A stretch of DNA of 64,000 nucleotides from a virus (lineage: Duplodnaviria > Heunggongvirae > Uroviricota > Caudoviricetes): IMG/VR virus record IMGVR_UViG_3300029656_000140; one strand, written 5' to 3'. This document shows, in pieces, positions 1 through 64,000 of this stretch (positions within the stretch are counted from its first letter, which is position 1; each line of letters starts with the position of its first letter). A program made the translations under genes and the position numbers. The notes below the pieces were generated by a model. The model had not been told where the DNA came from. It saw only the letters and a list, made by a program, of their open reading frames with translations, and did no database searches.

Positions 1-513
1 AGATGATAACCTCTTTCCTTTTTTATAGTGGTTTAAGTATAACACTGTGTTGGGGTGAAGGCAATATTACTTATTGTTCTCTTTCAGCATCCGTAACTTC
101 ATACCCCATCAAGTATTCCACCTAAAACCGCAAAATCATTCGTCGTTAGATAATCCTGAATTTTCAAACCGATATAGCTTTCCTTTATATACATATCACC
201 ACCTGCGTTCGGTTAGAGGAGATTCCTTTACTACGCATCTCCCCGGCGAAATACAAAATGTCGGTGTAAAATGTTCATTTACCACTACATATAGTGTTTA
301 CCTGTTTTTGAGCATAAAAAATAGGCCGCCAACCAAAAGATTGACGACCTAAAAAGCGGTGCAAAAAGCTCACTTATTTAATTGTTAGACTCTCGCCCAC
401 TTGGTTTCCGTTCCTGCCTGCTAATTTTCAGCAAGCTGGAAAGTGACCAAGTGGGCTTCTTTTTTGGAGATTTTTTCAGCAGCAGCTTCTCTCCCTGCTT
501 CGCCACACGCCCC

Positions 514-1008
514 TCACACTGCCCCACTGTCGGCTTTTTCTTCCGAGGTGGGATTGTTTTGCGCTGGGGAACTTTCTTCCCGACACAGGGCAAACGTGGG
601 GCTTCCCGTTTCGTCCAGCACTCTGCCGTTTTCGATTGGCAGCGCCTCCTGAATTTGAAAGCTGACCAGCTTCTGCTCCGGGAACGGATTCCCGATCATG
701 CGGTAAGACCTGCGCTTGCTCCAGTGGGCATTTTTGTAAACCATCCGGACGAAGGCCACGCACTTGATTTCACAGCTGCTGAACTCATTCAGCTTTCCCA
801 CTCGATGCGCACCGGCATCCCCTGCTTTGCATGCCTGCACTGCAATCTGATTCATTTGGGGATTGTATAAAAAACGATAGTGTGACGGCCAGCCGAGCGT
901 TTCAAGTGTGCTGCGGAAAATCGTGATCCGGCCTTCGTCAATACTGAATGTCATTCCCAGAACTCCGGCGTGCCATATTTTCTGTTCCTGTTCTTTCAAT
1001 CTGCTCAC
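514..1008 (-). CDS. small protein resembling the C-terminal domain of clostridial large serine recombinases (DUF4368-like), GTG start
   Basis: The motif ITIFRSTLETLG...IAVQ aligns by eye with the C-terminal domain of the recombinase at 1695-3566 (ISNGRLRFNTACL...VAIR) and with ORF 1055-1741. The start codon is GTG. Confidence 0.4.
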   Translation of the reverse strand: MSRLKEQEQKIWHAGVLGMTFSIDEGRITIFRSTLETLGWPSHYRFLYNPQMNQIAVQACKAGDAGAHRVGKLNEFSSCEIKCVAFVRMVYKNAHWSKRRSYRMIGNPFPEQKLVSFQIQEALPIENGRVLDETGSPTFALCREESSPAQNNPTSEEKADSGAV

Positions 1009-1054
1009 CTCCTAAAATTGGGCGCACTTCTCCCTTGGTGTCTTATTCCTGCTT

Positions 1055-1741
1055 TTAATCAGCTCCGGTACCGGGAGCCTTCCCCGTCAGGATGCCCATT
1101 GACACATATCCGTCCATCTGCTTGACCTCGGATTCTTTCAGATGCTCTTCCACTGGCACGCCAAAAGTACCTGCAATATCATCCGGGTAAAATCCCTTTC
1201 TGGTATCCGCAGGCTTTGTTTCCTGTGTTGTATTCTGGGCAGCACCTTTCTTACGCTTCTGAGGCTCATGGAAAATCTCAGGTACAAGCAAATCAAAAAC
1301 GTACAGAGTTTCCCCCTCGAAAGAAATCCTGTAGCCCAGCATCTTGTATCGGCACTCGCTGTCCCAGCCCATTTCTTTATAGACCAATTCCGAAAAAGGC
1401 TTACAGGACATCTTCCGGCTCTTACGCTTGTCCGGCTTTGCGATGCACCAGCGCAGAGCATCCTTGTCATTTTCATCACAGCCACGCACAACAATGCGCT
1501 TCAAATCGCTATTGAACATGACGTGGACATAAACCACATCTTCCAGCCCGGTGATGCAGGCTGTGTTGAATGTGATGCTGTCCTTGCGGATCACAATTGC
1601 AGGGTCACGAAGATGCGCGAACAGTTCTTTTCGGACGACCTGGTATCCGTCATACGAAAATGTACTCTCCAGTTCTTCAGCTTTTGCATCTCTATCAGTT
1701 TCCAATGCCTGCTGCGGCATCATCGCTCTGTTTTCTTCCAT
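1055..1741 (-). CDS. standalone DUF4368-like protein (recombinase C-terminal-domain homolog)
   Basis: 228 aa. The stretch SITFNTACITGLEDVVYVHVMFNSDLKRIVVRGCDENDKDALRW aligns with the C-terminus of the adjacent serine recombinase (LRFNTACLKKFEDVEYVELLLNSVDRCVAIRPCEKSNPNAIRW). It overlaps the recombinase 3' end. Confidence 0.5.
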   Translation of the reverse strand: MEENRAMMPQQALETDRDAKAEELESTFSYDGYQVVRKELFAHLRDPAIVIRKDSITFNTACITGLEDVVYVHVMFNSDLKRIVVRGCDENDKDALRWCIAKPDKRKSRKMSCKPFSELVYKEMGWDSECRYKMLGYRISFEGETLYVFDLLVPEIFHEPQKRKKGAAQNTTQETKPADTRKGFYPDDIAGTFGVPVEEHLKESEVKQMDGYVSMGILTGKAPGTGAD

Positions 1742-3566
1742 CTATGTCAATCCATCCTTCCATTATTTCTTCTGCCTCATGGAGCAAAGCATTCAGCCCC
1801 TCTGCGGTAAATATGTTCAATTCCTTAATTTCAGATGCCGGCCGGAGCACATCCCAATTCCCGGCATAATGCTCCTGCCGCAAAATGCCAACCTGTGCAA
1901 TGCTCGTGATTGGCTGTCCAAAAGTTCCTGCCCATTCAGGCGGGAAAATGTAAATCGTCTGTCTTATTGTTTTTCCCTCCGTATCTTCTTCCTTCGGCGG
2001 CAGAACGATTTTTTCAACTTTGATCATTTCCGGCTCATCCAGTTCAAAGAGCATCAGCTTATCGTCTCCCTGCTCCACAAGCTGTCCCCGGAAGCGGTAC
2101 TTCAAATTCTCATCCCACTCCATAATGTCAAAAAGGGCTTTTGCCAGACCGCGGCAGCCAAGTGTACTGGCACACCAGCGTCCTTGTTTCAGCCTGCCCC
2201 AGCGAATGGCATTCGGATTGCTCTTCTCACATGGACGAATGGCAACACAGCGGTCAACCGAATTCAGAAGCAGTTCTACATACTCCACATCCTCAAACTT
2301 TTTCAGGCAGGCAGTATTAAAGCGCAGCCTTCCATTTGAAATCGTCATCGCTGGATTCTGCAAGGTTGCAAAATACTGTGCCCGGACGACTTCATATCCT
2401 GTAAGATCCAGACGGTTCATTACCTCTGCCGTGTCGTGCCTCTCTTCCTGCATGACGCTTTCAGATGCTTCTCGATACTCTTCCGCAGAGAAACCTGTCC
2501 AGTCTTTATCAAAAGGCACATATCCACGGAGGATGCCATCGTCCACTACACTCAAAACCGGCAAAGGATGATTTTTCTTTTTATATGTCCGGGATGCACG
2601 CAGGTGATTGGCTGCGTTGAAAACATCTCTGGAGACAATTGCCTCGTGGTGATCTCGCTGGCGGTACTGCGTCCGGTCGTTATGGTTCTTCTTTGCCTTA
2701 TGGGTAAGGAAGTTTGGTGTGAAAGTCTTTCTCGCCAGTACATCTCCACAATGGCGTTCATTTGCAATGATGCCGGCAACAGTACCGGGATTCCACTCCG
2801 TGTTCCCCAGCTTCGTCTTCCGCTCGTAATCTGTCAGGAGTTCTGCAATATCTTTCAGTGAAAAACCGTTCAGGTACAGATAATAAATGACTTTTACCGT
2901 CTGTGCCTCTTCTGGATTCACCACAAGATTGCCATCTTCGTCCTGATCGTACCCCAACAAAGCAGGCGTGAGAAACAGTCCTCGGCTGAACCGGCGGTCA
3001 ATGGACCAGTTCATAATGATCGACTTGGAATGAGATTCTTCCTCTGCCACTGATGCCAGAATGGTCAAAATCATGCGGCCGTTGCTGTCCAGCGTATAGA
3101 TATTGTCTGCTTCAAATTTCACACCAACAGGTGGATCAAGATTTTTCAGTGTTTCAATGACAGAAAGGCAGTCCACAATGTTTCTGGCAAAACGGGCAAT
3201 GGACTTTGTAAGAATCAAATCAATCTTCCCGGCCTTGCAGTCTTCGATCAACTGCTGCATCCCCTTGCGATGCGCCAGTGAAGTGCCACTAATACCTTCA
3301 TCGTCATAGATGCCCACAAACTCCCATCCCGGCTGCGCCTTGATGTAATCGGTGTAATAATTTTTCTGAAGTTCGTAAGAAGAAGTCTGCTCATCATTAT
3401 CCGTGGAAACACGAACATAGGCAGCGACACGACGAATAGAGGTGCTCTCTCCAAGCCCCTCCACTGCTTTTGCCGGAATGACCTCCAGTTCGGAGGTATC
3501 CACGCCTTTATATCGATCTCTGATTCTTTGCTTGCGGTCTACCGCTTCTGTTCCACTGCTTATCAT
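1695..3566 (-). CDS. large serine recombinase (resolvase/invertase catalytic domain + recombinase domain + zinc ribbon + C-terminal DUF4368-like domain)
   Basis: Catalytic N-terminal domain RVAAYVRVSTDNDEQ...SIARFARN with the active-site serine. ATG at 3566 follows the RBS GAGAGGAAG. The longer ORF start at 3683 has no RBS. Confidence 0.9.
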   Translation of the reverse strand: MISSGTEAVDRKQRIRDRYKGVDTSELEVIPAKAVEGLGESTSIRRVAAYVRVSTDNDEQTSSYELQKNYYTDYIKAQPGWEFVGIYDDEGISGTSLAHRKGMQQLIEDCKAGKIDLILTKSIARFARNIVDCLSVIETLKNLDPPVGVKFEADNIYTLDSNGRMILTILASVAEEESHSKSIIMNWSIDRRFSRGLFLTPALLGYDQDEDGNLVVNPEEAQTVKVIYYLYLNGFSLKDIAELLTDYERKTKLGNTEWNPGTVAGIIANERHCGDVLARKTFTPNFLTHKAKKNHNDRTQYRQRDHHEAIVSRDVFNAANHLRASRTYKKKNHPLPVLSVVDDGILRGYVPFDKDWTGFSAEEYREASESVMQEERHDTAEVMNRLDLTGYEVVRAQYFATLQNPAMTISNGRLRFNTACLKKFEDVEYVELLLNSVDRCVAIRPCEKSNPNAIRWGRLKQGRWCASTLGCRGLAKALFDIMEWDENLKYRFRGQLVEQGDDKLMLFELDEPEMIKVEKIVLPPKEEDTEGKTIRQTIYIFPPEWAGTFGQPITSIAQVGILRQEHYAGNWDVLRPASEIKELNIFTAEGLNALLHEAEEIMEGWIDIDGRKQSDDAAAGIGN

Positions 3567-3576
3567 GTACTTCCTC

Positions 3577-4557
3577 TCATTCTTCCGGCTGTATGCTCCA
3601 GTACCACTGGCGCATCTTCCGATAACTTCGGATGCCGAGCTCCTTCTTTGTGTTTTCTGCTGTCCTGCGGCTGATGCCTTCATCGCTCATCCGCATATAA
3701 ATTTCTCTGGATCTCATATCTCCTTCAGAAAGCAGCTTTTTGATTAGATAGGCCGCTTTCTCAGACTTTGACTCAAAATTTGGTGTTTCCGGCTCCGCTA
3801 TTGGGTCCGGTGCAATCTCACACTCCAGCCAATGAAATCCTTCTTCTGCAGTTATCGAAAAACGGATTTCTCCATCGGATGGAGCCAGACTGTTTTTTAT
3901 CTGCCGGACAATGCGAACATCTGCGTTCTCTGGATCTCGTTCCACCTGCAGGACACTCCGGGCGGCCGCCACTACATCAATACTGCCAAGGCTCCGATAC
4001 AGACCTTTTGTTCCCTCTTTTTTGTTGAGGTGGCCGATCAGCACAATGGCGCAGTCATATACGGATGCCCACATGCCAAGACGCTGCATCAGCTTTCTGG
4101 CTCTGCCTGCAATCTGGAGGTCAGAATCGCTTCCAAGATACGCCTGTATCGGGTCGATGACTACCAGCCGAGGCCGGAATTCTATAATAGCCTGCCGGAT
4201 GCGTTCATCATCCAGTGTCAGGCCACTGTATGTTTCTTCATTTATAAAGGCCACATTCCTGCAATCTGCCCCACACTTTTCCAGCCGGGGCTTGATGGTA
4301 TCTGATACACCATCTTCTGAGCACTGGTAAATGACCCTCTGTGATAATCCAACGGCTTTGCCATCCGGCAGCTTTCCGCCTTTTGATAACTCTGCTATCA
4401 GATTCATCATCATTGTGGACTTACCGTCACCGGGGTCTCCTTGCAGTAATGTGATCTTCCCAACTGCAATGAACGGATACCACAACCAGCGAACGGCAGT
4501 CGCTTGTACATCACTATATAATGTAAGAATTCCTGTTTCTCCTTTGTTCGCCATCAT
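3577..4557 (-). CDS. RecA-like AAA ATPase (AAA_25/RepA-like) of integrative elements
   Basis: Walker A motif GDPGDGKST and Walker B LVVIDPIQ. It sits immediately upstream of the serine recombinase in the same operon. Confidence 0.75.
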   Translation of the reverse strand: MMANKGETGILTLYSDVQATAVRWLWYPFIAVGKITLLQGDPGDGKSTMMMNLIAELSKGGKLPDGKAVGLSQRVIYQCSEDGVSDTIKPRLEKCGADCRNVAFINEETYSGLTLDDERIRQAIIEFRPRLVVIDPIQAYLGSDSDLQIAGRARKLMQRLGMWASVYDCAIVLIGHLNKKEGTKGLYRSLGSIDVVAAARSVLQVERDPENADVRIVRQIKNSLAPSDGEIRFSITAEEGFHWLECEIAPDPIAEPETPNFESKSEKAAYLIKKLLSEGDMRSREIYMRMSDEGISRRTAENTKKELGIRSYRKMRQWYWSIQPEE

Positions 4558-4619
4558 CGTTCCTTTCTGTGTGCAGTCTTTCCCTCATTTACATTATAAG
4601 GGTTGCATGATGATTTGAC

Positions 4620-4670
4620 TGCCACCTGTTGGGTGGCACATCATCGTTTTTGCCACCTAATAGGTGGCAA
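4620..4670. promoter_or_regulatory. two palindromic operator sites, TGCCACC-N5-GGTGGCA, 32 bp centre to centre
   Basis: Copies are tgccacctgttgggtggca (4620-4638) and tgccacctaataggtggca (4652-4670). They lie in the divergent region between the XRE gene and the ATPase-recombinase operon. Confidence 0.6.
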
Positions 4671-4737
4671 AATAGCCTTAGACCACACTACGGATAGAGG
4701 TGTGGCCTTTTGCGGTCTTAAATTCCTCTGTATCCAG

Positions 4738-4767
4738 TTGCTATGTATTTTTTCCTGCGAGATAATC
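4738..4767 (+). promoter_or_regulatory. sigma-70-like promoter for the XRE gene (TTGCTA, 17 bp, GATAAT)
   Basis: ttgcta-tgtattttttcctgcga-gataat lies ~40 bp upstream of the RBS AAGGAGGA and the ATG at 4806. Confidence 0.45.
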
Positions 4768-4805
4768 GTATTGCCTTATGCGGGTAAACATAAGGAGGAC
4801 CACAC

Positions 4806-5147
4806 ATGGCATTAGATTATTCTGCACTAGGAAAACGCATCAGCAATTTCCGTAATGCATCTGGGTTAACACAGGAACAGTTCGGCGAAAAGCTGAATAT
4901 GTCCCGAAAACATATTAGTCAGGTTGAGGCTGCTATCAGCCGTCCCAGCCTTGAAACACTGGTTGATATCGCCAATCTGCTCGGTATTTCAACCGATGAT
5001 CTTCTTGTTGACAGTCTGACCCACTCAGCATCTACCGCTGATTCCGAGATTCACCGTCTGCTTTTAGACTGCAATGCAATTGAGCAGGAAATTCTCACCC
5101 GGATGGTAAAAGAGATGAAAGCGATTTTATACGGTTTGGGAATCTGA
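4806..5147 (+). CDS. XRE-family (Cro/CI-type) HTH transcriptional regulator
   Basis: The HTH reads LGKRISNFRNASGLTQEQFGEKLNMSRKHISQVE. The RBS is AAGGAGGA. Confidence 0.85.
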   Translation: MALDYSALGKRISNFRNASGLTQEQFGEKLNMSRKHISQVEAAISRPSLETLVDIANLLGISTDDLLVDSLTHSASTADSEIHRLLLDCNAIEQEILTRMVKEMKAILYGLGI

Positions 5148-5385
5148 TTTTGTAACTCGTTGACTACATAACATAAAAGCCCGCATAAGCCACAGCTGCA
5201 CTTCGGATCACACCGGGGTGCTGTCTGTGGTTCATGCGGGACGAGGCAAAAAAAGCCCACCAGCGTACCATGTAAGATTCCACACAGTGCGCCGGTGGGC
5301 TGGTGAACGAGTTTTCAATCTTCGTTCCGATCTCTCGGACAGGTTTTATGTCTCTGCCCCGACATAAAGTTTATTTTCACTTATG

Positions 5386-6048
5386 CTACTTAGTATTGTC
5401 TACACCGTTGTTATCCTCTGCTTCTAGTCGCGGTAAAGTTCCCCAATCATCCGGGTATTTGAGTTTATCATAATCTATCTTTTTGGCTCGATAGATAATT
5501 TGACTAAACACACTCTCCTCTGCATCTTTTATATATGTAGCAATAATTCTGTAGGAATCCTTTATATTGTCCCGGATATCTCCCTCAAGTAATGTATCCG
5601 GAACATAGTCTCCAGTTCCCGTAACATCACGGAAGCCAAGTGCCCATTTTACACCGCCGACAAGTTTTTCGGTGTATAACAACGGATGTGAATTATTATA
5701 ATTTCCCATCATACTTGCAGACAGGTTAGCATTTTTAAAGGCAAAAGGCAAAACTGCCAGCTTTTGATGTGTCGTTCCTTTCCCCGCAAAGTCAATATCG
5801 GTTTCTTTCAATCGACCATCAATACAGAAATTATAAAAATCAAGATGCGACCATGTACTATTTGTAAGTTCCAGTCCTGTAAGATGATGAAAGTTACTAG
5901 CATCAAATCCAACCTCAAGCGATGAAACCTTCTTATGTTTATCGGTAACTACAAAGAGTAATCGCTTTCCAACAAAATTATTTTTGTACAGCCTCGCTGC
6001 TGATATTGCTATCGAAACTGCCTCTTTCTTTGTGTACTTCTTTCCCAT
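5386..6048 (-). CDS. hypothetical cargo protein in a low-GC island; candidate defence/abortive-infection or toxin-like protein
   Basis: 220-aa ORF in a ~38% GC segment set in ~55% GC DNA. No motif I can assign, although FHHLTGLE is conserved-looking. It converges on the XRE gene. Confidence 0.55.
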   Translation of the reverse strand: MGKKYTKKEAVSIAISAARLYKNNFVGKRLLFVVTDKHKKVSSLEVGFDASNFHHLTGLELTNSTWSHLDFYNFCIDGRLKETDIDFAGKGTTHQKLAVLPFAFKNANLSASMMGNYNNSHPLLYTEKLVGGVKWALGFRDVTGTGDYVPDTLLEGDIRDNIKDSYRIIATYIKDAEESVFSQIIYRAKKIDYDKLKYPDDWGTLPRLEAEDNNGVDNTK

Positions 6049-6126
6049 TCTGTATATTCCAATTCATTTATGTAAAAATTTAAAGGGAGACTACAACACC
6101 GCAGTGCTGTGCGTCTCCCTTTATGA

Positions 6127-6235
6127 CTGATTTTATCGTTGTCCGCCAACACTCCAGCCCATACGTCTGGATTCGCTATCAGGTTTTATCGTTGCCTGCC
6201 AACCCTCCGGCCTATGCATCCGGATTCACTATCGG
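6127..6235. repeat. two-copy imperfect tandem direct repeat (~53 bp, ~80% identity)
   Basis: ttttatcgttgtccgccaacactccagcccatacgtctggattcgctatcag is followed by ttttatcgttgcctgccaaccctccggcctatgcatccggattcactatcgg. Confidence 0.6.
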
Positions 6236-6346
6236 ATTTAAGGTGTCAGCCACACCAGCAGGATGTCGCCTGCTTTCCTACTCATAGTATACTCGATAAA
6301 CAGCTTTTTATCAACTGGTTTTGAAAATTTTCTTTTGAATTTTCTA

Positions 6347-6748
6347 TTAACTTCTGTCCCACCGCAAACTCCTATACGCATCCAGCACGAACTCCAAAAA
6401 ATGGGGACTCATCTGCTCCACCATGCTCTTACCATCCACATTCCCCAGCATGGTCACACCAGCTTTTGACAGGTCATCGTCTCTCTTCTCCAGTTCCTTG
6501 ATGCTATCCGCCACGGCCGCATCGATGAAGGCAGCGAGCTTTGCTCCGTCAACATTGCTTTGCACTGGCATCGGTGCGCCATCTTCACCGACAAGCTGAA
6601 TCACCTTCGGATCAAGAACCTTCTCCAGTTTCTCCAATGCCTCCTGCTCCGGCATCCGCCGCAGATACCCTTTCATCGCACTCACGACCATCAGTTCCAT
6701 CTGGGTCGTTGCATAATCCTCAACTGACAGCCACGCTAATTTCTTCAT
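6347..6748 (-). CDS. small hypothetical protein, last gene of the recombinase pair operon
   Basis: ATG at 6748 (MKKLAWLSVEDY) follows the RBS AGGAGAGAG. It lies directly downstream of recombinase B. Confidence 0.55.
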   Translation of the reverse strand: MKKLAWLSVEDYATTQMELMVVSAMKGYLRRMPEQEALEKLEKVLDPKVIQLVGEDGAPMPVQSNVDGAKLAAFIDAAVADSIKELEKRDDDLSKAGVTMLGNVDGKSMVEQMSPHFLEFVLDAYRSLRWDRS

Positions 6749-6897
6749 ATCGCTCTCTCCTGCTATGTGTATTTCTGTACTCTCACCATATAACAGAATT
6801 CTGCACATAGCAATGGGTTCGACAAAACAATTCCCCATAAAACAAAAAAAATCCCCACCAGACAAGACCAAATGTCTCATCCAGTGGGGAATCCGCG

Positions 6898-9102
6898 TCA
6901 TGCTTCCTGCTCCTGTACTTCTCTCTCCAGTGCTTTTCGTTTCCGGATCATCAGCGTGTTCGCTGTCTTTTCCTTTCTCTTTTCCCGGTGGTACCGGATG
7001 CAGAGTCCATTGACCTGCCAGCCATCCATCAGCACCTCGACCGTCTTGTTTGGGTTACACCTGCGGAATCCGATAAATGCCATCAGCGTCCGGCTGTTGC
7101 CTGTGCTCGTCAGCTTCACACCAAAGTTCGTCATGTAGGTGATCACATCTCCGTCAACGATGCCTTCCTTGATAAATGCAAAGTAGATACCTTTTTCAAA
7201 TTCCAGAAAATCCGGAGCCTGTTCTACACGGTCGGCTCCCATCTTCCTCTTTCCTCTTCGGATGTCGCTCATGATTTTGCTTCGTGCCTTCCCGCCAAGG
7301 TCACGCAGGCAGCTTCCATCCGTGTCCAGACCGTTGACGTTCAGCTTCATGCCGGCCTTGTTGACTTCGGGCAGGGCTTCCAGACAGCGGATGAAGAACT
7401 CATAGTTGTTTTTCATTTCCGAAAGAAGCTGTTCTTCCTGGCTGAGCTGCTGCCGTTCCTCCTGCTGCTCATCCAACCGAATCCGCAGATCATCTACCAG
7501 TCTTTCGTAGGTTTCGACCTCTGGGCTGGTTTTCTGTCGGCCACGCTCCACTGCTTCCTTCAGCTTGCCCTGCATCTGTGCCAGCTTTCCCTCCAGCTGC
7601 TGAATCTGTTCCTCCAGTTCTGCTTTCCTGGAAGAATCCCGTTCTGCAATGTGCTCCTGCACCTTCTGGTAGGCCATCCGGAATTCCGAATCGATCCATG
7701 CGTTTTCTCCATTTTCCTCACGGTCACGCTTGATGGCATACAGCATTTCCATGAAACTCTGCTTGACTGCCGTTTCGTACACAAAATGGGAAGGGCACTT
7801 TGCGTCTCCCTCGCCCATGTAGGTCGGATGCCAGGCAACATCTGGGTCTGCCTTTCCCATGAAAGGGCCATCGTTGGTCGGAGACGCATCTTTCTGACTG
7901 GAACACCGCCAGACCGGGTAGGTGTAATAATATCGCTCATAATAATCATCCGGCGAACTGCCCTGCGCCATTAATTCATCTCGGCAGGCATCCAGACTTC
8001 TGTCATCCTCAAAGTGCGTGGCTCTTGCCTGCAGGGTTCTGCGGTAAAGGGGTTCTCCGCATTTTCCGCATACCAGATTGTCAAAAACATCCTTGCCCAC
8101 CCGCTTGGCAGGCTTTTTGTCCTTCTGCCCTTTACGGCTGGCGCTCCTTCTTTCCAGAACTTCCTGTGCCCTCGTCCATGTCGTTCTGCTGATGATCGGG
8201 ACGTGATGGTCTGTTACATAGAACTTCGGGGCTTCTCCGTTGTTCGGGATTGATTTATGGCTGAGAAAATCGACCGTGACTGTTTTCTGCATTTCGCAGT
8301 CGCCCACATACTTCTCATTTCTCAGGATGAAGGTCACACTCTCTCCCTGCCATTTTGTACCTTTGGGTGAAAGGATGCCTTTCTCATTCAGTTCCTTGCT
8401 GATTTTGTATGCAGACTTTCCCAGAAGGAACTCCTCAAAAATGAACCGCACCACCCTGGCCTGTTCTTCTACGATGACCCAGTCCTTATTGTTTGCACCA
8501 TCCGTGTAGCCGTAGACCGACCTGGGATTTCCAAAAGCGATGCCTTCCTGAAACATCTTTTGGATGCTCCAGCCGATATTCTTGGAAATCGAATTGCTTT
8601 CTTCCTGTGCCAAAGCCGAAAGGATGGTCAGGAGCAATTCGCCAGATGCATCCAGCGTATCGATGTTCTCCTTTTCGAAGTACACACCGATTGGCGGGTC
8701 ACACTGCCGAAGCTGTCTCACGCAGTTCAGCGTATCGACCGTATTTCGTGCAAATCGGGAAATGGACTTTGTAATGATGTAATCGATCTTTCCGTCCAGC
8801 GCATCCTGCATCATCTGATTAAACTCGGTGCGGTGGTTACGGTTGGTGCCGGAGATTGCTTCATCTGCATACATTCCGGCAAAAGTCCAGCCTTCTTTTT
8901 CATTGATCAGCTTCGTGTAATAGCTTTTCTGCCCCTCATACGAAGTCTGCTGGGTAAGCTCATCGGTCGAAACACGGCCGTAAGCGGCAACCCGAATGTC
9001 CTTTGCCTTTTTCAGCTGACCGCCGGCCGACACTCTCCGCTTCGTTGCCGGAATCACCTGCACATTGTTTGCAACCGTCCCTTGTGTCATTTGTCTGTTC
9101 AT
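6898..9102 (-). CDS. large serine recombinase B
   Basis: Catalytic motif RVAAYGRVSTDELTQ...KSISRFARN, zinc ribbon CGKCGEPLY, and a coiled coil. ATG at 9102 follows the RBS AAGGAGGA. The TTG at 9105 listed in the ORF track is less likely. Its start overlaps the upstream recombinase stop in TGATG. Confidence 0.9.
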   Translation of the reverse strand: MNRQMTQGTVANNVQVIPATKRRVSAGGQLKKAKDIRVAAYGRVSTDELTQQTSYEGQKSYYTKLINEKEGWTFAGMYADEAISGTNRNHRTEFNQMMQDALDGKIDYIITKSISRFARNTVDTLNCVRQLRQCDPPIGVYFEKENIDTLDASGELLLTILSALAQEESNSISKNIGWSIQKMFQEGIAFGNPRSVYGYTDGANNKDWVIVEEQARVVRFIFEEFLLGKSAYKISKELNEKGILSPKGTKWQGESVTFILRNEKYVGDCEMQKTVTVDFLSHKSIPNNGEAPKFYVTDHHVPIISRTTWTRAQEVLERRSASRKGQKDKKPAKRVGKDVFDNLVCGKCGEPLYRRTLQARATHFEDDRSLDACRDELMAQGSSPDDYYERYYYTYPVWRCSSQKDASPTNDGPFMGKADPDVAWHPTYMGEGDAKCPSHFVYETAVKQSFMEMLYAIKRDREENGENAWIDSEFRMAYQKVQEHIAERDSSRKAELEEQIQQLEGKLAQMQGKLKEAVERGRQKTSPEVETYERLVDDLRIRLDEQQEERQQLSQEEQLLSEMKNNYEFFIRCLEALPEVNKAGMKLNVNGLDTDGSCLRDLGGKARSKIMSDIRRGKRKMGADRVEQAPDFLEFEKGIYFAFIKEGIVDGDVITYMTNFGVKLTSTGNSRTLMAFIGFRRCNPNKTVEVLMDGWQVNGLCIRYHREKRKEKTANTLMIRKRKALEREVQEQEA

Positions 9103-11204
9103 CAATACTTCCTCCTTATCATGCCGGGCTGCTGATAGCCCTCAAATACGCTGTCACACTCCACATCCGTGCAGGTGTCATCAAACCAGTGGATTCTAAA
9201 ATGTTTCGGTGAAAAAATGGTAACGGAAAGCACAAAGGCTTTCACATACGTTCCAACTGCTTCATCCAGAAACATCTGCGTCCCTCCCGCCAGAGAATCC
9301 AGCCATTGCAGCGTTTTCTCCCGGATTTCATAGGTCTGCTCCAGCTTCTTCCAGTAATCTTCCATGTACCGGACCTGTTCGGCCTGCTGCTGGGCTTCGT
9401 GTTCCAGCTTCTCCAGCTGTTCCTCTTCGTTGAGAAGTCTGTCTTCTAATTCTGTGACCGCTTCTTTTTCTATCGGTTCTCCCAGCACCTCACTTCTCAC
9501 TTTTAAGGCTTCTTTTTCTGCCTGAATATCCCGGATGTGCTGGTGGGCATCCCGAATGCTATAGTTCACTGCAGACAGCTGGCGTTTCAGAAAATCCCCT
9601 TCCTGCTCCATCTGGTCGAAATCATGGATCTCTCTCAGCTTCTCACTCAGATTCCTTAATGCCTGATTTCTCACATTATCAATAGGAGCTTTGGAGATCA
9701 TCTGCATAACCTCATGAACTTCTGCATCCATCTTCTCAACCAGCTTGAATTTTTCGGCAAATGCCTTGCGAAGCAGCGCCTGGATCTGCTCTTCATAAAC
9801 CGGCTCCATCCGGCAGCGCTTCTGTCCCTGTTGGGCGAGCTTCGTTGCACACCGCCAGATGGTTGTCCTTGTTGTGGAATGGCCTTGAAAATACCGTCCG
9901 CATTCTCCACACAGCAGGAGTTTGGAATAGTTCCTTTCGTTTCTTCCTTTTTCAATACCCCTGTACTTTGCCGTGTATACCTTCCAGACTTCCTGTGCTT
10001 CCTGCCACAATTCTTCCGAAATGATAGCCGGATGATGATTTCGTATCAGGTATTTCGGCTTTTCCCCCTTATTGACCTTCTGTTTACGCCCATTCCTGTG
10101 ATCGGTGTAGGTCTTCTGACAAAGTACAGAACCGCAGTAACGAACGTTTGCGATCATGTACCGAACATCCGTTGCCGTCCACCCCCGCTTATCTTCTTCC
10201 TTTAGTGTGCCAGCTGGCAGCACAGTTGGCTTCCGCTTTTGCCGCTGTCTGCATCCGCTGTTCGGCGGCTGGATATGCATGGCATCCAGCTTCTGGGCGA
10301 TTTGTGTGAAGCCTAATTCTTCTTTTGTAAAAAGTCGGAACACCATCCGAACAATCTCTGCTTCTTCCGGGATGATGAACACTGCCCGGTATCGGTATCC
10401 GTTCTCGTTCACTGTATACTCCCCTTTGCGGAATTCGTATCCGTAGATATCCTTGTTGCAGACATTTCCGGCCGGAAACCTTTTCTGATTGCTCCATGCA
10501 ATGTTTGCTGAAATCGAACGGCTCTCTTCCTGGGCAATGGCGGCCAGCGTAGTAAGAATGAACTCGCTGTAAGCATCCGCTGTATCCATCGCTTCCCGCT
10601 CAAACAGAATCGTGACATTGTTTTCCTTTAAGGTCCGTAATGCCACAAGAAAGTCCTGCGTGTTTCGGGCAAAACGGCTGATGGACTTACAGAGCACTCG
10701 GTCAATCTTCCCCTGCTTGCAGTGCCGGAGCAAACGGTTGAATCCTGTCCGTCCTTCCCTGCTTGTTGCGGAAATGCCATGATCGGAATAAATGCCGGCA
10801 GATGTCCATCCCGCATTTCCTGCCAGGAGTGACATAAAGTAGCGTTCCTGCATTTCATACGAATCTTCCTGTGCCGGATTGGTGGAGGAAACACGGATAT
10901 ATGCGGCGACCCGAACAGCCTTCTCTTGGCTTGCTGCTGGCACCGTCGGCATTGCCGGCCGGCATTCCTGCATCACATCGGATGCGAGCTGGGAGAAGTC
11001 TTCCATACTCTCCGGCTCATTCACCGGCATTTCTTTTACTGGTGCATAGCTGGTTACGGGCGGCTTCTTTTTCTCAGCCCTGACTTTTTGCATGGCGGCA
11101 AGGATCTGCGCCACCGATTCACTCTGTTCTGCCTTTTTCTTACCTTTTGCTTCCGGCAGCTTCATCTTTGACATAAGATCATTCAGAAAAGCATTTGAAT
11201 CCAT
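9102..11204 (-). CDS. large serine recombinase C
   Basis: Catalytic motif VRVAAYIRVSSTNPAQ...KSISRFARN. ATG at 11204 (MDSNAFL) follows the RBS AAGGAGAGG. It is translationally coupled to recombinase B. Confidence 0.9.
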   Translation of the reverse strand: MDSNAFLNDLMSKMKLPEAKGKKKAEQSESVAQILAAMQKVRAEKKKPPVTSYAPVKEMPVNEPESMEDFSQLASDVMQECRPAMPTVPAASQEKAVRVAAYIRVSSTNPAQEDSYEMQERYFMSLLAGNAGWTSAGIYSDHGISATSREGRTGFNRLLRHCKQGKIDRVLCKSISRFARNTQDFLVALRTLKENNVTILFEREAMDTADAYSEFILTTLAAIAQEESRSISANIAWSNQKRFPAGNVCNKDIYGYEFRKGEYTVNENGYRYRAVFIIPEEAEIVRMVFRLFTKEELGFTQIAQKLDAMHIQPPNSGCRQRQKRKPTVLPAGTLKEEDKRGWTATDVRYMIANVRYCGSVLCQKTYTDHRNGRKQKVNKGEKPKYLIRNHHPAIISEELWQEAQEVWKVYTAKYRGIEKGRNERNYSKLLLCGECGRYFQGHSTTRTTIWRCATKLAQQGQKRCRMEPVYEEQIQALLRKAFAEKFKLVEKMDAEVHEVMQMISKAPIDNVRNQALRNLSEKLREIHDFDQMEQEGDFLKRQLSAVNYSIRDAHQHIRDIQAEKEALKVRSEVLGEPIEKEAVTELEDRLLNEEEQLEKLEHEAQQQAEQVRYMEDYWKKLEQTYEIREKTLQWLDSLAGGTQMFLDEAVGTYVKAFVLSVTIFSPKHFRIHWFDDTCTDVECDSVFEGYQQPGMIRRKY

Positions 11205-11382
11205 ATCGTCCTCTCCTTTCGTCAGATTTTCCTTCCGAAAGGAAAACGTGTGGTAATGCCACCGCCTTTTCCTATCTTCGGGTAGTGACATATTTGCTCT
11301 ATCCGGCACTTATAGCAAGTGATATCCGAACTATAAATCGTAGAATATCTGCCCCTATAATCGGGCAGAACTGACGATTGCG

Positions 11383-11417
11383 TTGTATGTAAAAGGCTCT
11401 CCTTTTCAGGAAAGCCC
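11383..11417 (-). terminator. intrinsic terminator after the endolysin gene
   Basis: Transcript GGCUUUCC-UGAAAA-GGAGAGCC followed by UUUUACAUAC. Confidence 0.55.
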
Positions 11418-11424
11418 ATGAAGG

Positions 11425-12897
11425 TCAGATACGTGCTGCGAAGTCAAGTGCGATCCAGCCTGCACCGGATTTCAGCTTGCCCCAGCCTTTCACAGAACCA
11501 GCACCAGCAGATTCTGTCACGATGGTGAACACGCCCCTTCCGGTGTAATAACCGGTCTTGCCGTAGTTTGTGCCTGGTCCTTTACGGATGTTGAGGTCAT
11601 TGATGGACACTCGAACCGCATACGGCACAGATGCAGTCTGGTTCACAGGATAGACCGCCTTGCCGGCCGGATCAAAAACCGTATACCCCGGATTCGCATC
11701 CGCACACTGCTTCGCATAGGACAGATCATGGAACGCCCCTTTCTGGGAAGCTGCATTCTGCCAGCTCTTACGCACACGATACCAGCCAGAGATGTTACCT
11801 CCCTGGTTCTGGGCTGAGGCATTATACTGTGTCATGTTCCAGCGTTCGATGATATTGCAGAGATTCTGCACATAGGTGTGGCTGGTGGCATAGCCGCCAT
11901 CCTTGATGATCTGCACAGCCTTCTTGTAATCCGTGCATCCTGCCAGACCTTCATAACGTTTCCTGCTGCCATTCATCGCACCGAGCAGATATGCCGCATG
12001 GTCGGCAATGGAGTCCTCCACACAGGCGTACTTTCGGAAATCAGCGGTGATCGTGACATAGCTGCCATCGGCATTCTGCTCCTGCGTTTTCTTGGTATAG
12101 ACCGACTTGCCATCCCAACTGCTGCCGCTCCAGCTGTTCCCGGAAAGCGAGGTCTTCATGCCAAAGCAGTTATTAGCATTCTGTGCCAATTCACTCTTAC
12201 CGTAGCCGGACTCCAGAATAAACTGCGCCATCGACACGCAGGCAAGGATGCCGAACTGCTTCTGGTTTTCGGTAAACAATGGACCGATCTCTGCCACTGC
12301 CTCGGCTTCAGACAGGTTCTTAAGGGAAGATGCCTGCAGGCCGGATGAAGATGAACCGCCAAGTGCCGCCGTCACCCTTGCTGCCAGATCACCCAGACGG
12401 GCGTACAGCCAGTTTCCGGGACAGCTTTTGTTGGCAAACCAGCGATGAACAGTCAGGATCATCTCGTCTGCTGCCGGAGCGTAGTTGAGGGTTTTATTCT
12501 TGTCGCCCAGCCACAGCAGTTTCTTCTTGCCGTTACGTTTGCAGATATCGATGCAGAGCTTAACGAGCGAGTTATATACGGCGCTGTTCATCGCATACGG
12601 CTCATTCATGTCGCTGGCACATTCGATGGTGACTGCTCTCTGGTCATTGGAATTGCTGGACGAGCACCAGCTGCGGTTCTTCTCCTCCACACACAGAGAA
12701 ACCCGGCCGTCCGTGCCAATGCCATAGTTGCAGCTGGCCTGACGGGTCGGGCTGGTAAAACATCCGCAAATGCTCTCCGCAGAAAGCTGACCTACCACGC
12801 AATGCGGCGTGATGCGGTCAATGCTGTGTGTTCTCTGCCCGGAATGGTTCGGGGAGAGTTTGGTATAAACAACGAGTGGACTATTGGTGTATCCCAT
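11425..12897 (-). CDS. endolysin: N-acetylmuramoyl-L-alanine amidase (Amidase_2) + glucosaminidase + ~48-aa wall-binding module + SH3
   Basis: Amidase_2 motifs HSIDRITPHCVVG...AVTIECASD, glucosaminidase FILESGYGKSELAQNANNCFGMK, and a C-terminal SH3. ATG at 12897 follows the RBS AGGAGGA. The ORF-track N-terminal extension has no RBS. Confidence 0.85.
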   Translation of the reverse strand: MGYTNSPLVVYTKLSPNHSGQRTHSIDRITPHCVVGQLSAESICGCFTSPTRQASCNYGIGTDGRVSLCVEEKNRSWCSSSNSNDQRAVTIECASDMNEPYAMNSAVYNSLVKLCIDICKRNGKKKLLWLGDKNKTLNYAPAADEMILTVHRWFANKSCPGNWLYARLGDLAARVTAALGGSSSSGLQASSLKNLSEAEAVAEIGPLFTENQKQFGILACVSMAQFILESGYGKSELAQNANNCFGMKTSLSGNSWSGSSWDGKSVYTKKTQEQNADGSYVTITADFRKYACVEDSIADHAAYLLGAMNGSRKRYEGLAGCTDYKKAVQIIKDGGYATSHTYVQNLCNIIERWNMTQYNASAQNQGGNISGWYRVRKSWQNAASQKGAFHDLSYAKQCADANPGYTVFDPAGKAVYPVNQTASVPYAVRVSINDLNIRKGPGTNYGKTGYYTGRGVFTIVTESAGAGSVKGWGKLKSGAGWIALDFAARI

Positions 12898-12962
12898 ATC
12901 GATTCCTCCTAAAAAATTGAGACCCGGATCACTCCGAGTCTCATGTGTTTGTGTTATTGTGT

Positions 12963-13670
12963 TTAAGGGATCAGCAGCTTCATGCCGACCCGGATGGCAT
13001 TGGAGGTCAGGCCGTTCAGTGCACGGATATCGGCACAACGGCTGCCATCCCCCAGTTCCTTCTCTGCAATCTTCCAGAGGTTGTCGCCCGGAACAACGGT
13101 GTAGATCTTGCTGGCGGTAAAGGCATAGGTATCCGCACTGTTGAGAACATAGGCCAGACCGCTCGCCGCTTCCGGGCATTTAATCTTCAGCCAGCCGGCG
13201 CAGAACTCCACGATCTCGATCAGCGTATTCTTCTTATAGATAGCCACAACCTCTGCACTGGTATCCGGCATTTCCCGGATATTCATAAGGGTCTTGAGTT
13301 TGCCATAGGCGATCGCTGCCGGGAGTTCCTCTGCAGTCGGATACTCTTCCTTTCCGGGTCCCTCTTTCTGCTCATCCGTCACAGGGGTGTCCTTCTCTTC
13401 CAAAGATTCCTCTTCCGGTACTTTCCCTTCCGGCTCGTCCATAACAGGCTTTTCCTCCGCTTCTTCTGCACCTGTGACCGGCACAGCCTCCTCCGGGTAG
13501 ATCACATTGCCGTCATTATCAAATACACGGCTGCCGGGATTCTCATCGCACTTGGCTTTTGCATTCGCCAGCAGACGGTATGCGCCAAACTGGGATGCTT
13601 CATCCTCCCAGTCCTCACGCACACGGTAGTAGCCGGTCGTCAGCTTTGCGGGATATTCTTTCATACTCAT
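12963..13670 (-). CDS. cell-wall-binding protein without catalytic domain (shared ~48-aa module + SH3 + LysM)
   Basis: The N-terminal YYRVREDWEDEASQFGAYRLLANAKAKCDENPGSRVFDNDGNVIYP is homologous to GWYRVRKSWQNAASQKGAFHDLSYAKQCADANPGYTVFDPAGKAVYP in the endolysin. The C-terminal LysM reads YTVVPGDNLWKIA...GMKLLIP. Confidence 0.7.
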   Translation of the reverse strand: MSMKEYPAKLTTGYYRVREDWEDEASQFGAYRLLANAKAKCDENPGSRVFDNDGNVIYPEEAVPVTGAEEAEEKPVMDEPEGKVPEEESLEEKDTPVTDEQKEGPGKEEYPTAEELPAAIAYGKLKTLMNIREMPDTSAEVVAIYKKNTLIEIVEFCAGWLKIKCPEAASGLAYVLNSADTYAFTASKIYTVVPGDNLWKIAEKELGDGSRCADIRALNGLTSNAIRVGMKLLIP

Positions 13671-13724
13671 GGTCCGTTCCTCCTAAATAAAATGTGGGAG
13701 AGGCTTATCGCCCCTCCCGGTTGA

Positions 13725-14147
13725 TTACTGCTTGTCGATTTTGTCCTGATCGCGCTCGTCTTTCAGCTGTGCCAGCATCTCCTTGAGCTTCTCCGGCACC
13801 GGAAGACCGATCACTGCTGCATTTTCGAGACAGCTCAGGCCCTCGTTTGCCAGATAGAAGAACACTACAGCGGTGCGGATGGCGGCTCCATTCTGGAGGA
13901 TCTGTGTGTCAATGATATTGGCAATACCAACCAGCACAAAGATACATACCTTCTTGGCGATACCCTTAAAGCCAACTTCAGAAGAAAGCTCATGCTTGAT
14001 TGCTGCCGCCAGCACCCCGGTGAAGTAGTCACAGACCACGAACACTACAAGTGCATACAGGAAGCCGTCAAACCCGCCGAAGAACCAGCCCAGGAAACCA
14101 CCCAGGCCTGCGAACATCCATTCAATCTTGTCGATCACATTCTGCAT
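13725..14147 (-). CDS. phage holin
   Basis: 140 aa with several transmembrane stretches (FAGLGGFLGWFFGG, LYALVVFVVC, IFVLVGIANII) and a charged C-terminus. It heads the lysis cassette. ATG at 14147. Confidence 0.7.
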   Translation of the reverse strand: MQNVIDKIEWMFAGLGGFLGWFFGGFDGFLYALVVFVVCDYFTGVLAAAIKHELSSEVGFKGIAKKVCIFVLVGIANIIDTQILQNGAAIRTAVVFFYLANEGLSCLENAAVIGLPVPEKLKEMLAQLKDERDQDKIDKQ

Positions 14148-14250
14148 AATTCCGTCCTTTCCGCCCGTATCCGGGCAATAAAAATAGACAGCCGAAGCTG
14201 CCCTTTGATATGGATTATATATAAAAACACGGACAAGCCGTGGGATTTGA

Positions 14251-16614
14251 TTATCGATAGCTGGCAATCACTGCACTGGCATTGAACACTCCGATCTTCT
14301 TTGCGCCTGCCGCATTCGGATGCAGACCATCAATCAGGTAGCGGCCATTGGCATTCTTTTTCTCGTAGATGTCACAGATACCACAGCAGAAAGTATCAAT
14401 GACTTCCAGAGACATCCTGCCGGCAAGAAGTTTCAGATAATCGCCTTTCGCCTTGGACTGTGCATAGCTCCGGGTCGTGATATAGCCCTGAATCGGCGTA
14501 CAGATATAAATCTTCGCCGCCGGGTACAGCTGCTGAAGTTTTTCGATGCTGTACCGGAATGCTGATGCAAACGCCCTGCGGTCCAGCTCTTCGATGGCGA
14601 CCATTTCATTCTCTGAAGTGAAAGAGCCTTCCATATCGCCGGAAGGAACACCATCATTCGTACCACAGGCGATCAGGATCATATCAAAGTCGGCGTAGGC
14701 AGTCACTTCCTTGTAGTGAGGGCTGGTCTTGTCCTTGCCTCGGATGAGTTTTTCCACCTGATTGCCCATGACATTGTTGTGGTTCTGATCCGGTCCGGAA
14801 AAGACCGGGTTGCCATCGTAAACGCTGTCCTCATAATCGCACCATCTGGCACTGGATACCGACAGGTTTACAAACCGCTCCGGCTGGATGATCTCATTGA
14901 AGTATCTTACCCAGCCACGCTCCGATGTGTTCAGTGCCGTGATGCTGTCTCCCAAAAACAGGATCTTCTTTCCGGTGAACGCAGATTTCTGCTTCATGAC
15001 CACCTGCATATCCGTAGACACGGAACTGATCGTTTTGGAAAGGTTCTGCATATTCGCATCTGCTGTTTTGATCGCATCCGCATTTACACTGACCTTTTCC
15101 GACAAGGCAGCAAGCTCCTTTGTATTGGTGTCAGCCTGCTCATGAAGGAGGCTGTAATCTTCCCCAAAGTAGCTGCCCTTCACATTGAAGTAATGTGCCT
15201 TCACGTTGGACATGGTCATATCGTAGGTGCTGTTCTTCGTGAACACGATCTGGATATAGTCATCCTTATACCCGGCATCTTCCAGCTTTTTGGATGGGAT
15301 TTCAAGCGTGATCCTCTTTGGTTTTCCATCTGTAGAAGCAATCGACCCAAGGTTTACCAGCTTTGAACCAACCACATAGTAGTGCATCAGCTGGTCGTTG
15401 CAGTAATCCATCTCGACATAAAGCTTATCAAACCGCTCCGCACGGGGAACTTTGATGCCGCCGCCATGATACCCGCTCTCATATTCTGTCAAAAAATGAT
15501 GGATGGTGGCTCCTTCATCCACGATCTCCCATTTTCCTTTGGAAAAGACACAGGGCTGGAATGGAACTTCAAGGCTCTGTGACATCAGCGCATCCCGTGC
15601 AAGTTTTGCCGCGCTTACACAGGCATCTGCGAGTTTATCCTTTGTAACGGTAGCATCCAGGAGTTTCTGTCCGTCCACCGATTTATCCCGAAGCATCGTG
15701 CCGGACAGCGTATGGTCGCCAAACGGCATCCTGCCATCCACCTTGAACGGAAAGTAGCCATAAGACCGTTCCGGATATTTACAGTCCACTACAAAAACAA
15801 TGATATCATTCTCTTTTGGAGAATCCGACCAGTCCGCTGTCACCAACGTCCCTTCCACTGTATCGTAGGAGATATAGGTCAAAAGAGCATCCGGGTTATA
15901 TGGAACCGGCTCTGGTTTCGTAAGCAGCTTATTCCCCTTCGCACCCAGATAGATAAAGTTCCCAGAAAACTCCAGCTGATGCTCTGTGGTATTCAGATTG
16001 ACTGCTCCTGTATAAGAGAAAGGCATACCGTTGGCATAGAACTTATCGGCTCTGGACCGTAAGTGTGCACCAAATGAGTCATAGGTCTTCCCTGCCGAAT
16101 CGACCCGCGCATCCAGAGTCTCCTTGTCCGTAGTCTTACCGGATGCAATGCTGTTCATCCTGGAATTCAGGGATGCTGCACTCTGCTGCATGGCCGTCCG
16201 TCCATCCTCCAGCTGCTTCTGAGCATCTGCCACCTTCTTCGCCAGCGTAGTGGTCGTATCACTCAGGCTGTCATTCACGTTCTGCACCGTATCCGTGAGT
16301 TTTTGGGTGACCCTTTCTTCCGTTTCGGACACATTTTTACTGATGCGGCTTTCTGTTTCTGTCAGTTCCGTATGGACGTCCTCTGCTGTCCGGGTCAGAT
16401 GATCCTCTGCCAGCCTGATCTGCTCACTGAACTGACTGCATACAGACCAGTAGTGTTCATTAAAGATTTCCGTTCCAGCCGGGACCGGCAGCTTGGAGAT
16501 ATAGCTGACACCAGTTTCTTGACACAGCACGATGATCAGTTCCTCGTACTCTTTTGTCTTGTCCCAGATGCCGCCATGCTTCGGGACGATGCGTCTGCCA
16601 ACATACTTAGGCAT
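14251..16614 (-). CDS. tail fibre / receptor-binding protein with C-terminal SGNH (GDSL) hydrolase domain
   Basis: The N-terminal ~100 aa are homologous to the upstream fibre (PKYVGRRIVPKHGGIWD). The C-terminal domain carries KILFLGDSIT, GTND and DGLHPN. The RBS is GAGGGGAGGTG. Confidence 0.75.
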   Translation of the reverse strand: MPKYVGRRIVPKHGGIWDKTKEYEELIIVLCQETGVSYISKLPVPAGTEIFNEHYWSVCSQFSEQIRLAEDHLTRTAEDVHTELTETESRISKNVSETEERVTQKLTDTVQNVNDSLSDTTTTLAKKVADAQKQLEDGRTAMQQSAASLNSRMNSIASGKTTDKETLDARVDSAGKTYDSFGAHLRSRADKFYANGMPFSYTGAVNLNTTEHQLEFSGNFIYLGAKGNKLLTKPEPVPYNPDALLTYISYDTVEGTLVTADWSDSPKENDIIVFVVDCKYPERSYGYFPFKVDGRMPFGDHTLSGTMLRDKSVDGQKLLDATVTKDKLADACVSAAKLARDALMSQSLEVPFQPCVFSKGKWEIVDEGATIHHFLTEYESGYHGGGIKVPRAERFDKLYVEMDYCNDQLMHYYVVGSKLVNLGSIASTDGKPKRITLEIPSKKLEDAGYKDDYIQIVFTKNSTYDMTMSNVKAHYFNVKGSYFGEDYSLLHEQADTNTKELAALSEKVSVNADAIKTADANMQNLSKTISSVSTDMQVVMKQKSAFTGKKILFLGDSITALNTSERGWVRYFNEIIQPERFVNLSVSSARWCDYEDSVYDGNPVFSGPDQNHNNVMGNQVEKLIRGKDKTSPHYKEVTAYADFDMILIACGTNDGVPSGDMEGSFTSENEMVAIEELDRRAFASAFRYSIEKLQQLYPAAKIYICTPIQGYITTRSYAQSKAKGDYLKLLAGRMSLEVIDTFCCGICDIYEKKNANGRYLIDGLHPNAAGAKKIGVFNASAVIASYR

Positions 16615-16747
16615 AGAACACACCTCCCCTCAGCACAGAAGAGATCAGATTACTGCACAGGTCAGATAATCCGATACCCCCCCCCGAATTTTCAGACAAT
16701 TATTACGGTTCATCATAGCTTTTCCTTTCTCCGGGATATTCCCGGCA

Positions 16748-19700
16748 TTACTTCATATCCTGTAGTGCCAGTGTATACTTGACCAACGCATACAGCTGAT
16801 AGCCCCATGCGCAGTGTGCGTAGTTGTTCGGATGCCAGTTGGGGCCTCCGTACTGACCCCGGCCGTATGCCATGTGCAGTACCCTGCCACTCTGTCTGCC
16901 AACCGAATCCGCAGACACATAATCCAGTGTAGGATAACTCTCCACGGCAGGCTGGATCAGATGCCCACTGCATACATAGACACCGTTTGCCTCATCCTGC
17001 AGTTCATCGCAGAAATACTGGTAGATGCTCACATTCTTGCTGTGAAGTCCGCCCAGCGTGATCTCAGAAGCCCGGTACTCCGGGTATTTTGCCGGGAAGT
17101 AAGTGCCGGTCTCATCAATGGACATGAGGATCACGATGATATCCGGATACTCACGCTTGATCGTTTTCACGATATCCGGGATATTGGCTTTGTACTCTGC
17201 AAGGGAACTGTTGTGGTTTAAGTTGATCACCACATGGGTCGGCGTGCACAGGTCATAAGCGTTGGCATCTTTCACTTCCGTGCCTGCGGTTTCGCCGGGG
17301 ATAAGCCGGGTCATGCCGTTATCCGCCAACGTCCTGTATTTATCCAGACAAGCCTTCAGTGAGAAGCCCTTCGTCTTTTCATCGTAGAACGGGTTAATAT
17401 TAGATGCGCTCTCAAAAGTTGCAAGGTTCAGATCTTCTGCACTCCAGCCGCCCTTACCCATCGCATAGTTCACAACCGTCTTTCCATCCAGCTTGAACGA
17501 GGACGAGGAGCCGTAATGCTTCCCATTCACTGTTCCCGGCATGCCGACCATCAGACAGCGGTATTCGGTTTCTGCCGCTTTCGCGTCCTTGCGATCCAGA
17601 TCAAACAGGTAGCGCACCCACGACCAATAGTGGGTCGGAAGATCCGCATCTGTTTTCCCAACACCGGCCAGATACCCATCCGTCACACTGTCACCGATAA
17701 CAAGGATCTTCGGGAACTGGTTCTTTCCCATACTGGCCAAGGTGCTGCGGTGCTTGAATTTGAGTTTCTGCGTCTTATAGACATCTGACACAAACGATTT
17801 CTCTACCGTCTGTTCCAGAACATCCTCCCCGCTGTTGACTGCCGTGTTGGTAAACGGTGAATACAAGTCAAAGCGCTCCTCCATCTCCGTACCAAAACCA
17901 GCCGCTCTATCCTTCCAGCCGGTCTCAGCGATCAGATGGTCCACCCAGACTGAAACATGATAGTTTCTGGCGGTCGAAAGGTTATTGCAGACCGTATACA
18001 CCGGAGCCACCGGGACAAGGCGAAGGTCTTTCTTTTCCGGCACGGCCACCAGCTGATCCAGCCGGGTCGTCAGATCTGTCAGCTGCTTTTTCTGGTTATC
18101 CGCCTCCGTCTGCAGGGAGTTCACTTCCTGTTTCAGATCATCCAGCGGCTTATAATCCGTGTATGCTTCGTATACATACTCCGTTCCCTCAACAACGCAG
18201 AGCTTCTGTCCGGAAGAGGCCATATAGAAGAACATCACATAGGCATCGCCTTCCTGATAGGTGTACTGGTCATTGGCATCTACATAACGGAGCACCTTCT
18301 TCGCCTTGTCAAACACGACCTGGCTGGTTACACCGTTCGTGCCGGAGCCTTTGGTCACAAGACCTTTCTCGCTGACCGGGATATAATCCGTGGAACCATA
18401 TCGGAGATTGTCTGCATGATACTGAATGATGGACGAGTGTACAAAAGCAAACCATCCCGGACGATACCTGGAAGGGTCGAGCAGGTTCCGGCTATGGACT
18501 GCATCCAGCTTTCCGGATGCCAGGGTATCCGTGTATTCCCGCTCATCCTTGAAAGCCTGTCCTACAACGGCGGCATCCGCAGCCATGCCGGAATAGGATA
18601 GCGTCGTATCTACCTTACCTGTACCAATCAGGATCTTGCCCATAAAGACGATCTGGCGGTTTTTGTAATCATACTCCACATTCCCGGACGGTTCATTGCT
18701 GAAGAAATCGTTGCAGATTTCTTTTCCAGTACTCGGACGCACCGGATAATAGAGCACCTTGTCTGTGCTGCGCACACGCAGTCTGTATGCTCCTTCATCT
18801 ATAAATCGGTGCAGGAGCAGGACAATCTTGTTGTCTCCCTTCACCAGTTCTACCGTCTGGCGGAACACCTCGCCTTCTTCCGATTCAAGCATGGCAGTCA
18901 GGATCGTCTCCCCAATGGTTCGGAGTGTGAACTGGATTTCCTGTACAAACGAGCTTTGCAGAACAGTCAGCGGCACATAGTAGGTCTGGAGTACCGGGCT
19001 GCTGCCTTCCCAGATATTGCTGACACCGGGATATAAAAAGGGCAGATCCAGACTGGTCATCGTTTCCTTTGCCAGTGCATCATCCGCACTTCGCAGTGCT
19101 TCGATCTCGATTGCCATCTTTTTCTGATTCTGTCGCTCCTTCTGAACCTGATTCCACAGCTTTACAGACTCTCCGCACACCTTCAGGCTCAGGTCCTTCG
19201 CATAGGAGCTTGCCCGGATCTGGAATACCCCTTCCGGGATCTCCAATTCCTTTTCTTTGTACTCCTGCGGCTGTTCTGTGTCCCTGGAATCCAGAATGGA
19301 TGCCACAAACGTACCATTGGCATCATAGCCTGCAACTCCGATCCAGTTGAACACCTGCCCGGTATAGTAGACCTTCTGGCAGGCGGTATCTACCGGGATC
19401 AGTGCTGTCGTCTGGACATGCTCAAACTTCTGCGTTTCTCCGTTGATCGTGTTGACTGTAATGCCTTCTGTCAGTTCGCCGGTCGCATCATAGTTTGCAT
19501 CCACCTTGGATTCCTGCAGTGCATCCAGCCCTTCTTTTGCTTTCGGATAGATGGAACGGATCGCTGCTCCAAGATTTTCAAAGGTATTCCCCTCCGAATC
19601 CACTCTTGCATCAAGGACTTCTGTGTCAGAGGTTCTCCCTTTTGCAATCTGGTCCATCCGGGCATTCAGAGCCTTGTTTGTCTGTGCGACATTCTGGGCG

Positions 19701-20146
19701 TTCTGATTCATCTGCTGCTCTGCCGCTGCGACTTTTGCAGTCAGATCCGATTTTGCATTCTCCACACGCGCAGTCACACGGTTTTCTGTCTCGGACAGGC
19801 TGGTGTTTACCTTACTTTCTGTGCTGGAGAGACTTTCATTGATACGGCCTTCCGTGTCGGATACATTTTTGTTGATCCGGTTTTCTGTTTCCGAAAGCTC
19901 TGAGCGGATATCTTCGGCCGTCTGGGTCAGATGCTCCTCTGCCTCTGCGATCTGCTCACTATGCAGGCTGAACAGGCTCCAATACTTCTCATCACTCAGA
20001 GCCGTTCCTTTCGGCACTGGAAGATTGGAGATAAAACTGTTGCCGCTGTCTGCATCCAGTACGATCTGCAGCTCTTCATATTCTTTCCGGATGTCCCATT
20101 CGCCTGCATGTTTGGGAACGATCCGGCGGCCTGTGTATTTTGCCAT
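16748..20146 (-). CDS. large tail fibre / receptor-binding protein (1132 aa) with C-terminal SGNH hydrolase domain
   Basis: The N-terminus (AKYTGRRIVPKHAGEWD) is paralogous to 14251-16614. The C-terminal domain carries KILVIGDSVTDG and a catalytic His in HPNNYAH. Confidence 0.75.
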   Translation of the reverse strand: MAKYTGRRIVPKHAGEWDIRKEYEELQIVLDADSGNSFISNLPVPKGTALSDEKYWSLFSLHSEQIAEAEEHLTQTAEDIRSELSETENRINKNVSDTEGRINESLSSTESKVNTSLSETENRVTARVENAKSDLTAKVAAAEQQMNQNAQNVAQTNKALNARMDQIAKGRTSDTEVLDARVDSEGNTFENLGAAIRSIYPKAKEGLDALQESKVDANYDATGELTEGITVNTINGETQKFEHVQTTALIPVDTACQKVYYTGQVFNWIGVAGYDANGTFVASILDSRDTEQPQEYKEKELEIPEGVFQIRASSYAKDLSLKVCGESVKLWNQVQKERQNQKKMAIEIEALRSADDALAKETMTSLDLPFLYPGVSNIWEGSSPVLQTYYVPLTVLQSSFVQEIQFTLRTIGETILTAMLESEEGEVFRQTVELVKGDNKIVLLLHRFIDEGAYRLRVRSTDKVLYYPVRPSTGKEICNDFFSNEPSGNVEYDYKNRQIVFMGKILIGTGKVDTTLSYSGMAADAAVVGQAFKDEREYTDTLASGKLDAVHSRNLLDPSRYRPGWFAFVHSSIIQYHADNLRYGSTDYIPVSEKGLVTKGSGTNGVTSQVVFDKAKKVLRYVDANDQYTYQEGDAYVMFFYMASSGQKLCVVEGTEYVYEAYTDYKPLDDLKQEVNSLQTEADNQKKQLTDLTTRLDQLVAVPEKKDLRLVPVAPVYTVCNNLSTARNYHVSVWVDHLIAETGWKDRAAGFGTEMEERFDLYSPFTNTAVNSGEDVLEQTVEKSFVSDVYKTQKLKFKHRSTLASMGKNQFPKILVIGDSVTDGYLAGVGKTDADLPTHYWSWVRYLFDLDRKDAKAAETEYRCLMVGMPGTVNGKHYGSSSSFKLDGKTVVNYAMGKGGWSAEDLNLATFESASNINPFYDEKTKGFSLKACLDKYRTLADNGMTRLIPGETAGTEVKDANAYDLCTPTHVVINLNHNSSLAEYKANIPDIVKTIKREYPDIIVILMSIDETGTYFPAKYPEYRASEITLGGLHSKNVSIYQYFCDELQDEANGVYVCSGHLIQPAVESYPTLDYVSADSVGRQSGRVLHMAYGRGQYGGPNWHPNNYAHCAWGYQLYALVKYTLALQDMK

Positions 20147-20166
20147 ATTACCCCTTTCTGTCAGCC

Positions 20167-20847
20167 TTACACTGACACATCATCCTCGCCATATTCCACG
20201 ACCAGATGTCCTTCTTCATCGGTTGTGAATATCAGCCCAAGGTCGCATTTTGTTTCAAATGCAAAATAGCCATCCTCCGTGATCGATCCTTCCACGATTT
20301 CACGGCACAGCTTTTCTACGGAACTGGACTCCGATCTATCACTCAGTCCCAGACCGTCATCCGACTCAAAGCCAAAGCAGCCTGCCTTGTCTATAAACAG
20401 ATTTCGGATGCCATCCCGAACAGCTTTCAGGAATGCTGCAAATGTGTAAGTGGCGATCTTGCCGTTATTGATAGCCGCCCTCTCCACCTTTAACGTAAGA
20501 GAGAAGGAGCCAAGGACATCACCTTCTGTGCTGAGCATAACAACATCCAGCGGAAAACGTCCGGCCTGCGCCGTCATGAAGGTCGTGATCGTAAAGAGGA
20601 CTGCCCCCTTCTCAACGAATACAAGGTCTGGCGCAGTTTCACTCGTGTAATGGAAGATCGTGCCGTCCGGCCGGGTACCGGAACAGGCCACAATACAATT
20701 CTGCGGCACGGTATATTCCACAGAGTTGTTATACAAAACACAGCGAACTTTTCTCGCCTTGTTGTCATACTGCTTGACCGGAACCGTCACCGGGATCAGA
20801 TTCTCCGTCAGCGACAATTCCACTTCCTGATAAATGCCTGTGACCAT
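20167..20847 (-). CDS. phage tail/baseplate protein (BppU-like?)
   Basis: The position between Tal and the fibres suggests a tail role. I recognise no strong motif. Confidence 0.45.
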   Translation of the reverse strand: MVTGIYQEVELSLTENLIPVTVPVKQYDNKARKVRCVLYNNSVEYTVPQNCIVACSGTRPDGTIFHYTSETAPDLVFVEKGAVLFTITTFMTAQAGRFPLDVVMLSTEGDVLGSFSLTLKVERAAINNGKIATYTFAAFLKAVRDGIRNLFIDKAGCFGFESDDGLGLSDRSESSSVEKLCREIVEGSITEDGYFAFETKCDLGLIFTTDEEGHLVVEYGEDDVSV

Positions 20848-22769
20848 TACGAGCTCCCTCCTTCCTGATCCGTCTCCTTATTATCTGTTTCCTCTTTGTT
20901 TTCCGTATCCTTATCTTCACTACCCGGCTTTTCGGTATCCGGGGTTTCAGGCTCGGTCGGTGTGGACGGTTCCGTTGGCTCTGGATCAGGTTCTTCCGGT
21001 TCATATCCAATCGTCTGCCACTGTTCTCCATCCCACAGTTTTAACCGAAGGTTCTTCTTATCGACCCAGAAGGAATCCTCTGCCGGATCTTCCGGCGCAC
21101 TTTCGGACACAGGGATATACGGCTGATACTTCGCATCCAGTTCCTTCTGCAAATCATCTGAGATTTCCGTGAGGGTGCTGTACCGCCTATCCAGTTCCTC
21201 ATACAGTTCTTTGGACAGCTTCTTTGCCGTTTCATACCGCTGATCGAGCGTTTTCTGAAGTTCTGCAGAAATAGCGGTCGCTGTTTTGTACCGCTCATCC
21301 AGTTCCTCCAGCAACTCCTCGGAAAGCTCGGCTGCTTTCTTGTAACGGTCGTCCAGTTCCTTGAGTGTCTGCTCCAGCAGGATTGCTGTTTTGACTGCGG
21401 AATCATCTGACTCCCAGCCATATCCCCATGTCTTCCCGCCATCTGTGGAAACAAAAAATCCGGCCGGGCTATTCTTCCACGCAACCGTTGACTGTTTCAG
21501 AGTTGCTGCGTTGAATGCGTACCGAGTCGTATTCCCCTTACTGTCCGTCTCATTTTTATAATGAAGGCCGAACAGTGCAGCAAACAACGCACCATCATAG
21601 ATAATGGAGGCCGAAATGCCGCCCATCTGCTCTCCCACTGCTGTTTCCACACGGACTGCGGTATCGTATGCGGCGGTTGCTGTATTTCGGATACTGTTAA
21701 GGGAGCTTGTCAGGGAGGAATTTCGGCTGCTGACCGTAGAATTCGACAGCGTGATGCTGTTATACCGTTCCAAAAGCGAGTCATATTCGGTTTCTGTAAC
21801 CTTGGAACTGGCTTCAATGCCCAGCTTCGAAATATACACATGAACCGTATCACAGAGCGAGACCTGTTCTGCCTGTACAACATCCTCATATCCGGGTGTA
21901 TTCCAAAGCTGAATGAAGTCGATTTTAATGTCGACCTCCGGCTCTGTCAGGCTGGTCGTATCAATATAGTCCTGTGCATACTCTCGCAAAGCCGCTTCCG
22001 ATGGCTTTTCCTGAAAGGCACTGGTGCAGTCCAGCACCGTAATCTTCTGATACGGCACAGATTTTCGGCTGACCATGACCACTTTTTCTGGCAGTTCCAT
22101 AACCACCTGCGTTTCGTTGTCTACCCAGTACGGATGCACTCCTGTAATGGTATTCTCGATGGATTTCTCCATCTTGAAATCCGTCAGATTTTTGCCGTAG
22201 ACGATATGAACGTTGTGGTCCGCACCTCTGGCTCTGTGAAACTTGACTGTGTAGCGGTCCCACTCGAACTCTCCTCCAAAAGTATCCAATACCGAACCAT
22301 CCATACCGCCCAGACAGTTACGGAAAGATGCCGGAACGGACACAGTAAACATCGCACTGGATGCCACATCTGTCCAAACTGAGAACGGACAGTCGGAAGC
22401 CGCATGGCTTTTCAGCCCCTGCACCGCTCCTGCGCACCCACTCACTGAGAACGGGGAAACTGTAATAAAGTTGAGCTGATAGGAAATATGCCGTGCCTGA
22501 ACTTCCAGCTTTCCATCGATCGGAGTCGTGATCTTGTAGATTCGGAACGGCTGCGGCTGCATCGTATCAGATGGTTTGGCAAGGATGACGTTTCCCTCCT
22601 CCAGCATCTCTGCATGGATGCCATCTGCCGGACAGATGAGCTTCAGCTCATAGCTGCCGTTTCGTTTTTCAGTCACGGTACAAGACTGTGCATCTGCCAG
22701 CTTTCCAATGCCGTTATTATCAAATTTCATTTCTCTGGAATCATATAAACATGGGATCACTGGCTGCAC
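20847..22769 (-). CDS. tail-associated lysin / tail endopeptidase (Tal) N-terminal-domain protein with a C-terminal coiled-coil repeat and acidic tail
   Basis: It follows Dit. The C-terminus carries ~5 ELDxRY heptad repeats and a PEEPDPEPTEPSTP...DQEGGSS tail. The ORF-track start at 22769 is GTG with the RBS too close, so the true start is probably the GTG at 22760. Confidence 0.7.
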   Translation of the reverse strand: MQPVIPCLYDSREMKFDNNGIGKLADAQSCTVTEKRNGSYELKLICPADGIHAEMLEEGNVILAKPSDTMQPQPFRIYKITTPIDGKLEVQARHISYQLNFITVSPFSVSGCAGAVQGLKSHAASDCPFSVWTDVASSAMFTVSVPASFRNCLGGMDGSVLDTFGGEFEWDRYTVKFHRARGADHNVHIVYGKNLTDFKMEKSIENTITGVHPYWVDNETQVVMELPEKVVMVSRKSVPYQKITVLDCTSAFQEKPSEAALREYAQDYIDTTSLTEPEVDIKIDFIQLWNTPGYEDVVQAEQVSLCDTVHVYISKLGIEASSKVTETEYDSLLERYNSITLSNSTVSSRNSSLTSSLNSIRNTATAAYDTAVRVETAVGEQMGGISASIIYDGALFAALFGLHYKNETDSKGNTTRYAFNAATLKQSTVAWKNSPAGFFVSTDGGKTWGYGWESDDSAVKTAILLEQTLKELDDRYKKAAELSEELLEELDERYKTATAISAELQKTLDQRYETAKKLSKELYEELDRRYSTLTEISDDLQKELDAKYQPYIPVSESAPEDPAEDSFWVDKKNLRLKLWDGEQWQTIGYEPEEPDPEPTEPSTPTEPETPDTEKPGSEDKDTENKEETDNKETDQEGGSS

Positions 22770-22775
22770 CTCCCC

Positions 22776-23552
22776 TCAGAGCGTCCACCAACGGGGAATG
22801 ACTTCCACCGCCGTGATACCGCCTGTCCATGTGATCTGTGTCTTTCCCTCCGGCAGTTCTGGGAAGTCATCCGAAAGGATGGTCTCATTGCAGAAGCCGG
22901 AAGCGTTGTAAGCGTTGTGCGTCTCACAGTTGAGCAGCACATAGTCTTTGATGCTGTGGATGGTGATCTTCTCTTCCCCCACATACAGCTCGCCGCCACT
23001 GTCTCCGTAAACCTTGAAGATGGGCTGTGCAGGAAAAGCGAAGGGGTTCTTTAAGGTCGACCTGCCATCCAGCCGGATTTTCCGCTGCCCGTCCACGCTC
23101 CACCTCTGGGGCTTACAGTTAAATGCCAGCTCCATCTCAGCGGCTTTCTGAGCAGTCACATCAAAAGCAAGGGCATCCTTGCAGACCGCCATCCGAAAGA
23201 AATCCGGGTCGTAGGTATCCTGCAATTTCTGATACCCCACCGGCGACAGAAGCCATGCCTTGACTGCTGCTGTCTTAGCTGGCAGTCCGTTGAAGAAAAA
23301 AGCTTTATACTTGATATCCACGTTCTGATATCTGCGGCGGCCTGCCTTTGCATTCTCGGTGAGGATGTCTCCGTTCCTGCCGGGTACGGAGGTGCTCTCC
23401 ACATCCGCAGCCGGGGAATCATATACACCGGGACCAGACAAATATAATAGGAAATCTTTGCTGGACTTCCCGGCAAACGACAGATACTGTCTGGCATATC
23501 TGTCTTTTAACTGAAACTGTGATACTGTTTGCTTTGGGGTGTTATAGCCCAT
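22776..23552 (-). CDS. distal tail protein (Dit)
   Basis: Placed between the tape measure and Tal, with a siphovirus Dit-like sequence. ATG at 23552 has RBS spacing 8. The ATG at 23558 is too close to the RBS. Confidence 0.8.
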   Translation of the reverse strand: MGYNTPKQTVSQFQLKDRYARQYLSFAGKSSKDFLLYLSGPGVYDSPAADVESTSVPGRNGDILTENAKAGRRRYQNVDIKYKAFFFNGLPAKTAAVKAWLLSPVGYQKLQDTYDPDFFRMAVCKDALAFDVTAQKAAEMELAFNCKPQRWSVDGQRKIRLDGRSTLKNPFAFPAQPIFKVYGDSGGELYVGEEKITIHSIKDYVLLNCETHNAYNASGFCNETILSDDFPELPEGKTQITWTGGITAVEVIPRWWTL

Positions 23553-23566
23553 ACGCATCTCCTCCT

Positions 23567-26500
23567 TTACTTGAAGACCGAATCATCCTCATGGATCATG
23601 CCGTTGATCTTATCCGCAACGGTCTGTGCGAGTTCATCGTCGTTCCGGGCATTATAACCGTTGACTGTGATATACACACCGCCAAGGTTGGTCGTCCGGG
23701 TGGTGCCACCTCCGGCCAGAGCCGCCTGCGGGAAGTTCCAACCGGAGCCATCGAAATGTGGCAAAGTCAGTTCCGGCAGACTGAAGGAGCTGATGCCCTC
23801 CATACCCTGCTGTACCTTTGCTGCCATCGACCTGATCTGGCTGATCAGTCCGCCTTCGCCTTTCTTGATGCCGCCGGAAAGCAGCTTCATGAAGTCGGGC
23901 ATATAGGTGTCGGCATCTGCCAGCGGTCCTTCATCCGGCACAGAGAAGTGCAAGAATGAGCGGATGCCATTTGCCACACTCTTGACCGCATTGCCGACCC
24001 AGCTCACGCCTTTCTTGATACCGCCCGCGATACCGCCAACGATGTCCTTGCCCCAGCTGACTGCCGAAGAAGCCACGTTCTTGATACCACCCCAGATGGA
24101 CGATGCCACATTGCCAATAGCCGATGCCGCATTGGAGATACCATTCTTAATGACATTCACACCATTCGAGAATGCCGACGTAACCTTGTTCCAGATATTT
24201 GTGACACCTTCCCGGAAGCCATCGCAGTTTTTCCAGAGAGCGGTAAGTCCAAGACCGATGCCGCCAACGGCTGCCACTGCGATACCTGCAGGACCCGCCA
24301 AGCCGGCAAGTGCTGTGCCTGCGGATGCGAGGAACCCACCTGCGGAGCTTGCTACGCCTGCAAGGGCTGTACCCGCGCCAGCGGCCAGACCGGATACAGT
24401 CGTACCCACAGATCCGAGCAGACCGGAAAGCGTTGTGCCGACTGTCCCGGCAATACCGCCCAGCGAAGAACCGATAGATGATACGATACCGGAAAGACTG
24501 CCGCCTAAGCCGCCGATCTTCGACACTACACCGGAAAGCAGCCCACCCAGATTCGACAGGATTCCCCCACCGCTGGAGCCAAGGCTTCCCAGCTTCGAGA
24601 TGATGCCGGAGATTCCCTCTCCCAGACCGCCCATTTTGGAGGTCAGCCCAGAGATCAGATTGCCAAACTTCGACACGATCTGACCTCCATCTGCACTGCC
24701 GATCTTCGACAAGAAATCTCCGATGTTGGACAACAGACCACCGCCGTTCTCTGTACCGAGGACATTGCCAAGGTTCTGCATCGTATTTCCGAGATTTCCG
24801 ATGGTGTTCTTCATGGAGCCGAGCTTGTCCACTAGACCCGTGACCGTATTGACCGTGTCACCGACCTTGCTGATGCCGTTGCCCAGGCTCTTTAGGAAAT
24901 CCGAGTTGAAGGTATCGCCAAGACTGCGGATCGCATTTCCAAGAGAACTGGTCTGAGAACTCAGCTCTCCAACGGAATCCTTCATATCCGCAAAGCCCTG
25001 CTTCACTTCATCGCTCATGCCGCCGACTGCGGTTTTGGTGATACCCTGCAGGTCAGTCCAGATCTGCTGGAACTGTGTTTTCAGACCGGAAAGCCCGGAC
25101 ATCAACTGGGACTGGATACCGCTGCCCACATCCCTTGCAGCACTACCGATACCGCTCTGACTTTTCTTGATCGTGGTAGCAAAACTGCCGACCACGGAAT
25201 CCATCCAGTCGCCCAGAGAATCTACCGGGGTCGTGAGGTTGTTGCTCATAGACCCGGCTAGTCCCTGCACGGCTTTCACCACCGACTTGACATTTTTCTT
25301 AATGCCGGTCGCCAGCAGCTTCATGAAGTCCGGCATATAGGTATCTGCATCAGACAGAGGTCCTTCATCTGGTACAGAGAAATGCAGCAGGCTTCTGACC
25401 CTGCTTGCGACATTTTCTGCCGCTGCGATCACGGAACCGGCTGCTGCCCGGACACCTGACGCCATCTGGGAACAGATATCTGCACCCCAGCGGTATGCCG
25501 AAGAAGCAATCGAACCGAGCGAGTTAAAGCTACTCCTGATGCTTGCAACACCAGAAGAAACCGTGCTGCGCAGGCTGGACATTGCCGAAGACACCGTAGA
25601 CTTGATGCTGTTGAAGGCAGAGGTCGTGGTAGATTTCAGTGTGTTCCAGCCGCTTGTGACCGTACTGCGAACTGCGGATACAGAGGAAGCTGTAAGACTC
25701 TTGATGCTGTTCCATGCAGTCGTGATGACTGTTTTGATACCATTCCAGCTGGTATTTGTCAGGTTTTTCACCGCATTCCATGCGCTGGTCATGGACGTTT
25801 TTACAGAAGCGCTCGCAGAGGTGGTAAGGGATTTAATCCCGTTCCACGCTGTGGTAATGACCGTTTTAATTCCGTTCCAGCTGGTCGTTGTCAGCGACTT
25901 CACCGCATTCCATGCACTGGTCATGGACGTTTTCACTGCTGCTGTCGCAGAGGTCACATTGGATTTCACCGCCGAGAAGCTGTTCTGGATACTGGACTTG
26001 ATGGTATTCCATGTGCTGGCGGTACTGGTCGTAATGGAACTCCATGCGGATCTCATCGCAGCACTTACACCTGCCGTTCCGGTTTTCACCGTCTGGCTGA
26101 TGGCTGCCCAGCTCTTACTGTATGCCTGCTCCACACCCCTCATGGAGTTGGTGATGGAGGTAGACAGCGTGGTGGACAGGTTCTCCGCCGCCGCAGTCAC
26201 AAGGCTGGTGTTGGTCGTGATACCGTTTGCCAGACCCTGCATGAAGTCCGGCATCCAGCTTTCCATATCTGCCAGAGGTCCTTCATCCGGCACAGAGAAG
26301 TGCAGGAAGGAACGGATACGGTCTGCCACTCCCGATACAGCACTTGCCACATCTTGAATCCTCGACTGGATACCGGACACAATGTTGCCGATCATGTCAG
26401 AGCCCCACGAGAACGCCTGTCCAGCCAGACCCTTGATAAAGGAAACTGCACTGTTAAAACCGTTCGTGATGGTGGACTTGATACCGGAAATCGTAGAGGA

Positions 26501-29476
26501 AATCCCGGATTTCATCGAGTTAAAAGCTGTGGTCGCCGCGCTCTTAATGCTGTTACTGAGGGACGATACCGTGGATTTCATGGCATTCCAGCCGGAAGAA
26601 ACTACCGATTTGATGCCATTTACTACACCGGAGATCTTGCTGCTGATGGCATTCCAGATGGAAGAAACCGTGGACTGGATCGCAGAAAGGACAGTCGAGA
26701 TGACCGTTTTGATCGCATTCCATGCCGTACTCATCCGGGTCTGGATGCCAGTCAGCAGCGGAGACAGGAACGACACAATGGCGTTCCACACCGTCGTCAC
26801 TGCAGTCTGGATCGCAGTCAGCACCGTGGAGATGGCTGTCTGGATTGCCGACCAAACCGTAGAGAAAGTCGTCTGCAATCCAGTCAGCATTGGAGTCACG
26901 AAGGCAACGATGGCGTTCCAGATGGACGTGATCTTCGTCTGAATTGCGGTCAGTGCTGCGCCGATCAGGATCTGGATCGCCTGCCAGATGGTTTCAAACA
27001 GATATTTGAACGCATCCAGCAAAGGCTTGATGGTGTTATAGATTCCGTTCCATACTGTGGTGATCGTGATGCTGATGGAGTTCATGACCGTAGAGATTGC
27101 GGTCGAGATTGCCATCCACACAGTTGTCACCGTGGTATGGATCGTATTCAGCACGGAAGAAACTGCTGTGGAAATGGCCGTCCAGATGGTGCTGAAAGTC
27201 GTCTGGATACTCGTAAGGACCGTCGTAAAAAAGCTCGAAACTGCTGTGAACACAGTCGTTGCTACACTTTGGATGGTAGAAACCGTGTTTGAAAAGAAGC
27301 TGCTGATTCCGCTCCACACGGTCTCGAAGAAGCTCTTGATACTGCCCCAGACCGTCTGCCAGTCCGTACCGAACAGACCGAGGAACACATCCAGTGCGCT
27401 CTTTAGTGCGGTAAGCGTCGTGGAGAATACAGACTTCACACCGTCCCAGATGCTGGAGAAGATGCCTTTTACTGCTTCCCATGCGCCGCTCCAGTTGCCG
27501 GAGAACACATTGGAAAAGACATCAAATAGACCGAGCAGTGTATCCAGAACCGTACTCAATACCGTAGCCACAATCTGGAACGCTCCCTCAAACAGCGGTG
27601 CAAGCACCTGACAGAAGCCATCCCATACTACCTTCAGTACCTCAGTGACATCCTTAAAATCAAAGCCCAGCCCATTGATCCGCTGTGTCAGCTGGTCGCA
27701 GAAGCCTTTCACCTTGGAAACGATGTCGTTCCAGATGCCGGTAATGGCAGTACGGAACTCCTCGTTGGTGTTCCAGAGATTCATGAACGCCGCCACCAGT
27801 GTACCGACGACCGCCACCACTGCTACGACCGGGCCGGACAGACCACCCAGAACCACACCCAGCTTGCTGAACACACCGCTGGCACTGCCCACATGGGTGA
27901 TAAGAAGCCGGACACCCTTTGCAAGAGAACTGAATCCCCGCATCGCTGTGCCGACGGTCGATATGGTCTTGCCAAGCACAATGAGCAGCGGACCAATGGA
28001 TGCTGCCAGGAGTCCGATCTTGACGATCGTTTCTCTGGTACTTTCATCCATGCTGTTGAGCTTGTCCACGAACTGCTGCACGGCAGATACGATCTTACGG
28101 ATGATCGGCATCAGGATATCGCCAAAAGAAATAGCCAGCTCCTCCAGCTGAGATTTCAGGATGGTGAGCTGACCATTTAAGTTATCCTGCATGGTTTCTG
28201 CCATGCTCTCGGATGCGCCATCGCAGTTTTCAATGGCTCCACGCAGTTTGTTGATGTCCGTCTCGCTGGAATTCATCAGGGCAAGGAAGCCGGACATGGC
28301 ATTCTTGCCGACCAGTGCCTCTGCGTTGGCGGCCTTCTCAGATTCCGACAGCCCGGAGAATGCCACACGGCAGTCCGCAAGGATGTCGTTCAGGCTTCTC
28401 ATGCTGCCATCTGCGTTGCTGGTCGCAATCGTAACCTCACCGATGTTCTTGCCCACAAAGGTCACTTCACCGGAAAGGTTGTTCATGATGGTACGAAGGG
28501 AAGTACCAGCCTGTGAAGCCTTGATACCACTGTTTGCCATCAAACCGATGGCTTCTGCGGTATCCTCTGCCGAGAACCCCAGTGCACCGGCGATAGGTGC
28601 GCAGTACTTGAACGTCTCGCCCATCATGGAGACATTGGTGTTCGCATTGGAGGAAGCGGCTGCAAGAATATCTGCAAAATGCCCGGAATCCTCAGCAGAT
28701 AAGCCGAAAGCAGTAAGAGCATCGGTTACGATATCCGAAGTCGTGGCGAGGTCTTCACCCGAAGCGGCCGCGAGGTTCATGACGCCCTCGATGCCGTTCA
28801 GCATGTCAGAAGTCTTCCATCCGGCCATGGCCATGTATTCCATCGCCGAAGCTGCCTCGGATGCAGAGAACTTGGTCTTTGCACCCATCTCACGGGCTTT
28901 CGCTCGGAGCTGGTCAAAGTCATCCCCGGTCGCACCGGAAATGGCAGAGACCTTACTCATCTCGGAATCAAAATCGGCTGCGGTCTTCACTGCGGCAGTG
29001 CCAAGACCCGTCACAGCGGCAGTCACCGGAAGGAACTTCTTGCCTACATTCTCCACAGAAGATCCGATGTTCTGGAGCTTTTCTCCAGCTTCATCGATTT
29101 TGGCAAGAGTCGCATTGGTAGTAGCCGCCTGATCCTGTAAGGATCGCAGATTCTGTTCGGTCTCCACGATCTCACGCTGAAGAGCATCGTACTGCTGCTG
29201 GGTGATCTCACCATTGGCAAGCTGCTCATTGGCCTGCTGTGCGGCAGTCTTCAGAGTTGCCAGCTTTTCCTTGGTAGCTTCAATGGCATCCTTAAGCATC
29301 TTCTGCTTCTGGACGACCAGTTCTGTATTGGAAGGGTCCAGTTTCAGGAGTTTGTTGACATCCTTCAGTCCGGACTGCGTCCCCTTGATTGACTTGTTTA
29401 CACTTTCCAGTGCTTTGGAGAGCTTTGTGGTATCGCCGCCAATCTCAACGGTGATGCCCTGGATTCTGGATGCCAT
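23567..29476 (-). CDS. tail tape measure protein (1970 aa)
   Basis: The N-terminus is TP901-type (MASRIQGITVEIGGDTTKLSKALESV). The protein is long and repetitive. ATG at 29476 follows the RBS AAGGAGGTGG. Confidence 0.9.
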   Translation of the reverse strand: MASRIQGITVEIGGDTTKLSKALESVNKSIKGTQSGLKDVNKLLKLDPSNTELVVQKQKMLKDAIEATKEKLATLKTAAQQANEQLANGEITQQQYDALQREIVETEQNLRSLQDQAATTNATLAKIDEAGEKLQNIGSSVENVGKKFLPVTAAVTGLGTAAVKTAADFDSEMSKVSAISGATGDDFDQLRAKAREMGAKTKFSASEAASAMEYMAMAGWKTSDMLNGIEGVMNLAAASGEDLATTSDIVTDALTAFGLSAEDSGHFADILAAASSNANTNVSMMGETFKYCAPIAGALGFSAEDTAEAIGLMANSGIKASQAGTSLRTIMNNLSGEVTFVGKNIGEVTIATSNADGSMRSLNDILADCRVAFSGLSESEKAANAEALVGKNAMSGFLALMNSSETDINKLRGAIENCDGASESMAETMQDNLNGQLTILKSQLEELAISFGDILMPIIRKIVSAVQQFVDKLNSMDESTRETIVKIGLLAASIGPLLIVLGKTISTVGTAMRGFSSLAKGVRLLITHVGSASGVFSKLGVVLGGLSGPVVAVVAVVGTLVAAFMNLWNTNEEFRTAITGIWNDIVSKVKGFCDQLTQRINGLGFDFKDVTEVLKVVWDGFCQVLAPLFEGAFQIVATVLSTVLDTLLGLFDVFSNVFSGNWSGAWEAVKGIFSSIWDGVKSVFSTTLTALKSALDVFLGLFGTDWQTVWGSIKSFFETVWSGISSFFSNTVSTIQSVATTVFTAVSSFFTTVLTSIQTTFSTIWTAISTAVSSVLNTIHTTVTTVWMAISTAISTVMNSISITITTVWNGIYNTIKPLLDAFKYLFETIWQAIQILIGAALTAIQTKITSIWNAIVAFVTPMLTGLQTTFSTVWSAIQTAISTVLTAIQTAVTTVWNAIVSFLSPLLTGIQTRMSTAWNAIKTVISTVLSAIQSTVSSIWNAISSKISGVVNGIKSVVSSGWNAMKSTVSSLSNSIKSAATTAFNSMKSGISSTISGIKSTITNGFNSAVSFIKGLAGQAFSWGSDMIGNIVSGIQSRIQDVASAVSGVADRIRSFLHFSVPDEGPLADMESWMPDFMQGLANGITTNTSLVTAAAENLSTTLSTSITNSMRGVEQAYSKSWAAISQTVKTGTAGVSAAMRSAWSSITTSTASTWNTIKSSIQNSFSAVKSNVTSATAAVKTSMTSAWNAVKSLTTTSWNGIKTVITTAWNGIKSLTTSASASVKTSMTSAWNAVKNLTNTSWNGIKTVITTAWNSIKSLTASSVSAVRSTVTSGWNTLKSTTTSAFNSIKSTVSSAMSSLRSTVSSGVASIRSSFNSLGSIASSAYRWGADICSQMASGVRAAAGSVIAAAENVASRVRSLLHFSVPDEGPLSDADTYMPDFMKLLATGIKKNVKSVVKAVQGLAGSMSNNLTTPVDSLGDWMDSVVGSFATTIKKSQSGIGSAARDVGSGIQSQLMSGLSGLKTQFQQIWTDLQGITKTAVGGMSDEVKQGFADMKDSVGELSSQTSSLGNAIRSLGDTFNSDFLKSLGNGISKVGDTVNTVTGLVDKLGSMKNTIGNLGNTMQNLGNVLGTENGGGLLSNIGDFLSKIGSADGGQIVSKFGNLISGLTSKMGGLGEGISGIISKLGSLGSSGGGILSNLGGLLSGVVSKIGGLGGSLSGIVSSIGSSLGGIAGTVGTTLSGLLGSVGTTVSGLAAGAGTALAGVASSAGGFLASAGTALAGLAGPAGIAVAAVGGIGLGLTALWKNCDGFREGVTNIWNKVTSAFSNGVNVIKNGISNAASAIGNVASSIWGGIKNVASSAVSWGKDIVGGIAGGIKKGVSWVGNAVKSVANGIRSFLHFSVPDEGPLADADTYMPDFMKLLSGGIKKGEGGLISQIRSMAAKVQQGMEGISSFSLPELTLPHFDGSGWNFPQAALAGGGTTRTTNLGGVYITVNGYNARNDDELAQTVADKINGMIHEDDSVFK
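23887..26320 (-). repeat. three dispersed intragenic direct repeats (~85 bp) inside the tape measure gene
   Basis: The DNA catgaagtc(c/g)ggcat...ggtccttcatc(c/t)gg(c/t)acagagaa(g/a)tgca occurs at 23887-23975, 25321-25400 and 26240-26320. Each copy encodes LHFSVPDEGPLxDxxxxMPDFM. Confidence 0.8.
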
Positions 29477-29619
29477 TTGCGTAACCACCTCCTTGCAGGC
29501 ATGAAAAAAGCCCATCTGCACGAAGCAGACAGGCTAAAGGAAAAAATGCTATTAGCTGTGTATCAAAGTCATCCTTTCAGCATACAATATATTTATCAGT
29601 AAATTTATCGACTAACCGG

Positions 29620-29648
29620 TTGATATTTTTGCAAACGTGTGCTATAAT
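29620..29648 (+). promoter_or_regulatory. near-consensus sigma-70 promoter for the TA moron (TTGATA, 17 bp, TGcTATAAT)
   Basis: ttgata (29620-25), a 17-nt spacer, then tataat (29643-48) preceded by TGc. It is followed by the RBS AAAGGAG. Confidence 0.6.
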
Positions 29649-29674
29649 GCAATCAAAGAAAGGAGTTGACGATT

Positions 29675-29998
29675 ATGGCTTCTGTTATGAGTGCTATTAC
29701 TAACACTGTTCCAATCACCCAATTCAACCGTGGTCTTGCCGGAAAAATATTTGAAGATGTCAAGCAGTGCGGTGCCAAGGTTGTTATGAAAAACAATGCT
29801 GCCGAATGCGTTCTCATCTCCCCGGACGAATATGTCCGTTTAATGGATGAATTAAATGATGCTCGTCTGCTGGCTGTTGCTTCTGAACGTATGGCACACT
29901 TTGATCCCACCTCTTTGATTTCTGAGGAAGAAATGAACCGCCGTCTCGGTGTTACAGAAGACGATCTCGCCGGTTTTGACGAGGTAGAAATCGAATGA
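29675..29998 (+). CDS. Phd/YefM-family antitoxin
   Basis: The sequence VPITQFNRGLAGKIFEDV...VVMKNNAAECVLISPDEYVRLMDEL is typical Phd/YefM. Its stop overlaps the toxin start in ATGA. Confidence 0.8.
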   Translation: MASVMSAITNTVPITQFNRGLAGKIFEDVKQCGAKVVMKNNAAECVLISPDEYVRLMDELNDARLLAVASERMAHFDPTSLISEEEMNRRLGVTEDDLAGFDEVEIE

Positions 29999-30330
29999 GC
30001 TGGAAAGTTGAATACCTCCCTGAAGCAGAAAAAGACCTCAAAGGTTTAGATGGTAGCCAGCGCAATCTTGTTCTGAAAGCCATCAAAAAAGTTCAGCAAA
30101 ATCCACTGCCTGTTGATGAACAGGGCTACGGCAAACCGCTCGGCAATCACAACAGCACTAACCTTGCAGGACTTCTGAAAATCAAACTCCGCTCTGCGGG
30201 TCTGCGCATTGTCTATCAGCTTCGACGTACTGAGACATCTATGATGATTATTGTCATTGGAGTCCGTGCTGATGAAGAAGTGTACGAACTTGCCCAGAAG
30301 AGAGTTCTGAAGCACGAAAAGTCCGATTGA
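29995..30330 (+). CDS. RelE/ParE-family toxin
   Basis: LKIKLRSAGLRIVYQLRRTETSMMIIVIGVRADEEVY matches the RelE/ParE core. Confidence 0.8.
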   Translation: MSWKVEYLPEAEKDLKGLDGSQRNLVLKAIKKVQQNPLPVDEQGYGKPLGNHNSTNLAGLLKIKLRSAGLRIVYQLRRTETSMMIIVIGVRADEEVYELAQKRVLKHEKSD

Positions 30331-30430
30331 CTTTTTCTGCCTAATCGACTATACTTTGATGATGATCAGGTTTCGGTAACCTTGCGAGGTCCGATACCGG
30401 GAAGATGACCTTCGGGCCACCTTCTTTCTC

Positions 30431-30462
30431 CCCCAGTTGTGCACGGCTGGGGGATTTTTTAT
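30431..30462 (+). terminator. intrinsic terminator after the TA operon
   Basis: cccccag-ttgtgcacgg-ctggggg followed by atttttt. Confidence 0.7.
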
Positions 30463-30475
30463 ACCCATCACCAGA

Positions 30476-30532
30476 CGATTGTGCTTATTTCGTTCACAAT
30501 ATAAGCACGGTCGTCTGTTTTTTGCTTTAGAA
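30476..30532 (+). terminator. second long hairpin plus T6 (back-up terminator)
   Basis: cagacgattgtgcttat...ataagcacggtcgtctg forms a ~17-bp stem with 2 mismatches, followed by tttttt. Confidence 0.5.
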
Positions 30533-30718
30533 TCGGTCAAAGTCCGCCTGACTTGCCAGTTCCTTGTACGGATAATCGTCATTCTGCCGTTCTGTGAACA
30601 TATCATTGACCAACCCGATGGTCAGCAGGTCTAGGTCGGCAATGCTGATACCGAGCTGTACACAACGCAGCAGAAAGAGCGGGGTGGTCATTTCCCGCTC
30701 ACTTTTGCGAGGTTTTTT
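30527..30718 (-). CDS. gpT-like extension reached by a -1 programmed frameshift (G-T fusion)
   Basis: The mRNA heptamer A_AAA_AAC (rc of 30712-30718) is in frame as AGA AAA AAC. The -1 frame stays open for ~60 codons to 30527. A possible stimulatory hairpin AGCGGG...CCCGCU lies ~12 nt downstream. Confidence 0.55.
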   Translation of the reverse strand, partial: KKPRKSEREMTTPLFLLRCVQLGISIADLDLLTIGLVNDMFTERQNDDYPYKELASQADFDRF

Positions 30719-31068
30719 CTGGATTCCACCTCCGTCTGCACATTCAGACCCCACAGTTCGATCAGCTGGGGCAGAATCTGGTAGATGGAAAATGTGTTAA
30801 ACTGGTCAAGGAACTCCTCCGGGCTGTCCGGCACATTGGCCGGGTCTGCATGACGGGCCATCAGCCATGCCAGGTCCTCAAACATTTCCAGACTGAACAG
30901 GTCGAGGTTGGAATTGTCCTCGTCGTTCTCTCCCACGCTCTTTTCCAGCTGGCGCAGGTCCTTGTAGATGTCACGGCCAAACTTGATGCGGTACAGGCGA
31001 GGCACAGCGGCACTTGCCTTAAAGGTGACTTCCTTGCCATCGATCTCAATTTTCTTTGTAACTGCCAT
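30688..31068 (-). CDS. tail assembly chaperone (gpG-like)
   Basis: A 126-aa acidic protein between the major tail and tape measure genes. RBS GGAGGA. It ends in a slippery site. Confidence 0.65.
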   Translation of the reverse strand: MAVTKKIEIDGKEVTFKASAAVPRLYRIKFGRDIYKDLRQLEKSVGENDEDNSNLDLFSLEMFEDLAWLMARHADPANVPDSPEEFLDQFNTFSIYQILPQLIELWGLNVQTEVESRKNLAKVSGK

Positions 31069-31101
31069 AATCGTAATCCTCCATAAATTTCATGTAAAAT
31101 T

Positions 31102-31121
31102 GGCAGAGCCGAAGCCCTGCC
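31102..31121 (-). promoter_or_regulatory. UUCG-tetraloop hairpin downstream of the SPFH gene (copy 2 of a duplicated element)
   Basis: The transcript GGCAGGGC-UUCG-GCUCUGCC is followed by CAAUUUUAC. The 18-nt core gcagagccgaagccctgc is identical to 31989-32006. Confidence 0.55.
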
Positions 31122-31135
31122 GTATATCGTGTTTC

Positions 31136-31963
31136 TTACTCTGCCGGGTCAATGCTGACCAGTGCATTACCGCCACTCACAGTGGGCAGCTTTCCATCCC
31201 ACTTCTGAACCTTCTGGTAATCGATCAGCGTATCGGACAGGCTTTCTGCCAGTTTGCGGTTTGCCTCTGCCTGTGCTTCTGCGGCAATAGAAGTCTTCTG
31301 GGCTTCCGCCTCTGCATTGGTGATCGCCACCTGCTTATCCGCTTCTGCCTTGGCAATAGCAGCTTCATTCTCGATCTTCTGCTTATCTGCGTTCTGCTGT
31401 GCAATGGACTTCTGCTGGATGGCTTCGTTGTAGGCATCCTCGAAATTCATGTCGTTGATGACGACCTTGTTCACAAACACAACGTCCTCGCCATACTTCT
31501 GCACAAGAGATTCTGCCAGCTTCTGCTGTGCCAGAGGCTCGATCTTGGTGCGGTTCGTCACCTCATTGGGGGCAAGTTCAGCCATCGCAGACTTGATTGC
31601 CGATGCCACCAGCTCGTCACCGACCAGATTCTTGATGTCTGACACATTCGCATACAGCCATGCACTCTTCTCAGGAAGCACCTGATAGGTCACGATGACA
31701 TCAGCGGCATACACAGGAGTCTTGTCGGAGGCTTCGCCCCAGACCTGTGCTTCGATGTGTTTATCCTGCTGCTTGTTGTTGACCTTGTGAATGCTCTGCA
31801 CAAAGGGGATGCAGAAGTTGAGCTTGCCGCTCTGGATGGTGGTCTCCTGGATCTGGCCGAAGCTGGTCTTCACGCCCGTGTAACCGGTGGGGATGATGTG
31901 GAACGAGCAGACAGCCAGTACCAGAACGATGATCACTGCGAACAAAGGAAAAATCTTCTTCAT
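31136..31963 (-). CDS. membrane-anchored SPFH/band-7 (prohibitin/stomatin-like) protein; moron in the tail module
   Basis: N-terminal transmembrane helix MKKIFPLFAVIIVLVLAV, then an SPFH domain and a coiled coil (AEAEAQKTSIAAEAQAEANRK). RBS AAAGAGG. ATG at 31963. Confidence 0.8.
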   Translation of the reverse strand: MKKIFPLFAVIIVLVLAVCSFHIIPTGYTGVKTSFGQIQETTIQSGKLNFCIPFVQSIHKVNNKQQDKHIEAQVWGEASDKTPVYAADVIVTYQVLPEKSAWLYANVSDIKNLVGDELVASAIKSAMAELAPNEVTNRTKIEPLAQQKLAESLVQKYGEDVVFVNKVVINDMNFEDAYNEAIQQKSIAQQNADKQKIENEAAIAKAEADKQVAITNAEAEAQKTSIAAEAQAEANRKLAESLSDTLIDYQKVQKWDGKLPTVSGGNALVSIDPAE

Positions 31964-31988
31964 AATCGTATACCTCTTTATAATAATG

Positions 31989-32008
31989 TAAGCAGAGCCG
32001 AAGCCCTG
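31989..32008 (-). promoter_or_regulatory. UUCG-tetraloop hairpin downstream of the major tail protein gene (copy 1)
   Basis: The same 18-nt core gcagagccgaagccctgc is followed by an AU-rich run. Confidence 0.55.
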
Positions 32009-32025
32009 CAGTGTGTGTCGGTCAC

Positions 32026-32640
32026 TTAGCCCTGCGGCTCCTCGGTGTGACTGGTGTCTTCGGTGTCCACAGCTTCCGCCTGCGGCTCGTAGACCGCATC
32101 GTACCACTTGTTATAGACATCATCGGTGGTGTTGGTACCGGTCTTCGCCTTGACATAACCGTTTGCCAGAGGGGTTGCCTGCAGGTTCAGGGTGTCCGTC
32201 TTGACTTCCTTGCTGTCCTCATTGGTCTCACCCTCGATAGACGGACGGCTTGCCACACAGTTGTACAGCACATGACGGATGTGACGCTGGTCGCCATCAA
32301 ACTCGAACAGAAAAGCAAAATGCTCCAGTTCCACATTGGCGTTCTCTGCAAGCACGCCGTTGCCATCCAGCTCCTCGTGCATAATGTCCGTGAGGAAGCT
32401 CTCCGGGATCAGCGCGATCTCCAGATCACCCTCGTAGCCGGAGTTGTTATTCACGACATAGTAGGCGATGTTGTCCGCATAGAACGGTTCAATCTCGCCA
32501 TTGGCATCCATAGAAAGACTGACTGCACCGGGGATGCGGACCGGCTTTGCATAGGTGACACTGCCATCTTCGTCAAAGGTCGCCTTGGCATAATGGCAGT
32601 TTTTCAGGCCAAATTTGACCTTATTGCTTTGCTTCGACAT
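32026..32640 (-). CDS. major tail protein
   Basis: Its position, ~200-aa size and siphovirus major-tail-like sequence fit. RBS AGGAGGAA. An expression-boosting hairpin follows it. Confidence 0.75.
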   Translation of the reverse strand: MSKQSNKVKFGLKNCHYAKATFDEDGSVTYAKPVRIPGAVSLSMDANGEIEPFYADNIAYYVVNNNSGYEGDLEIALIPESFLTDIMHEELDGNGVLAENANVELEHFAFLFEFDGDQRHIRHVLYNCVASRPSIEGETNEDSKEVKTDTLNLQATPLANGYVKAKTGTNTTDDVYNKWYDAVYEPQAEAVDTEDTSHTEEPQG

Positions 32641-32671
32641 AGGTTATTCCTCCTATCGTCCTGCGGCTGGC

Positions 32672-32989
32672 TTATACGGTCAGCTCATACAGGACTTCAT
32701 ACATCTTTTCGGTTTCGATCCAGACCTCGCTTTTCTCATAGTAGAGTTCGTGTGCGGTCAGGACTTCTTCAATGCTTGCTTCCATATCCGGGTCTTTGTA
32801 ATCGGTGTACACCTCAATGTCCAGCCGGTTGAAATGGTGGTACACAAGGTTGTCCGCACCGAAATTCTCGGCTTTCGGATACAGGAAGCAGATAAACGGT
32901 GGATCAGGGCTCTCCCCTTCTGCGAAATGGTCATACGCATAAGGAAGCCCCATCTCCTCCATCAGAGCTTTTACTTCTTCGTGGGTCAT
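32672..32989 (-). CDS. small tail-associated hypothetical protein (tail terminator/DUF3168-like position)
   Basis: Gene order and the RBS AAGGAGAAA support it. Confidence 0.45.
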   Translation of the reverse strand: MTHEEVKALMEEMGLPYAYDHFAEGESPDPPFICFLYPKAENFGADNLVYHHFNRLDIEVYTDYKDPDMEASIEEVLTAHELYYEKSEVWIETEKMYEVLYELTV

Positions 32990-32999
32990 TGGTTTCTCC

Positions 33000-33377
33000 T
33001 TACTTTAGTGCCTTTTCGATGAGAGACTGGAGCTGCTCGATGCCGGCCTGCTCTGCCGGAGCGATATGGGGTCTTCCTGCCACCCGTCCGCCGCCGCGCT
33101 TGGCATGACCTTTTTCCAGCAGATGTGCCAGCTGGTAGCGGTTCTTGGAATGCACCACCATCTGAAGGCTCTGGCTGGATTCGGACTGTTTGGTCGCCAC
33201 CCAGCTTCCTTTGTATGCACCCGTTCTGGACGGTGCATTGGCCGAGATCTGGTCTTTGACCGTTTTGGCAGACTTACGGACAGCACTCTTCACCTGCGTA
33301 GAAGCAAGGGTCGCATATTCTTTTAAGCCCTCGTTGATGGCATCTGCCATCTCATCAATGCTGACGGTTCTGCTCAT
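33000..33377 (-). CDS. HK97 gp10-family tail-component protein
   Basis: The C-terminal region GHAKRGGGRVAGRPHIAPA is typical of the HK97 gp10 family. Confidence 0.65.
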   Translation of the reverse strand: MSRTVSIDEMADAINEGLKEYATLASTQVKSAVRKSAKTVKDQISANAPSRTGAYKGSWVATKQSESSQSLQMVVHSKNRYQLAHLLEKGHAKRGGGRVAGRPHIAPAEQAGIEQLQSLIEKALK

Positions 33378-33708
33378 CCGGCTGCCTCCTTTCCAGTCTG
33401 CAATGAATCTTCAGGATCTTCTTCTGATAGTTCATCGGGTCAACGGATTCGATATTGTAGAGCTGATCTCGGAAGCGGATGCGGTAACCTGTTGATGTGA
33501 GATTTCTGGTCTCACTGCACCAGCGAACTGTAAACACCACGCTCTTCTGTTCGGCTGTGACCTCACCTTCTTCTTCCTGTGCCTGATAGGTCGAAGCGTA
33601 GGCAAAGCAGGTGAAATATTCCTCCCATGTGTTCCGATGGTTTCCGACCTTATCGGTCACGACCGTGCTTTTCTCGATTGTGATCCGCTCATTCAGTTTC
33701 TCGATCAT
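33355..33708 (-). CDS. head-closure / head-tail adaptor protein
   Basis: Position and size match head-closure proteins. Confidence 0.55.
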   Translation of the reverse strand: MIEKLNERITIEKSTVVTDKVGNHRNTWEEYFTCFAYASTYQAQEEEGEVTAEQKSVVFTVRWCSETRNLTSTGYRIRFRDQLYNIESVDPMNYQKKILKIHCRLERRQPDEQNRQH

Positions 33709-34046
33709 CAGAACACCCCCTCCCTCACAGCAAACAGAATGGAACGAAGCGTCAGCATCAGCTGCTTATGGTCGGCTTCGTCCCGGTGCTCATAGAGATA
33801 TCCCAGTGCATACAGAATCGCCACACGGCAGGTGCTGCGCAGGGCTTCCAGTTCCCTTGTGGGCTGTACTCCGTTCTCGGCATCCCGGTCAGCGGCATTA
33901 ACTGCCTCCCACTGGTCTTCCGATAAACGTCCCACGTCCTTACACATCTGCTCCGCAGAAGATAAAAGGATGCCGATCAGGGCATCCTCATCGCTGCTGT
34001 CCACGCGGAGATAGGTCTTCGCTTCGTAAAGCGGGATCAGTGCCAT
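33708..34046 (-). CDS. head-tail connector (gp6-like) protein
   Basis: It sits immediately after the major capsid gene. RBS AAGGAGGAG. Confidence 0.6.
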   Translation of the reverse strand: MALIPLYEAKTYLRVDSSDEDALIGILLSSAEQMCKDVGRLSEDQWEAVNAADRDAENGVQPTRELEALRSTCRVAILYALGYLYEHRDEADHKQLMLTLRSILFAVREGVF

Positions 34047-34072
34047 AATCGGCTCCTCCTTTCCAGACTTTC

Positions 34073-35278
34073 TTAGCCCTGCGGTGCCATCTGCAGAAGC
34101 TGTACGGCTTCGGGCAGGATCAGCTTGCCATCCACACGCTGGGTGGTCAGGAAACCGACCTGATCAGTACGGGCATACAGCTCGTTCAGACGGCGGAAGG
34201 TGCGGTTCTGGCGGTCAGCCACCCAGTAGTAGCTGTAATCGCCAAAGGCCATGACCTTGCTGCCACCCTTGATCTCCGGCATGAAGGCGGAAGTCTTCAG
34301 CGGACGGTTCAGCAGGGTATCCGGCTTGCCGATCTCCAGACCCGGCTTCCAGATATAGTTGCCGTTGTTGTCCTTGATGGTCATCAGCTGCAGCACCAGG
34401 GCTTCGTTGCAGAGGAACTGTGCCTTCTTGCGGTACGGAGCCTTCAGTGCATAGTAGAGCTTGAAGATCTCATCGAAGGTAACGGCATCCTTCTGGGCAG
34501 CGGTCACACCGACCTTGGCACCGCCGGTCTCAGCCAGCAGACCCAGAGGCTTGCCCACACCGTCACCGGTGATAAAGGCGCGCTCCTCTGCGTTGCCCAT
34601 ACGCACACCGAAACGGCGGGCAATATAGGTGGCGAGGTCAAAAGCGGAGTCATTCAGCAACTCATTGGAGATCTTGATCATAGTGCCCAGCTTGTATGCA
34701 GACAGCATGGTCTGGCCGAAGGTAGTATCGCTCTCCGGGATCTCCTCACCCTCATCGATCCAGCTTGCCTCACCGGTATCCTCTGCGATGGGGATCTTAC
34801 GGGTGCCGGAGCTGGTGCGGATGACCGTTGCCAGACCACGGAAGATGTTGTTCTCCTCCAGTGCCTCCACCAGCTTCTTCTCGAACTCATCGGGGACGGT
34901 AAAGCCGCCCTCGGTGTCCTCACCCACAGACAGGGCATTGCGGACCTCGCCGTAATGGCCACGGTTGCGGATCATGTTCCAGAAGTTCTCGGCATACTCG
35001 GCAGTGGCGGTCGGCTTGACATCCTTCTTGGCACCGTTCTTCGGGTCAGCATGGACAGGACTGGAAGTCGGTGCGGACAGCTGTGCCTCGATCTGTGCCT
35101 GCTGCTCCAGACGCTCGATCTCTGCACCCAGGTCCTTGACCTCCTGTGCCATCTTGTTGTACTGCTCCACGGCCTCAGCCTTTACCAGACCGTTCTCGCC
35201 GCGGTTCTTTTCCAGAAAGTCCTTGGTCTGCTCCCAGAGAGTGTTGCGCTTGGTGCGCAGTTCCAAAATCTTACTCAT
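34073..35278 (-). CDS. HK97-family major capsid protein
   Basis: 401 aa. An N-terminal delta-like coiled coil is followed by a conserved HK97 MCP core (GFTVPDEF, FITGDGVGKP). Confidence 0.9.
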   Translation of the reverse strand: MSKILELRTKRNTLWEQTKDFLEKNRGENGLVKAEAVEQYNKMAQEVKDLGAEIERLEQQAQIEAQLSAPTSSPVHADPKNGAKKDVKPTATAEYAENFWNMIRNRGHYGEVRNALSVGEDTEGGFTVPDEFEKKLVEALEENNIFRGLATVIRTSSGTRKIPIAEDTGEASWIDEGEEIPESDTTFGQTMLSAYKLGTMIKISNELLNDSAFDLATYIARRFGVRMGNAEERAFITGDGVGKPLGLLAETGGAKVGVTAAQKDAVTFDEIFKLYYALKAPYRKKAQFLCNEALVLQLMTIKDNNGNYIWKPGLEIGKPDTLLNRPLKTSAFMPEIKGGSKVMAFGDYSYYWVADRQNRTFRRLNELYARTDQVGFLTTQRVDGKLILPEAVQLLQMAPQG

Positions 35279-35335
35279 AGTGTTTGTCCTCCATAGATTG
35301 ATTTGTGGTGATATAAAAAACAGCCTGAATGCACA

Positions 35336-36235
35336 TCACTTCATGCACTCAAGCTGTTTCATCAGGATATTGTAGGGGATGCTACCATCCTCGGTCTTGC
35401 CGTCCAGATCAAGGACAGGGCCGGAATTGGCAGGTGGTTCTGCCGGAGGGGTCGGCTCTGCGGACAGTTTCGGGTCAGCAGTAGGCTCCTTCGGCTCAGT
35501 GTGTTTCTGGCCCACATCTTCCGGCTTCACACCCAGACGGTTCAGGACGATTAGATCCATCTGACGGCTGGAGAAAAGGTGCCCTGCCGTATCCTTCTGG
35601 AACGGCTTCTTTTCTTCGCCCTCGCCCGGTTCACTGTCAGGGTCTTCTTCCGGATTCTCCGGGTCTGCCGGGTCACTGTCCGGCTCCTCCTCTTTCTTTG
35701 CAAAGAGAATCTCGTCTGCGAAGCCCAGCTCCACAGCCTTCTTTGCATTCATCCAGGTCTCATTGCTCATGAGGTTGGCAATACGGGCGTGGCTGAGTCC
35801 GCTCTTTGCAGCATAGGCATTGATGATGCTCTCCTTGACTTCGGTCAGTACCTCAATGGCTTTCTCCATGTCCTTGGTGTTGCCCATCGCAACCGTGCTG
35901 GGGTCATGGATCATCAGCATGGCAACAGGACTCATCTGAACAGTATCACCGGCCATTGCCACAACAGATGCAGCAGATGCCGCAATTGCATCGATCTTGA
36001 CCGTGATGCTGCCCTTGTAGTCCTTAAGCATGGTATAGATCTCGGCAGCGGCGAACACATTTCCGCCCGGACTGTTGATCCAGACGGTCACATCCCCCTC
36101 GCCGGATTCCAGCTCATCCCGAAACATCTGCGGCGTGATCTCATCACCCCAGAATGATTCCTCATCGATGGGACCTTCCAGCCGGAGGATTCTGGTGTCG
36201 TCACTGTTTTTGATCCAGTTCCAGAATTTCTTCAT
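35336..36235 (-). CDS. ClpP-family prohead maturation protease
   Basis: VWINSPGGNVFAA...IDAIAASAASVVAMAG is a ClpP-like Ser-protease core. A charged C-terminal tail follows. Confidence 0.85.
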   Translation of the reverse strand: MKKFWNWIKNSDDTRILRLEGPIDEESFWGDEITPQMFRDELESGEGDVTVWINSPGGNVFAAAEIYTMLKDYKGSITVKIDAIAASAASVVAMAGDTVQMSPVAMLMIHDPSTVAMGNTKDMEKAIEVLTEVKESIINAYAAKSGLSHARIANLMSNETWMNAKKAVELGFADEILFAKKEEEPDSDPADPENPEEDPDSEPGEGEEKKPFQKDTAGHLFSSRQMDLIVLNRLGVKPEDVGQKHTEPKEPTADPKLSAEPTPPAEPPANSGPVLDLDGKTEDGSIPYNILMKQLECMK

Positions 36236-37629
36236 TGGGTTCTCCTTCCTGTTTTTTGAGGCTTACTCTCACTCAGCCGGTTATCGCTGTCAGGTTCTTC
36301 TTCCGGGTCGGGCTGTGTTTCTTTCGGCTGATTCTGCTGGACTGCGGCAGCTTTATTCTGCTGTGCCACTCCTGCATCTTTCAGCTTCACATAGCCGCCG
36401 TTCAGGTAGTAGTCGTCACCACCCTCCTCTGCCGGGATGAGATCCATGTTCTCCAGACGATGCACATCATTCGGAGAGAGGAAGCCGTTGCTGATGCCAG
36501 TCGCATAACCGTTCATCCGGCTCTGGTAGTCGCCACGAAGCAGACCGTCCACATTGAATTTCGGGAAGTAGGTGTCCTGCTCCTCTTCCAGCAGCAGATC
36601 CTTAATGATGCCCTGCTCAATGCGGACAAGCCACGGGGTCAGGGAGTGCATCACGAAGTTCAGCGACTGGTATTCAATGTTGGAGAAGGTCGCCCTGGAC
36701 AGATCGGCTACCAGATGCGGAGGCACACGGAAGATACGGCAGATCTCCGTCACGGAAAACTGCTTCGTTTCCAAAAACTGGCTGTCCTCCGGTGGCAGGG
36801 AGATCGGTTTGTAGGCCATGCCCTCTTCCAGCACAGCCACACGATGGGCATTGGAAGCACCGCCATAAGCCGCTTCCCAGCTATCCCGGATACGGTTCGG
36901 GTCTTTCACAACGCCGGGATGTTCCAGCACACCACTGGGCTGTGCGCCGTTCTTGAAGAAAGAGGAACCGTATTTGTCCACTGCAATGGAAGTGCCGAGG
37001 CTGTTCTTCATCATGGCAATTGGTGAAAAACCGATCAGACCATTGAATCCAAGTCCCGGCACATGAAAAATCTCGTCCCGGCGGAAGTAAAGGTCTTTAT
37101 TCTGCTCTCCCGGAACTTCATCCGTGTATGCGTGGTAGATATAATAGAGCTCGCCGCTCTCATCCCGGTCCACTTCGACATTTTCCGGTAAAAGCGGATA
37201 CAGACCCAGTACCGTGTTCTTGCCATCCCGGACGATCTGTGCATAGGCATTGCCCCAGAGGAGCAGATGGGTCATCAATGTTTCCCAGAAAACAAAGGAT
37301 GTCATCTCCGGGTTTGGCTGGCGATATAAAATCTTATACAGCGGATGATCCCGTGCCTTTTCCTTGTTGCCGTTATCGTCCGTCACCCGATACAGATGCA
37401 GCGGCAGTGCCGCAATGGACTCTGCCAGCAGACGGACACAGGCATACACAGTCGGGATCTGCATGGCAGCTTTTTCATCCACCTGCTCCCCGGCATTGGA
37501 ACGGCCAAATACAAAGGTCTGCCCGGAATCGCGGACGTTATCCGTGACCTTCGGCAGGCCTTCTTTTGGTTGTTCTGTTTTGGGAGAATCCCTTGAGTTC
37601 TCAAACCCCATCCATTCCCAGAATCCCAT
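36232..37629 (-). CDS. portal protein (HK97 family)
   Basis: Size and sequence are portal-like, and the gene lies between terminase and protease. Confidence 0.9.
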   Translation of the reverse strand: MGFWEWMGFENSRDSPKTEQPKEGLPKVTDNVRDSGQTFVFGRSNAGEQVDEKAAMQIPTVYACVRLLAESIAALPLHLYRVTDDNGNKEKARDHPLYKILYRQPNPEMTSFVFWETLMTHLLLWGNAYAQIVRDGKNTVLGLYPLLPENVEVDRDESGELYYIYHAYTDEVPGEQNKDLYFRRDEIFHVPGLGFNGLIGFSPIAMMKNSLGTSIAVDKYGSSFFKNGAQPSGVLEHPGVVKDPNRIRDSWEAAYGGASNAHRVAVLEEGMAYKPISLPPEDSQFLETKQFSVTEICRIFRVPPHLVADLSRATFSNIEYQSLNFVMHSLTPWLVRIEQGIIKDLLLEEEQDTYFPKFNVDGLLRGDYQSRMNGYATGISNGFLSPNDVHRLENMDLIPAEEGGDDYYLNGGYVKLKDAGVAQQNKAAAVQQNQPKETQPDPEEEPDSDNRLSESKPQKTGRRTQ

Positions 37630-37844
37630 TAAGCCTTATCCCCTTTCTCCAGTTCCGGCAGACCGGCAAGGCTGGTACCGAGGGACGCAACACCCGCCAC
37701 GATTACTGCACTGCCGACCGCCATCCAGTCCACCGTGCCGCCGGGCATCTGTGTCACGACCAGGGCCGCGCCGGTCTGGAACATTGTCTTTGCAGCACGG
37801 ATGCCGGCTGCCTTCCACCATTCTGCACTCATCAGATACTTCAT
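37629..37844 (-). CDS. small membrane protein (holin-like?)
   Basis: 71 aa with two hydrophobic helices. It lies between TerL and portal. Confidence 0.4.
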   Translation of the reverse strand: MKYLMSAEWWKAAGIRAAKTMFQTGAALVVTQMPGGTVDWMAVGSAVIVAGVASLGTSLAGLPELEKGDKA

Positions 37845-37867
37845 TGTGTTTCCTCCAAATCTTCATA

Positions 37868-39493
37868 TCAAAAAACGATCATGTCACGTTCGTCATAGAC
37901 GCTTCCCTGCTGCTGTCCTTCGTTTCGGATGCAGCGATCCAGTGCCATGATCGCAGCGACGATACCATCGATCTTCTCCGGCGATTTTGCCTTTGTCGGC
38001 TTGATATTGCCTGCCGGGTCGGTATCCACGACCACATTCCCCGCCATCCATGCCATGACCGGGTTGCCGCCGTGGGTAATACGCCCTTCCATCAGGAGCT
38101 TGTAGAACTCTTTGGTAGGCGGGCTCATATCTTTAAAACCCTGACCGAAAGGCACGACCGTAAATCCCATCCCCTCAAGGTTCTGGGTCATCTGCACCGC
38201 ACCCCATCGGTCAAAGGCAATCTCCAGAATGTGATAGGTCTTACCCAGCTCCTCAATGACCTTCTCAATGAACCCGTAGTGAATCACATTTCCCTCGGTC
38301 GCCATCAGGTAGCCCTGCTGATACCAGACATCATACGGAACGGATGCCCTGCGCACACGCTGGGGGATCGTATCCTCCGGTATCCAGAAAAACGGAAGCA
38401 TGATGTATTTCTCTTCCGGGATTCTGGGCGGGAACATCAGCACAAAAGCCGTGATGTCTCCGGTGCTGGACAAGTCCAGCCCTCCATAACAGTCACGGCC
38501 TTTGAGGGCTTCCATATCGATTGGCTGGTTGCCGAGGTCATAGATGTGTTCCGGGATGAACCGGGTCAGCGAGGATACCCACATATTCAGACGGAGCTGC
38601 TTGAACACGTTCTCCTCTGCCGGGTTGTCCAGTGCTTCCTGATACGCATCCCGGACACGCTGGATCTGAATGGTCTGTCCGAGGGAAGGATTGGCTTTAT
38701 ACCAGTTGACTTCATCGTGCCAGTCATCTTCATCTGTCAGTCCATAGACCACGGGGTAAAAGGTGTGGTCGATCTTACGGCCAGCCAGCAGGTCAAGGGC
38801 TTTCATGTGGAGCTCGTAGCAGATGCTCTCCTTGTCCGTGCCAGCCGTGGTGATCAGGAAGAACAACGGCTGTTCACGGGCATCACCTGAACCTTTGGTA
38901 AGGACATCGTAGAGTTTTCGGTTTGGCTGGGCATGAACCTCATCCAGAACAAGACCTGACACATTCAAGCCGTGCTTCGTACCAACTTCGGCAGACAGAA
39001 CCTGATAAAATCCTGCGTTCCCGTAGTTCACGATGCGCTTGGTGGCTGCCATGATCTTGCACCGTTTCAAAAGTGCCGGGGTCATCTGCACCATCTGATG
39101 GGCAACATCAAAGACGATGGATGCCTGCTGGCGGTCAGCTGCAGCACCATAGACTTCGGCAGATGGCTCATTATCGGCAAAAAGCAGATACAAGGCCACC
39201 GCAGCGGCAAGCTCGGATTTTCCGTTTTTCTTGCCGATTTCGACATAAGCCGTGCGAAACTGACGGTTCCCTTTTTCGTCCACGATGCCGAACACATCCC
39301 GGATGATCTGCTCCTGCCACGGAAGCAGCCAGAACCGCTTTCCTGCCCACTTACCTTTGGTGTGTCGGAGGTTCTCAATAAAGGTTACTGCCCGATCTGC
39401 TTTTGCGGCATCGTAATGGCAGCTGGGAAGCATGAACCGACTTGGTTTATAGTCCTTCAGTTTCGGATAGTTTTTCGGTCTGCACTCTGCCAT
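37868..39493 (-). CDS. terminase large subunit
   Basis: Terminase_1-like ATPase and nuclease domains, 541 aa. Confidence 0.9.
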   Translation of the reverse strand: MAECRPKNYPKLKDYKPSRFMLPSCHYDAAKADRAVTFIENLRHTKGKWAGKRFWLLPWQEQIIRDVFGIVDEKGNRQFRTAYVEIGKKNGKSELAAAVALYLLFADNEPSAEVYGAAADRQQASIVFDVAHQMVQMTPALLKRCKIMAATKRIVNYGNAGFYQVLSAEVGTKHGLNVSGLVLDEVHAQPNRKLYDVLTKGSGDAREQPLFFLITTAGTDKESICYELHMKALDLLAGRKIDHTFYPVVYGLTDEDDWHDEVNWYKANPSLGQTIQIQRVRDAYQEALDNPAEENVFKQLRLNMWVSSLTRFIPEHIYDLGNQPIDMEALKGRDCYGGLDLSSTGDITAFVLMFPPRIPEEKYIMLPFFWIPEDTIPQRVRRASVPYDVWYQQGYLMATEGNVIHYGFIEKVIEELGKTYHILEIAFDRWGAVQMTQNLEGMGFTVVPFGQGFKDMSPPTKEFYKLLMEGRITHGGNPVMAWMAGNVVVDTDPAGNIKPTKAKSPEKIDGIVAAIMALDRCIRNEGQQQGSVYDERDMIVF

Positions 39494-39978
39494 CAGCTTC
39501 CACCTCCTCCCAGCAGATTTTCCATCTCATCGGTAGCATCCGCAGGACCGCCGTCCGAAGCAATGATGCGGCTTCGGGAGGACGGGGTCAGGCCGAACTG
39601 CTCTGCGAACTTGTTCATAATCTTCAGATAGGTCTGGGCGATGGACACCTGCGGCACCTGCTGCCAGTAGCCGGACGGGGTCTTGACAATGGTGCCGTGC
39701 TGGGTGATGAACTCCTCTGCCTCCTTCCATCGGGCATATGCCTGACAGTAACCGGCAAAGGCCGCCATATCCACTTCGGTCAGGATGCCGATGGCTTCCA
39801 TCTGTTTTGCAAGTCTGCGCCACTCTTTCTTTGCTTCCGGCTCCAGCCACTTCGGACAGGCCGGTGCTTTCTTGTTGGGCTTCGGTTCGCTGGTGTTAAG
39901 CGGATGCTTGCCCGGATTGCCTTCCAGCTCCTTCATGGCGGTCGGCTTTGGTTTTCTGCCTCTGGTAGTCATTGGCAT
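39493..39978 (-). CDS. terminase small subunit, P27 family
   Basis: MPMTTRGRKPKPTAMKELEGNPGKHPL is a typical P27-family N-terminus. Confidence 0.8.
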   Translation of the reverse strand: MPMTTRGRKPKPTAMKELEGNPGKHPLNTSEPKPNKKAPACPKWLEPEAKKEWRRLAKQMEAIGILTEVDMAAFAGYCQAYARWKEAEEFITQHGTIVKTPSGYWQQVPQVSIAQTYLKIMNKFAEQFGLTPSSRSRIIASDGGPADATDEMENLLGGGGS

Positions 39979-39984
39979 CTCCTC

Positions 39985-40100
39985 CTTTCTGCAAAAATGG
40001 GTAAAGAAAAAGGACCTCCAAAGAAGTCCTTAAAATATCATTTTCCCAAACGGGAAACTTTTTCGTATGAATAGTAAATAGTTTCCCATTTTGACAACTT
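39985..40100 (-). promoter_or_regulatory. structured leader upstream of terS: alternative pairings GGGAAAC / GTTTCCC / GGGAAAA plus a terminator-like hairpin and U-tract
   Basis: The minus-strand transcript reads GGGAAACUAUUUACUAUUCAUACGAAAAAGUUUCCCGUUUGGGAAAAUG...AAGGACUUCUUUGGAGGUCCUUUUUCUUU. It is a possible attenuator or antitermination target for late-operon control. Confidence 0.35.
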
Positions 40101-40163
40101 TATATAAAACACATCGGATACGAGGCACAGCCCCTTTTCGGGGCGTGTACCTTTTGGGTGCTG

Positions 40164-40541
40164 TTATGCGTTGGGGTTGGCTTCCTTCCAAGCCTCGTAC
40201 TCATCGACCAGCTCCGCTTCCTCGATGACCTGCCAGACGCTGCAGAAGCGGCTTCTCTGCTGCTCAATCTCCGCTTCTGTCCAGTCTTCCGGCTTGCGGC
40301 TCATGTCGTGGTAGGCATCCATCTCCGCTTTCGTCCGGAAGAAAAGGATCTGCTTCAGCTTCAGCGTTTCCTCGTTGTTCCGCAGGCTGTACCGCTTGTC
40401 TTCCGCCGCCCTGCAAAGGCTTCCGAGGTCGTTGCAGCTGAGGGTCATGTCCTGCTTGAAGGCGATCTCGATGCCGATCAGCTTCTTCTCGGTGTCGGCT
40501 TCCTTAATGTTCTTGAGGTAGGTTTTTGCTTTGTTCGTCAT
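40164..40541 (-). CDS. hypothetical protein (first accessory cassette gene)
   Basis: RBS GGAGGA. Cassette copy 1 lies upstream. Confidence 0.5.
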   Translation of the reverse strand: MTNKAKTYLKNIKEADTEKKLIGIEIAFKQDMTLSCNDLGSLCRAAEDKRYSLRNNEETLKLKQILFFRTKAEMDAYHDMSRKPEDWTEAEIEQQRSRFCSVWQVIEEAELVDEYEAWKEANPNA

Positions 40542-40594
40542 GGTCTGTATCCTCCGTGTGTTTTGTTTTCCGTAGGGCTTTTCCCTTCGTTGTG

Positions 40595-40650
40595 ACTGTA
40601 TATTACCGTCACCGCCCGGACATAGCAAGCGGCTATGCTGCACGATCATA
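40595..40650 (-). promoter_or_regulatory. conserved promoter cassette copy 1 (-35 TTGCTA, 17 bp, -10 TAATAT, AGCCGCTTG box)
   Basis: The minus strand reads GATCGTG...TAGCCGCTTGCTATGTCCGGGCGGTGACGGTAATATACA. Confidence 0.6.
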
Positions 40651-40740
40651 CACACCTCTTTTTGTCGGATTTATGTGTATTTACACGCCGGAGAAATCCG
40701 CCACTACGAGCAAAAGCCCCCGAAGGAGCTCTGCCTTTTT

Positions 40741-41025
40741 TCAGTGTGCGTTCTTGATGCACCACTCGATCGCGTGACCGGCATCCGTGTAGGTCTCATT
40801 GGAAATCTTCAGAAGCTCCAGTCGGCACTCAATCGGTGACCAGCCTTCCTCTGGGTCTTCGACAAATCCGTATACCGCTCCCTCCAGCATGCCATTCCAG
40901 TTCATCTGGGCAACCAAAACCCGGTCACCGAACTGCATGATGCTGTCGTAGCAAGGTCTGAGTCGGTCGTAGAAACTCTCTATGCTGATGTTGTTTTCTG
41001 GAAAGTCGATCAAAGGCTTTTTCAT
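40741..41025 (-). CDS. hypothetical protein
   Basis: Has its own cassette. A UUCG hairpin terminator lies downstream at ~40700-40730. Confidence 0.5.
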   Translation of the reverse strand: MKKPLIDFPENNISIESFYDRLRPCYDSIMQFGDRVLVAQMNWNGMLEGAVYGFVEDPEEGWSPIECRLELLKISNETYTDAGHAIEWCIKNAH

Positions 41026-41074
41026 GATAAAATCCTCCGTGTTTTCGTTTTTCCCTTGGGGCTTTCCCCTTTCG

Positions 41075-41130
41075 GTATGTGCATATTACCGTCAGGTGCA
41101 AAGGATAGCAAGCGGCTAAAGTACACGATC
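41075..41130 (-). promoter_or_regulatory. promoter cassette copy 2
   Basis: The minus strand reads GATCGTGTACTTTAGCCGCTTGCTATCCTTTGCACCTGACGGTAATATGCAC. Confidence 0.6.
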
Positions 41131-41160
41131 TTCTGCCCGGAATACCAGGCAGAATGTACG

Positions 41161-41358
41161 TCACTCTGCGTCCTGCTCCATGAGTTCCACAACGGTATCG
41201 TAGAAGAACTGCGGGTCATATGCCAGCGGTTCCCGTCCGGCTTCCTTGTCTATCCTGATCTGGTCTTCCACCATATCCTCGGCATCCCCCAGTGTGAAGG
41301 CATCCTTATCGCGATCATCCATGTGGTTGTAGATTTTATCCATCATCCGTTCTCCCAT
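41161..41358 (-). CDS. small acidic hypothetical protein
   Basis: ATG at 41358 follows the RBS GGAAGGA. Confidence 0.45.
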   Translation of the reverse strand: MGERMMDKIYNHMDDRDKDAFTLGDAEDMVEDQIRIDKEAGREPLAYDPQFFYDTVVELMEQDAE

Positions 41359-41486
41359 GTGTTTTTCCTTCCTGGCGCATCCACACCCCCACATCTGCCC
41401 CCGTCTGGGGCGTTGTCGGTTCATTCGGATCGTTTTGCCACCCGTGGCACAAGCCCCTGTGTGGGGCTGTGTCGGGGGCTGTCGGT

Positions 41487-41678
41487 TTATCTGGTCATCC
41501 GTCCCAGCAGGTAGGCTTCCTCCATTGCTTTCTGGATGCTCCAGACCGGAACCTCAATAAAGTCCTCGCTGTCATTGTCGCGGGCTTTCAGGTCGCCCCG
41601 ACTGTCTACCGCTGCCATCAGGCGCTTGGCGATCTCCAGCAGGGCTTTTTCCTCTTCCTTGGTAATGTTCTTCTTCAT
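41487..41678 (-). CDS. small hypothetical protein
   Basis: RBS AACGGAGGAAACC. Confidence 0.45.
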   Translation of the reverse strand: MKKNITKEEEKALLEIAKRLMAAVDSRGDLKARDNDSEDFIEVPVWSIQKAMEEAYLLGRMTR

Positions 41679-41714
41679 GGTGGTTTCCTCCGTTTTTCTT
41701 GGGTTTCCGTTTCG

Positions 41715-41770
41715 GTATGTGCATATTACCGTCTATGTCACACACTATCAAGCGGCTATACTACACAAAG
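41715..41770 (-). promoter_or_regulatory. promoter cassette copy 3
   Basis: The minus strand reads TAGCCGCTTGATAGTGTGTGACATAGACGGTAATATGCAC. Confidence 0.6.
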
Positions 41771-41848
41771 ATAGCCGCCCGGAACTGTGCGTATTACAGC
41801 AGAAGAAAAGGGCTGCCGTTACCGGCAAGCCCCATGTGTTTCTCTGGC

Positions 41849-42298
41849 TTAGTAGTCTTCTTCGTCCTCGTAATCTTCCTCTTCGCCCCAGTCATCTTCC
41901 TCTTCATCCCAGCTGTCATCCTGGTCTTCTTCCTCATCCTTGAAGTCCCACATATCTTCGGTCGGCTGGTTTCTAAGGTCTGGGTTCTGCTCAACATAGT
42001 CGGCAACCGCTCCGCAAAGGATGTCCAGAACCTTTTCGTAGGCTTCCTCACTGTAGACTGCCCAGGCATCTGCAGTCAGCTTTGCGATTTTGTCGTTGCC
42101 CTTGGCTCCAAGGAACCGCCCTGCAGGGTTGCAGGTTTCCTTGCCGTAGCCGATGCCCAGCTGGTCGCCGTCGTTGTAAAAGCGGTATCCGATGCGGCTC
42201 ATTGCCCTTACCAGCTCCCCTGCGAGGCTGTCTGCCTTGCCCGTATCCGGTACCAGTTCCTTGAAAAGTTTATTGATGCGGTCTTCGTTCTTCGTCAT
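41849..42298 (-). CDS. hypothetical protein with extremely acidic C-terminal tail (DNA-mimic candidate)
   Basis: The C-terminus is DEEEDQDDSWDEEEDDWGEEEDYEDEEDY. ATG at 42298 follows the RBS GGAGGA. Confidence 0.5.
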   Translation of the reverse strand: MTKNEDRINKLFKELVPDTGKADSLAGELVRAMSRIGYRFYNDGDQLGIGYGKETCNPAGRFLGAKGNDKIAKLTADAWAVYSEEAYEKVLDILCGAVADYVEQNPDLRNQPTEDMWDFKDEEEDQDDSWDEEEDDWGEEEDYEDEEDY

Positions 42299-42342
42299 TG
42301 TCGTATCCTCCAGAATGTTGTTTTCGGTTTTTCTCCCTTTCG

Positions 42343-42398
42343 GTATGCACATATTACCGTCACTTTCGCACACTATCAAGCGGCTAAACTACACGATC
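42343..42398 (-). promoter_or_regulatory. promoter cassette copy 4
   Basis: The minus strand reads TTTAGCCGCTTGATAGTGTGCGAAAGTGACGGTAATATGTGC, a perfect TTGATA-17-TAATAT. Confidence 0.65.
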
Positions 42399-42508
42399 AT
42401 CAAGCCCTGTAATTGTCATATTTATGTGCTTTTCATGCCAGCTTTCGGAAGACAGACACGAGCAAAAGGCTGGTCATTTCCAGCCCCTTGCGCCTGTCGG
42501 TCTTGCCT

Positions 42509-42769
42509 TTAGCGGATGATTTCGAGGTAGCTTACGTTGCCCCAGCAGTCCGTTCCCTTGAAGCGGATGCGCTTGTCGTTCTCCCTGTCGAGGGTGAATT
42601 TCCGAAGGAGCTTCATCTTCTGGATGCGGTTCAGAAGGTCCTTGCCGTTCTTCGCATCCTCAACGGCATCCCTGATCTCGACCACCGCACTGTCGCTTCC
42701 GTACCAGAGGTTGCTGAGTGCCTCTGGAATTCCGTTTGCAAGATAAAGGTTGATTTTTGTGTAGGTCAT
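42509..42769 (-). CDS. hypothetical protein
   Basis: It is co-transcribed with 42785-42991. Confidence 0.45.
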   Translation of the reverse strand: MTYTKINLYLANGIPEALSNLWYGSDSAVVEIRDAVEDAKNGKDLLNRIQKMKLLRKFTLDRENDKRIRFKGTDCWGNVSYLEIIR

Positions 42770-42784
42770 GTTTTTGTTCTCCTC

Positions 42785-42991
42785 TCAAAATGTCATCGTT
42801 TCCAGAATCTCATCCGCGCCTGTTTCCCAGTCGTGGCGGCTAAGTTCGATTTTGCTGTACATCTCTGCGCTGTCCGGCTCATCGAAAAGCCGGAAGCATT
42901 CTCTTGCCAGCTCCTCGCTGGTGTGCTGCTGGATTTCATCCGGCTGTCCATCCAGCCGTGTAAAGATAATCTCGTAAGTGTAGCGTTCCAT
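42785..42991 (-). CDS. small acidic hypothetical protein
   Basis: RBS AAAGGGG. Cassette copy 5 lies upstream. Confidence 0.45.
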   Translation of the reverse strand: MERYTYEIIFTRLDGQPDEIQQHTSEELARECFRLFDEPDSAEMYSKIELSRHDWETGADEILETMTF

Positions 42992-43014
42992 GTTCTTTGC
43001 CCCTTTCGTTTTGG

Positions 43015-43070
43015 TAGCTGTATATTACCGTCACTGCCGGACACTATCAAGCGGCTAAAGTACACGATCA
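43015..43070 (-). promoter_or_regulatory. promoter cassette copy 5
   Basis: The minus strand reads TTTAGCCGCTTGATAGTGTCCGGCAGTGACGGTAATATACAGC. Confidence 0.6.
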
Positions 43071-43131
43071 TCTGCGCCCTGAACTGGTGGATTTATGTGT
43101 TTATCCGGGGAGGTTTCCCTCCCCGTTTTTC

Positions 43132-43308
43132 TTAGCTGAACATCTCTGCCGTGTCATCGTCGATCCAGAGGTGCATGCCGTCTGCTTCCATGATTGCGTG
43201 GTCTTCATGAACCTCGGTGATGATTCCTTCCCGGCTTCCGCTTCCGTCGAATTCGTCCCAGTGCCATGTTGTCTTTCTCCCTTTTTTCCATGTTCTCCAA
43301 TCAGCCAT
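43132..43308 (-). CDS. small hypothetical protein (W-rich, acidic C-terminus)
   Basis: ATG at 43308 follows the RBS AAGGAGGA. Confidence 0.45.
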   Translation of the reverse strand: MADWRTWKKGRKTTWHWDEFDGSGSREGIITEVHEDHAIMEADGMHLWIDDDTAEMFS

Positions 43309-43329
43309 TCTGCTGTCCTCCTTTGCTTT

Positions 43330-43395
43330 TTGTAGCTGTATATTACCGTCACCGCCCTGTGATAGCAAGGCCATAAAACGTCATATTATCAACGA
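43330..43395 (-). promoter_or_regulatory. promoter cassette copy 6 (variant with GGCCTTGCTAT box)
   Basis: The minus strand reads GATCGTTGATAATATGACGTTTTATGGCCTTGCTATCACAGGGCGGTGACGGTAATATACAGC. Confidence 0.55.
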
Positions 43396-43517
43396 TCTTC
43401 GCCCCTCATGTTTGGTACATATATGACCCCTGATTGACTTGCTATATATGTGTTTCTGCGGCATTATACACACAACGAAAGCAAAGAAAACCAAACCAAA
43501 AACGGAGGACAAAAACC

Positions 43518-43775
43518 ATGAAAAAGACCATTACAGAAGTTGAAACCGCAATCGAAAACCGCATCGCAGAGCTTGAAGAAGAATACGAGCTGGACATTTA
43601 CGACCGCAACGACATCCGGGAAGAAGAATACCAGAAAGCCGGATGGCGGCACGACCCTTTCCCAGAGGAGCTTGAGGAAGAGGAAGAGGACGAAGAAGAG
43701 GAAGAGGATTGGCACTACCACAGCATGGAGGAACGACTGAACGAGGTCGGCATGAGCATGAGGGATTTCTTCTAA
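43518..43775 (+). CDS. small poly-glutamate acidic protein (DNA-mimic candidate), the only plus-strand gene in the island
   Basis: It contains ELEEEEEDEEEEEDWHYH. RBS AACGGAGGA. A hairpin follows at 43792-43809. Confidence 0.5.
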   Translation: MKKTITEVETAIENRIAELEEEYELDIYDRNDIREEEYQKAGWRHDPFPEELEEEEEDEEEEEDWHYHSMEERLNEVGMSMRDFF

Positions 43776-43791
43776 GGAATCCCAAGAGGCT

Positions 43792-43835
43792 CCCCAGCAG
43801 AGGCTGGGGCTCTGCCTCGTATCCCCCGTTTTGGT
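43792..43835 (+). terminator. putative terminator after the acidic plus-strand gene
   Basis: ccccagc-agag-gctgggg, then a T-rich tract ~18 nt later. This is a weak call. Confidence 0.35.
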
Positions 43836-43973
43836 TTGGTATGATACACAAAACCGCTGCCAGATGTTTGTGTACATTATGGCGGCGGTTCTCCTTGCTA
43901 TCGTTGCTTTCCAGAGGTAATATACAGTAAACTGGAAGGGGGTTCTCATTCTTTTGAGGCCCCCATTTTCCGT

Positions 43974-44165
43974 CTAATCGGCTTCGCCCTGTATTGCCTC
44001 ATGCATCACCCTGCGGTTATGCGCTCTGGCTTTCTTTTTCAGGTCCCTTTTCCATCTGCGGATGGTCACCGCCTTGCAGTGGTTTCTCGACCATTCGTAT
44101 TCATTCAGAATGTATCTGCCGCCGTGTTCCCTCTCGCCATAAGCCGGCATCTTTCTGTGTCCCAT
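43974..44165 (-). CDS. small basic hypothetical protein
   Basis: A K/R-rich 63-aa ORF at the end of the cassette-7 operon. Confidence 0.35.
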   Translation of the reverse strand: MGHRKMPAYGEREHGGRYILNEYEWSRNHCKAVTIRRWKRDLKKKARAHNRRVMHEAIQGEAD

Positions 44166-44236
44166 AGGCCCCTCCTGTTAAACCAAGCCCTCCCGGTCTT
44201 TTCTGGCCGAGAGGGTATTTTTCTGATCGTGGTATC

Positions 44237-44608
44237 TTATTCCGGCTTCGTTCCGTCATCCATCTGGATGACTGCCATCTGCCCGAACATGCTGACGAAT
44301 GCCTCCGGCACCCAGAAGCGTTCCCTGAATTTCCTGAGCAGGTCCTGGGGCAGCTCTGCGAAATCTTCCTCGCCCAATCCGCAGATGAAGAAGTTTCCCT
44401 TGATAGGCTGCTCCAGTTCCGGGATGTATCTGCTGAATGACTTCTCGGTGAACAGACCGTTGTCATCGGTGACCAGGGCGGCACGTTCTTCCCACGGGTA
44501 GGTGGCTGTGATGCAGTCGCAGTCGAGGATGCGGTAGAACTCTTTCAGGGAGTTTTCAATGTCCACCACCTGCGGATGCTCCATCGGTTTGATCAGAAGA
44601 ACTTTCAT
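44237..44608 (-). CDS. DUF3846-like protein
   Basis: MKVLLIKP...GNFFICGLGEEDFAELPQDL matches the DUF3846 pattern. Confidence 0.55.
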   Translation of the reverse strand: MKVLLIKPMEHPQVVDIENSLKEFYRILDCDCITATYPWEERAALVTDDNGLFTEKSFSRYIPELEQPIKGNFFICGLGEEDFAELPQDLLRKFRERFWVPEAFVSMFGQMAVIQMDDGTKPE

Positions 44609-45072
44609 TCGACCCATCCCCCTTTCACGATTGCCCAGTCTGCAAGATGCATCTTCTGCTGTCCGCCCCATGCAATGTCCTCTAATGCTTCCTCCGTTCC
44701 GCAGCGGTTGCAAATCTGGATGTCCGCCCTTCGGCTGAGTGCCTGCTGCTGATGGTCGTAGCAGTCAGGCTTTGCTCCGCACCTGGGGCAACGTGGGCCG
44801 GTCTGTCGCGTTTTACCAAAGTGGTCGAGCGACACCTTGACCTCGGCATCCGTTGCCACACGGTGGCAACTGTCCGCGCCGTAGGCAACATTAAGATGGC
44901 TTCCGGTGTCCCAGTTCACCAAGATGTTTCCGGCATCATCGACCCCGTTGCAGGTTCCCTGCGTTCCGATGGGCGGTGCCTGCCTATCATCCATCTCATC
45001 GAGGACGATCCGGCATCTGACCGGGAACTCTTTTCTCAACTTCTTGACCATTTTCTGATCTGCGAAATTCAT
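44605..45072 (-). CDS. DUF4314-like protein with C-terminal Cys4 zinc ribbon
   Basis: RIVLDEMDDRQAPPIGTQGTCNGVDDAGNILVNWDTGSHLNVAYGADSC is DUF4314-like. CPRCG...CNRCG follows. Confidence 0.55.
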   Translation of the reverse strand: MNFADQKMVKKLRKEFPVRCRIVLDEMDDRQAPPIGTQGTCNGVDDAGNILVNWDTGSHLNVAYGADSCHRVATDAEVKVSLDHFGKTRQTGPRCPRCGAKPDCYDHQQQALSRRADIQICNRCGTEEALEDIAWGGQQKMHLADWAIVKGGWVE

Positions 45073-45554
45073 GCCTGCACCTCCTCGATCATCCGCTGGG
45101 CGGCATCCTTATCCATGCATTCCTTCAGCGCACCTTCGAGGATGTGCATCGGGAAGTGGAATGCCTTGTAGCCGTCATGCAGGACTTTGTAGTAATACCG
45201 GCTCGGTGAGCGGCGTCCGAAGTCGTTCTCCATGATGTAGACCATTGCGGTCACCATCTCCGGCTCTGCCCCTTCCCGGAGCAGTTCGATGTTCAGGTCT
45301 TCCTTGCGGTAGTAGTTCGGGTAGCCCTCATAGAGGTCGAGGTTTCCTTCGTCCCTTTCCGAGATCTCCCACACCAGAACCGGCGTATTCTTCTTCGGGT
45401 TCGGCGCGATGGTAGCGCAGCCCCGGAACAAAAGCTCCCAGCCGGCCAGCACCGCCTGTCCTGCGATTCGGGCATCCGGACACCGGTATGCCATCTGCTC
45501 TACCGACAGGTTGCTGCCGTAGGCAATGTAGTATTTCTTGTTCTTCATATTCAT
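45069..45554 (-). CDS. gamma-glutamyl cyclotransferase (GGCT/AIG2-like) family protein 1
   Basis: YYIAYGSNLSVEQM...AGWELLF...VLVWEISERDEGNLDLYEGYPNYY is the GGCT/AIG2 signature. Confidence 0.75.
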   Translation of the reverse strand: MNMKNKKYYIAYGSNLSVEQMAYRCPDARIAGQAVLAGWELLFRGCATIAPNPKKNTPVLVWEISERDEGNLDLYEGYPNYYRKEDLNIELLREGAEPEMVTAMVYIMENDFGRRSPSRYYYKVLHDGYKAFHFPMHILEGALKECMDKDAAQRMIEEVQA

Positions 45555-45594
45555 TCGCTCCCTTCAAGCTCTGTTTTCTTCCGCTCTTGTCTGG

Positions 45595-45645
45595 CGGTAT
45601 GGTATATATCACTCTTTTGCCCTGATTTATCAAGGCCGATGAGTT
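45595..45645 (-). promoter_or_regulatory. promoter cassette copy 7 (subtype B: GGCCTTGATA...AGAGTGATATAT)
   Basis: The minus strand reads GGCCTTGATAAATCAGGGCAAAAGAGTGATATATACC. Confidence 0.5.
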
Positions 45646-45686
45646 TCATATCCTGCACAATGTTTTCTGCCTGTGATCGTGTACTT

Positions 45687-46217
45687 TTACACCATCCGCA
45701 GTTTCTTCAGATACCGGACGGCTTCTGTTCGTCCGATACTGGCGGCAAGCCCTCGCTTCAGTGTGTCTGTCGGAAACTCCCAATCGCTGTATCCTCCACA
45801 GAGCAAATCGAAATACTCGGCATCCGGGCAGCCAAGCTGCCGCTCCTCGTGCATCACATAGGCCATGCAGGTCTTCGGCTTCTTCATGCGGTTACCGCTC
45901 ATGTTCCAGACGGGAAGCTGGAACTGCTTCTTGTAGTAGTACCGCGGGAAGCCCTCGTACCGGTCCAGCAGAAGCTCATCGTATTCCGAGAGTTTCCAAA
46001 CCACAGCCGGTACGCTTTCGTTGGCATCCTGCTCGATGGTAGCGTAGCTCCCGGTCTTACTCTTCTTGAACAGGAGCCGGTAGCCGTAGATCTCAGTCAC
46101 ACCGACCGGCACTGCATAGGGGCATCTCCGTCCCATCCGTTCCATGTCGAGGTTGCTTCCGTAGGCAAGATAGAACTTGGATGGCGTCCGGCTGATCATT
46201 TCAAACTGCTCATTCAT
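45687..46217 (-). CDS. GGCT/AIG2-like family protein 2 (paralog)
   Basis: FYLAYGSNLDMERM...YGYRLLF...AVVWKLSEYDELLLDRYEGFPRYY. ATG at 46217 follows the RBS GGGAGGACGG. Confidence 0.75.
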   Translation of the reverse strand: MNEQFEMISRTPSKFYLAYGSNLDMERMGRRCPYAVPVGVTEIYGYRLLFKKSKTGSYATIEQDANESVPAVVWKLSEYDELLLDRYEGFPRYYYKKQFQLPVWNMSGNRMKKPKTCMAYVMHEERQLGCPDAEYFDLLCGGYSDWEFPTDTLKRGLAASIGRTEAVRYLKKLRMV

Positions 46218-46449
46218 CCGAACCACCGTCCTCCCTGCCCATAAATTCCACACCCTGAAAATCTTCCTTTTCAAGTTCGATCTGGCTGTCCTGCCACCAG
46301 TCCTCCGCCATGCGCTCGGCTTCCTGGACGGTTGGCTCTTTCATTTCGGATTCATACACCGTGATGGTTCTCTGGTAGGTTTCGGTGATGGTCACCTTGA
46401 ATGCCCTTCCCATCTGGGTGATTTCATTTTTTACCGTGCTTTTTTTCAT
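46210..46449 (-). CDS. DpnD/PcfM-like small protein
   Basis: FKVTITETYQRTITVYESEMKEPTVQEAERMAEDWWQDSQIELEKEDFQGVEF matches the DpnD/PcfM pattern. Confidence 0.65.
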   Translation of the reverse strand: MKKSTVKNEITQMGRAFKVTITETYQRTITVYESEMKEPTVQEAERMAEDWWQDSQIELEKEDFQGVEFMGREDGGSDE

Positions 46450-46516
46450 AATCCTGCACCTCCTTCTACCACCTCAAGGGCGGTTTCCCGCCCAAAAGGT
46501 GCCCGTGCATTCCGGC

Positions 46517-47452
46517 TTATTTGTTCCGCCAGGATGCGTTGCCCTCCATGTTCCGCAGAAGGATTTCCCTTGCCGTTGCAAATTCCTCACCGATGAATCC
46601 CAGCCTCAGCATCCAGCACCGCATTGCGTATTTGTCGTTGTCGGTCTGCTGGGGTCTTGGGCTTGCCGTTCTGACCATCTTGGCAAGCTGGCTCATTGCA
46701 AGGCAAAGCTGGATGTAGGCTTTCATCTCACCGGCATGCAGTCCGTTGCGCTTTCCATCCGCAGGGTCGGCAAATTGGAAAAGCCGAAATTCAATGGTTC
46801 CCTTTGTGAAAGTGGCATGCAGGTTCAGCATGTGGTATCGGCTTGAATTGTAGTGTTGGCTTCTGCCGTAGTCGGCTCCATTGCCCTCGTACCAGATGTC
46901 TGCAAGCTGGCTCATGGTGGTCGGCTTCTCGCGGTTCAGCCGTTCAAGAAAGCGGTGGTTGACCACCTGGCAATAATGTCCGGTGCGCCCCGCATCGATG
47001 CGGATGGCTCTGCCAATCTGTCGCTCATGCGCCGCCATGATGTTTACCAGATTCCGCAGGGTCTTTGCAGTGTGGTCGCCTTTTCCGATGTGAATGTGGA
47101 CTCCGCAGCCGCGACTTGGTCCACTTTTTCCTCCTGCCTTGCGGAGCAGCCGGATGATGTCCTGCAGGGTTTCGATGTCCTCGTAGATGAGGATCGGGGT
47201 GACCAATTCGCATTTCTCAGCGTCCGGTCCGTTGATGCTCACATCCCTCTGGAACTTCCAAACTCTGCCCTGCTGGTCTTTGCAAGCCCAGCTGGAATAT
47301 CCGTACTCGCTGGCGGCATTCCATGCTCTGGTTCCGAAGTATTCGGCAACCTTTCTGGCAGCCTTTTCTCTGGTGATGTTGTTCATCTCGATCTCAACCC
47401 CGATGGTCTGCTTCTTCATGGCTTCAATCTGCTCTCTCGTTTTATCGTTCAT
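46517..47452 (-). CDS. amidoligase (GCS2/glutamine-synthetase-like carboxylate-amine ligase, Amidoligase_2-type)
   Basis: IGVEIEMN (GxExE strand), CGVHIHIG and GTIEFRLF are hallmarks of the family. ATG at 47452 follows the RBS AAAGGAGAA. Confidence 0.75.
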   Translation of the reverse strand: MNDKTREQIEAMKKQTIGVEIEMNNITREKAARKVAEYFGTRAWNAASEYGYSSWACKDQQGRVWKFQRDVSINGPDAEKCELVTPILIYEDIETLQDIIRLLRKAGGKSGPSRGCGVHIHIGKGDHTAKTLRNLVNIMAAHERQIGRAIRIDAGRTGHYCQVVNHRFLERLNREKPTTMSQLADIWYEGNGADYGRSQHYNSSRYHMLNLHATFTKGTIEFRLFQFADPADGKRNGLHAGEMKAYIQLCLAMSQLAKMVRTASPRPQQTDNDKYAMRCWMLRLGFIGEEFATAREILLRNMEGNASWRNK

Positions 47453-47489
47453 GGTATGTTCTCCTTTGCTTTTTCCTTGTTTTCCGTTT

Positions 47490-47550
47490 CGGTATGTGCA
47501 TATTACCGTCTTACGCACACGATAGCAAGGCCATAAAAGAACATATATTC
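47490..47550 (-). promoter_or_regulatory. promoter cassette copy 8
   Basis: The minus strand reads ATGGCCTTGCTATCGTGTGCGTAAGACGGTAATATGCAC. Confidence 0.6.
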
Positions 47551-47683
47551 GACAAATATGAGGTCGAAAGATCGTGTACATTTCTGCGGTTTATCCGCTT
47601 GATAATGTACATTTTCAGAGTTATTATCGGTACAATGGAAGAGGGTCTCGCATATTTCCGGCCCCCATTGGGGACTTGGGAGC

Positions 47684-48775
47684 TTACGCTCCCGCCTCCA
47701 GCATCTGCGCCGTGTCTGCCCCACAGTCGGGCTGTGTCGGCTGGTTTTCTTCCTGTTCGACCGTTTCCCCTGTGGCAGGATCGCTGTTCTGTGCCGCCAG
47801 TTTCGCGGCTTTCAGGGCATCCCGTTTTGCCTTTTCCCTTGCAAGAAACTTCTGTGCTTCCTCATCCGTGCGGAAAGCCGCATGGCCGGAAAGGTTCTCC
47901 ATGAGGATCTTGCGTGTCTCTTTGAAATCCGGACCGTTCATCCCCAGCCGCAGGAGCCATGTGCGGAGTGCGTATTTCTCATTCTCATCGTTGACATCCT
48001 TTGCCTGGATACGTTTCTGGCTGATGGCCTGCTGGTTCATCAGGATGGCAAGGTGGCCAAAAGCCGTTAGGTGATCATAGTCGGAAGCCGTCGGGAATCC
48101 TGTGAAGGAAACCTTTTCTTCTGTGATCACCAGACCTTCCATCGCAGTTCCGCACTGTGCTTCGTAACTCTTAAGCGCCTCGATGAAGTTTGCCACCGTG
48201 TAAGTACAGCTGTCATCCCGCAGTGTTTCGACCAGATCGGTTTCCACATGGAAGTGCCCACCCGTTGCCTTGCTGATGAGTCGGCCCCGGCTGTAGATGA
48301 GGTTGACCAGATTGCGAAGGCTCACGCCGTTATGCTGGCTGGTGGGGAAAGCAAGTTCCAGATCCAGCGGCACTTCTTCCGGCTGGTCTTCTGCTTCCGG
48401 CTGCTCTTCGCTTTCCGATTCCTCTGCATCCGGCTCATCCTCTGTTGCACCATCCTCTGCCGTATCATCCGGCTCCTCTTCGGTCACAGGCTCCGCTGTC
48501 AAATTCTCAGTCGGCTCTGTGTTTTCCGGCTGGTCATCCGTGCTCTCAATGCTCTCGCCGCCGCGGATCAGTCCCTCATTCAGCAGGGTCGTCAGCAGCT
48601 CGGCATCTGCATTCTCCGGCTCGACCAGAAGATTGCCGTCCCGGTCGATGGTGTAGTTGCCGATGTCATAAGCATACAGCGGTGCTCTGGTGTAGTAAGG
48701 ATGGATACCCGTCAGCTCCTCCATGCGATTTGCAAGTGTCTTACGGTCTGCTATGTTCAATTCAAATTTCAACAT
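47684..48775 (-). CDS. divergent amidoligase paralog with ~80-aa acidic low-complexity insertion
   Basis: The C-terminal half aligns with 46517-47452 (NEKYALRTWLLRLGMNGPDFKETRKILMENLSGHAAFR versus NDKYAMRCWMLRLGFIGEEFATAREILLRNMEGNASWR). It carries GGHFHVE. RBS AAAGGGG. Confidence 0.6.
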   Translation of the reverse strand: MLKFELNIADRKTLANRMEELTGIHPYYTRAPLYAYDIGNYTIDRDGNLLVEPENADAELLTTLLNEGLIRGGESIESTDDQPENTEPTENLTAEPVTEEEPDDTAEDGATEDEPDAEESESEEQPEAEDQPEEVPLDLELAFPTSQHNGVSLRNLVNLIYSRGRLISKATGGHFHVETDLVETLRDDSCTYTVANFIEALKSYEAQCGTAMEGLVITEEKVSFTGFPTASDYDHLTAFGHLAILMNQQAISQKRIQAKDVNDENEKYALRTWLLRLGMNGPDFKETRKILMENLSGHAAFRTDEEAQKFLAREKAKRDALKAAKLAAQNSDPATGETVEQEENQPTQPDCGADTAQMLEAGA

Positions 48776-48829
48776 AATTCATTGCCCCTTTCGTTTTCTT
48801 CTGTTTTTGTGCATCCCGATGTTCTTTTC

Positions 48830-48880
48830 GGTAGCACATATATCACTCTGAACCGGTCAAATATCAAGGCCATTTCCCGA
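48830..48880 (-). promoter_or_regulatory. promoter cassette copy 9 (subtype B)
   Basis: The minus strand reads GGCCTTGATATTTGACCGGTTCAGAGTGATATATGTGC. Confidence 0.5.
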
Positions 48881-48999
48881 TATTCTTCATGTTCGACTAA
48901 TTACACAAGGGACTGCGAAATCTGTTGTGTAAATAGGACCAATATGTAAGCCCACCATATCACCAGGTCGCTTTCTACCTAGTAATATAGCGGGCCAGT

Positions 49000-51129
49000 T
49001 TATTCTTCCAGACCTGCACACCATGCGATGCCGGCCAGAACAAAAAATGCGTTGGCCAGGCATATGCCGTTGCCCCAGATACGGTACTCTGCCGAATCTG
49101 TATACGGGTCAGCCAGCCATTTCCGGATCTGTTTCTCCGTTTTCGGCTTCTTGGCGTGGGTCACGATCTTGCGGTGCGTTTCAAACGCATCTGCCCAGAA
49201 CGTCAGCTCTTCTTCGGTCGGATCTTCTGTTCCAAGGTTCCGGCACCACCAGTCCGGGAAGCCCTGCAGTCTGGCACACTCGGTCGGTGTCAAGCGGCGG
49301 ACGGTATAGGTCACAGGTGCAGGCTGTGCTTCCGGGTTGTCGATGACCAGACGGTCATTGAAAACGTCCTGCCCGTTAAAGCCGCTGGGATGTGCCCCGG
49401 TTGCCACGGTTCCCATGACACCCTCGTTCAGATGCGGCACCGGCGCGATGGTGGTCGGGTCTTTGTAGTCCCGTGCCATCAGGGTCGGTGCGACTTCTTT
49501 TTCCACCTGCATATAGGAGCCGGTGGTCATGGCATACACATCCTCCGGTGCGCAGACTGCATGGCGGTCAGTGGCATCCAGTGTAAAGCAGACATCCTCA
49601 TTGACGCCATCTCCCTGCGGACCGTTCTCATCCTTGCGGCCGATCATGTTGCCCTGCAGGACGAAGGTCTGCTGCTTCATCCCCGGCTCTGCTGCAAGTG
49701 CCGCTGACTTCTCTCCCAGATCCCGGACTTCATCCCTCTGGTTCTGGGTAAAGGCGACCGGCTCTACCACACAGATACCGCCCTGATTGCAGGTCGGATC
49801 TCCACCACTGCGGTCTAGTGTCCGGGAGGTCTCCGCTTCATAGAAGCCGCTATGCGGATTATCGGACATCATGGAGTGGCTGGCTTTAGAGCAGACACCG
49901 TAGCATTTCGGAACGAACAGTGTCTGGTCGTTGTTGCAGCCGAGGGTAGCTGACTTTTCTTCCTGCCAGATAGCGCCCTTGCCACCGCCTTCACACCCGG
50001 AACGGATCTTCAATGTGACCGCCGGAGAGTTTTCAACTTCTTTCACCGGGCTTTCCACTGAATTTTCAACAGCGTCCATGACCATCGGGACATTACCGCC
50101 ACCCGTACCACACCGGCTTGTCAGTGTCTGTACCTTACCGTCCTCGGAAATCTTCACCCGGCTGTCCGCAGGATGATTTTCCAGTGCGATGGCGGCCGGC
50201 ACGACACCAGCCCGGAGGGTCGGTGACCGTTCCTCTTCGTATCCAATGCTTCTGGCATTTGCGGAATGCTCGGTACAGAAACCAGCGGCTTCCATAACAC
50301 ACGGCGGATGATGTGCCTCCGCACGGAGGGTGGCTGTCACCTCTTCCGTCACATCCATCCTCTCTACGCCCTGATCGTTCAGACAGAGCCGTCCTCCTGC
50401 TCCACTGCAGCCTGTCTCTCCAGCGCCGCTTTCAGCACCGGCGGCAGCTCTTTGCCACGCACGGAAGCTCTCCGCAGAATACCGAGACACGCCTTCGGAC
50501 TCAAATAATACCTTTGGGGCACTCTGGTCTGCAAAATCTGCGACAAGGTAGATACGTTTTCTTCTTTGGGGAACGCCCCACCATTGTGCATCAAAAACTC
50601 GATACGCGACGCTCCATCCGTCTCCCACGTAGTAGTCAGCGTCGGGCCATCCTTTCTTCTCAGGCGCAGGCACCGAGGCGGACGGTTCTTTAACACCGAT
50701 GACGGCTTCGAGGACTGCTTTGAAGTCCTGTCCTTTGTTTGAGGAGAAGGCCCCTGGCACATTCTCCCACACGATAAATCTTGGTTTTTCTCCATTGGTC
50801 TTACACCTCATTTCCTTCACGATTCGGATTGCTTCGTAAAACAGGCTGGACCGTGAACCATCCAGACCGTCCCGCTTACCCGCGATGGACATATCCTGAC
50901 AGGGACTGCCAAAAGTGATGATGTCTACAGGAGGTAGGTCTGCACCGCTGATGGCAGACACATCTCCATAATGCTTCACCTGCGGCAGACGCTTGGTCGT
51001 GACCCGGATGGCAAACGGCTCGATCTCACTGCTCCACACCGGAGTGATCTGCCCGGTCAAAAGCCCGCCCAATGGAAAACCCCCGGAGCCATCAAAGAGG
51101 CTGCCGAGGGTCAGCTGTTTATTCTCCAT
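49000..51129 (-). CDS. DNA (cytosine-5)-methyltransferase with a very large variable/target-recognition insertion
   Basis: Motif I LFDGSGG, motif IV GSPCQDMS, motif VI ENVPG, and C-terminal RLTPTECARLQGFPDWW. About 400 aa lie between the ENV region and the C-terminal motifs. Confidence 0.85.
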   Translation of the reverse strand: MENKQLTLGSLFDGSGGFPLGGLLTGQITPVWSSEIEPFAIRVTTKRLPQVKHYGDVSAISGADLPPVDIITFGSPCQDMSIAGKRDGLDGSRSSLFYEAIRIVKEMRCKTNGEKPRFIVWENVPGAFSSNKGQDFKAVLEAVIGVKEPSASVPAPEKKGWPDADYYVGDGWSVAYRVFDAQWWGVPQRRKRIYLVADFADQSAPKVLFESEGVSRYSAESFRAWQRAAAGAESGAGETGCSGAGGRLCLNDQGVERMDVTEEVTATLRAEAHHPPCVMEAAGFCTEHSANARSIGYEEERSPTLRAGVVPAAIALENHPADSRVKISEDGKVQTLTSRCGTGGGNVPMVMDAVENSVESPVKEVENSPAVTLKIRSGCEGGGKGAIWQEEKSATLGCNNDQTLFVPKCYGVCSKASHSMMSDNPHSGFYEAETSRTLDRSGGDPTCNQGGICVVEPVAFTQNQRDEVRDLGEKSAALAAEPGMKQQTFVLQGNMIGRKDENGPQGDGVNEDVCFTLDATDRHAVCAPEDVYAMTTGSYMQVEKEVAPTLMARDYKDPTTIAPVPHLNEGVMGTVATGAHPSGFNGQDVFNDRLVIDNPEAQPAPVTYTVRRLTPTECARLQGFPDWWCRNLGTEDPTEEELTFWADAFETHRKIVTHAKKPKTEKQIRKWLADPYTDSAEYRIWGNGICLANAFFVLAGIAWCAGLEE

Positions 51130-52390
51130 CAGCGACCTCCCTTTCCGGCTCGAAGGTCGCCACTTCCTCGAACTTCAGCTTCTGACTGTCACGGATGACA
51201 TACACATCATCGTAGTGACCCTCGCTGTGTTCGATATAACGCTTCACGATCACATCCACGAACTTCGGGTCCAGCTCGATGCCTCGGCACACACGGTCGG
51301 TTTCTTCGCAGGCGATCAGGGTAGAACCGCTGCCAAGGAACGGATCAAGGACGATACCGTTTGTCATAGTGGAATTGCGGATCGGATAGCTCATCAGGCC
51401 GATGGGCTTCATGGTCGGATGGTCCTTGTTGGACTTCGGCCGGTCATACTCCCAAATGGTCGTCTGCTTTCGGTCGGAATACCACTGGTGCTTTCCCTTC
51501 TGCTTCCAGCCGTAGAGACACGGCTCGTGCTGCCACTGGTAAGGACTTCGTCCCAGCACCAGAGCATTCTTCTTCCAGATACAGCACCCGGACAGGTAGA
51601 ACCCGGCATCCTTGAATGCCTTTCTAAAGTTCAGCCCTTCCGTATCTGCATGGAAGATGTAGATGGAGCCGTCATCCGCCAGATGACCATGCATCTGCTG
51701 GAATGCTGCCAGAAGGAACTGGTAGAATTCCGAGTCACCCATGTTGTCGTTCAGGATCTTGCCAGCCGTTTCTTCCACATCCACGTTATAAGGGGGATCG
51801 GAAAGTACCAGATTTGCCTTGGTGCCGTCCATCAGGGTATCGTAGCATTCTGGCTTGGTGGAATCGCCGCACAGAACGATGTGCTTACCCAGATGCCAGA
51901 GGTCGCCCTCTTTGGAGAAGCACGGCTGCTTCAGCTCCGATTCCACATCGAAGTCATCTTCCTTGACCTCTTTGCTGTGGACCTTGTTGAACAGCGTCTC
52001 GATCTCAGGCGGGTCAAAGCCTGTCTTACCGAGGTCGAAGTTGGAATCTTCGATGTCCTTGAGCAGGTCAGCCAGCAGAGAATCATCCCATGCACCCGTG
52101 ATCTTGTTGAGTGCGATGTTCAGGGCTTTCTCCCTGGTCTTGTCGATGTCCACCACCGCACAAGGCACTTCGGTGTATCCCAGCTCCATCGCTACGGTCA
52201 GTCTCTGGTGACCACCGATGATCGTCATGTCGGCATTGACCACCAAAGGATCTGCGAAACCGAACTCCGTGATGGAATTCTTGATCTTCTCGTACTCTTT
52301 ATCCCCCGGCTTCAGCTTTTTCCGGGGATTGTATGCAGCCGGCTTGAGTACAGACACCGGCAGCATCTTTAGTTCAGCAGTCGCTTTCAT
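51119..52390 (-). CDS. ParB-like nuclease domain fused to N6-adenine/N4-cytosine DNA methyltransferase
   Basis: The N-terminal ParB/Srx fold (KPAAYNPRK, IIGGHQRL) is followed by DPPY and the SAM-binding motif VLDPFLGSGST. Confidence 0.85.
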   Translation of the reverse strand: MKATAELKMLPVSVLKPAAYNPRKKLKPGDKEYEKIKNSITEFGFADPLVVNADMTIIGGHQRLTVAMELGYTEVPCAVVDIDKTREKALNIALNKITGAWDDSLLADLLKDIEDSNFDLGKTGFDPPEIETLFNKVHSKEVKEDDFDVESELKQPCFSKEGDLWHLGKHIVLCGDSTKPECYDTLMDGTKANLVLSDPPYNVDVEETAGKILNDNMGDSEFYQFLLAAFQQMHGHLADDGSIYIFHADTEGLNFRKAFKDAGFYLSGCCIWKKNALVLGRSPYQWQHEPCLYGWKQKGKHQWYSDRKQTTIWEYDRPKSNKDHPTMKPIGLMSYPIRNSTMTNGIVLDPFLGSGSTLIACEETDRVCRGIELDPKFVDVIVKRYIEHSEGHYDDVYVIRDSQKLKFEEVATFEPEREVADGE

Positions 52391-52411
52391 GTAAGCCCTC
52401 CCGTTTTAGAT

Positions 52412-52633
52412 TCACATGCGTATGACCCCGGAGAACGGCACGAAAAAGGAGCCGAACAAAAAGCCCGACTCCATCTCATCTCCATCTTCCTGCGGCTGTT
52501 CAGCCATCTCGCACCATTCCGGGTTTTCCCCGTTCACGGATGCCAGAACCTTATCTTCCGCATCGTCAATCGCATGTACACAGATACCCCCGGTGTTGAA
52601 CAATGGATACACACCGATAATTTTCTCACTCAT
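52412..52633 (-). CDS. small hypothetical protein
   Basis: ATG at 52633 follows the RBS GGAGGCGG. Confidence 0.4.
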   Translation of the reverse strand: MSEKIIGVYPLFNTGGICVHAIDDAEDKVLASVNGENPEWCEMAEQPQEDGDEMESGFLFGSFFVPFSGVIRM

Positions 52634-52925
52634 TCCTGTCCGCCTCCTTCTTCCTGCCCCGGTTGGCACAAGCCCGGCTGCAATATTTTCGTTCCAACCC
52701 GTACTGATGCCGGTAGGAAAACTCCCTGCCGCACACCGGGCAGATCTTCGACCGTACGGTCTTCCAGTTCTCCGGTTTCGGATGGGTGTTGTTCCACCGT
52801 GACCGGCATTCTGGTGAGCAGAATTTCCGTGGTCTGCCTTTATGATTCGGCACAATGGCTGTACCGCACTGAGGGCAGAACGAAAAAGCCATGTCCTTGA
52901 TCATCTCAGCCGTATAATCTTCCAT
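52626..52925 (-). CDS. double zinc-ribbon protein
   Basis: CPQCG...CSPEC and CPVCG...CSRAC. Confidence 0.5.
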   Translation of the reverse strand: MEDYTAEMIKDMAFSFCPQCGTAIVPNHKGRPRKFCSPECRSRWNNTHPKPENWKTVRSKICPVCGREFSYRHQYGLERKYCSRACANRGRKKEADRNE

Positions 52926-53139
52926 CTACCCTCACCTCACTCTCATTTTTCGCCGTTTCTTCGGCAGTTTCTTAGAAAAATCTCATAATTCATACGAAAA
53001 GCGGCGAAGTGGAAAACGGCCCCGTCCCGCCTGGTTGAATTGTTGTTGCGGCGGCCGATCTTCGCTCGCCCTCGCTCCTCCCGGAACAAGCTAAAATGTG
53101 CGAAAGCTCCCTGTTTACGAGAGGTTTCACACACTTTGG

Positions 53140-53180
53140 TTCATTTCGGGGAAAAAGAATGGCATCGAAACCGAAGCTCC
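53140..53180 (-). terminator. terminator-like hairpin + U-tract after HNH, inside a ~400-bp non-coding region
   Basis: The transcript GGCAUCGGAGCUUCGGUUUCGAUGCC is followed by AUUCUUUUUCCCC. Confidence 0.45.
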
Positions 53181-53326
53181 GATGCCTGTACATTTTCCTG
53201 TTTCATTTTGCGCCGTTAATCCTCTGACCCCCGGCCTATGAATTTTGCGGTTTTTCACAGAAAAGGGCGCAACGGTCTCCGTGTGACTTCACCGTAGAGA
53301 AGTGACCCCGGCCCCCGGCGGGGGTG

Positions 53327-53686
53327 TCAGTAGGTGTAGGTCGGGTTGATGTCTTCGGTCAGCGTCTTCTTATCGTGACAACTCTTGCAGAGAGACTGCC
53401 AGTTGTTCTGGTCCCAGAAAAGTTTCTGGTCTCCACGGTGCGGAACGATGTGATCCACCACCGTTGCCCGGACGTACTTGCCCTGCTTGGCACACTGCAC
53501 ACAGAGCGGATGAGCTTCCAGATACAACTTTCTGACTTTCTGCCACCGCCTGTTGTATCCACGCTTCGCTGCCGGGCGGGTCACCTCTGGATGGAGAGGC
53601 AGGTGCTTCTCACAGTAGAGCCGGCCGGCTTCCACCAGCTCTGGGCAGCCGGGGTGATGGCACGGTGTCTTTGGTCTGTATGGCAT
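53327..53686 (-). CDS. HNH endonuclease (phage packaging-associated type)
   Basis: CVQCAKQGKYVRATVVDHIVPHRGDQ...LCKSCHDKKT. Confidence 0.85.
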   Translation of the reverse strand: MPYRPKTPCHHPGCPELVEAGRLYCEKHLPLHPEVTRPAAKRGYNRRWQKVRKLYLEAHPLCVQCAKQGKYVRATVVDHIVPHRGDQKLFWDQNNWQSLCKSCHDKKTLTEDINPTYTY

Positions 53687-53689
53687 GGG

Positions 53690-54757
53690 TCAGTCCTCCC
53701 ACGGAAGACCAGCCTTACCGAAGTGACCGTAAGCACTGACCTTGTTGTAGTCTACATCCAGCAGTCCCAGACGCTGGATAATCCCCTGCGGGGTCAGATC
53801 GTAGCTGTCATGGACATAGGCTTCGATGAAGTCAATGGACTGGTGTTCCGTACCGAAGCACTCCACCGACACCCCCACCGGCTGCACCACGCCGATAGCG
53901 TAAGCCAGCTGGACTTCGCACTTGTCAGCGTAGCCCGCCTGCACGATGTCCTTGGCAATCTTCCTCGCCATGTATGCTGCGGAACGGTCCACCTTGGTGG
54001 GATCTTTACCGCTCAGAGCGCCACCACCCATGCGACCGATACCGCCGTAGGTATCGCACGCCAGCTTTCGACCAGTCACACCACAGTCGGCGTAGCTGCC
54101 GCCCAGCACGAAACGACCGGTCGGATTGACGAGCTTCGTAAAGTCACCGTCCAGACCGTATTCGCAGGCGGCCAATACCATCATGGATTCGATGATGTGC
54201 CGGAAGTCGCTGACCTCCACATCCGGGCTATGCTGCACGGAACAGAGGAAGGTGGTGATACGACCGGTGTCGTAATCGTAGCTGACCTGTGCCTTGGCAT
54301 CTGCACGGAACATCTTAGACGGATGGTTCTTCAGCAGTTGCAGGAACTTGGTGGCGACCATATACGGGATCGGCATCTGCTCTGCCGTCTCGTTGGTAGC
54401 GTAGCCATACATGATTCCCTGGTCACCGGCTCCGCCCTTATCCACACCAAGTGCAATGTCCGGGGACTGCTTGTCCACCAGAATGCCAATGCGAAGAAGC
54501 TCGGTCAGGTTCCACCCCAGCTTTTCGGCACCGATGCGGTTGAACACATCGTGGACGATCTGGTTGTAGTTTGGCCGATAGTCGGTGGTGACCTCACCGG
54601 CAATAAAAAGCTGGCTCTTTTTCAGCAGACACTCGATTGCCACACGGGCGTTCTTGTCATGCTGAAGGATGTCGGTCACAATGCCATCTGCGATCTGGTC
54701 ACAGATCTTATCGGGATGGCCATTGCTGACCTGTTCACAAGTGATGATCTTACTCAT
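53690..54757 (-). CDS. metK: S-adenosylmethionine synthetase (MetK), compact phage-encoded version
   Basis: SNGHPDKICDQIAD, GAGDQG and GGGALSGKDPTKVDRSAAY are MetK signatures. It is 355 aa. Confidence 0.85.
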   Translation of the reverse strand: MSKIITCEQVSNGHPDKICDQIADGIVTDILQHDKNARVAIECLLKKSQLFIAGEVTTDYRPNYNQIVHDVFNRIGAEKLGWNLTELLRIGILVDKQSPDIALGVDKGGAGDQGIMYGYATNETAEQMPIPYMVATKFLQLLKNHPSKMFRADAKAQVSYDYDTGRITTFLCSVQHSPDVEVSDFRHIIESMMVLAACEYGLDGDFTKLVNPTGRFVLGGSYADCGVTGRKLACDTYGGIGRMGGGALSGKDPTKVDRSAAYMARKIAKDIVQAGYADKCEVQLAYAIGVVQPVGVSVECFGTEHQSIDFIEAYVHDSYDLTPQGIIQRLGLLDVDYNKVSAYGHFGKAGLPWED

Positions 54758-55026
54758 GTTCTGTCCTCTCTTTCATGTATCACAAAGCAGGCCGTTTTTG
54801 CCCTTGCCCACAAATAGGCTCCCACAAAGACTGCCTGCCCTGTCTCTGTTCATGGTTTCCGTTCATTCTCTTATTTTCCTTTCTTCTCAACTCATGTAGC
54901 ATGTAGCAACCATGTAGCTGAATTTTATATAAGAAAGCTATAAAAGAAAGTAATAATAAAAAAGGTTATGAAATCTCGGCTACAAACCAGCTACATGCTA
55001 CAAAGCACCCAAAATCAGAAAAAAGG

Positions 55027-57456
55027 TCACAAAAGACTGTCCTTTGGCTTATATGCGTCCTGTACCGTCAGGTCTTCCGCTCCAGCTTCTACTTCCTTGA
55101 ACTTGCAGTCCATGATCAGCGTAGTCTGTCCGCCACCGCCTTTGGGGCGCTTTCGGACCACTTTGAAATGCACGCCGATAGCATTTTTAAAGTTCTTCTG
55201 ATTCTCTGAGGAATACCCGTTCTCCTCACACCACTTTGTGTACAGCTGGTATGCTGCTGCCGTCCGAAGTTCCGACCCATCCTCTTTTTCAAGCCACGCC
55301 TCAATGAACTGCCCGATCCGATCAGAATCATCCTTGTAATCTTCCGTTGCTTTCGTGACAGCCTGCGGAAGTTCCAAACCCCGCTGGCAGAACTTTTTGT
55401 ACCCTTCCAGACACCAGTTGAAAATACCTGACAGGTTCTCCGGCTTCGCAAACTGCCCCTTCAGCCCCTGGTCCTGTTCTCCCTCTTCAAAATGACGGTT
55501 AAATGGGATGATCTTCAGTCGGCCGGATTGGAACAAGGTCATATCATTGACATTAGGCAGGTAGTTCGTATTGATAAAAATCTTGAACACCGGCACAAAA
55601 TCAAAGCTGTTCTCATTTAGGAATCGGGCGTTGATGGTATCGTTGCCGGTCATTCTTTTTACGAGAGCTGCATTAAATGTGATCTTCTTCTCCGGCTCAG
55701 AGATATTTACAAATCTGAAGCCGACCAGACGAGCCACTTCTTCCGAAGGTCCGCCTGTGTTCCCACCACGGAATTTAGCTGCCAGCATATCCGGATTCGA
55801 TGTCTTTCCATAGTCGCCCATGATCTTCAGGAAGGTTTCCATTGCAGTGCCTTTGCCGTTTCGGGAAGTGGCACCGTAAAGGATAAACATACACTCCTGC
55901 GAGGTATCTCCTGTCAGGGCGTATCCCAAAGAACGCTGAAGGAAGTCTGCCAGATCTGCATCTCCACACATGACCTCCTTGATAAACGAGTGCCAGCGTG
56001 GACAGTCTGCATCCGGGTCATAGGTAATACCGGATTCCATTGTGAGATAATCCTCCGGCCGATGTTCCCTGAATTCCAGTGTCCGCATATCCAGCGTTCC
56101 ATTTTTGCAATTAAAGAAATACTTGTTCCTGTCGAATGCCTGCATGGAGATTGGATACACGGACATGGCATCTTTCAGCATCGTTTCCCGATTCTTACGC
56201 AGCTGCAGTTTTCGGACACGGTCGATGAACCGCTTCCTGGCATCCTCTTCGGTGATCGTCAAAGCAAACACATACAGCTTGTCAGCCAGCAGCTTTGCCA
56301 GTTCCGATACCTTGAGATTGCCTTTGTCCGGCCGCCAGACAGATCCGTCATAGACATACCAGCCTTTACGTTCACTGTTGTACCGGGCAATCTGCTTGAA
56401 ATAATCCGCAAACATATTGCCCATGCCGATCTCATTTCTGCCATACCGGGCATTTGTGTGCGGTGCCATTTCCTCCAGCGTGATCGTGATCTTGGTGAGA
56501 TCCGGCTGGAATTCGACATAGTCATCCTCATCCAGCTTGGAAAACTCCTCATCCACGATATCCTGTGCGTTGACCGGCATATAGACGGCCGAACAGGTAT
56601 TGACGGTATTGCGGATAGAGATCGCGCCGTAGGTCGAACCAGCCTGTTTTCTGTCCCACTTGTCGCGCATCAGGCCAGAGGTACGGAAAATGCGGTCCAT
56701 CTGCTCCTCATCACAGCCACACCAGAATGCCAGAATAGACAGCAATGCCATATCTGCATCCGACTGGCTACCGTAAAGGTCTTCCCAGTCACCGGCAAAG
56801 AGTTTTTTGAACTTTTCCGAGTTGCTGGCTTCATTGGCGTGCGCGATGACAGCCTCGTCGTCCAGGTACGAATGGTGCTGGAAATGTGTCTGCTGCACCT
56901 GCTTGTTTCGCTTCATCAGCGTGTCCAACAGTGTCGTCATTGCGGTTTCATCGTTCGGGATCTCACCTGTGCGGTAAACATCTCCCGTCACTGTGACGAA
57001 GCGGTTTGTCGCACCGGGCATATACACTTCCAGACCCTTGCTGCGGTTATTGATGTAGTAGACCGTCTTGTCATAGACGTAGTCTTCCGGCACACAAAAG
57101 AAACCTCGCAGTCCTTTGCCGGACGGAGATTTTTCCACGTAAGCCGTAGGAAAGATGGAAAGGACGGTATCCGCCGTATCGTTCAGCGTACCATCCTCCC
57201 GGATACAGTGGTCGATATCAAAAGCTCCGATTCCGTTGCCAACAGCAATACCGATACCGTCATAACCGCCCATCGCATAGGTGACAAGGGTATTCTTGAA
57301 ATCCGAAAATGTACGCAGGTCATTGATCTTTGCCCGTTCTCCCGTTGCCGGATTGTACGGCATCTTGGTCTTCTGGCCATTACGCTTTTCAAACTTCCAG
57401 ACACAGAAGCTGCAGGTCGTTTTCAGCTTGCCCGGAATGTTCTTGATGTCCATCAT
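55027..57456 (-). CDS. DNA primase/helicase (AEP prim-pol N-domain + D5_N + SF3 helicase; P4-type)
   Basis: The AEP motif GAFDIDHC and the Walker A YGATSRNGKGT are present. It is ~800 aa. Confidence 0.85.
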   Translation of the reverse strand: MMDIKNIPGKLKTTCSFCVWKFEKRNGQKTKMPYNPATGERAKINDLRTFSDFKNTLVTYAMGGYDGIGIAVGNGIGAFDIDHCIREDGTLNDTADTVLSIFPTAYVEKSPSGKGLRGFFCVPEDYVYDKTVYYINNRSKGLEVYMPGATNRFVTVTGDVYRTGEIPNDETAMTTLLDTLMKRNKQVQQTHFQHHSYLDDEAVIAHANEASNSEKFKKLFAGDWEDLYGSQSDADMALLSILAFWCGCDEEQMDRIFRTSGLMRDKWDRKQAGSTYGAISIRNTVNTCSAVYMPVNAQDIVDEEFSKLDEDDYVEFQPDLTKITITLEEMAPHTNARYGRNEIGMGNMFADYFKQIARYNSERKGWYVYDGSVWRPDKGNLKVSELAKLLADKLYVFALTITEEDARKRFIDRVRKLQLRKNRETMLKDAMSVYPISMQAFDRNKYFFNCKNGTLDMRTLEFREHRPEDYLTMESGITYDPDADCPRWHSFIKEVMCGDADLADFLQRSLGYALTGDTSQECMFILYGATSRNGKGTAMETFLKIMGDYGKTSNPDMLAAKFRGGNTGGPSEEVARLVGFRFVNISEPEKKITFNAALVKRMTGNDTINARFLNENSFDFVPVFKIFINTNYLPNVNDMTLFQSGRLKIIPFNRHFEEGEQDQGLKGQFAKPENLSGIFNWCLEGYKKFCQRGLELPQAVTKATEDYKDDSDRIGQFIEAWLEKEDGSELRTAAAYQLYTKWCEENGYSSENQKNFKNAIGVHFKVVRKRPKGGGGQTTLIMDCKFKEVEAGAEDLTVQDAYKPKDSLL

Positions 57457-58016
57457 GCCTGTGCCTCCCTTCCCATACAAGCCTGCATCGCAAACTGCTT
57501 TTTAACCGCAGCTTCGATCTCCTGCTTTTTCCTGGCCGAGGTCACACGGCAGAGCCGGTTGCACAGAACCATCTTGTCAATGGTCGTGATCTGCTCCACC
57601 AGCAGAATGGATTCTTCCAGTCCCTCATCCCGGAGCATTTCGCAGTCTCTCCCGGTGACCGGAATGTGTACCGGCAGCTCCAGCTTCTTCAGCTTGGAAC
57701 TCATCGGGATTACCGTGATAATCGGAGAATTGCGGTTTGCCATATCGTTGCTGATAACCAGCACCGGGCGGTTTCCGCTCTGCACCGAAGTGCCATAATG
57801 ATTCCCCAGTTCTGCAAACCAGATCTCATACTGCTTCGGTATCTTTGGTACCGGCCATCTGGTAAGCGGCATCTCCTGAAGCAGCACTCTATTAGGTGCC
57901 GGCTGACAGGAGGCTACTGCCCTTTTCTTGGTCTTCCCTCGCTGATTGATGTATTTATTAACGTGGATCTTTCGTCCATGTGCTGCTGACCGGGCATTCT
58001 TTTTCTTTCTCCCCAT
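57453..58016 (-). CDS. PemK/MazF-fold protein with basic N-terminal extension
   Basis: EIWFAELGNHYGTSVQSGNRPVLVISNDMANRNSPIITVIPMSS matches the MazF/PemK core. RBS GGAGGTGA. It is the first gene after promoter 58170-58205. Confidence 0.6.
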   Translation of the reverse strand: MGRKKKNARSAAHGRKIHVNKYINQRGKTKKRAVASCQPAPNRVLLQEMPLTRWPVPKIPKQYEIWFAELGNHYGTSVQSGNRPVLVISNDMANRNSPIITVIPMSSKLKKLELPVHIPVTGRDCEMLRDEGLEESILLVEQITTIDKMVLCNRLCRVTSARKKQEIEAAVKKQFAMQACMGREAQA

Positions 58017-58086
58017 TGGGATCTCACCTCCAGTTTGATAGCAAAAAGGCCGCTGAAGATGGAATCCTCATAGCGGCCACAAATGT

Positions 58087-58140
58087 AAAAAGGCATAAAA
58101 ACACCGGATGCTTTCCAGTATCTTTATGCCTTTGTTTTCC
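58087..58140. terminator. bidirectional hairpin terminator
   Basis: ggcataaa...tttatgcc with an inner stem ccggatgctttcc, flanked by T-runs on both strands. Confidence 0.55.
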
Positions 58141-58169
58141 TATTTTCCTAGTTTAAAGTATAGCAAAAA

Positions 58170-58205
58170 ACCGATGTACAGTTAAGACGGAAAAGTTCAA
58201 AAACG
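58170..58205 (-). promoter_or_regulatory. promoter of the replication operon (TTAACT, 17 bp, TGcTATACT extended -10)
   Basis: The minus strand reads TTAACTGTACATCGGTTTTTTGCTATACT. Confidence 0.5.
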
Positions 58206-58226
58206 GTTCATTTCCGTTCGTAAAGT

Positions 58227-58673
58227 TCAGTTTTTGCAGAACTTTTTTTCCAGCTGCCGCATCTGCTCCTTGCTGGAGAAAAGCTCTTCTGAAAACTGTT
58301 GCAGCCCGATTTTTTTATGATAAAAGACGGCTGTTTTTCCCATATGCTTCCCATTCTCAAATTCAACTGCTTTCAGAGGAATCCGGCCCAGACAGTGCTG
58401 TCTCACAACGATCTGCGCCTTACTGTCTCTGATCCGAAACGCCGCTGCATCAGCCAGCTCAAGCCACTCTCTTAGAGCTGTATACCTTGCAAGACCTTCT
58501 TCTGCCTGCCGGTCATACATTTCCTTTTCACCCGGATATTTAGAATCCGCAGCCATTTCAAGATCCTGCCTCCACTGCACTTGTGTTTCCTCCGCCAACG
58601 TTTTTACCCTGCTGTATTTCTGGCAGACTTCTTTTGCAAACTCCAGCATATCCTCTTCTGTTTCCTGTTTCAT
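58227..58673 (-). CDS. hypothetical protein
   Basis: ATG at 58673 follows the RBS GAGGAGGTGA. The GTG at 58685 in the ORF track is less likely. Confidence 0.45.
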   Translation of the reverse strand: MKQETEEDMLEFAKEVCQKYSRVKTLAEETQVQWRQDLEMAADSKYPGEKEMYDRQAEEGLARYTALREWLELADAAAFRIRDSKAQIVVRQHCLGRIPLKAVEFENGKHMGKTAVFYHKKIGLQQFSEELFSSKEQMRQLEKKFCKN

Positions 58674-58681
58674 ATTCCGTA

Positions 58682-59230
58682 TCACCTCCTCTGATAGCGG
58701 CCAATTGTGTCGGCCATTCCAATAAGGGCATTTTCTTTCTCCCGGGCTACCGTTCTCCGGGTCAGCAATTTCCCCTCCGCCCCCGTGATTTCCGACTGCT
58801 TCTTCCCATCCACAAACAACTGCTCCGCCACAAGCCGGGTCTGGCCGCGCAGACTGCGAAGCCCGATCTCAAAGAGTTCGATCTGCTCACAGACTTCATA
58901 GTAAGGTTCCAGAAACTGCTCCGTGCGCTGTGTCTGCACTTCCCGGTTCATGGATGCCAGCACCTTATCGCAATTAAGGACCGTTCGTTCCACCGGGTTC
59001 GACAAGCCGCTTGTCTGCACCCGTTCGGATTCCTCATGTGCGCCCTGTGACAGTTTATAGATGATTTCTTCTTTCGTGTAAAACCACGATTTGGATTCTT
59101 CATACTGCTGTCGGAGCAGCTCCCGTCTGCGGACCAAACAGCGATAGGAATCGGCCAGTTTTTTGACCAGCTCCAGACAATCCACCTGTCCAGGTTCATT
59201 GGCAGATGCTACATTCTTTTCCTCAGCCAT
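58682..59230 (-). CDS. sigma-70-family (region 4-containing) phage transcription regulator, ArpU/ECF-like
   Basis: The C-terminal LRSLRGQTRLVAEQLFVDGKKQSEITGAEGKLLTRRTVAREKENALIGMA resembles sigma region 4. Confidence 0.5.
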   Translation of the reverse strand: MAEEKNVASANEPGQVDCLELVKKLADSYRCLVRRRELLRQQYEESKSWFYTKEEIIYKLSQGAHEESERVQTSGLSNPVERTVLNCDKVLASMNREVQTQRTEQFLEPYYEVCEQIELFEIGLRSLRGQTRLVAEQLFVDGKKQSEITGAEGKLLTRRTVAREKENALIGMADTIGRYQRR

Positions 59231-59265
59231 TGTTCGTCCTCCTTTCTGACCGATCCGATTGGTAC

Positions 59266-59577
59266 TTAGCTTGGTGCTTTACCAGCGGCTTTCTTCTTTC
59301 TCCGCTTAGCTGCTTCCTGACGCACCCTCTCCTGCACCCCTTCGATCAGCCGGTCCGCATCCAGATCCGTAAGTGTCTCATACCACGGAGAGTGAAAGAA
59401 TCGCTCCAATCTTTCTTTCTCGTGCATCGCATCCTGGTTCCTTGGATTGACATCCAGCCGGTGAAGCGCCCACTTATAATCCTTGACCGCCTGCAGGATG
59501 ATGGCATTTGCCAGATTCTCATAGCAGGCCATATTTTCACTGACGGCAACTTTTGCAGCACTTCTTACTCTGCTCAT
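59266..59577 (-). CDS. hypothetical protein
   Basis: An ORF in the replication operon with a basic C-terminus. Confidence 0.4.
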   Translation of the reverse strand: MSRVRSAAKVAVSENMACYENLANAIILQAVKDYKWALHRLDVNPRNQDAMHEKERLERFFHSPWYETLTDLDADRLIEGVQERVRQEAAKRRKKKAAGKAPS

Positions 59578-60272
59578 TTTTCAACGCCTCCCATCCTGTC
59601 ATACCAAGGTGCCGGCACCTTATCCGGAGCAGTTCCGTACTTGAAAACATAGATTGTGTGCCACGCGGTCTCATACAAAAGATCCAGCAAACGGCGGTTT
59701 GCTTCCGGCAGTTCATTTGCTTTCTTGATGAACTGCTCGATAAAGTGCTCCCGGTTCGCATTCCCCAGATTCTGGCTCTTTTCCTTTGCAATGACCGCCT
59801 CTGCAAACTGAAAACAGATCTTTTTGTACTGCTGGACACAGTCGTATTTCCACGTGAGTGCATCCAGCAGGACCTTTCGTTTTCCGTCCGGAGTGAGCTT
59901 GGGCATATTCTGGATCTTGGATTTCTGATACAATTCCATAGCCTGTTCTTCCTTACAGAATTCCTGCTGCATCCAGAGCTCACTTGCCCGGATATGGCAC
60001 ATCAGAAGTTCCACTTCATGCTCATAGGCTTCCTTCATGAGAAGATCCCGGTTCATCCGCAGGTCTGCTGCCCTGCGGAGCGGATTCGTACCAAAGAGTT
60101 CACAAAGGAGTCCCTTATCGCCAATCGGCCGAAACATTGCCCAGGGGATGAAGAATCCCTCCTCATCTCTTTTGACTTTCATTGCCGTTACCGGCTTGGG
60201 CTTTTTATAACGATAATCGCTCTCCTCTGCCGGACGGCGGTCCTCTGCATTCAAAAACAGATACTTTTTCAT
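59574..60272 (-). CDS. hypothetical protein
   Basis: ATG at 60272 follows the RBS AGGAGAGAA. Confidence 0.45.
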   Translation of the reverse strand: MKKYLFLNAEDRRPAEESDYRYKKPKPVTAMKVKRDEEGFFIPWAMFRPIGDKGLLCELFGTNPLRRAADLRMNRDLLMKEAYEHEVELLMCHIRASELWMQQEFCKEEQAMELYQKSKIQNMPKLTPDGKRKVLLDALTWKYDCVQQYKKICFQFAEAVIAKEKSQNLGNANREHFIEQFIKKANELPEANRRLLDLLYETAWHTIYVFKYGTAPDKVPAPWYDRMGGVEK

Positions 60273-60280
60273 ATTCTCTC

Positions 60281-61663
60281 CTATCTCCCCAGCTGTGCCT
60301 TTACCGCTGAGATCAGTTTTTCCTGTGTCGTGTCCTTCTGCTCCAAAGCCGCTATGACATCCTCGTCCACCGTGTCCTTGGTGATGATATGGTGGATGGT
60401 GACCACATCTGTCTGCCCCTGCCGCCAGAGTCTGGCATTGGTCTGCTGATACAATTCCAAGCTCCATGTCAATCCAAACCAGATCAGAATGTGTCCGCCC
60501 TGCTGGATATTCAGACCATGTCCGGCCGATACCGGGTGGATCAGGGCAACCGGGATATTCCCCGCATTCCAGTCCTTGATGTCGGTGCTGCTCTTGATGT
60601 CCCGCACCGGAATCTTTTGCTTTGCCAGATGCTCCATGATGCGCTGGCGGTCATGCTTGAACCAGTACGCCACCAGAACCGGCTGCCCATTAGCAGCTTC
60701 GATCAGGTCTTCCAGTGCCTCCAGTTTGTGGTCATGGATGATACGAGCTTTTCCGTTCTCATCGTAGACAGCGCCATTGCTCATCTGCAACAGCTTTCCT
60801 GTCAGTGATGCGGCATTGGCAGCATCTATGTCACCATCTTTCAACGGGATCAACAGGTCCTTCCGAAGCATATCGTAGAGTTCCCGCTCCGGTGCACTCA
60901 TCTCCACCTCATACCGGCTTGGAATACAGTCCGGCATATGGAGGTAATCCAGTGCTTTCATGGAAATCGTGATATCCGAGATCCGCTGGTAGATCAGCTC
61001 CTCTGCTCCTTCTCTGGGCTTGTATTGGAACACAACACCCGTGGAAGGATTCATGGAAGAGGCCTTGAAATAAGCCTCCCTGTACCGGCCGATGAATTTG
61101 CCAAGCCGCTCCCCGCCATCCAGAATCCCGATCTCCGCCCAAAGATCCATGAGACCATTGGAAGAAGGGGTGCCGGTCAATCCAACCCATCGTTTCACAT
61201 ACGGGCGGACTTTCCGCAGGAATTTAAAACGCTGGGACTGGTAGTTCTTGAACGATGACAGCTCATCGATCACGACCATGCCAAAATCCCAGCGCATTCC
61301 GTTTTTCTCATAATACTCCACCAGCCATTTGATATTTTCACGGTTGATGACATAGATCATCGCCGGATGGTGGAGTGCTGCAATGCGAGTCTTTGTATCA
61401 CCTACGATGACAGAAATATCCAGGCCTTGCAGATGATCCCACTTTTCGATCTCTGCCGGCCATGTATCACGGGCCACACGCAGCGGCGCAATGATCAGGA
61501 CCTTGCTGACCTCGAAGGTCTCCAGCATAAGGTCTTTGATGGCTGTTAATGTGATAACGGTCTTTCCTTAACCCAAGCCCATATCCAGAAAAAGGGCTGC
61601 GACCGGGTGTGTTTTGATATACTCCGTACAGTAACTCTGATAATCATGAGGAATGAACTTCAT
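60281..61663 (-). pseudogene. SNF2-family helicase interrupted by one in-frame TAA inside the Walker A motif
   Basis: MKFIPHDYQ...LFLDMGLG-TAA-GKTVITLTAI...DExx VIDELSSFKN...LTGTP...helicase C domain. The two ORFs (61568-61951 and 60281-61528) are in the same frame. The stop lies at 61568-61570. Confidence 0.7.
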
Positions 61664-62079
61664 TTGGGCATCACCTCCTTCCCGGCATCCTGTGCCCGTG
61701 TTTCCGGCTTCTCGCTTTGTGTATTTCCCTGCGGCAATGTAACCGCCGGCAGCTCCGGGATCTTTGCTCCGATCCCCTGTGGGATAGGCTCGCCCGGTTT
61801 CCAGCAAATCAACGCATGGATAGCAGGCTGGATCTGTTCCGGGCGGTCTACGCAGAATACCGGAAAGCCCAGTGCCTCCAGCTGCAGTCTGCGTTTTCTC
61901 TGAAGGATACGCATCTGCTTGCCGGGAGCTTTCAGTTCCACAAAAGCACACTTGCCGCCGAGCAGCAAAACCAGTCGATCCGGCACACCGTTCATGCTCT
62001 GGCTGGTGAATTTAAGGGCCTGCCCACCGGCGGCCCTGACTGCTTCCACAAACTGCTTTTCGACTTCATTCTCCCTCAT
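61660..62079 (-). CDS. VRR-NUC domain nuclease
   Basis: MRENEVEKQFVEAVRAAGGQALKFTSQSMNGVPDRLVLLLGGKCAFVELKAPGKQ. ATG at 62079 follows the RBS GAGGAGG. Its stop overlaps the SNF2 start in ATGA. Confidence 0.65.
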   Translation of the reverse strand: MRENEVEKQFVEAVRAAGGQALKFTSQSMNGVPDRLVLLLGGKCAFVELKAPGKQMRILQRKRRLQLEALGFPVFCVDRPEQIQPAIHALICWKPGEPIPQGIGAKIPELPAVTLPQGNTQSEKPETRAQDAGKEVMPK

Positions 62080-62311
62080 CCGGCTTCGCCTCCTCTGCCC
62101 GCCAGACACCGATGCGTGGGCGTTTCTTTTCCTGGTGTTCCCTTTTCGGGTGTTTCCTTTGGCGTTGCTTCTTCCTGCGTTCTTCCCGAACCACATTGCC
62201 GATGGCTTCATTGGCAGTCGGGTCCGGGTGGCTGTGACTGACTTTCCTGTTCGGGGAGCTTTCCTCTTTGTGTTCTGTGATCCAGTGAATGACATCTTCC
62301 ATACCGTCACC

Positions 62312-63379
62312 TCACTGATTGATCTGCTTCCACTGCTGCGGCTCCATCGTGGCTACCTGCCAGCCGATGCCTTCCAGTGTGGTGGCGCGGTCATAGGAAA
62401 CAACGTCCTGCGATGCGCGGGTCACCGCATTAGACAGACCGTACAGAGAAAGATCGCCGCCTTCAATGAGGTACTTGAGGATGCCTTCCTGCTCCTCGGC
62501 ATTGATGCCATAACTCTGGGCAGTCAGCTGCACCACATCCTGCACCTTACCGGTGATCGGTACTGCCATAGATTCCTGCAGGCGGCCGACCACCTGAGAA
62601 AAGCGAGCCTCATCGATGGCAGCCATCGTGGTATCGCGGAGTTTTAGCAGGAATGCCTTGTCTTCCGCTTCCATCGTCTCATCCGAATACAGGGCGAAGC
62701 TGTCCTCCACTGCTTTTGCCTGCCGGCCCACATGGTGACGGCGTTCGCCCATGTCATTGACCACCATACCGTTGGTGCAGACCAGACGATATACCAGCGG
62801 CTGAATGGACACAGCTCCCAGTCCGACCTCGGAGTTGGAGATCATCACACCAGCCTGGACGATATCACCCTTGCGGACTTCCATCTCCAGACGGTGATTG
62901 ACCACCTTGAGATACAGACGGTTCTCCGTTACCTCGCAGGACATGACCTCATACTGGTCGTTACCTGCAAACAGCGGCAGGACAGCTGTGGCAATCTCCA
63001 TGTTGTCGATACGGCGGTATCGTTCCGACAGCAGTGCGCGGGCTACCTGTCCGGCACCGTAATCCATCGAACGGACCATGTAAGAGCTGGGCTTGTCCGC
63101 AAACCAGCTGTTCACGTTCTCGGCAAGAAGTTCCGGCTTCTGCGCCTGCATGAGATCATAGTATTTGGCCGGGATACCCAGTGCCGATGCCACCTGACGA
63201 TGGAACAGGGAGGTCGTACCAAACACCTCCTGCTGGCTGGTCGTAAGATGGTTGATCTCAAAGGTCTGTCCATCCTCCCGGAGGCGCATCCCCTGCGCCG
63301 GACTGATGAAGTCCTGCTTTGCCTGATTCTGACGGTTCAGTTCGACCAGGACTTCCTGCAAATTTCTTCCTGTTTTCAT
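62312..63379 (-). CDS. DUF932-family phage/plasmid protein
   Basis: Size and sequence resemble DUF932 / TIGR03299 proteins. RBS GAGAGG. Confidence 0.5.
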   Translation of the reverse strand: MKTGRNLQEVLVELNRQNQAKQDFISPAQGMRLREDGQTFEINHLTTSQQEVFGTTSLFHRQVASALGIPAKYYDLMQAQKPELLAENVNSWFADKPSSYMVRSMDYGAGQVARALLSERYRRIDNMEIATAVLPLFAGNDQYEVMSCEVTENRLYLKVVNHRLEMEVRKGDIVQAGVMISNSEVGLGAVSIQPLVYRLVCTNGMVVNDMGERRHHVGRQAKAVEDSFALYSDETMEAEDKAFLLKLRDTTMAAIDEARFSQVVGRLQESMAVPITGKVQDVVQLTAQSYGINAEEQEGILKYLIEGGDLSLYGLSNAVTRASQDVVSYDRATTLEGIGWQVATMEPQQWKQINQ

Positions 63380-63478
63380 AGCAATTTTCCTCTCTATCTC
63401 TGCGGCGCATATTTATACGCCTGTTTATGCGTCCGTGTCCTTCCGACAAAAACGCCGTGTTTTTATAACTACAAGTGC

Positions 63479-63817
63479 TTATAATTCCCGGTTGATCATC
63501 TGCTGGATGATCCGAACGGCACCCTGCATACGTCTGCGGTTCAGCCGGGTATCCTGCAGGAGTGTGTCCAGAGCATCCACCTCGTCCCGGATGTCAAAGA
63601 GGACTGACCGCTGATGGTCAGCAAGGTGTTCATTCTCCTGTTCCATGCGGTCGTACTCTTTTTCATAATCATCGATATCCTGCACATTGGTTTCGATATA
63701 TTCCTCGATCTCCCGGCGGAGTTCCTCTCCGGCATAGTCCTGCACCGCATCCAGCAGATCCCGGATGCCAAAGGGTGTAAGGAGTTTTCCGTCTTTCATT
63801 TTTAGAACGTGAGGCAT
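63479..63817 (-). CDS. hypothetical coiled-coil protein
   Basis: A 112-aa acidic ORF. Confidence 0.4.
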   Translation of the reverse strand: MPHVLKMKDGKLLTPFGIRDLLDAVQDYAGEELRREIEEYIETNVQDIDDYEKEYDRMEQENEHLADHQRSVLFDIRDEVDALDTLLQDTRLNRRRMQGAVRIIQQMINREL

Positions 63818-63830
63818 CTCGTTCCCCCTT

Positions 63831-64000
63831 TAATCCTTAAAGTAATAGCTGCCCTTATATCCGGCAGCATTCAGAGGAAGGTCTTTGCACCACTCCGGGT
63901 TAACAGACATCAGCTTGCAGACCTCATCCACTGTGTACTGATTCCTGGGTGCTTCGATGATGACTTCATCGTGAACGTGACCTACGATATTCAGACCATA
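63831..64000 (-). CDS. family-A DNA polymerase, C-terminal fragment (gene continues beyond window end)
   Basis: Translating the reverse strand gives ...YGLNIVGHVHDEVIIEAPRNQYTVDEV...GYKGSYYFKD*, which contains Pol-A motif C (HVHDEV). Coordinates are within ±1 bp because of a counting ambiguity near 63781. Confidence 0.6.

Follow-up and report, generated by a model that had tools for sequence, protein, structure and literature searches.

Three genes for large serine recombinases, all on the minus strand, are encoded in the window, the 64-kb stretch of DNA that was analysed, at the positions given in the initial annotation (Table 1). Each of the three products contains a resolvase-type catalytic domain (PF00239, E 1e-28 to 6e-28) and a 'Recombinase' domain (PF07508, E 7e-21 to 1e-24). 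The genes belong to two modules. Module 1 consists of the coupled canonical recombinases RecC and RecB and of p133, a small conserved protein that goes with them. Module 2, an operon flanked by a repressor gene, encodes an AAA_25 ATPase, the RecA-type recombinase, ORF2 and ORF1. Early phage genes (a D5-like primase-helicase, SNF2 and MazF) are still encoded up to 64 kb. The TerL protein is 76% identical to that of one NatCom Heliusvirales genome and equally so to those of Streptococcus Javan prophages. A scan for promoters gave no signal above shuffles.

Table 1. Features of the recombination region and of the element end, by position in the window
Feature	Position	Strand	Remarks
Prophage/host junction	187..193	.	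att core, ATGTAT/ATGTACAT-like; element DNA above ~190
Terminal arm	194..513	-	non-coding, between ORF1 and junction; conserved blocks in alignment of 10 arms
Terminator-like hairpin with T-run	351-322		in terminal arm; terminator scan
20-nt arm motif	358-377		conserved; single copy in window
Hairpin	456-395		in terminal arm
ORF1, 'DOM-short', 161 aa	514..999	-	TTG start at 999 behind AGGAGG RBS; fast-evolving
ORF2, 'DOM-long', 228 aa	1055..1741	-	N-terminal helix, DOM, basic linker, RKGFYPDD..TFGVPVEEH motif
RecA-type serine recombinase, 623 aa	1695..3566	-	catalytic and recombinase domains, C-terminal DOM
DOM of the RecA-type protein	~2007-2414	-	residues ~385-520; ~130 aa, uncatalogued
AAA_25 ATPase (RecA/DnaB-like P-loop)	3577..4557	-	first gene of the operon; PF13481, E 2e-22
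XRE-type HTH regulator	4806..5147	+	divergent from operon; HTH_3, E 4e-15
PBECR4 nuclease-like gene	5386..6048	-	variable cargo slot; PF18813, E 8e-23
p133, 133 aa	6347..6748	-	small conserved protein; accompanies recombinase pair
Strong intrinsic-terminator-like hairpin	6852..6890	-	17-bp stem and T8; directly after RecB; terminator scan
RecB, 734 aa	6898..9102	-	canonical-type large serine recombinase; PF00239, PF07508; no DOM
RecC, 700 aa	9102..11204	-	canonical large serine recombinase with zinc ribbon; PF00239, PF07508, PF13408 (E 1.6e-7); no DOM

The RecC stop and the RecB start codon overlap in TGATG, and this overlap, pointed out in the initial annotation, is present in the sequence and in the ORF coordinates. 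The proposed likeness of the pair to ccrA/ccrB is borne out for its architecture, that of a coupled pair, but not for its sequence: the NCBIfam Ccr scores are far under the cut-offs (CcrB, 131.7 bits at best against 900; CcrA, 72 bits or less against 700). The translation of RecB shows, besides a heptad-rich segment, a CxxC...C...C motif; this motif and the coverage of the phrog_95 integrase profile make a zinc ribbon and a coiled coil probable in this protein too. The 133-aa gene that had been placed after the pair is found there, separated from RecB by the terminator-like hairpin, and is kept beside such pairs in many loci; in most of the pair-bearing loci it is downstream of the paired recombinases. 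The p133 protein evolves with a dN/dS of 0.13-0.36 and has no family match in Pfam or PHROG. An endolysin gene lies directly upstream of RecC, here and in many relatives.

In module 2, the AAA_25 gene ends 11 nt before the start of the RecA-type gene, in agreement with the earlier grouping of the third recombinase with a RecA-like AAA ATPase. The PHROG matches of the ATPase are to transposition-protein, primase/helicase and DnaB-like families. The XRE gene is the sole clear plus-strand gene at this end of the prophage. The neighbouring PBECR4 gene is outside the recombination machinery: it occupies a slot whose cargo is swapped or enlarged in relatives (a PBECR4 variant with MerR and a 105-aa gene, IS110).

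The DOM domain and its free-standing paralogues

The Pfam content of the RecA-type protein is limited to PF00239 and PF07508, and the RVS(T)D motif is invariant across the alignment of its family. The same two domains, and no PF13408, occur in all of the best 120 of 7115 relatives, and the family alignment has no Cys cluster. The protein covers the phrog_95 integrase profile to position 363 of 651, compared with 524 for RecB and 555 for RecC, and its sequence matches in the PDB end at residue 318. Because PF13408 and the Cys cluster are absent and both kinds of match end early, the enzyme has lost the zinc ribbon and the coiled coil. Of the features that characterize large serine recombinases it thus has the catalytic and PF07508 domains and lacks the zinc-ribbon/coiled-coil unit. 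That unit is replaced by DOM, a new domain some 130 aa long. The profile searches place the DOM family outside Pfam, NCBIfam and PHROGs; it is uncatalogued.

DOM is built of two ββαββ repeats. Its core is predicted in the AlphaFold2 model of ORF2 with a pLDDT above 90; the model of the full-length RecA-type protein had a mean pLDDT of 44 and was discarded. The top structural match, a weak one, is to an MraZ-like fold, and the modelled domain is possibly an AbrB/MraZ-like barrel. Foldseek searches gave just weak matches to unnamed entries in BFVD and nothing in the PDB (TM ~0.1, sliding clamps), and a sequence-profile search of the PDB gave no match. Proteins that contain DOM and have no catalytic domain are tagged 'integrase' by NCBI.

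ORF2 and ORF1 are encoded immediately after the recombinase. ORF2 shares a 47-nt overlap with the RecA-type gene, and the two small genes overlap each other in relatives. ORF2 aligns with residues 381-591 of the RecA-type protein (BLASTP, E 4e-28); ORF1 has weaker matches, to the same protein (E 4e-6) and to ORF2 (E 5e-9). When family profiles are compared by hhalign, both proteins match the DOM of the RecA-type enzyme, ORF2 with a probability of 100% (E 4e-39) and ORF1 with 97.9% (E 4e-13). ORF2 and the recombinase also have in common a motif that follows the domain, YP..W..TFG.P. The BLASTP comparison of ORF2 with RecB and RecC gave E > 6, and the DOM profile aligned with the C-terminal thirds of these two proteins with probabilities of 0.3% and 0.1%. 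The initial annotation had likened both small ORFs to a C-terminal, DUF4368-like domain found on all three recombinases. The likeness stands for the RecA-type enzyme and falls for RecB and RecC, and the label has to be given up: DUF4368 was absent at E <= 10 from ORF1, ORF2 and the C-termini of all three recombinases. By these comparisons ORF2 and ORF1 are paralogous to the C-terminal domain of the RecA-type recombinase only.

Clustered at 90% identity the ORF2 family forms 3614 groups, and clustered at 50% it forms 1289; it has no match in Pfam, NCBIfam or PHROG. Both small genes are under purifying selection, with a dN/dS of 0.05-0.08 for ORF2 and 0.10-0.27 for ORF1. That they are pseudogenes or untranslated is ruled out by these ratios, by the ribosome-binding site and by synteny.

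Distribution of the modules and structure of the element end

Some 120 loci of Clostridia genomes and gut phages share, in synteny, the order AAA_25, RecA(DOM), DOM-long, DOM-short. DOM-long directly follows a recombinase with DOM in 60 of 67 loci and is directly followed by DOM-short in 68 of 75; the AAA_25 gene precedes the DOM-bearing recombinase in 50 of 60, and a divergent XRE gene is found upstream in 35 of 44. There is no other serine recombinase within 10 kb of the module in 16 of 44 loci. In one of these loci (L040) it lies beside ParM-like and PIN genes, and it is also found alone at the end of an element, with host polysaccharide genes right after DOM-short. Since the RecA-type module occurs alone, it is a self-contained unit. 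The RecC/RecB pair and the module also occur together, in relatives whose identity ranges from 100% down to about 40%. At 36-43% identity, and in a different relative orientation, the gene set recurs in complete 'Ca. Heliusvirales' phage genomes. Homologues of the recombinase module were present in 17 phage-named records (NatCom_/IMGVR), two of which were opened; both are classified as Ca. Heliusvirales.

The genes of the region evolve at unequal rates. The dN/dS is ~0.04-0.08 for AAA_25, the RecA-type gene and ORF2, and 0.1-0.36 for ORF1, RecB, RecC and p133. Between groups of elements RecB, RecC, p133 and ORF1 diverge together with the terminal arm, and the RecA-type protein stays at least 90% identical. 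AAA_25, RecA-type and ORF2 have an evolutionary history unlike that of their neighbours. The dS values of individual genes describe a gene-by-gene mosaic in which dS is near saturation. Physical linkage within the mosaic region can account for the way in which ORF1 type and arm type vary together. A swappable specificity cassette of ORF1 and arm was considered and rejected, as linkage and unequal protein rates are enough to produce the pattern, striking as it is; it is kept as a hint.

The end of the element is defined by close relatives, whose homology with the window stops at 186-206 and gives way to a flank peculiar to each locus; the flank of the window itself, 1-186, differs in every relative. 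A sequence of the form GTGA(G/T)ATGTA(C/T)AT is shared just before the divergence point. Near-identical or close relatives are inserted at no fewer than eight different sites, as told by their distinct flanks. In every arrangement seen, the RecA-type operon is 0.3-0.5 kb from the junction between element and host. A 9-nt inverted repeat centred on the junction (164-172/209-217) does not recur in the flanks of relatives and was put down to chance.

Of 81 arms, 35 have the 20-nt motif of the terminal arm, where 0.016 would be expected. In a relative there is a 112-bp attP-like palindrome (L099:6527-6638), the centre of which coincides with the independently inferred crossover. The outer arms of the palindrome, 31-56 nt from its centre, bear the motif (AAGTGAGCTTT) kept in arms that are otherwise unalignable; in an arm of the window type it is about 170 nt from the junction. 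The palindrome is longer than the sites of canonical serine integrases, which published abstracts put at 40-50 bp. Within the 64-kb window the terminal 30-40 nt do not recur, in direct or inverted form, with a score above shuffles, and the arm motif occurs just once; the prophage has its left end beyond the window. As attL/attR and the phage's own attP cannot be reconstructed from it, RecC/RecB could equally act at the junction.

Proposed assembly and function of the recombination machinery

Taken as a whole, positions 187-11204 are best explained as that end of a temperate Clostridia phage, more than 64 kb long, which serves integration and excision; it has two recombination modules. The sequence comparisons point to a multi-subunit serine integration/excision machine, in which the small paralogues would have an accessory part in att binding, in directionality or in specificity; we give this reading a probability of about one half. 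The initial annotation had proposed that they could act in directionality or target selection, or as dominant-negative factors. The RecA-type enzyme would be the recombinase acting at the 187-193 junction, with DOM as a distal DNA-binding or assembly domain that takes the part of the zinc ribbon and coiled coil. Together with the enzyme, ORF2 and ORF1 would assemble on an att site of unusual length and thereby confer directionality, site specificity or both. The fast-evolving ORF1 would be the likeliest specificity subunit, ORF2 being slow-evolving. The AAA_25 ATPase may help in assembly or target capture, and the divergent XRE repressor would make the operon the first thing to be expressed on induction. 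A further step, which we take only tentatively from the sequences, is that the system represents a new class, in which a recombinase delegates recognition of att or target and directionality to paralogues of its own domain with the assistance of an ATPase. ORF2 would then be a conserved 'adaptor' and ORF1 a fast-evolving 'specificity' subunit.

It is doubtful that the block from XRE to ORF1 (~190-5300) is instead an autonomous element or satellite, inserted at the end of a phage whose real integrase is RecC/RecB and bringing its own integrase and a Rep-like ATPase. The loci in which the module has no other serine recombinase nearby are in keeping with such an origin, as are the separate history of AAA_25, RecA-type and ORF2 and the resemblance of the ATPase to replicative or primase-associated ATPases. 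The homology blocks shared with many relatives also begin sharply at 5300-5304, but this boundary is that of the variable cargo slot. Against it, neither the terminal sequence nor the arm motif has another copy, direct or inverted, in the window. The outermost parts of the block, ORF1 and the arm, track RecB, RecC and p133 rather than the central block. Because pair and module co-occur over the whole range of identity down to about 40%, and in complete phages in another orientation, they appear to be functionally linked, and the comparisons favour a multi-recombinase system over accidental nesting.

It is unlikely that RecC/RecB, as a heteromeric integrase, made the junction and that the RecA-type operon has another task on DNA, such as excision only, the resolution of multimers or an inversion/deletion switch, with the DOM proteins used as resolvases and invertases use accessory sites. 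The pair is made up of two integrases of complete canonical type, coupled in translation, and an enzyme free of zinc ribbon and coiled coil resembles the small serine recombinases. The latter, the resolvase/invertase family, depend on accessory-site synaptosomes. The concerted divergence of RecB, RecC, p133, ORF1 and arm around a nearly constant RecA-type protein would also suit an integrase made of the pair, but it largely reflects differences in rate at near-saturated dS. Moreover, the junction adjoins the RecA-type operon in every arrangement seen, and the elements that have the module alone and end after DOM-short beside host genes indicate that it can be the sole integrase.

That ORF2 and ORF1 are AbrB/MraZ-kind transcription regulators of lysis-lysogeny or late genes, sharing a fold with the recombinase tail by descent only, is improbable: MraZ, the weak top structural match, is a transcription factor and the genes are beside the divergent XRE switch region, but the strict operonic coupling with overlapping genes, the near-universal synteny with a DOM-bearing recombinase and the shared YP..W..TFG.P motif, easier to derive from a common partner or site than from independent regulators, argue against it.

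Relation to known systems

The catalytic and recombinase domains of the three enzymes are those of the phage integrases of phiC31, Bxb1, A118, TP901-1 and SPbeta (SprA). RecC, and probably RecB, also has their zinc ribbon and coiled coil, and the position at a prophage end and the adjacent small accessory genes are alike. In serine integrases the zinc ribbon and coiled coil read attP versus attB and enforce direction; in their place the RecA-type protein has the unrelated DOM. Phage integrases of this kind consist of one enzyme, whereas three recombinases and an ATPase are encoded here. No recombination directionality factor is known to be paralogous to an integrase domain, and no sequence signature is known to be common to these factors. 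ORF1 and ORF2 lie beside an integrase gene, which in position only is consistent with such a factor. CcrA and CcrB of SCCmec are likewise two adjacent, co-oriented and co-translated large serine recombinases on a mobile element, but the pair in the window is not orthologous to them (at most 132 bits, where the cut-offs are 700-900).

In streptococcal ICEs serine integrase triplets are clustered at the extremity of the element, as in the window, sometimes with CDSs between them, and some of their members have no zinc-ribbon Pfam domain (Ambroset et al. 2016, PMC4701971). As described there, the triplets include no ATPase, DOM or free-standing paralogues. The TnpX/TndX-like multi-targeting recombinases resemble the present system in the many insertion sites of close copies and in a short or degenerate core, but they carry DUF4368, which occurs in no protein here, and a different C-terminal architecture (Durrant et al. 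2022, PMC10083194). By analogy, the gene logic of one operon that supplies recombinase, P-loop ATPase and small DNA-binding accessories, with several targets, may be likened to that of the Tn7, Mu and IS21 machines. The recombinases of those machines, however, are DDE transposases, and their AAA+ ATPases belong to other families. In the literature searched, neither the DOM domain nor the AAA_25/RecA-type/ORF2/ORF1 operon is described.

Large serine integrases are valued for genome engineering since a single protein recognizes both of two short sites. As the zinc-ribbon/coiled-coil region holds their specificity, re-targeting them is difficult. In the RecA-type enzyme this region is replaced, and the substitute domain, which defines a family new to Pfam, NCBIfam and PHROGs, is also supplied in trans, twice. 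Copies of the module abound in gut Clostridia phages and in other elements, with more than 3,600 ORF2 clusters at 90% identity. If the small paralogues set the choice of site or the direction, this would be modular control of a serine integrase, and it could help to account for the multi-recombinase clusters of ICEs and phages, long noted and never explained. If the system does represent a new class, it would be the serine-recombinase counterpart of the Tn7 and Mu machines, retargetable in principle by the swap of a 15-kDa subunit.

Gene layout of the recombinase region

The window is a temperate siphovirus-like prophage with nearly every gene call on the minus strand, along which the recombinase region, from RecC to ORF1, comes after the endolysin. 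PF00239 and PF07508 are present in each of the three serine recombinases, and the overlap of the RecC stop with the RecB ATG in this canonical pair was confirmed as TGATG. A terminator-like hairpin with a 17-bp stem and T8 lies at 6890-6852 (minus strand), directly after RecB and ahead of the gene for p133, a 133-aa protein. Since this hairpin is very strong, simple co-transcription of p133 with RecC and RecB is improbable. A second terminator-like hairpin is found past ORF1, at 351-322. The DOM operon consists of the AAA_25 ATPase, the third (RecA-type) recombinase, ORF2 and ORF1. The RecA-type and ORF2 genes overlap by 47 nt in the window, and 4-nt gene overlaps occur in relatives, which indicates co-translation.

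Features of the window, in the order read along the minus strand
Feature	Position	Strand	Remark
Early and replication genes	64-44 kb		D5-like primase-helicase, SNF2 helicase, MazF, MetK
MazF/PemK-like toxin	57453-58016		early region
D5/NrS-1-type primase-helicase	55027-57480		early region
S-adenosylmethionine synthetase (MetK)	53690-54757		early region; full
TerL	37868-39493		
Head and tail genes			include the tape-measure gene
Tape-measure gene	23567-29521		
Holin	13725-14267		
LysM protein and endolysin	11425-13179		
RecC	9102-11204		
RecB	6898-9102		
p133	6347-6748		
PBECR4 nuclease-like gene	5386-6048		
XRE regulator	4806-5147	plus	
AAA_25 ATPase	3577-4557		
RecA-type recombinase	1695-3566		
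ORF2	1055-1741		
ORF1	514-999		TTG start, 7 nt past AGGAGG

Two further features of the layout were noted. At 11425-13670, about 217 nt are shared between the mechanically listed 584-aa endolysin ORF and the 235-aa LysM-repeat ORF upstream of it; translation of the endolysin probably begins at an internal ATG. The stretch 5147-6347, between p133 and the XRE gene, is a variable cargo slot, filled in the window by the PBECR4 nuclease-like gene and in close relatives by another PBECR4 variant together with two more genes, one of the MerR family and one of 105 aa; one relative has an IS110 insertion.

The C-terminal domain and its free-standing paralogues

Both small ORFs had been thought to align with a DUF4368-like C-terminal domain common to all three recombinases. 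The kinship holds for the RecA-type protein, but not for RecB and RecC. In BLASTP, ORF2 matches residues 381-591 of the RecA-type protein with 27% identity over 215 aa (E 4e-28), ORF1 matches its tail (E 4e-6), and the two ORFs match each other (E 5e-9). Comparison of families by hhalign gave 100% (E 4e-39) for ORF2 against the RecA-type C-terminal domain (DOM), with 21 diverse orthologues in each of these two families, 97.9% (E 4e-13) for ORF1 against the same domain and 97.8% (E 8e-13) for ORF1 against ORF2. Against RecB and RecC, ORF2 yields only BLASTP E values above 6, and the DOM profile aligns with their C-terminal thirds at hhalign probabilities of 0.3% and 0.1%. The DUF4368 label had to be dropped: no protein here matches that model even at E <= 10. 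DOM has no Pfam, NCBIfam or PHROG family and no relative in the PDB by sequence search; it is a previously uncatalogued domain family. Some 230-aa ORF2 homologues (P0001, P0047 and P0097) are named 'integrase' at NCBI, though they lack a catalytic domain; the probable source of the name is the neighbouring recombinase, whose tail they resemble.

ORF2 was modelled with AlphaFold from an alignment of 28 sequences; the core of the model is confident (pLDDT > 90 at residues ~45-160) and consists of two successive β-hairpin/α-helix/β-hairpin units. The topology of this modelled core resembles that of MraZ, a tandem AbrB-like swapped hairpin. After the domain, ORF2 orthologues and RecA-type proteins share the motif YP..W..(T/S)FG.P. 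The full-length RecA-type model (pLDDT 44) is too poor for use.

Judged by its sequence, the RecA-type protein is devoid of both zinc ribbon and coiled coil. Of the three recombinases only RecC is matched by the zinc-ribbon model PF13408, which is absent from the RecA-type protein and from all of the best 120 of 7115 family members; no cysteine cluster was found in an alignment of 17 RecA-type sequences (42-93% identity). The match to the 651-position PHROG integrase profile stops at 363 in the RecA-type protein, while RecB reaches 524 and RecC 555, and PDB matches of the RecA-type protein stop at residue 318.

The DOM system belongs among the large serine recombinase systems. Paired recombinases are already known from CcrAB, and serine integrase triplets from streptococcal ICEs, where some members have no zinc-ribbon Pfam domain (PMC4701971). 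Multi-targeting serine recombinases are characterised by DUF4368 (PMC10083194), the domain absent from the window proteins. Literature searches returned no description of a serine recombinase with DOM as its C-terminal domain, of free-standing paralogues of an integrase domain, or of an ATPase-coupled operon of this kind.

Element ends and an attP-like site

Elements 93-99% identical to the window over the module lose all similarity at window position 186-206 and continue into a different flank each. Among these flanks are ribosomal protein L31/ABC transporter genes, a helicase, the upstream region of a phage holin, and glycosyltransferase genes. When ten arms (the non-coding stretches between ORF1 and the junction) were aligned, most had ...GTGA(G/T)ATGTA(C/T)AT ahead of the divergence point, which places the window junction at ~187-193, within a ATGTACAT-like palindromic core. 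No second copy of the terminal sequence was found within the window and phage early genes are still present at 64 kb, so the left end of the prophage lies outside it.

In a second element group the RecA-type protein is 91% identical, the arm is unalignable and the end is at CAGAAAT|. This group occupies at least 6 different flanks, several within a ugd-like gene, and the ugd region is a recurrent target neighbourhood. Several diverged elements (L015, L097, L101, L104-L108) lie at the same position in a UDP-glucose-dehydrogenase-like gene, and another stops immediately upstream of a ugd gene that is intact and part of a polysaccharide locus (L040:11584-12834).

The related viral contig L099 bears, in place of a flank, an intact attP-like site of ~112 bp (6527-6638), much longer than the sites of canonical serine integrases, for which 40-50 bp are quoted. 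It is a palindrome whose inverted 26-nt arms, separated by 60 nt, are 88% complementary, and its centre is exactly the CAGAAAT| junction inferred independently from other relatives. Its outer arms hold the motif AAGTGAGCTTT...CGCC, conserved also in otherwise unalignable arms. Of 81 arms, 35 have it, where 0.016 per arm would be expected; it is kept in the unalignable arms of every element whose RecA-type protein is closely related. This 20-nt motif, ATAAGTGAGCTTTTTGCACC, occurs once in the window, at 358-377 (minus strand), and is a candidate protein-binding site.

Phage genes come after the element end in four loci (L004:13548-13715, L017:13800-20696, L043:5128-7734, L096:13565-20690), either a holin upstream region or an early-to-tail gene run with large deletions. 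These may be prophages in tandem or rearranged, elements inserted into other prophages, or chimeric assemblies. A 1053-bp terminal-end stretch downstream of ORF2 in L013 and L014, labelled Blautia faecis and Faecalibacterium intestinale, is 99.8-99.9% identical to viral contig L096, which points either to passage of the element between families or to contamination of one assembly.

Distribution, constraint and proposed function

Relatives of ORF2 number 3614 among clusters at 90% identity and 1289 among representatives at 50%. Species-representative genomes (Lachnospiraceae, Oscillospiraceae, Ruminococcus, Anaerovoracaceae and others) supplied 75 loci and IMG/VR a further 47; the synteny counts given here are for the genomic and metagenomic set. 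The reading favoured here, at a probability of about 0.5, is that the DOM operon works in its own right as a serine integration/excision machine. That the DOM block is instead a nested autonomous element of ~5 kb is unlikely. Slightly less likely still, RecC/RecB would be the true integrase and the DOM operon would serve excision, resolution or switching. Additional serine recombinases occur within 10 kb upstream in 28 of 44 loci, usually as a pair followed by a p133 homologue and often right after the endolysin, as in the window; the other 16 have none. The L040 locus (Blautia intestinalis) holds no recombinase other than the module within ±10 kb, and the module ends 460 bp from a host UDP-glucose dehydrogenase/polysaccharide locus. 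GenBank phage genomes carry the same gene set at 36-43% identity, with the pair convergent to the DOM operon; the two inspected are complete and are classified as 'Ca. Heliusvirales', an order whose describing paper leaves recombinases undiscussed. That ORF1 and ORF2 are plain transcription factors is improbable: a DOM-bearing recombinase directly precedes the ORF2 homologue in 60 of 67 loci and an ORF1 homologue directly follows it in 68 of 75. AAA_25 lies upstream of the recombinase in 50 of 60 loci, and a divergent XRE gene upstream in 35 of 44.

The dN/dS values of ORF2 (0.05-0.08), ORF1 (0.10-0.27) and p133 (0.13-0.36) show that these are real genes. Among loci whose RecA-type protein is at least 80% identical to that of the window, AAA_25, RecA-type and ORF2 proteins retain 81-100% identity, while RecC (41-100%), RecB (43-96%), p133 (43-97%) and ORF1 (51-94%) drop in concert; the arm is alignable only where ORF1 is at least 87% identical. 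A swappable 'specificity cassette' was the first reading of this pattern and was tempered by the per-gene dS. Gene by gene, the region is a mosaic (dS against L083 is 0.02 for RecC but 1.3 for ORF2). In distant comparisons dS is near saturation everywhere, so the contrast comes mostly from dN, which differs roughly tenfold. Two points are robust: the core of AAA_25, RecA-type and ORF2 is under very strong constraint, and ORF1, RecB, RecC and p133 evolve several times faster as proteins, as expected for parts reading diverging DNA sites.

The functional steps of the integration/excision model are ones that we infer throughout. The DOM operon would act at the adjacent junction, and DOM would be its distal DNA-binding/assembly element, in place of a zinc ribbon and coiled coil. 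The paralogues ORF2 and ORF1 would act in trans, as subunits that join the recombinase on a long att site and control direction, site choice or both, ORF1 being the candidate specificity subunit. The ATPase may help in assembly, in capturing the target or in replicating the element once excised, and the divergent XRE regulator would keep the operon under repressor control, to be first expressed on induction. The DOM system is very common in the phages of human-gut Clostridia.

What the first reader, a model, noticed from the sequence alone, without database searches (positions are those of the whole stretch)
5386..6048. Low-GC (~38%) cargo gene of unknown family between the two recombinase units
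A 220-aa ORF with sharply lower GC than its surroundings, and so recently acquired, sits convergent to the XRE regulator and next to a 53-bp tandem repeat. I cannot place it in a known family. A conserved-looking FHHLTGLE segment and the context are reminiscent of toxin or abortive-infection cargo in integrative elements.
Basis: partly seen in the sequence, partly recalled or inferred. Interest (0 to 1): 0.6.

Follow-up and report, generated by a model that had tools for sequence, protein, structure and literature searches.

The report
RNA-guarded nuclease toxin cassette in prophage

Summary
In detail: a 220-aa ORF at 5386..6048 (-), GC 38.5%, convergent with an XRE gene and next to a 53-bp tandem repeat. 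The claim that it fits no known family is wrong.

Promoter (6314..6286), structured RNA (6274..6125), intrinsic terminator (6121..6074) and ORF form one ~0.9-1.1 kb mobile cassette. All 111 protein-selected homolog loci carry this RNA directly upstream on the same strand, down to ~32% protein identity and across five Firmicutes families. The RNA has two 53-nt units plus a partial unit. These form three H-type pseudoknots with A-rich linkers, supported by extensive compensatory changes. It is absent from Rfam.

The protein resembles neither ToxN/CptN/TenpN nor any solved structure. At least 34 phage loci carry the RNA without the toxin, often co-oriented inside tRNA arrays, which recalls phage pseudo-ToxI.

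Best reading (~0.7): an undescribed type III toxin-antitoxin family, probably an abortive-infection module of prophages. Toxicity and inhibition by the RNA are inferred, not shown.

The parts
6286..6314 (-). Sigma-70-type promoter: -35 TTGATA (6314..6309), 17-nt spacer, -10 TATACT (6291..6286). It drives the RNA and, by terminator read-through, the ORF.
   Evidence: Consensus scan gives 10 of 12 matches. A TTGACA/TATAAT-like pair sits at the same distance upstream of the RNA in unrelated loci, including L007, L011, L015 and phi1605. A match to consensus alone is not proof of function.
6257..6274 (-). P1: the 5' hairpin of the RNA (AGCAGG / CCUGCU).
   Evidence: All 6 pairs are 100% paired, and 5 of the 6 show compensatory double changes across 14 distinct leaders.
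6233..6256 (-). Partial unit 0: mini-hairpin GGUG-(U)GGCUGA-CACC, A-rich linker UUAAA, and segment UCCG. Loop GGCUGA pairs with UCAGUC after unit 2 (helix K0). UCCG pairs with the loop of unit 2 (helix K2).
   Evidence: K0 and K2 are 100% paired with compensatory changes. The table from the model-derived alignment, in which the pseudoknots were not modelled, shows about 12 K0 combinations and 6 K2 combinations. Phi1605 uses GCUUGA:UCAAGC and CUUG:CAAG.
6180..6232 (-). Repeat unit 1 (53 nt): variable-stem hairpin H1 (6224..6206), pseudoknot core GUUG-G-CAGG-CAAC (6203..6191), and linker GAUAAAA plus CCUG (6190..6180). Loop CAGG pairs with CCUG (helix K1), forming a local H-type pseudoknot.
   Evidence: TRF repeat. 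K1 is 100% paired with 3 compensatory pairs, and 14 distinct complementary 4-mer combinations occur across loci.
6125..6179 (-). Repeat unit 2: hairpin H2 (6171..6153), core GUUG-G-CGGA-CAAC (6150..6138), and linker GAUAAAA plus UCAGUC (6137..6125). Units 1 and 2 are identical at 42 of 53 positions.
   Evidence: The S1_2 stem covaries (GAUG/CAUC, GUCG/CGAC). The two units are identical in L019/L020.
6074..6121 (-). Intrinsic terminator between the RNA and the ORF: a 16-bp interrupted stem (6121..6083) followed by UAAAUUUUU (6082..6074).
   Evidence: 12 of 16 pairs show compensatory changes and 98% of cells are paired. It is present in all toxin-linked loci. There is no conserved anti-terminator: the longest alternative helix is 5-7 nt, no better than shuffled sequence.
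5386..6048 (-). PBECR4-family protein of 220 aa, a predicted metal-independent endoribonuclease and the candidate toxin. Probable catalytic residues are H55 and K96, with T152/T171.
   Evidence: Pfam PF18813, E=7.9e-23, residues 17-189 against model positions 5-187 of 188. AF2 model: pLDDT 89.7, pTM 0.85. Iyer 2017 describes a His in the N-terminal helix plus a C-terminal Thr/Ser active site.
5247..6350 (-). Extent of the mobile cassette, meaning the DNA shared with otherwise unrelated contexts.
   Evidence: blastn shows that L001 shares only 5247..6350, L004 5411..6527, L005 5411..6317 and L006 5469..6291.

Best explanation
The locus is a two-component, type III-like toxin-antitoxin cassette carried in the accessory region of a prophage. 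One promoter (6314..6286) transcribes a ~200-nt non-coding RNA. This RNA is built from a 5' hairpin, a partial unit and two 53-nt units that interlock through three H-type pseudoknots with A-rich (GAUAAAA) linkers. Most transcripts stop at the intrinsic terminator (6121..6074), so the RNA is made in excess. Read-through transcripts express the PBECR4 protein, a metal-independent RNase with a His55/Lys96 active site. By analogy with ToxIN and CptIN, the protein probably binds the RNA, perhaps after cutting it at the A-rich unit junctions, and is held inactive in a ribonucleoprotein complex. When RNA supply falls or the RNA is degraded, for example after transcription shut-off during phage infection or after loss of the element, free nuclease cleaves cellular or phage RNA and stops growth, which amounts to abortive infection or addiction. 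Phages counter this with toxin-less copies of the RNA, often transcribed within their tRNA arrays.

Shown here: family membership of the protein; existence, structure and covariation of the RNA; the obligate RNA-terminator-gene arrangement; mobility of the cassette; and the orphan copies in phages.

Inferred: toxicity of the protein, direct inhibition by the RNA, the processing site, the trigger and the anti-phage role.
For: 1. The protein is a full-length PBECR4 member. This family was predicted to be BECR-fold RNases with a His plus Thr/Ser active site, and H55 and K96 are invariant down to 24% identity.

2. The architecture meets every criterion Blower et al. 2012 set for type III loci: a toxin gene preceded by a terminator, which is preceded by tandem repeats, with a promoter upstream.

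3. The linkage is obligate. All 111 protein-selected loci have the RNA immediately upstream on the same strand: 20 genomic or metagenomic, 6 viral, phi1605, 80 metagenomic and 4 distant isolates including Salinicoccus, C. sporogenes and Peptoniphilus. The ORF starts 6-120 nt after the RNA, in unrelated genomic contexts and with no conserved protein neighbour.

4. The RNA is a real structured RNA. 97.8% of cells are paired against 30-53% for slid controls, and 34 of 58 pairs carry compensatory changes, reached by 0 of 500 shuffles. The pseudoknot helices, which were left out of the covariance model, show 14 (K1), 6 (K2; 7 counting the phi1605 pair read from its sequence) and about 12 (K0) distinct complementary combinations. 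At 37% protein identity, phi1605 replaces the sequence of every helix while keeping the architecture.

5. The unit design (4-bp stem, one-base G as L1, second stem, A-rich loop with a single U) mirrors the crystal structure of CptI.

6. Evidence for action in trans comes from 34 RNA loci without any PBECR4 gene. Two have decayed toxin N-termini (L069, L076). Nine lie within 200 nt of phage tRNA genes and are co-oriented with them. All intact ones keep the compensated pseudoknots. This parallels pseudo-ToxI in phage PhiTE.

7. The terminator has no conserved anti-terminator. Unit number varies between 1 and 2, and the units are sometimes identical to each other.

8. The module sits in prophage accessory positions, next to lysis genes, repressors or integrases.
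Confidence: 0.7

Rival explanations
1. The RNA is a cis-acting regulatory leader, such as a riboswitch, protein-binding attenuator or autoregulatory operator. It controls transcription read-through or translation of the PBECR4 gene in response to a ligand or to the protein itself, and has no antitoxin activity in trans.
For: A promoter, structured RNA, intrinsic terminator and ORF in that order is also the classic riboswitch layout. The RNA is always in cis and immediately upstream. Tandem aptamers are known in other systems. The whole RNA can fold as one interlocked domain.
Against: No conserved anti-terminator pairing exists. Intact copies with compensated structure exist with no downstream gene or terminator, embedded in phage tRNA arrays. 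The RNA is retained where the toxin has decayed (L069, L076). The units are sometimes perfect repeats and vary in number, as in antitoxin arrays. It matches no Rfam family.
Confidence: 0.13
2. The pair is a non-toxic ribonucleoprotein. PBECR4 would be a dedicated processing or binding enzyme, in the manner of Cas6, that matures the repeat RNA into small RNAs with their own function, for example decoys against RNases injected by phages or regulators of prophage genes. The RNA would be the effector and the protein its helper.
For: The RNA is more widely distributed than the protein and occurs alone in phages. Iyer 2017 notes that PBECR domains are delivered by phages and conjugative elements as effectors, so an RNA that neutralises incoming PBECR nucleases would be useful to a resident prophage. 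The hairpin loops are semi-conserved, consistent with a recognition role.
Against: In every protein-selected locus the terminator limits expression of the protein relative to the RNA. That control is needed for a dangerous protein but not for a helper. The gene shows the low GC, mobility and occasional decay typical of toxin cargo. No target for such small RNAs is evident.
Confidence: 0.1
3. It is an offensive phage effector, as Iyer et al. proposed for solo PBECR proteins. The prophage would use the RNase against host or competitor RNAs such as CRISPR RNAs, and the upstream RNA would serve only to keep it silent during lysogeny.
For: This is the original family annotation. The gene sits in prophages next to lysis or lysogeny modules.
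Against: The cassette has its own constitutive-looking promoter and is not embedded in virion or early-gene operons. Many copies lie outside recognisable prophages, next to RecO, PFOR or DNA polymerase III genes. Other phages carry the RNA alone, which fits counter-defence better than offence. This rival also overlaps mechanistically with the main explanation, because the RNA would still inhibit the nuclease.
Confidence: 0.07

Closest known systems
CptIN (type III toxin-antitoxin; Coprococcus / Eubacterium rectale; PDB 4RMO)
   Same: Both have a promoter, two tandem RNA repeats, a terminator and a toxin ORF. Both occur in gut Clostridia. In both, the RNA unit is an H-type pseudoknot with a one-base G as L1 and a long A-rich loop containing a single U, which packs against stem 1 in CptI. 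Here the unit reads GUUG-G-CAGG-CAAC-GAUAAAA-CCUG.
   Different: CptN has a Kid/MazF-like fold. The protein here is PBECR4, with no sequence or profile match to any PDB chain and no structural match. The units here are 53 nt rather than 45 nt, each carries an extra hairpin, and two of the three pseudoknot stems are exchanged between units instead of forming within one unit.
ToxIN / AbiQ and TenpIN (type III toxin-antitoxin and abortive infection)
   Same: The genetic architecture and presumed logic are the same: RNA in excess through a terminator, an endoRNase toxin, and A-rich unit junctions. Phages carry antitoxin look-alikes, as with pseudo-ToxI of PhiTE.
   Different: ToxI has 5.5 repeats of 36 nt. 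ToxN and TenpN share a Kid-like fold with a kinked helix and a different set of conserved residues. No Pfam, NCBIfam or PADLOC model for these families hits this protein.
PBECR family of predicted phage RNases (Iyer, Burroughs, Anand, de Souza and Aravind 2017) and BECR toxins (colicin D/E5, RelE)
   Same: The protein is a bona fide PBECR4 member with the predicted His plus Thr/Ser signature. It is solo, about 200 aa, and found in prophages and mobile elements.
   Different: No RNA partner, antitoxin or immunity factor has been described for PBECR4. BECR toxins are normally neutralised by proteins, either immunity proteins or type II antitoxins. Here the only conserved partner is an RNA.
AbiF and AvcID (other RNA-antitoxin systems now classed as type III)
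   Same: In both, a protein toxin is controlled by an adjacent non-coding RNA, and both function in phage defence.
   Different: Their toxins are a HEPN-type protein and a deoxycytidylate deaminase respectively, and their RNAs are not tandem pseudoknot repeats of this kind.

Membership tests
Pfam PF18813 PBECR4 | Significant full-length match to the family HMM above the gathering threshold | tested here: met
   E=7.9e-23 and 82.2 bits against a cutoff of 27, with residues 17-189 matching model positions 5-187 of 188. All homologs are pre-annotated PF18813, and NCBI names relatives 'PBECR4 domain-containing protein'.
Pfam PF18813 PBECR4 | [quoted passage not shown] | tested here: met
   H55 lies in predicted helix 50-57 and is invariant. 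T152 is invariant and T171 nearly so among close homologs, and is replaced by Ser in some distant ones. K96 is also invariant.
[quoted passage not shown] | Structural similarity to solved BECR RNases | tested here: inconclusive
Type III toxin-antitoxin system (architecture criteria of Blower et al. 2012) | Toxin ORF immediately preceded by a palindromic intrinsic terminator | tested here: met
   The terminator at 6121..6074 ends 26 nt before the ATG. It is conserved with 12 compensatory pairs.
Type III toxin-antitoxin system (architecture criteria of Blower et al. 2012) | Tandem nucleotide repeats upstream of the terminator | tested here: met
   53 bp x 2.1 copies. The units are perfect copies in L019, and there is a single unit in L113 and L075.
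Type III toxin-antitoxin system (architecture criteria of Blower et al. 2012) | Promoter upstream of the repeats driving the whole locus | tested here: met
   TTGATA-17-TATACT at 6314..6286. Equivalent promoters occur in unrelated loci. These are consensus matches only.
Type III toxin-antitoxin system (functional definition) | The RNA repeats form pseudoknots | tested here: met
   Three pseudoknot helices are supported by covariation that is independent of the model used to align the sequences.
Type III toxin-antitoxin system (functional definition) | The protein is toxic, and the RNA neutralises it by direct binding | not testable with these tools
   This needs expression and rescue assays and co-purification. 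Indirect support comes from orphan RNAs in phages and RNA retention beside decayed toxin genes.
Type III toxin-antitoxin system (functional definition) | The toxin processes the repeat RNA into units | not testable with these tools
   The only evidence is the invariant A-rich junctions (A100-A103 and equivalents), which are consistent with a cleavage site.
ToxN / CptN / TenpN toxin superfamily (Kid-like fold) | Sequence or structural homology to ToxN, CptN, AbiQ or TenpN | tested here: not met
Known Rfam RNA families (including ToxI) | Covariance-model match | tested here: not met
   There is no match at E<=1 in 4500..7000. Nothing but tRNA, tmRNA, ROOL and skipping-rope matches in ten RNA-bearing phage loci.
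Known anti-phage defence systems (PADLOC-DB 2.0) | Match to a defence-protein model | tested here: not met
   The PBECR4 protein has no PADLOC hit at E<=0.1.

The most novel reading that the evidence does not exclude
PBECR4 proteins, about 1,600 clusters at 50% identity across Firmicutes prophages, are the toxins of a previously unrecognised type III toxin-antitoxin and abortive-infection family. In this family an RNase unrelated to ToxN is held in check by an interlocked two-unit pseudoknot RNA. Phages have repeatedly captured that RNA, inserting it into their tRNA arrays as an anti-defence decoy. The recurrent placement beside tRNA-Thr genes may even point to the toxin's cellular target.
Probability: 0.6. 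Interest if true: 0.85.

Novelty: new variant of a known kind. Interest (0 to 1): 0.8.

Why it matters
[quoted passage not shown] If the reading here is right, four things follow:

- **Convergence:** the same RNA-antitoxin solution evolved, or was transferred, onto an unrelated nuclease scaffold.
- **Function for PBECR4:** a whole Pfam family of unknown biology, common in human-gut Clostridia and also found in Clostridium sporogenes, Erysipelothrix, Peptoniphilus and Salinicoccus, gains a function and a partner.
- **A new RNA class:** this is a structured RNA absent from Rfam, with an unusual topology in which pseudoknot stems are exchanged between repeat units.
- **A natural arms race:** phages appear to place antitoxin mimics inside tRNA arrays, which would make RNA-based counter-defence much more common than the single PhiTE example suggests.

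Sequence-specific RNases with a matching RNA inhibitor are also useful tools. All of this is directly testable with simple expression, rescue and phage-challenge experiments.

Tried and rejected
- **Other libraries:** Rfam had no family for the RNA. PADLOC and NCBIfam had no model for the protein. PHROGs matched only an unknown-function family.
- **Cultured phage and plasmid records:** blastn with the RNA found nothing in 50,697 phage records. tblastn found only phi1605 in phages and nothing in plasmids.
- **Riboswitch-type anti-terminator:** none found.
- **Alternative protein partner downstream of orphan RNAs:** no common family; there is one Fic/Doc gene in L055.
- **Conserved neighbouring immunity gene:** none; neighbours differ in every context.
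- **Low GC as evidence of recent acquisition:** rejected as a specific inference, because it is a trait of the whole family.
- **Literature:** searches for PBECR, BECR or new type III families found no prior description of the pairing. The library does not cover all journals.

Full report
**1. The observation.** The ORF is real: 5386..6048 on the minus strand, ATG start, 220 aa. Its GC is 0.385 and its GC3 is 0.33. The window mean is 0.519 (sd 0.033 for 663-nt windows), which puts the ORF at the 0.24th percentile, and neighbouring genes have GC3 of 0.50-0.61. It is convergent with an XRE-type HTH gene at 4806..5147 (+). It lies between large serine recombinase genes at 1695..3683 and at 6898..9105 / 9102..11309. 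These are followed by an endolysin (11425..13179), a LysM/SH3 protein and a holin (13725..14267), so this is the end of a prophage. TRF confirms a 53-bp x 2.1 tandem repeat at 6131..6240.

**2. The protein belongs to a known family.** Iyer et al. [quoted passage not shown] They described no partner. In an alignment of 31 homologs, H55-L-T-G58, K96, P150, T152, R167 and K174 are invariant. In relatives only 24-40% identical, H55, G58, F71, G91, K96, G138 and P150 remain invariant.

**3. The tandem repeat is part of a transcription unit with the gene.** Reading the minus strand upstream of the ATG, the elements run in this order:

- a promoter, TTGATA-17-TATACT (6314..6286)
- a 5' hairpin, P1 (6274..6257)
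- a mini-hairpin, GGUG-UGGCUGA-CACC (6256..6242)
- an A-rich linker
- two 53-nt units (6232..6180 and 6179..6125), each made of a hairpin, a GUUG-G-NNNN-CAAC mini-hairpin and a GAUAAAA linker
- a strong terminator hairpin with a U-run (6121..6074)
- the ORF, starting 26 nt later

Blower et al. [quoted passage not shown]

**4. The RNA and the gene are inseparable.** Every locus retrieved by protein similarity has the RNA immediately upstream on the same strand:

| Sample | Loci |
|---|---|
| Genome loci (Hominifimenecus, Blautia, Hungatella and others) | 6 |
| Metagenomic loci, 41-64% identical proteins, unrelated contexts (next to DndB, RecO, PFOR, DNA polymerase III, ArdA, HicAB) | 14 |
| Viral contigs | 6 |
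| Erysipelothrix phage phi1605, the only cultured-phage hit (37% identity) | 1 |
| Metagenomic loci | 80 |
| Distant members: Salinicoccus halitifaciens, Clostridium sporogenes (SPbeta-like prophage), Peptoniphilus, and a prophage lysogeny module | 4 |

That is 111 of 111, although many are redundant. The ORF begins 6-120 nt after the RNA. No protein-coding neighbour is conserved. Comparison with the window shows that the DNA shared with unrelated contexts is only ~5411..6291-6350, which is exactly the promoter, RNA, terminator and gene. The ORF is lower in GC than its flanks in 20 of 22 loci, so low GC is a family trait.

**5. The RNA is a structured, pseudoknotted molecule.** On 14 distinct leaders, my model of 58 pairs in 11 helices is 97.8% paired, against 30-53% when partners are slid by 1-3 columns. 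34 pairs show compensatory double changes, against a shuffle mean of 11.5, and 0 of 500 shuffles reach that number. RNAalifold independently predicted the hairpins and the long-range helix.

The loop of each mini-hairpin pairs with a segment that follows an A-rich linker:

- **K1:** the loop of unit 1 pairs with the segment right after unit 1.
- **K2:** the loop of unit 2 pairs with the segment after the partial unit 0.
- **K0:** the loop of unit 0 pairs with the segment after unit 2.

I built a covariance model that contained only the nested helices and aligned 63 instances with it. The pseudoknot columns, which were not modelled, show 14 distinct complementary combinations for K1, 6 for K2 and about 12 for K0. 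Phi1605, read directly from its sequence, adds a seventh K2 pair. Phi1605 changes the sequence of every helix while keeping the architecture, for example K0 GCUUGA:UCAAGC, K1 UUGG:CCAA, K2 CAAG:CUUG and S1_1 GUCU/AGAC. The nested part alone folds with z=-3.9. The RNA matches no Rfam family.

The unit design is a 4-bp stem, a single G as loop 1, a 4-bp second stem and an A-rich loop with one U. That is the design seen in the CptI crystal structure.

**6. Toxin-less copies in phages.** Scanning IMG/VR with a 20-nt RNA pattern and then with profiles revealed 34 loci that have the RNA but no PBECR4 coding sequence detectable by HMM or tblastn. Fifteen of them score at least 50 bits with the covariance model. 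They fall into three groups:

- complete RNAs with a terminator and nothing behind it (L033/L056)
- RNAs followed by decayed toxin N-termini (L069 'MTYTKQQAFSW*' and L076)
- two-unit or single-unit versions embedded in phage tRNA arrays

Of 28 orphan loci scanned for tRNAs, 9 have the RNA within 200 nt of a tRNA gene, always co-oriented. L032 lies flush between tRNA-Ile and tRNA-Thr, and L060 and L084 are followed within 3 nt by a tRNA-Thr. The intact orphans keep fully compensated K0, K1 and K2 helices, so they are maintained as functional RNAs. No other protein family consistently follows them. The precedent is phage PhiTE, which escapes ToxIN through 'pseudo-ToxI' repeats.

**7. Discriminating between explanations.** A cis-regulatory leader is the main rival. 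Four results count against it. No conserved anti-terminator exists. Orphan copies lack both gene and terminator. The RNA persists beside decayed toxin genes. Finally, unit number and identity vary as they do in antitoxin arrays: the units are identical to each other in L019, and L113 and L075 have a single unit.

A non-toxic RNP, or a purely offensive phage RNase, cannot be excluded without experiments. The terminator-limited expression of the protein, the mobility of the cassette, its prophage-accessory locations and the phage-borne mimics fit a toxin-antitoxin and abortive-infection module best.

**8. Comparison with what is known.** According to a 2025 survey, the recognised type III families are toxIN, cptIN and tenpIN, all with Kid-like toxins, plus AvcID and AbiF. 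The present system meets the architectural and RNA-structural criteria of type III, but its toxin fails every test of membership in the ToxN/CptN/TenpN superfamily. It is a member of PBECR4, for which no RNA partner has been reported in the searchable literature. I therefore classify it as a new variant of a known kind: a type III-like system built on a different nuclease, with a new RNA family whose pseudoknot stems are exchanged between repeat units.

**9. Verdict.** The real finding is larger than the ORF. It is a promoter-RNA-terminator-PBECR4 cassette (about 5386..6314) that is conserved across Firmicutes prophages and is very likely an undescribed RNA-antitoxin/RNase-toxin system, with apparent phage counter-measures. 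Toxicity, RNA-mediated inhibition, the processing site, the target and the anti-phage role are all inferred and need the experiments listed under next steps.

Noticed in passing
L032 9524-9718, L060 5119-5292, L084 9900-10109, L078 738-865 (viral contigs): Orphan copies of the RNA in phage tRNA arrays are repeatedly followed directly by a tRNA-Thr gene: anticodon UGU in L032, L060 and L078, and CGU in L084. This could be chance, or a hint about the toxin's target or about co-selected counter-defence.
   Followed up: partly
L084 13328-13908 and 10486-10553: The phage contig that carries an orphan RNA among 19 tRNA genes also encodes a full-length ROOL RNA (323 bits) and a skipping-rope RNA, so it is a dense island of large non-coding RNAs.
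   Followed up: no
L037 6268-6532, L062 5011-5230, L063 234-503, L079 594-842: In this variant class of toxin-less RNAs, the partial unit 0, the last unit and the terminator are kept. The first unit is replaced by a larger conserved domain of about 110 nt (…GACGCUC…GCGAAUAGCGUAAACGC…GGGCUUGCACAU…GAGCCGUGAGGCAGCAAG…).
   Followed up: no
L055 about 700-1100 (minus strand), 231 nt downstream of an orphan RNA: A Fic/Doc-family gene (Pfam PF02661, E=7e-15) follows a toxin-less copy of the RNA. This may be coincidence or a different toxin recruited next to the RNA.
   Followed up: partly
window 1695-3683, 6898-9105, 9102-11309: Three large serine recombinase genes (Resolvase + Recombinase domains, one with Zn_ribbon_recom) lie within 10 kb at the prophage end, two of them overlapping head-to-tail. 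The whole ~12-kb block recurs at 89% identity in Blautia sp. BIOML-A1 and in a Clostridia MAG (L002, L003).
   Followed up: partly
window 514-1008, 1055-1741 and the C-terminal third of 1695-3683 (all minus strand): Two ORFs without a Pfam match (164 and 228 aa) appear similar by eye to the C-terminal region of the 662-aa recombinase (…VVR..F..L..PA..I….I.FNTAC…). This suggests a repeated accessory domain of unknown function.
   Followed up: no
window 6347-6901 (minus strand) and 6852-6890: The 184-aa ORF upstream of the cassette has no family. Its annotated start overlaps a strong terminator-like hairpin (17 pairs plus a T-run at 6890..6852) that probably ends the recombinase operon, so the true start is probably further downstream. 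A 20-bp x 2.2 repeat (6821-6865) overlaps the same spot.
   Followed up: no
L093 (Erysipelothrix phage phi1605, MF172979.1 84720-85346): The deposited annotation starts the PBECR4 gene (SER90K_81) at an internal codon. By alignment with homologs and the RBS position, the start is 69 nt upstream, at locus position 2483. The record leaves the upstream RNA unannotated.
   Followed up: partly
window 3577-4557 (minus strand): An AAA_25 (RecA/KaiC-like ATPase) gene overlaps the 5' end of the first recombinase gene and, with the XRE gene, lies on the far side of the cassette. It may belong to a small integrative element nested in the prophage end.
   Followed up: no

Follow-up and report, generated by a model that had tools for sequence, protein, structure and literature searches.

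An SPFH-family membrane protein gene bracketed by a duplicated stem-loop module in the tail operon of gut siphophages

What is a gene for a membrane protein of the SPFH/Band-7 superfamily doing among the tail genes of a phage, and how did it get there? The question is raised by a locus in the 64-kb window analysed here (the window being the whole stretch of viral DNA, IMG/VR record IMGVR_UViG_3300029656_000140). An earlier note on this DNA proposed that the gene was inserted at the stem-loop usually found after the major tail gene, that the insertion duplicated this stem-loop, and that the product is a candidate superinfection-exclusion or abortive-infection moron expressed from the prophage. 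We find that the history of the locus is largely as the note had it, and that the function probably is not.

The SPFH gene and its neighbours

The phage genes of the region are all on the minus strand and follow one another, in order of transcription, as portal, ClpP-like prohead protease, major capsid protein, head-tail connectors, major tail (tube) protein (MTP), SPFH protein, tail assembly chaperone G/T and tape measure protein. A plus-strand toxin-antitoxin pair is placed between the chaperone and tape measure genes. The MTP gene (32026..32640, minus strand; 204 aa) is recognized by TIGR01603 (E = 3.6e-35), PHROG 88 (E = 5e-59) and Pfam PF06488. It is followed by the SPFH gene (31136..31963, minus strand; 275 aa and a stop) and then by the gene for chaperone G (30688-31068, minus strand; 126 aa; PHROG 709, E = 1e-39). 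The -1 frameshift extension of the chaperone, T, ends at 30527 (PHROG 3033, E = 1e-23; G+T unit 30527..31068, minus strand), and a slippery heptamer, A AAA AAC, can be read in frame at 30712-30718 of the chaperone gene. The tape measure gene (23567..29521, minus strand) is likely to have its true start at the ATG at 29473, and a terminator-like stem-loop (29509-29535) lies just upstream of the gene. Further downstream are more tail genes, together with genes for a holin, endolysins and a large serine recombinase, and from this content we take the phage to be temperate. Its annotated relatives in GenBank are the 'NatCom' gut phages of Ca. Heliusvirales (DNA identity 64-70%), an order that has been reported from 95% of human gut metagenomes (10.64898/2026.05.08.723808). 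The sub-clade to which the window belongs consists of temperate gut siphophages with hosts among the Clostridia, and cultured lysogens of the SPFH-phage lineage are found in Clostridium fessum (candidate strain SNUG30386), Blautia faecis (DFI.3.66) and Faecalibacterium intestinale (CLA-AA-H281).

The SPFH open reading frame matches Pfam Band_7 (PF01145) with E = 4e-17 and 63.3 bits (cut-off 23.6), over profile positions 2-175 of 176, and matches PHROG 200 with E = 4e-39. An AlphaFold2 monomer model (pLDDT 90) has a helix at residues 4-20, strands at 21-95 and 162-174, and a helix at 176-241. These correspond to a transmembrane (TM) helix (4-20), the SPFH domain (21-174) and a long coiled-coil helix of 66 residues (176-241), and conserved residues (W255-G257-P260) lie near the C-terminus. 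The best Foldseek matches of the model are prohibitin, HflK/C, erlin, stomatin and QmcA (E = 1e-14 to 1e-12), and the best sequence matches among solved structures are HflC (E = 1.4e-6) and PHB2, PHB1 and QmcA (about 1e-5). A profile score above the curated threshold, together with an alpha/beta fold, a long helix and an N-terminal anchor, places the protein in the SPFH superfamily (PF01145). Thus, the Pfam and PHROG matches, the pLDDT-90 model and the profiles of the neighbours bear out the claim that an SPFH protein with an N-terminal TM anchor is encoded between the MTP and G/GT chaperone genes.

Within the superfamily, the protein is HflC-like and not an HflC. It scores far below the cut-offs of the NCBIfam HflC models (30.3 against 427 bits for NF008259; 23.4 against 134.4 bits for TIGR01932). 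No pair of hflK- and hflC-type genes was found in the window or in any relative, all of which have a single SPFH gene between the tail and chaperone genes, and no NfeD or FtsH partner is encoded near it. The residues before the TM helix are MKK, MKKHR or MKKR in all SPFH lineages, and the helix continues directly into the first SPFH strand. Because positive residues precede the helix and the helix abuts this strand, the SPFH domain is predicted to face outward. The positive-inside rule and the analogy with HflC, which are the basis of this prediction, suggest a single-pass protein with its N-terminus inside and its SPFH domain outside the cytoplasmic membrane.

The label of PHROG 200 includes 'lipoprotein', and we rejected this reading. 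The Cys19 of the window's clade is replaced by R-S, Q-S or T-S in L080, L083, L092, L093 and L094. Since this cysteine is not conserved, the protein is not a lipoprotein, and it does not have the lipobox of the Ltp/Llp-type exclusion lipoproteins.

Homologues are widespread in other phages. Members of PHROG 200 ('prohibitin family / band 7 / lipoprotein') include proteins of Faecalibacterium phage Toutatis, Escherichia phage Skarpretter, Bacillus phages AR9 and PBS1, and the T4-like phages RB43, 44RR and Aeh1, and a library of 1.84 billion proteins contains 3990 relatives of the SPFH protein at E <= 0.001. The homologues of Toutatis, Lelie, phiFN37 and Skarpretter are located among replication genes (early regions, with primase/helicase and dUTPase), those of large gut phages lie between DNA methyltransferase and RNA ligase/kinase genes, and one on a gut scaffold follows two endolysin-like genes. 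A tested function for any phage SPFH or PHROG 200 protein was not found in the searchable literature, which holds annotation-level mentions only. The window's protein adds a new member to a large phage family that is known but uncharacterised.

A stem-loop module on both sides of the gene

An 18-mer, GCAGAGCCGAAGCCCTGC, occurs exactly twice in the 64 kb, at 31103-31120 and at 31992-32009. No such repeat is expected by chance (0 of 100 shuffles, with up to 2 mismatches allowed). One copy follows the MTP gene and the other the SPFH gene, and both fold into UUCG hairpins, as the earlier note had described. On the sense strand, stem-loop A is GCAGGGC-UUCG-GCUCUGC, with a stem of 7 bp (-13.8 kcal/mol for a 56-nt segment, z = -2.4). 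Stem-loop B is GGCAGGGC-UUCG-GCUCUGCC, with a stem of 8 bp (-15.7 kcal/mol, z = -4.4), and is followed by AAUUUU. Both stems are closed by a C(UUCG)G loop on the sense RNA.

The similarity extends past the 18-mer: it begins about 8 nt ahead of the stem, runs up to the start codon, and takes in UACAU, the ribosome-binding site (RBS) and ACGATTATG. What is repeated, 889 nt apart, is therefore an intergenic module of about 60 nt. Module A (31964..32025, minus strand), after the MTP gene, consists of stem-loop A (31992-32009), UACAU (31986-31990) and the RBS AAGAGG (31973-31978), and leads into the SPFH ATG. Module B (31069..31135, minus strand), after the SPFH gene, consists of stem-loop B (31102-31121), UACAU (31092-31096) and the RBS GGAGG (31078-31082), and leads into the chaperone ATG. 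A covariance model scores module B at 48.5 bits and module A at 42.2 bits, and these are the only two strong copies in the window; a third match, at 14178-14212, is weak (15 bits). Rfam has no match on either hairpin (29000-33500), and only sub-threshold chance matches elsewhere.

Several features suggest that the hairpin works as RNA on the sense strand, as judged from sequence comparison. Among 23 distinct hairpin variants, pairing is kept in 89% of cells, and sliding the partners lowers this to 38-48%. One pair changes from A-U to G-C, and another changes from G.U to A-U in four variants. The conserved G.U pairs can form on the sense strand alone; the opposite strand would have A.C mismatches in their place. 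The loop itself is variable (UUCG, UUUG, UUCA, CUCG, UUAG, GGAG, AUUG or AAAC), and other lineages have hairpins of wholly different sequence at the same spot.

In a simple terminator scan, hairpin B passes (8 bp and then AAUUUU, a short U-tract) and hairpin A fails, having no U-tract. Terminator activity is therefore uncertain for both. MazF might process the RNA at the conserved UACAU, since this 5-nt core agrees with its target. In Bacillota, however, the strict motif is UACAUA, and the sites here read UACAUU or UACAUG.

Acquisition, persistence and precise loss

Three differently seeded searches agree that the gene is an insertion. The search of the viral collection seeded with the SPFH protein gave 80 loci (SPFH identity 87-100%), with the order MTP-SPFH-chaperone wherever the flanks are on the contig. 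The MTP-seeded search, which used one genome per species and is not biased towards SPFH, found the gene in L085-L094 only (MTP identity at least 74%) and found it absent from about 70 relatives at MTP identity 60-74%. The chaperone-seeded search, also unbiased, found it in 76 of the 78 newly fetched loci screened. Because these searches agree, we consider the gene to be specific to a clade and not a universal component of the tail module. The earlier note had named universal presence at this position in related phages, together with lack of expression in lysogens, as an outcome that would count against it; presence is close to that within the clade, in the chaperone-seeded loci, and ends at its border. 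In a neighbour-joining tree of the four flanking proteins, computed without support values, the carriers form one clade whose sister (L095-L099) lacks SPFH; a two-protein version moves L094 to the SPFH-less sister clade.

The junction between MTP and chaperone genes in phages without the insert, which the note had proposed to compare, is informative. In most of the distant relatives the two genes abut or overlap (gaps of -4 to 15 nt) and there is no hairpin. Among the nearest SPFH-less relatives, L097 and L099 have a single GC-rich stem-loop at this junction, followed by UUUACAUGA (UACAUGA) and GGAGGAU, and L096 has a single hairpin of different sequence. L103 has a single copy of the window's own stem, GGCAGGGC-UUAG-GCUCUGCC, followed by ACGAUUAUG. 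By comparison, a hairpin is present on both sides of the SPFH gene in all four lineages that carry it (the window's clade, the L08x clade, L094 and L324). Hairpin B is the same element as the ancestral post-MTP hairpin. These comparisons show that the SPFH gene was, to judge from the sequences, acquired once, by the ancestor of the sub-clade, at the post-MTP stem-loop. They also show that, since then, the gene has been passed down together with the tail module and that recombination has moved it between these phages as well. The proposed insertion at, and duplication of, the stem-loop is thus supported by the single hairpin in most of the sister clade and the two in SPFH lineages. The statement that the stem-loop normally follows the major tail gene holds for the nearest relatives only, because the distant ones have abutting genes without a hairpin.

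The acquisition was not recent. GC and GC3 of the SPFH gene (0.528 and 0.681) are those of its neighbours (0.538 and 0.688 for the MTP gene, 0.528 and 0.685 for the chaperone gene). Its dN/dS is 0.04-0.09, at dS of 0.6-1.1, and that of the MTP gene is 0.07-0.11. As the flanking genes diverge, SPFH diverges with them, to as little as 71% identity. By these measures the gene is evidently old and fixed, under purifying selection as strong as that on its neighbours, and no recent arrival. The nearest homologue outside the tail module (L322) is 61% identical and lies between methyltransferase genes.

The two hairpin copies seem to undergo concerted evolution, presumably through gene conversion. In L324, modules A and B are nearly identical to each other over about 50 nt and quite unlike those of the window. 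In L094, the 3' arms of both hairpins share CCCUGUC, and the MTP reading frame reads through hairpin A. L324 shows the concerted pattern clearly, whereas L094 and the L08x clade suggest it; the identity matrix is not decisive.

The repeat can also take the gene out again. Two phages from different samples (L306 and L320) are without exactly the 889-nt cassette, and with it the SPFH gene. The junction left behind is a hybrid with the 5' flank of module A, the stem-loop and the 3' flank of module B. To the left for 950 nt and to the right for 2378 nt, the sequence of L306 and L320 is 100% identical to that of SPFH-carrying phages (L311, L312 and L319). Exact-pattern scans of the viral collection found 2 hybrid junctions as against 65 of A type. 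Because SPFH is ancestral in the clade, we interpret L306 and L320 as recent deletions by recombination in the 18-nt repeat. An assembly artefact is unlikely, because the repeat is shorter than the usual assembler k-mers. These genomes show that recombination in the 18-nt core has, by all appearances, deleted the cassette precisely and restored a normal tail-chaperone junction. Other phages lost the gene differently: in L251 there is an internal microhomology deletion within SPFH, and in L094 SPFH is interrupted by an in-frame stop, with flanking genes intact in both. L169 was considered as an intermediate relative and ruled out, since it carries a deletion that fuses the MTP gene to SPFH.

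Since the cassette can be removed precisely with a normal junction restored, the SPFH gene is dispensable in the short term. A gene that is dispensable over short times and selected over long ones has the profile of an accessory fitness gene. The same data bear on whether the protein has a part in tail structure or assembly, perhaps as a membrane platform, which would make its gene a conserved core gene and not cargo. Its fixed position in the tail operon across the whole clade, and selection as strong as on structural genes, would fit such a role. However, about 70 relatives with the same tail genes do without it, the lesions in L306, L320, L251 and L094 left the flanking genes intact, the fold is that of a membrane-anchored SPFH protein, and homologues in other phages lie outside structural modules. 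We regard a structural role as very improbable.

L306 and L320 on the one hand, and L311, L312 and L319 on the other, are natural near-isogenic pairs that differ only by the cassette over the flanks compared. Since such pairs and cultured lysogens exist, the function of SPFH is directly testable. The locus is, moreover, a clean example of an 18-nt RNA hairpin that is at the same time a site of recombination, through which genes are gained and lost.

Expression, possible roles and known systems

Is the SPFH gene a moron, as the earlier note proposed? Morons are recognized by a promoter of their own, a terminator of their own and deviant GC (PMC3594210). The SPFH gene is absent from relatives, as expected of a moron, but no promoter of its own was found and its GC is not deviant. 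A consensus scan of the sense (minus) strand from 31964 to 32640 found no promoter-like site, although weak or non-consensus Clostridia promoters would escape such a scan. Hairpin A and the SPFH RBS are only about 15 nt apart, which leaves no room for a promoter between them, and the gene is co-oriented with the late operon. A 9/12 match on the sense strand in module B (31098-31070) was dismissed because the start would fall downstream of the RBS.

The toxin-antitoxin cassette next door (29620..30454, plus strand), delineated by domain profiles, promoter and terminator scans and GC3, is different in each of these respects. It is autonomous and not part of the SPFH unit. It consists of a promoter (29620-29648; 11/12 consensus match), a Phd/YefM-like antitoxin gene (about 29675-29998), a ParE/RelE-like toxin gene (29995-30330) and a terminator (30429-30454), with the gene pair spanning 29666-30330 on the plus strand. 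Its GC3 is 0.41-0.45, compared with 0.64-0.69 for its neighbours, and its presence varies among relatives. With every mark of a moron that was looked for, this cassette is the actual moron here, and it is this cassette and not SPFH that sits at the position of HK97 gp15. Position in the tail operon does not by itself mark a gene as a lysogenic-conversion moron.

HK97 gp15 is nevertheless a direct precedent for a membrane protein that protects a lysogen: it is an inner-membrane protein, expressed from the prophage, that blocks DNA entry (PMC3594210). An SPFH protein made in this way from the repressed prophage could act by superinfection exclusion or abortive infection. It is accessory and polymorphic in presence and absence, a terminator-like hairpin follows the gene, and a domain predicted to face outward would be well placed to block DNA entry. 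Against this, no promoter was found, none would fit between hairpin A and the RBS, and GC3 is native. The protein has no match among the 5027 defence models of PADLOC-DB v2 at E up to 0.01, and we found no literature link of SPFH proteins to phage defence or defence islands. Homologues occur in virulent phages (Skarpretter, AR9/PBS1 and the T4-likes), which have no lysogens to protect, and the cysteine that a lipobox would need is not conserved, unlike in Ltp-type exclusion lipoproteins. We think it unlikely that the gene is a prophage-expressed moron.

Exclusion could instead operate during infection. An SPFH protein made together with the tail proteins might block DNA entry or the receptor, so that released virions do not eject their DNA into the membranes of dying cells, and late superinfection could be excluded as well. 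The role proposed for T5 Llp and the function of T4 Imm and Sp are analogues of such a block. Consistent with it are the predicted outward-facing domain and a place in the late operon, beside the genes for tail tube, chaperone and tape measure. So is the wide distribution of a dispensable family in virulent and temperate phages, and in virulent phages the location in early regions is as expected if exclusion operates during infection. However, no SPFH protein is known to act in this way, and the neighbours of the homologues are methyltransferases, RNA ligase/kinase and, in one phage, endolysins, and not entry functions. A block of this kind seems to us distinctly improbable.

Based on these results, we think it probable that SPFH is an old, dispensable yet selected gene of the late operon, whose product is HflC-like and predicted to face outward. 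Because it has no promoter of its own, the gene would be read from the late (tail) transcript during lytic growth. Both stem-loops, on the sense RNA, may act as leaky terminators or 3'-end stabilisers, and could thereby grade expression from tail tube through SPFH to the chaperones and tape measure. The protein may assemble into a ring or cage, as its solved relatives do, and a late-made, outward-facing cage could enclose a membrane client, for which an FtsH-type protease is a guess informed by the family. We tentatively suggest, as a reading somewhat less likely than not, that the cage forms late in infection around a membrane client, with an FtsH-type protease as the most plausible one, and that phage membrane or lysis proteins are thereby protected or the timing of lysis is set. 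Such a late role would not be family-wide, because homologues in other phages sit in early regions.

A more far-reaching speculation, in our judgement quite improbable, is that the stem-loop/UACAU/RBS module is a portable 'landing pad' through which short-homology recombination brings single ORFs into the late operons of gut siphophages and takes them out again, and that the SPFH cage blocks DNA entry mediated by the tape measure protein. If so, the module would be a promoter-less counterpart of the T4 PeSL cassettes, and the cage would give exclusion or progeny protection by a mechanism undescribed for SPFH proteins.

Comparison with known systems sets off what is particular to this locus. 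HflC/HflK and the prohibitins form SPFH cages that enclose AAA+ membrane proteases. The phage protein shares with them the N-terminal TM anchor, the SPFH domain, the long coiled-coil helix and the C-terminal cap region, and has a positive N-terminus before the TM helix as in HflC. Unlike HflC/HflK, it is only about 17-24% identical to the solved chains (Foldseek) and is the product of a single gene encoded in a tail operon. Whereas members of PHROG 200 elsewhere lie in early or replication regions, the window's gene has been captured into a late tail operon. Like HK97 gp15, it is an extra membrane-protein gene among tail tube, chaperone and tape measure genes that is absent from relatives; unlike SPFH, gp15 is small and YebO-like, has its own promoter and terminator and deviant GC, and is expressed in lysogens (PMC3594210).

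The closest parallel to the bracketing modules is the PeSL of T4-type phages. These promoter-early stem-loop repeats flank non-essential ORFs, and recombination between them leads to precise gains and losses between near-identical phages (PMC2839356). In both systems, short stem-loop modules bracket a dispensable ORF, and recombination between the repeats gives precise indels. However, PeSLs contain a strong sigma-70 early promoter and are present in many copies in the hyperplastic regions of myoviruses (PMC2839356), whereas the SPFH module consists of a stem-loop and an RBS without a promoter, and has two full-score copies in the late operon of a siphophage. What is new here is a promoter-less stem-loop/RBS module that flanks a single ORF in duplicate within the late operon of a siphophage, together with precise excision of the cassette.

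Probable exchange and possible rearrangement at the SPFH locus

At the related phage locus L324 (3256-6400), identity to the window is 85% for the SPFH gene, 81% for the gene for tail assembly chaperone G and 84% for that of chaperone T. In contrast, identity is 71% for the major tail protein gene, 68% for both gp10 and the tail terminator, and 71% for the tape measure gene. L324 is a mosaic, in which the segment running from SPFH through the chaperone genes was apparently swapped between lineages.

In several contigs and gene calls, SPFH is fused to pieces of the major tail protein, the prohead protease or a peptide deformylase domain (L169, about 2850-3770; L133; L098; proteins P0108 and P0079-P0083). 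These fusions reflect either deletions or rearrangements at the SPFH locus or chimeras of assembly.

Two further relatives, L080 (2984-3690) and L092 (about 5520-6230), have a homing-endonuclease-like ORF inserted directly 3' of hairpin B, the stem-loop that follows SPFH; its HNH and AP2 domains were assigned by reading the sequence rather than by profile search. This ORF has taken over the earlier RBS of the chaperone, which now has a new one.

The prophages L085-L093, from the genome contigs collection, have tail proteins that are 89-100% identical. Their recorded hosts (Clostridium fessum, three Blautia species, Faecalibacterium intestinale, F. prausnitzii and Lawsonibacter) cover Lachnospiraceae and Oscillospiraceae/Ruminococcaceae, which means that the host range is unusually broad or that the records stem from contamination and mis-binning.

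Cargo and hairpins elsewhere in the prophage

Between the gene for chaperone T and that for the tape measure protein, the window has a Phd/YefM-ParE/RelE toxin-antitoxin pair, whose cassette (29620-30454, in the gap 29474-30526) lies on the plus strand, opposite to its neighbors. The cassette has a promoter matching the consensus at 11 of 12 positions, a strong terminator and a GC3 of 0.41-0.45. It is a textbook moron, at the same position in the tail operon as gp15 of HK97. Relatives have between 35 nt and ~3.4 kb in this gap, with different cargo.

Hairpins of one design seem to punctuate the late operon. Stem-loops with a UUCG-type loop followed by a U-run are also found on the minus strand between the last tail gene, which has a GDSL-lipase domain, and the holin gene (14178-14212), and just 5' of the tape measure RBS (29509-29535). 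Past the lysis genes, close to the left end of the prophage, are a PBECR4 (Barnase/EndoU/colicin-like nuclease) protein (5386-6048) and a large serine recombinase (1695-3683), both on the minus strand.

UACAU next to the stem-loops

On the minus strand, UACAU lies 3' of both stem-loops: at 31986-31990 for stem-loop A, which follows the major tail protein gene, and at 31092-31096 for stem-loop B. It is found 1-6 nt past both stem-loops in almost all SPFH-carrying lineages, with UACAC in one variant, and also after the stem-loop in L097 and L099, two loci without SPFH. The motif is more conserved than the stems. Between 11.4 and 38.4 kb, the sense strand contains UACAU three times, compared to 10-17 expected, and two of the three are those at stem-loops A and B. 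UACAU is the core motif of MazF from Gram positive bacteria, and UACAUA the strict one; the window sites, UACAUU and UACAUG, match the core but not the strict motif.
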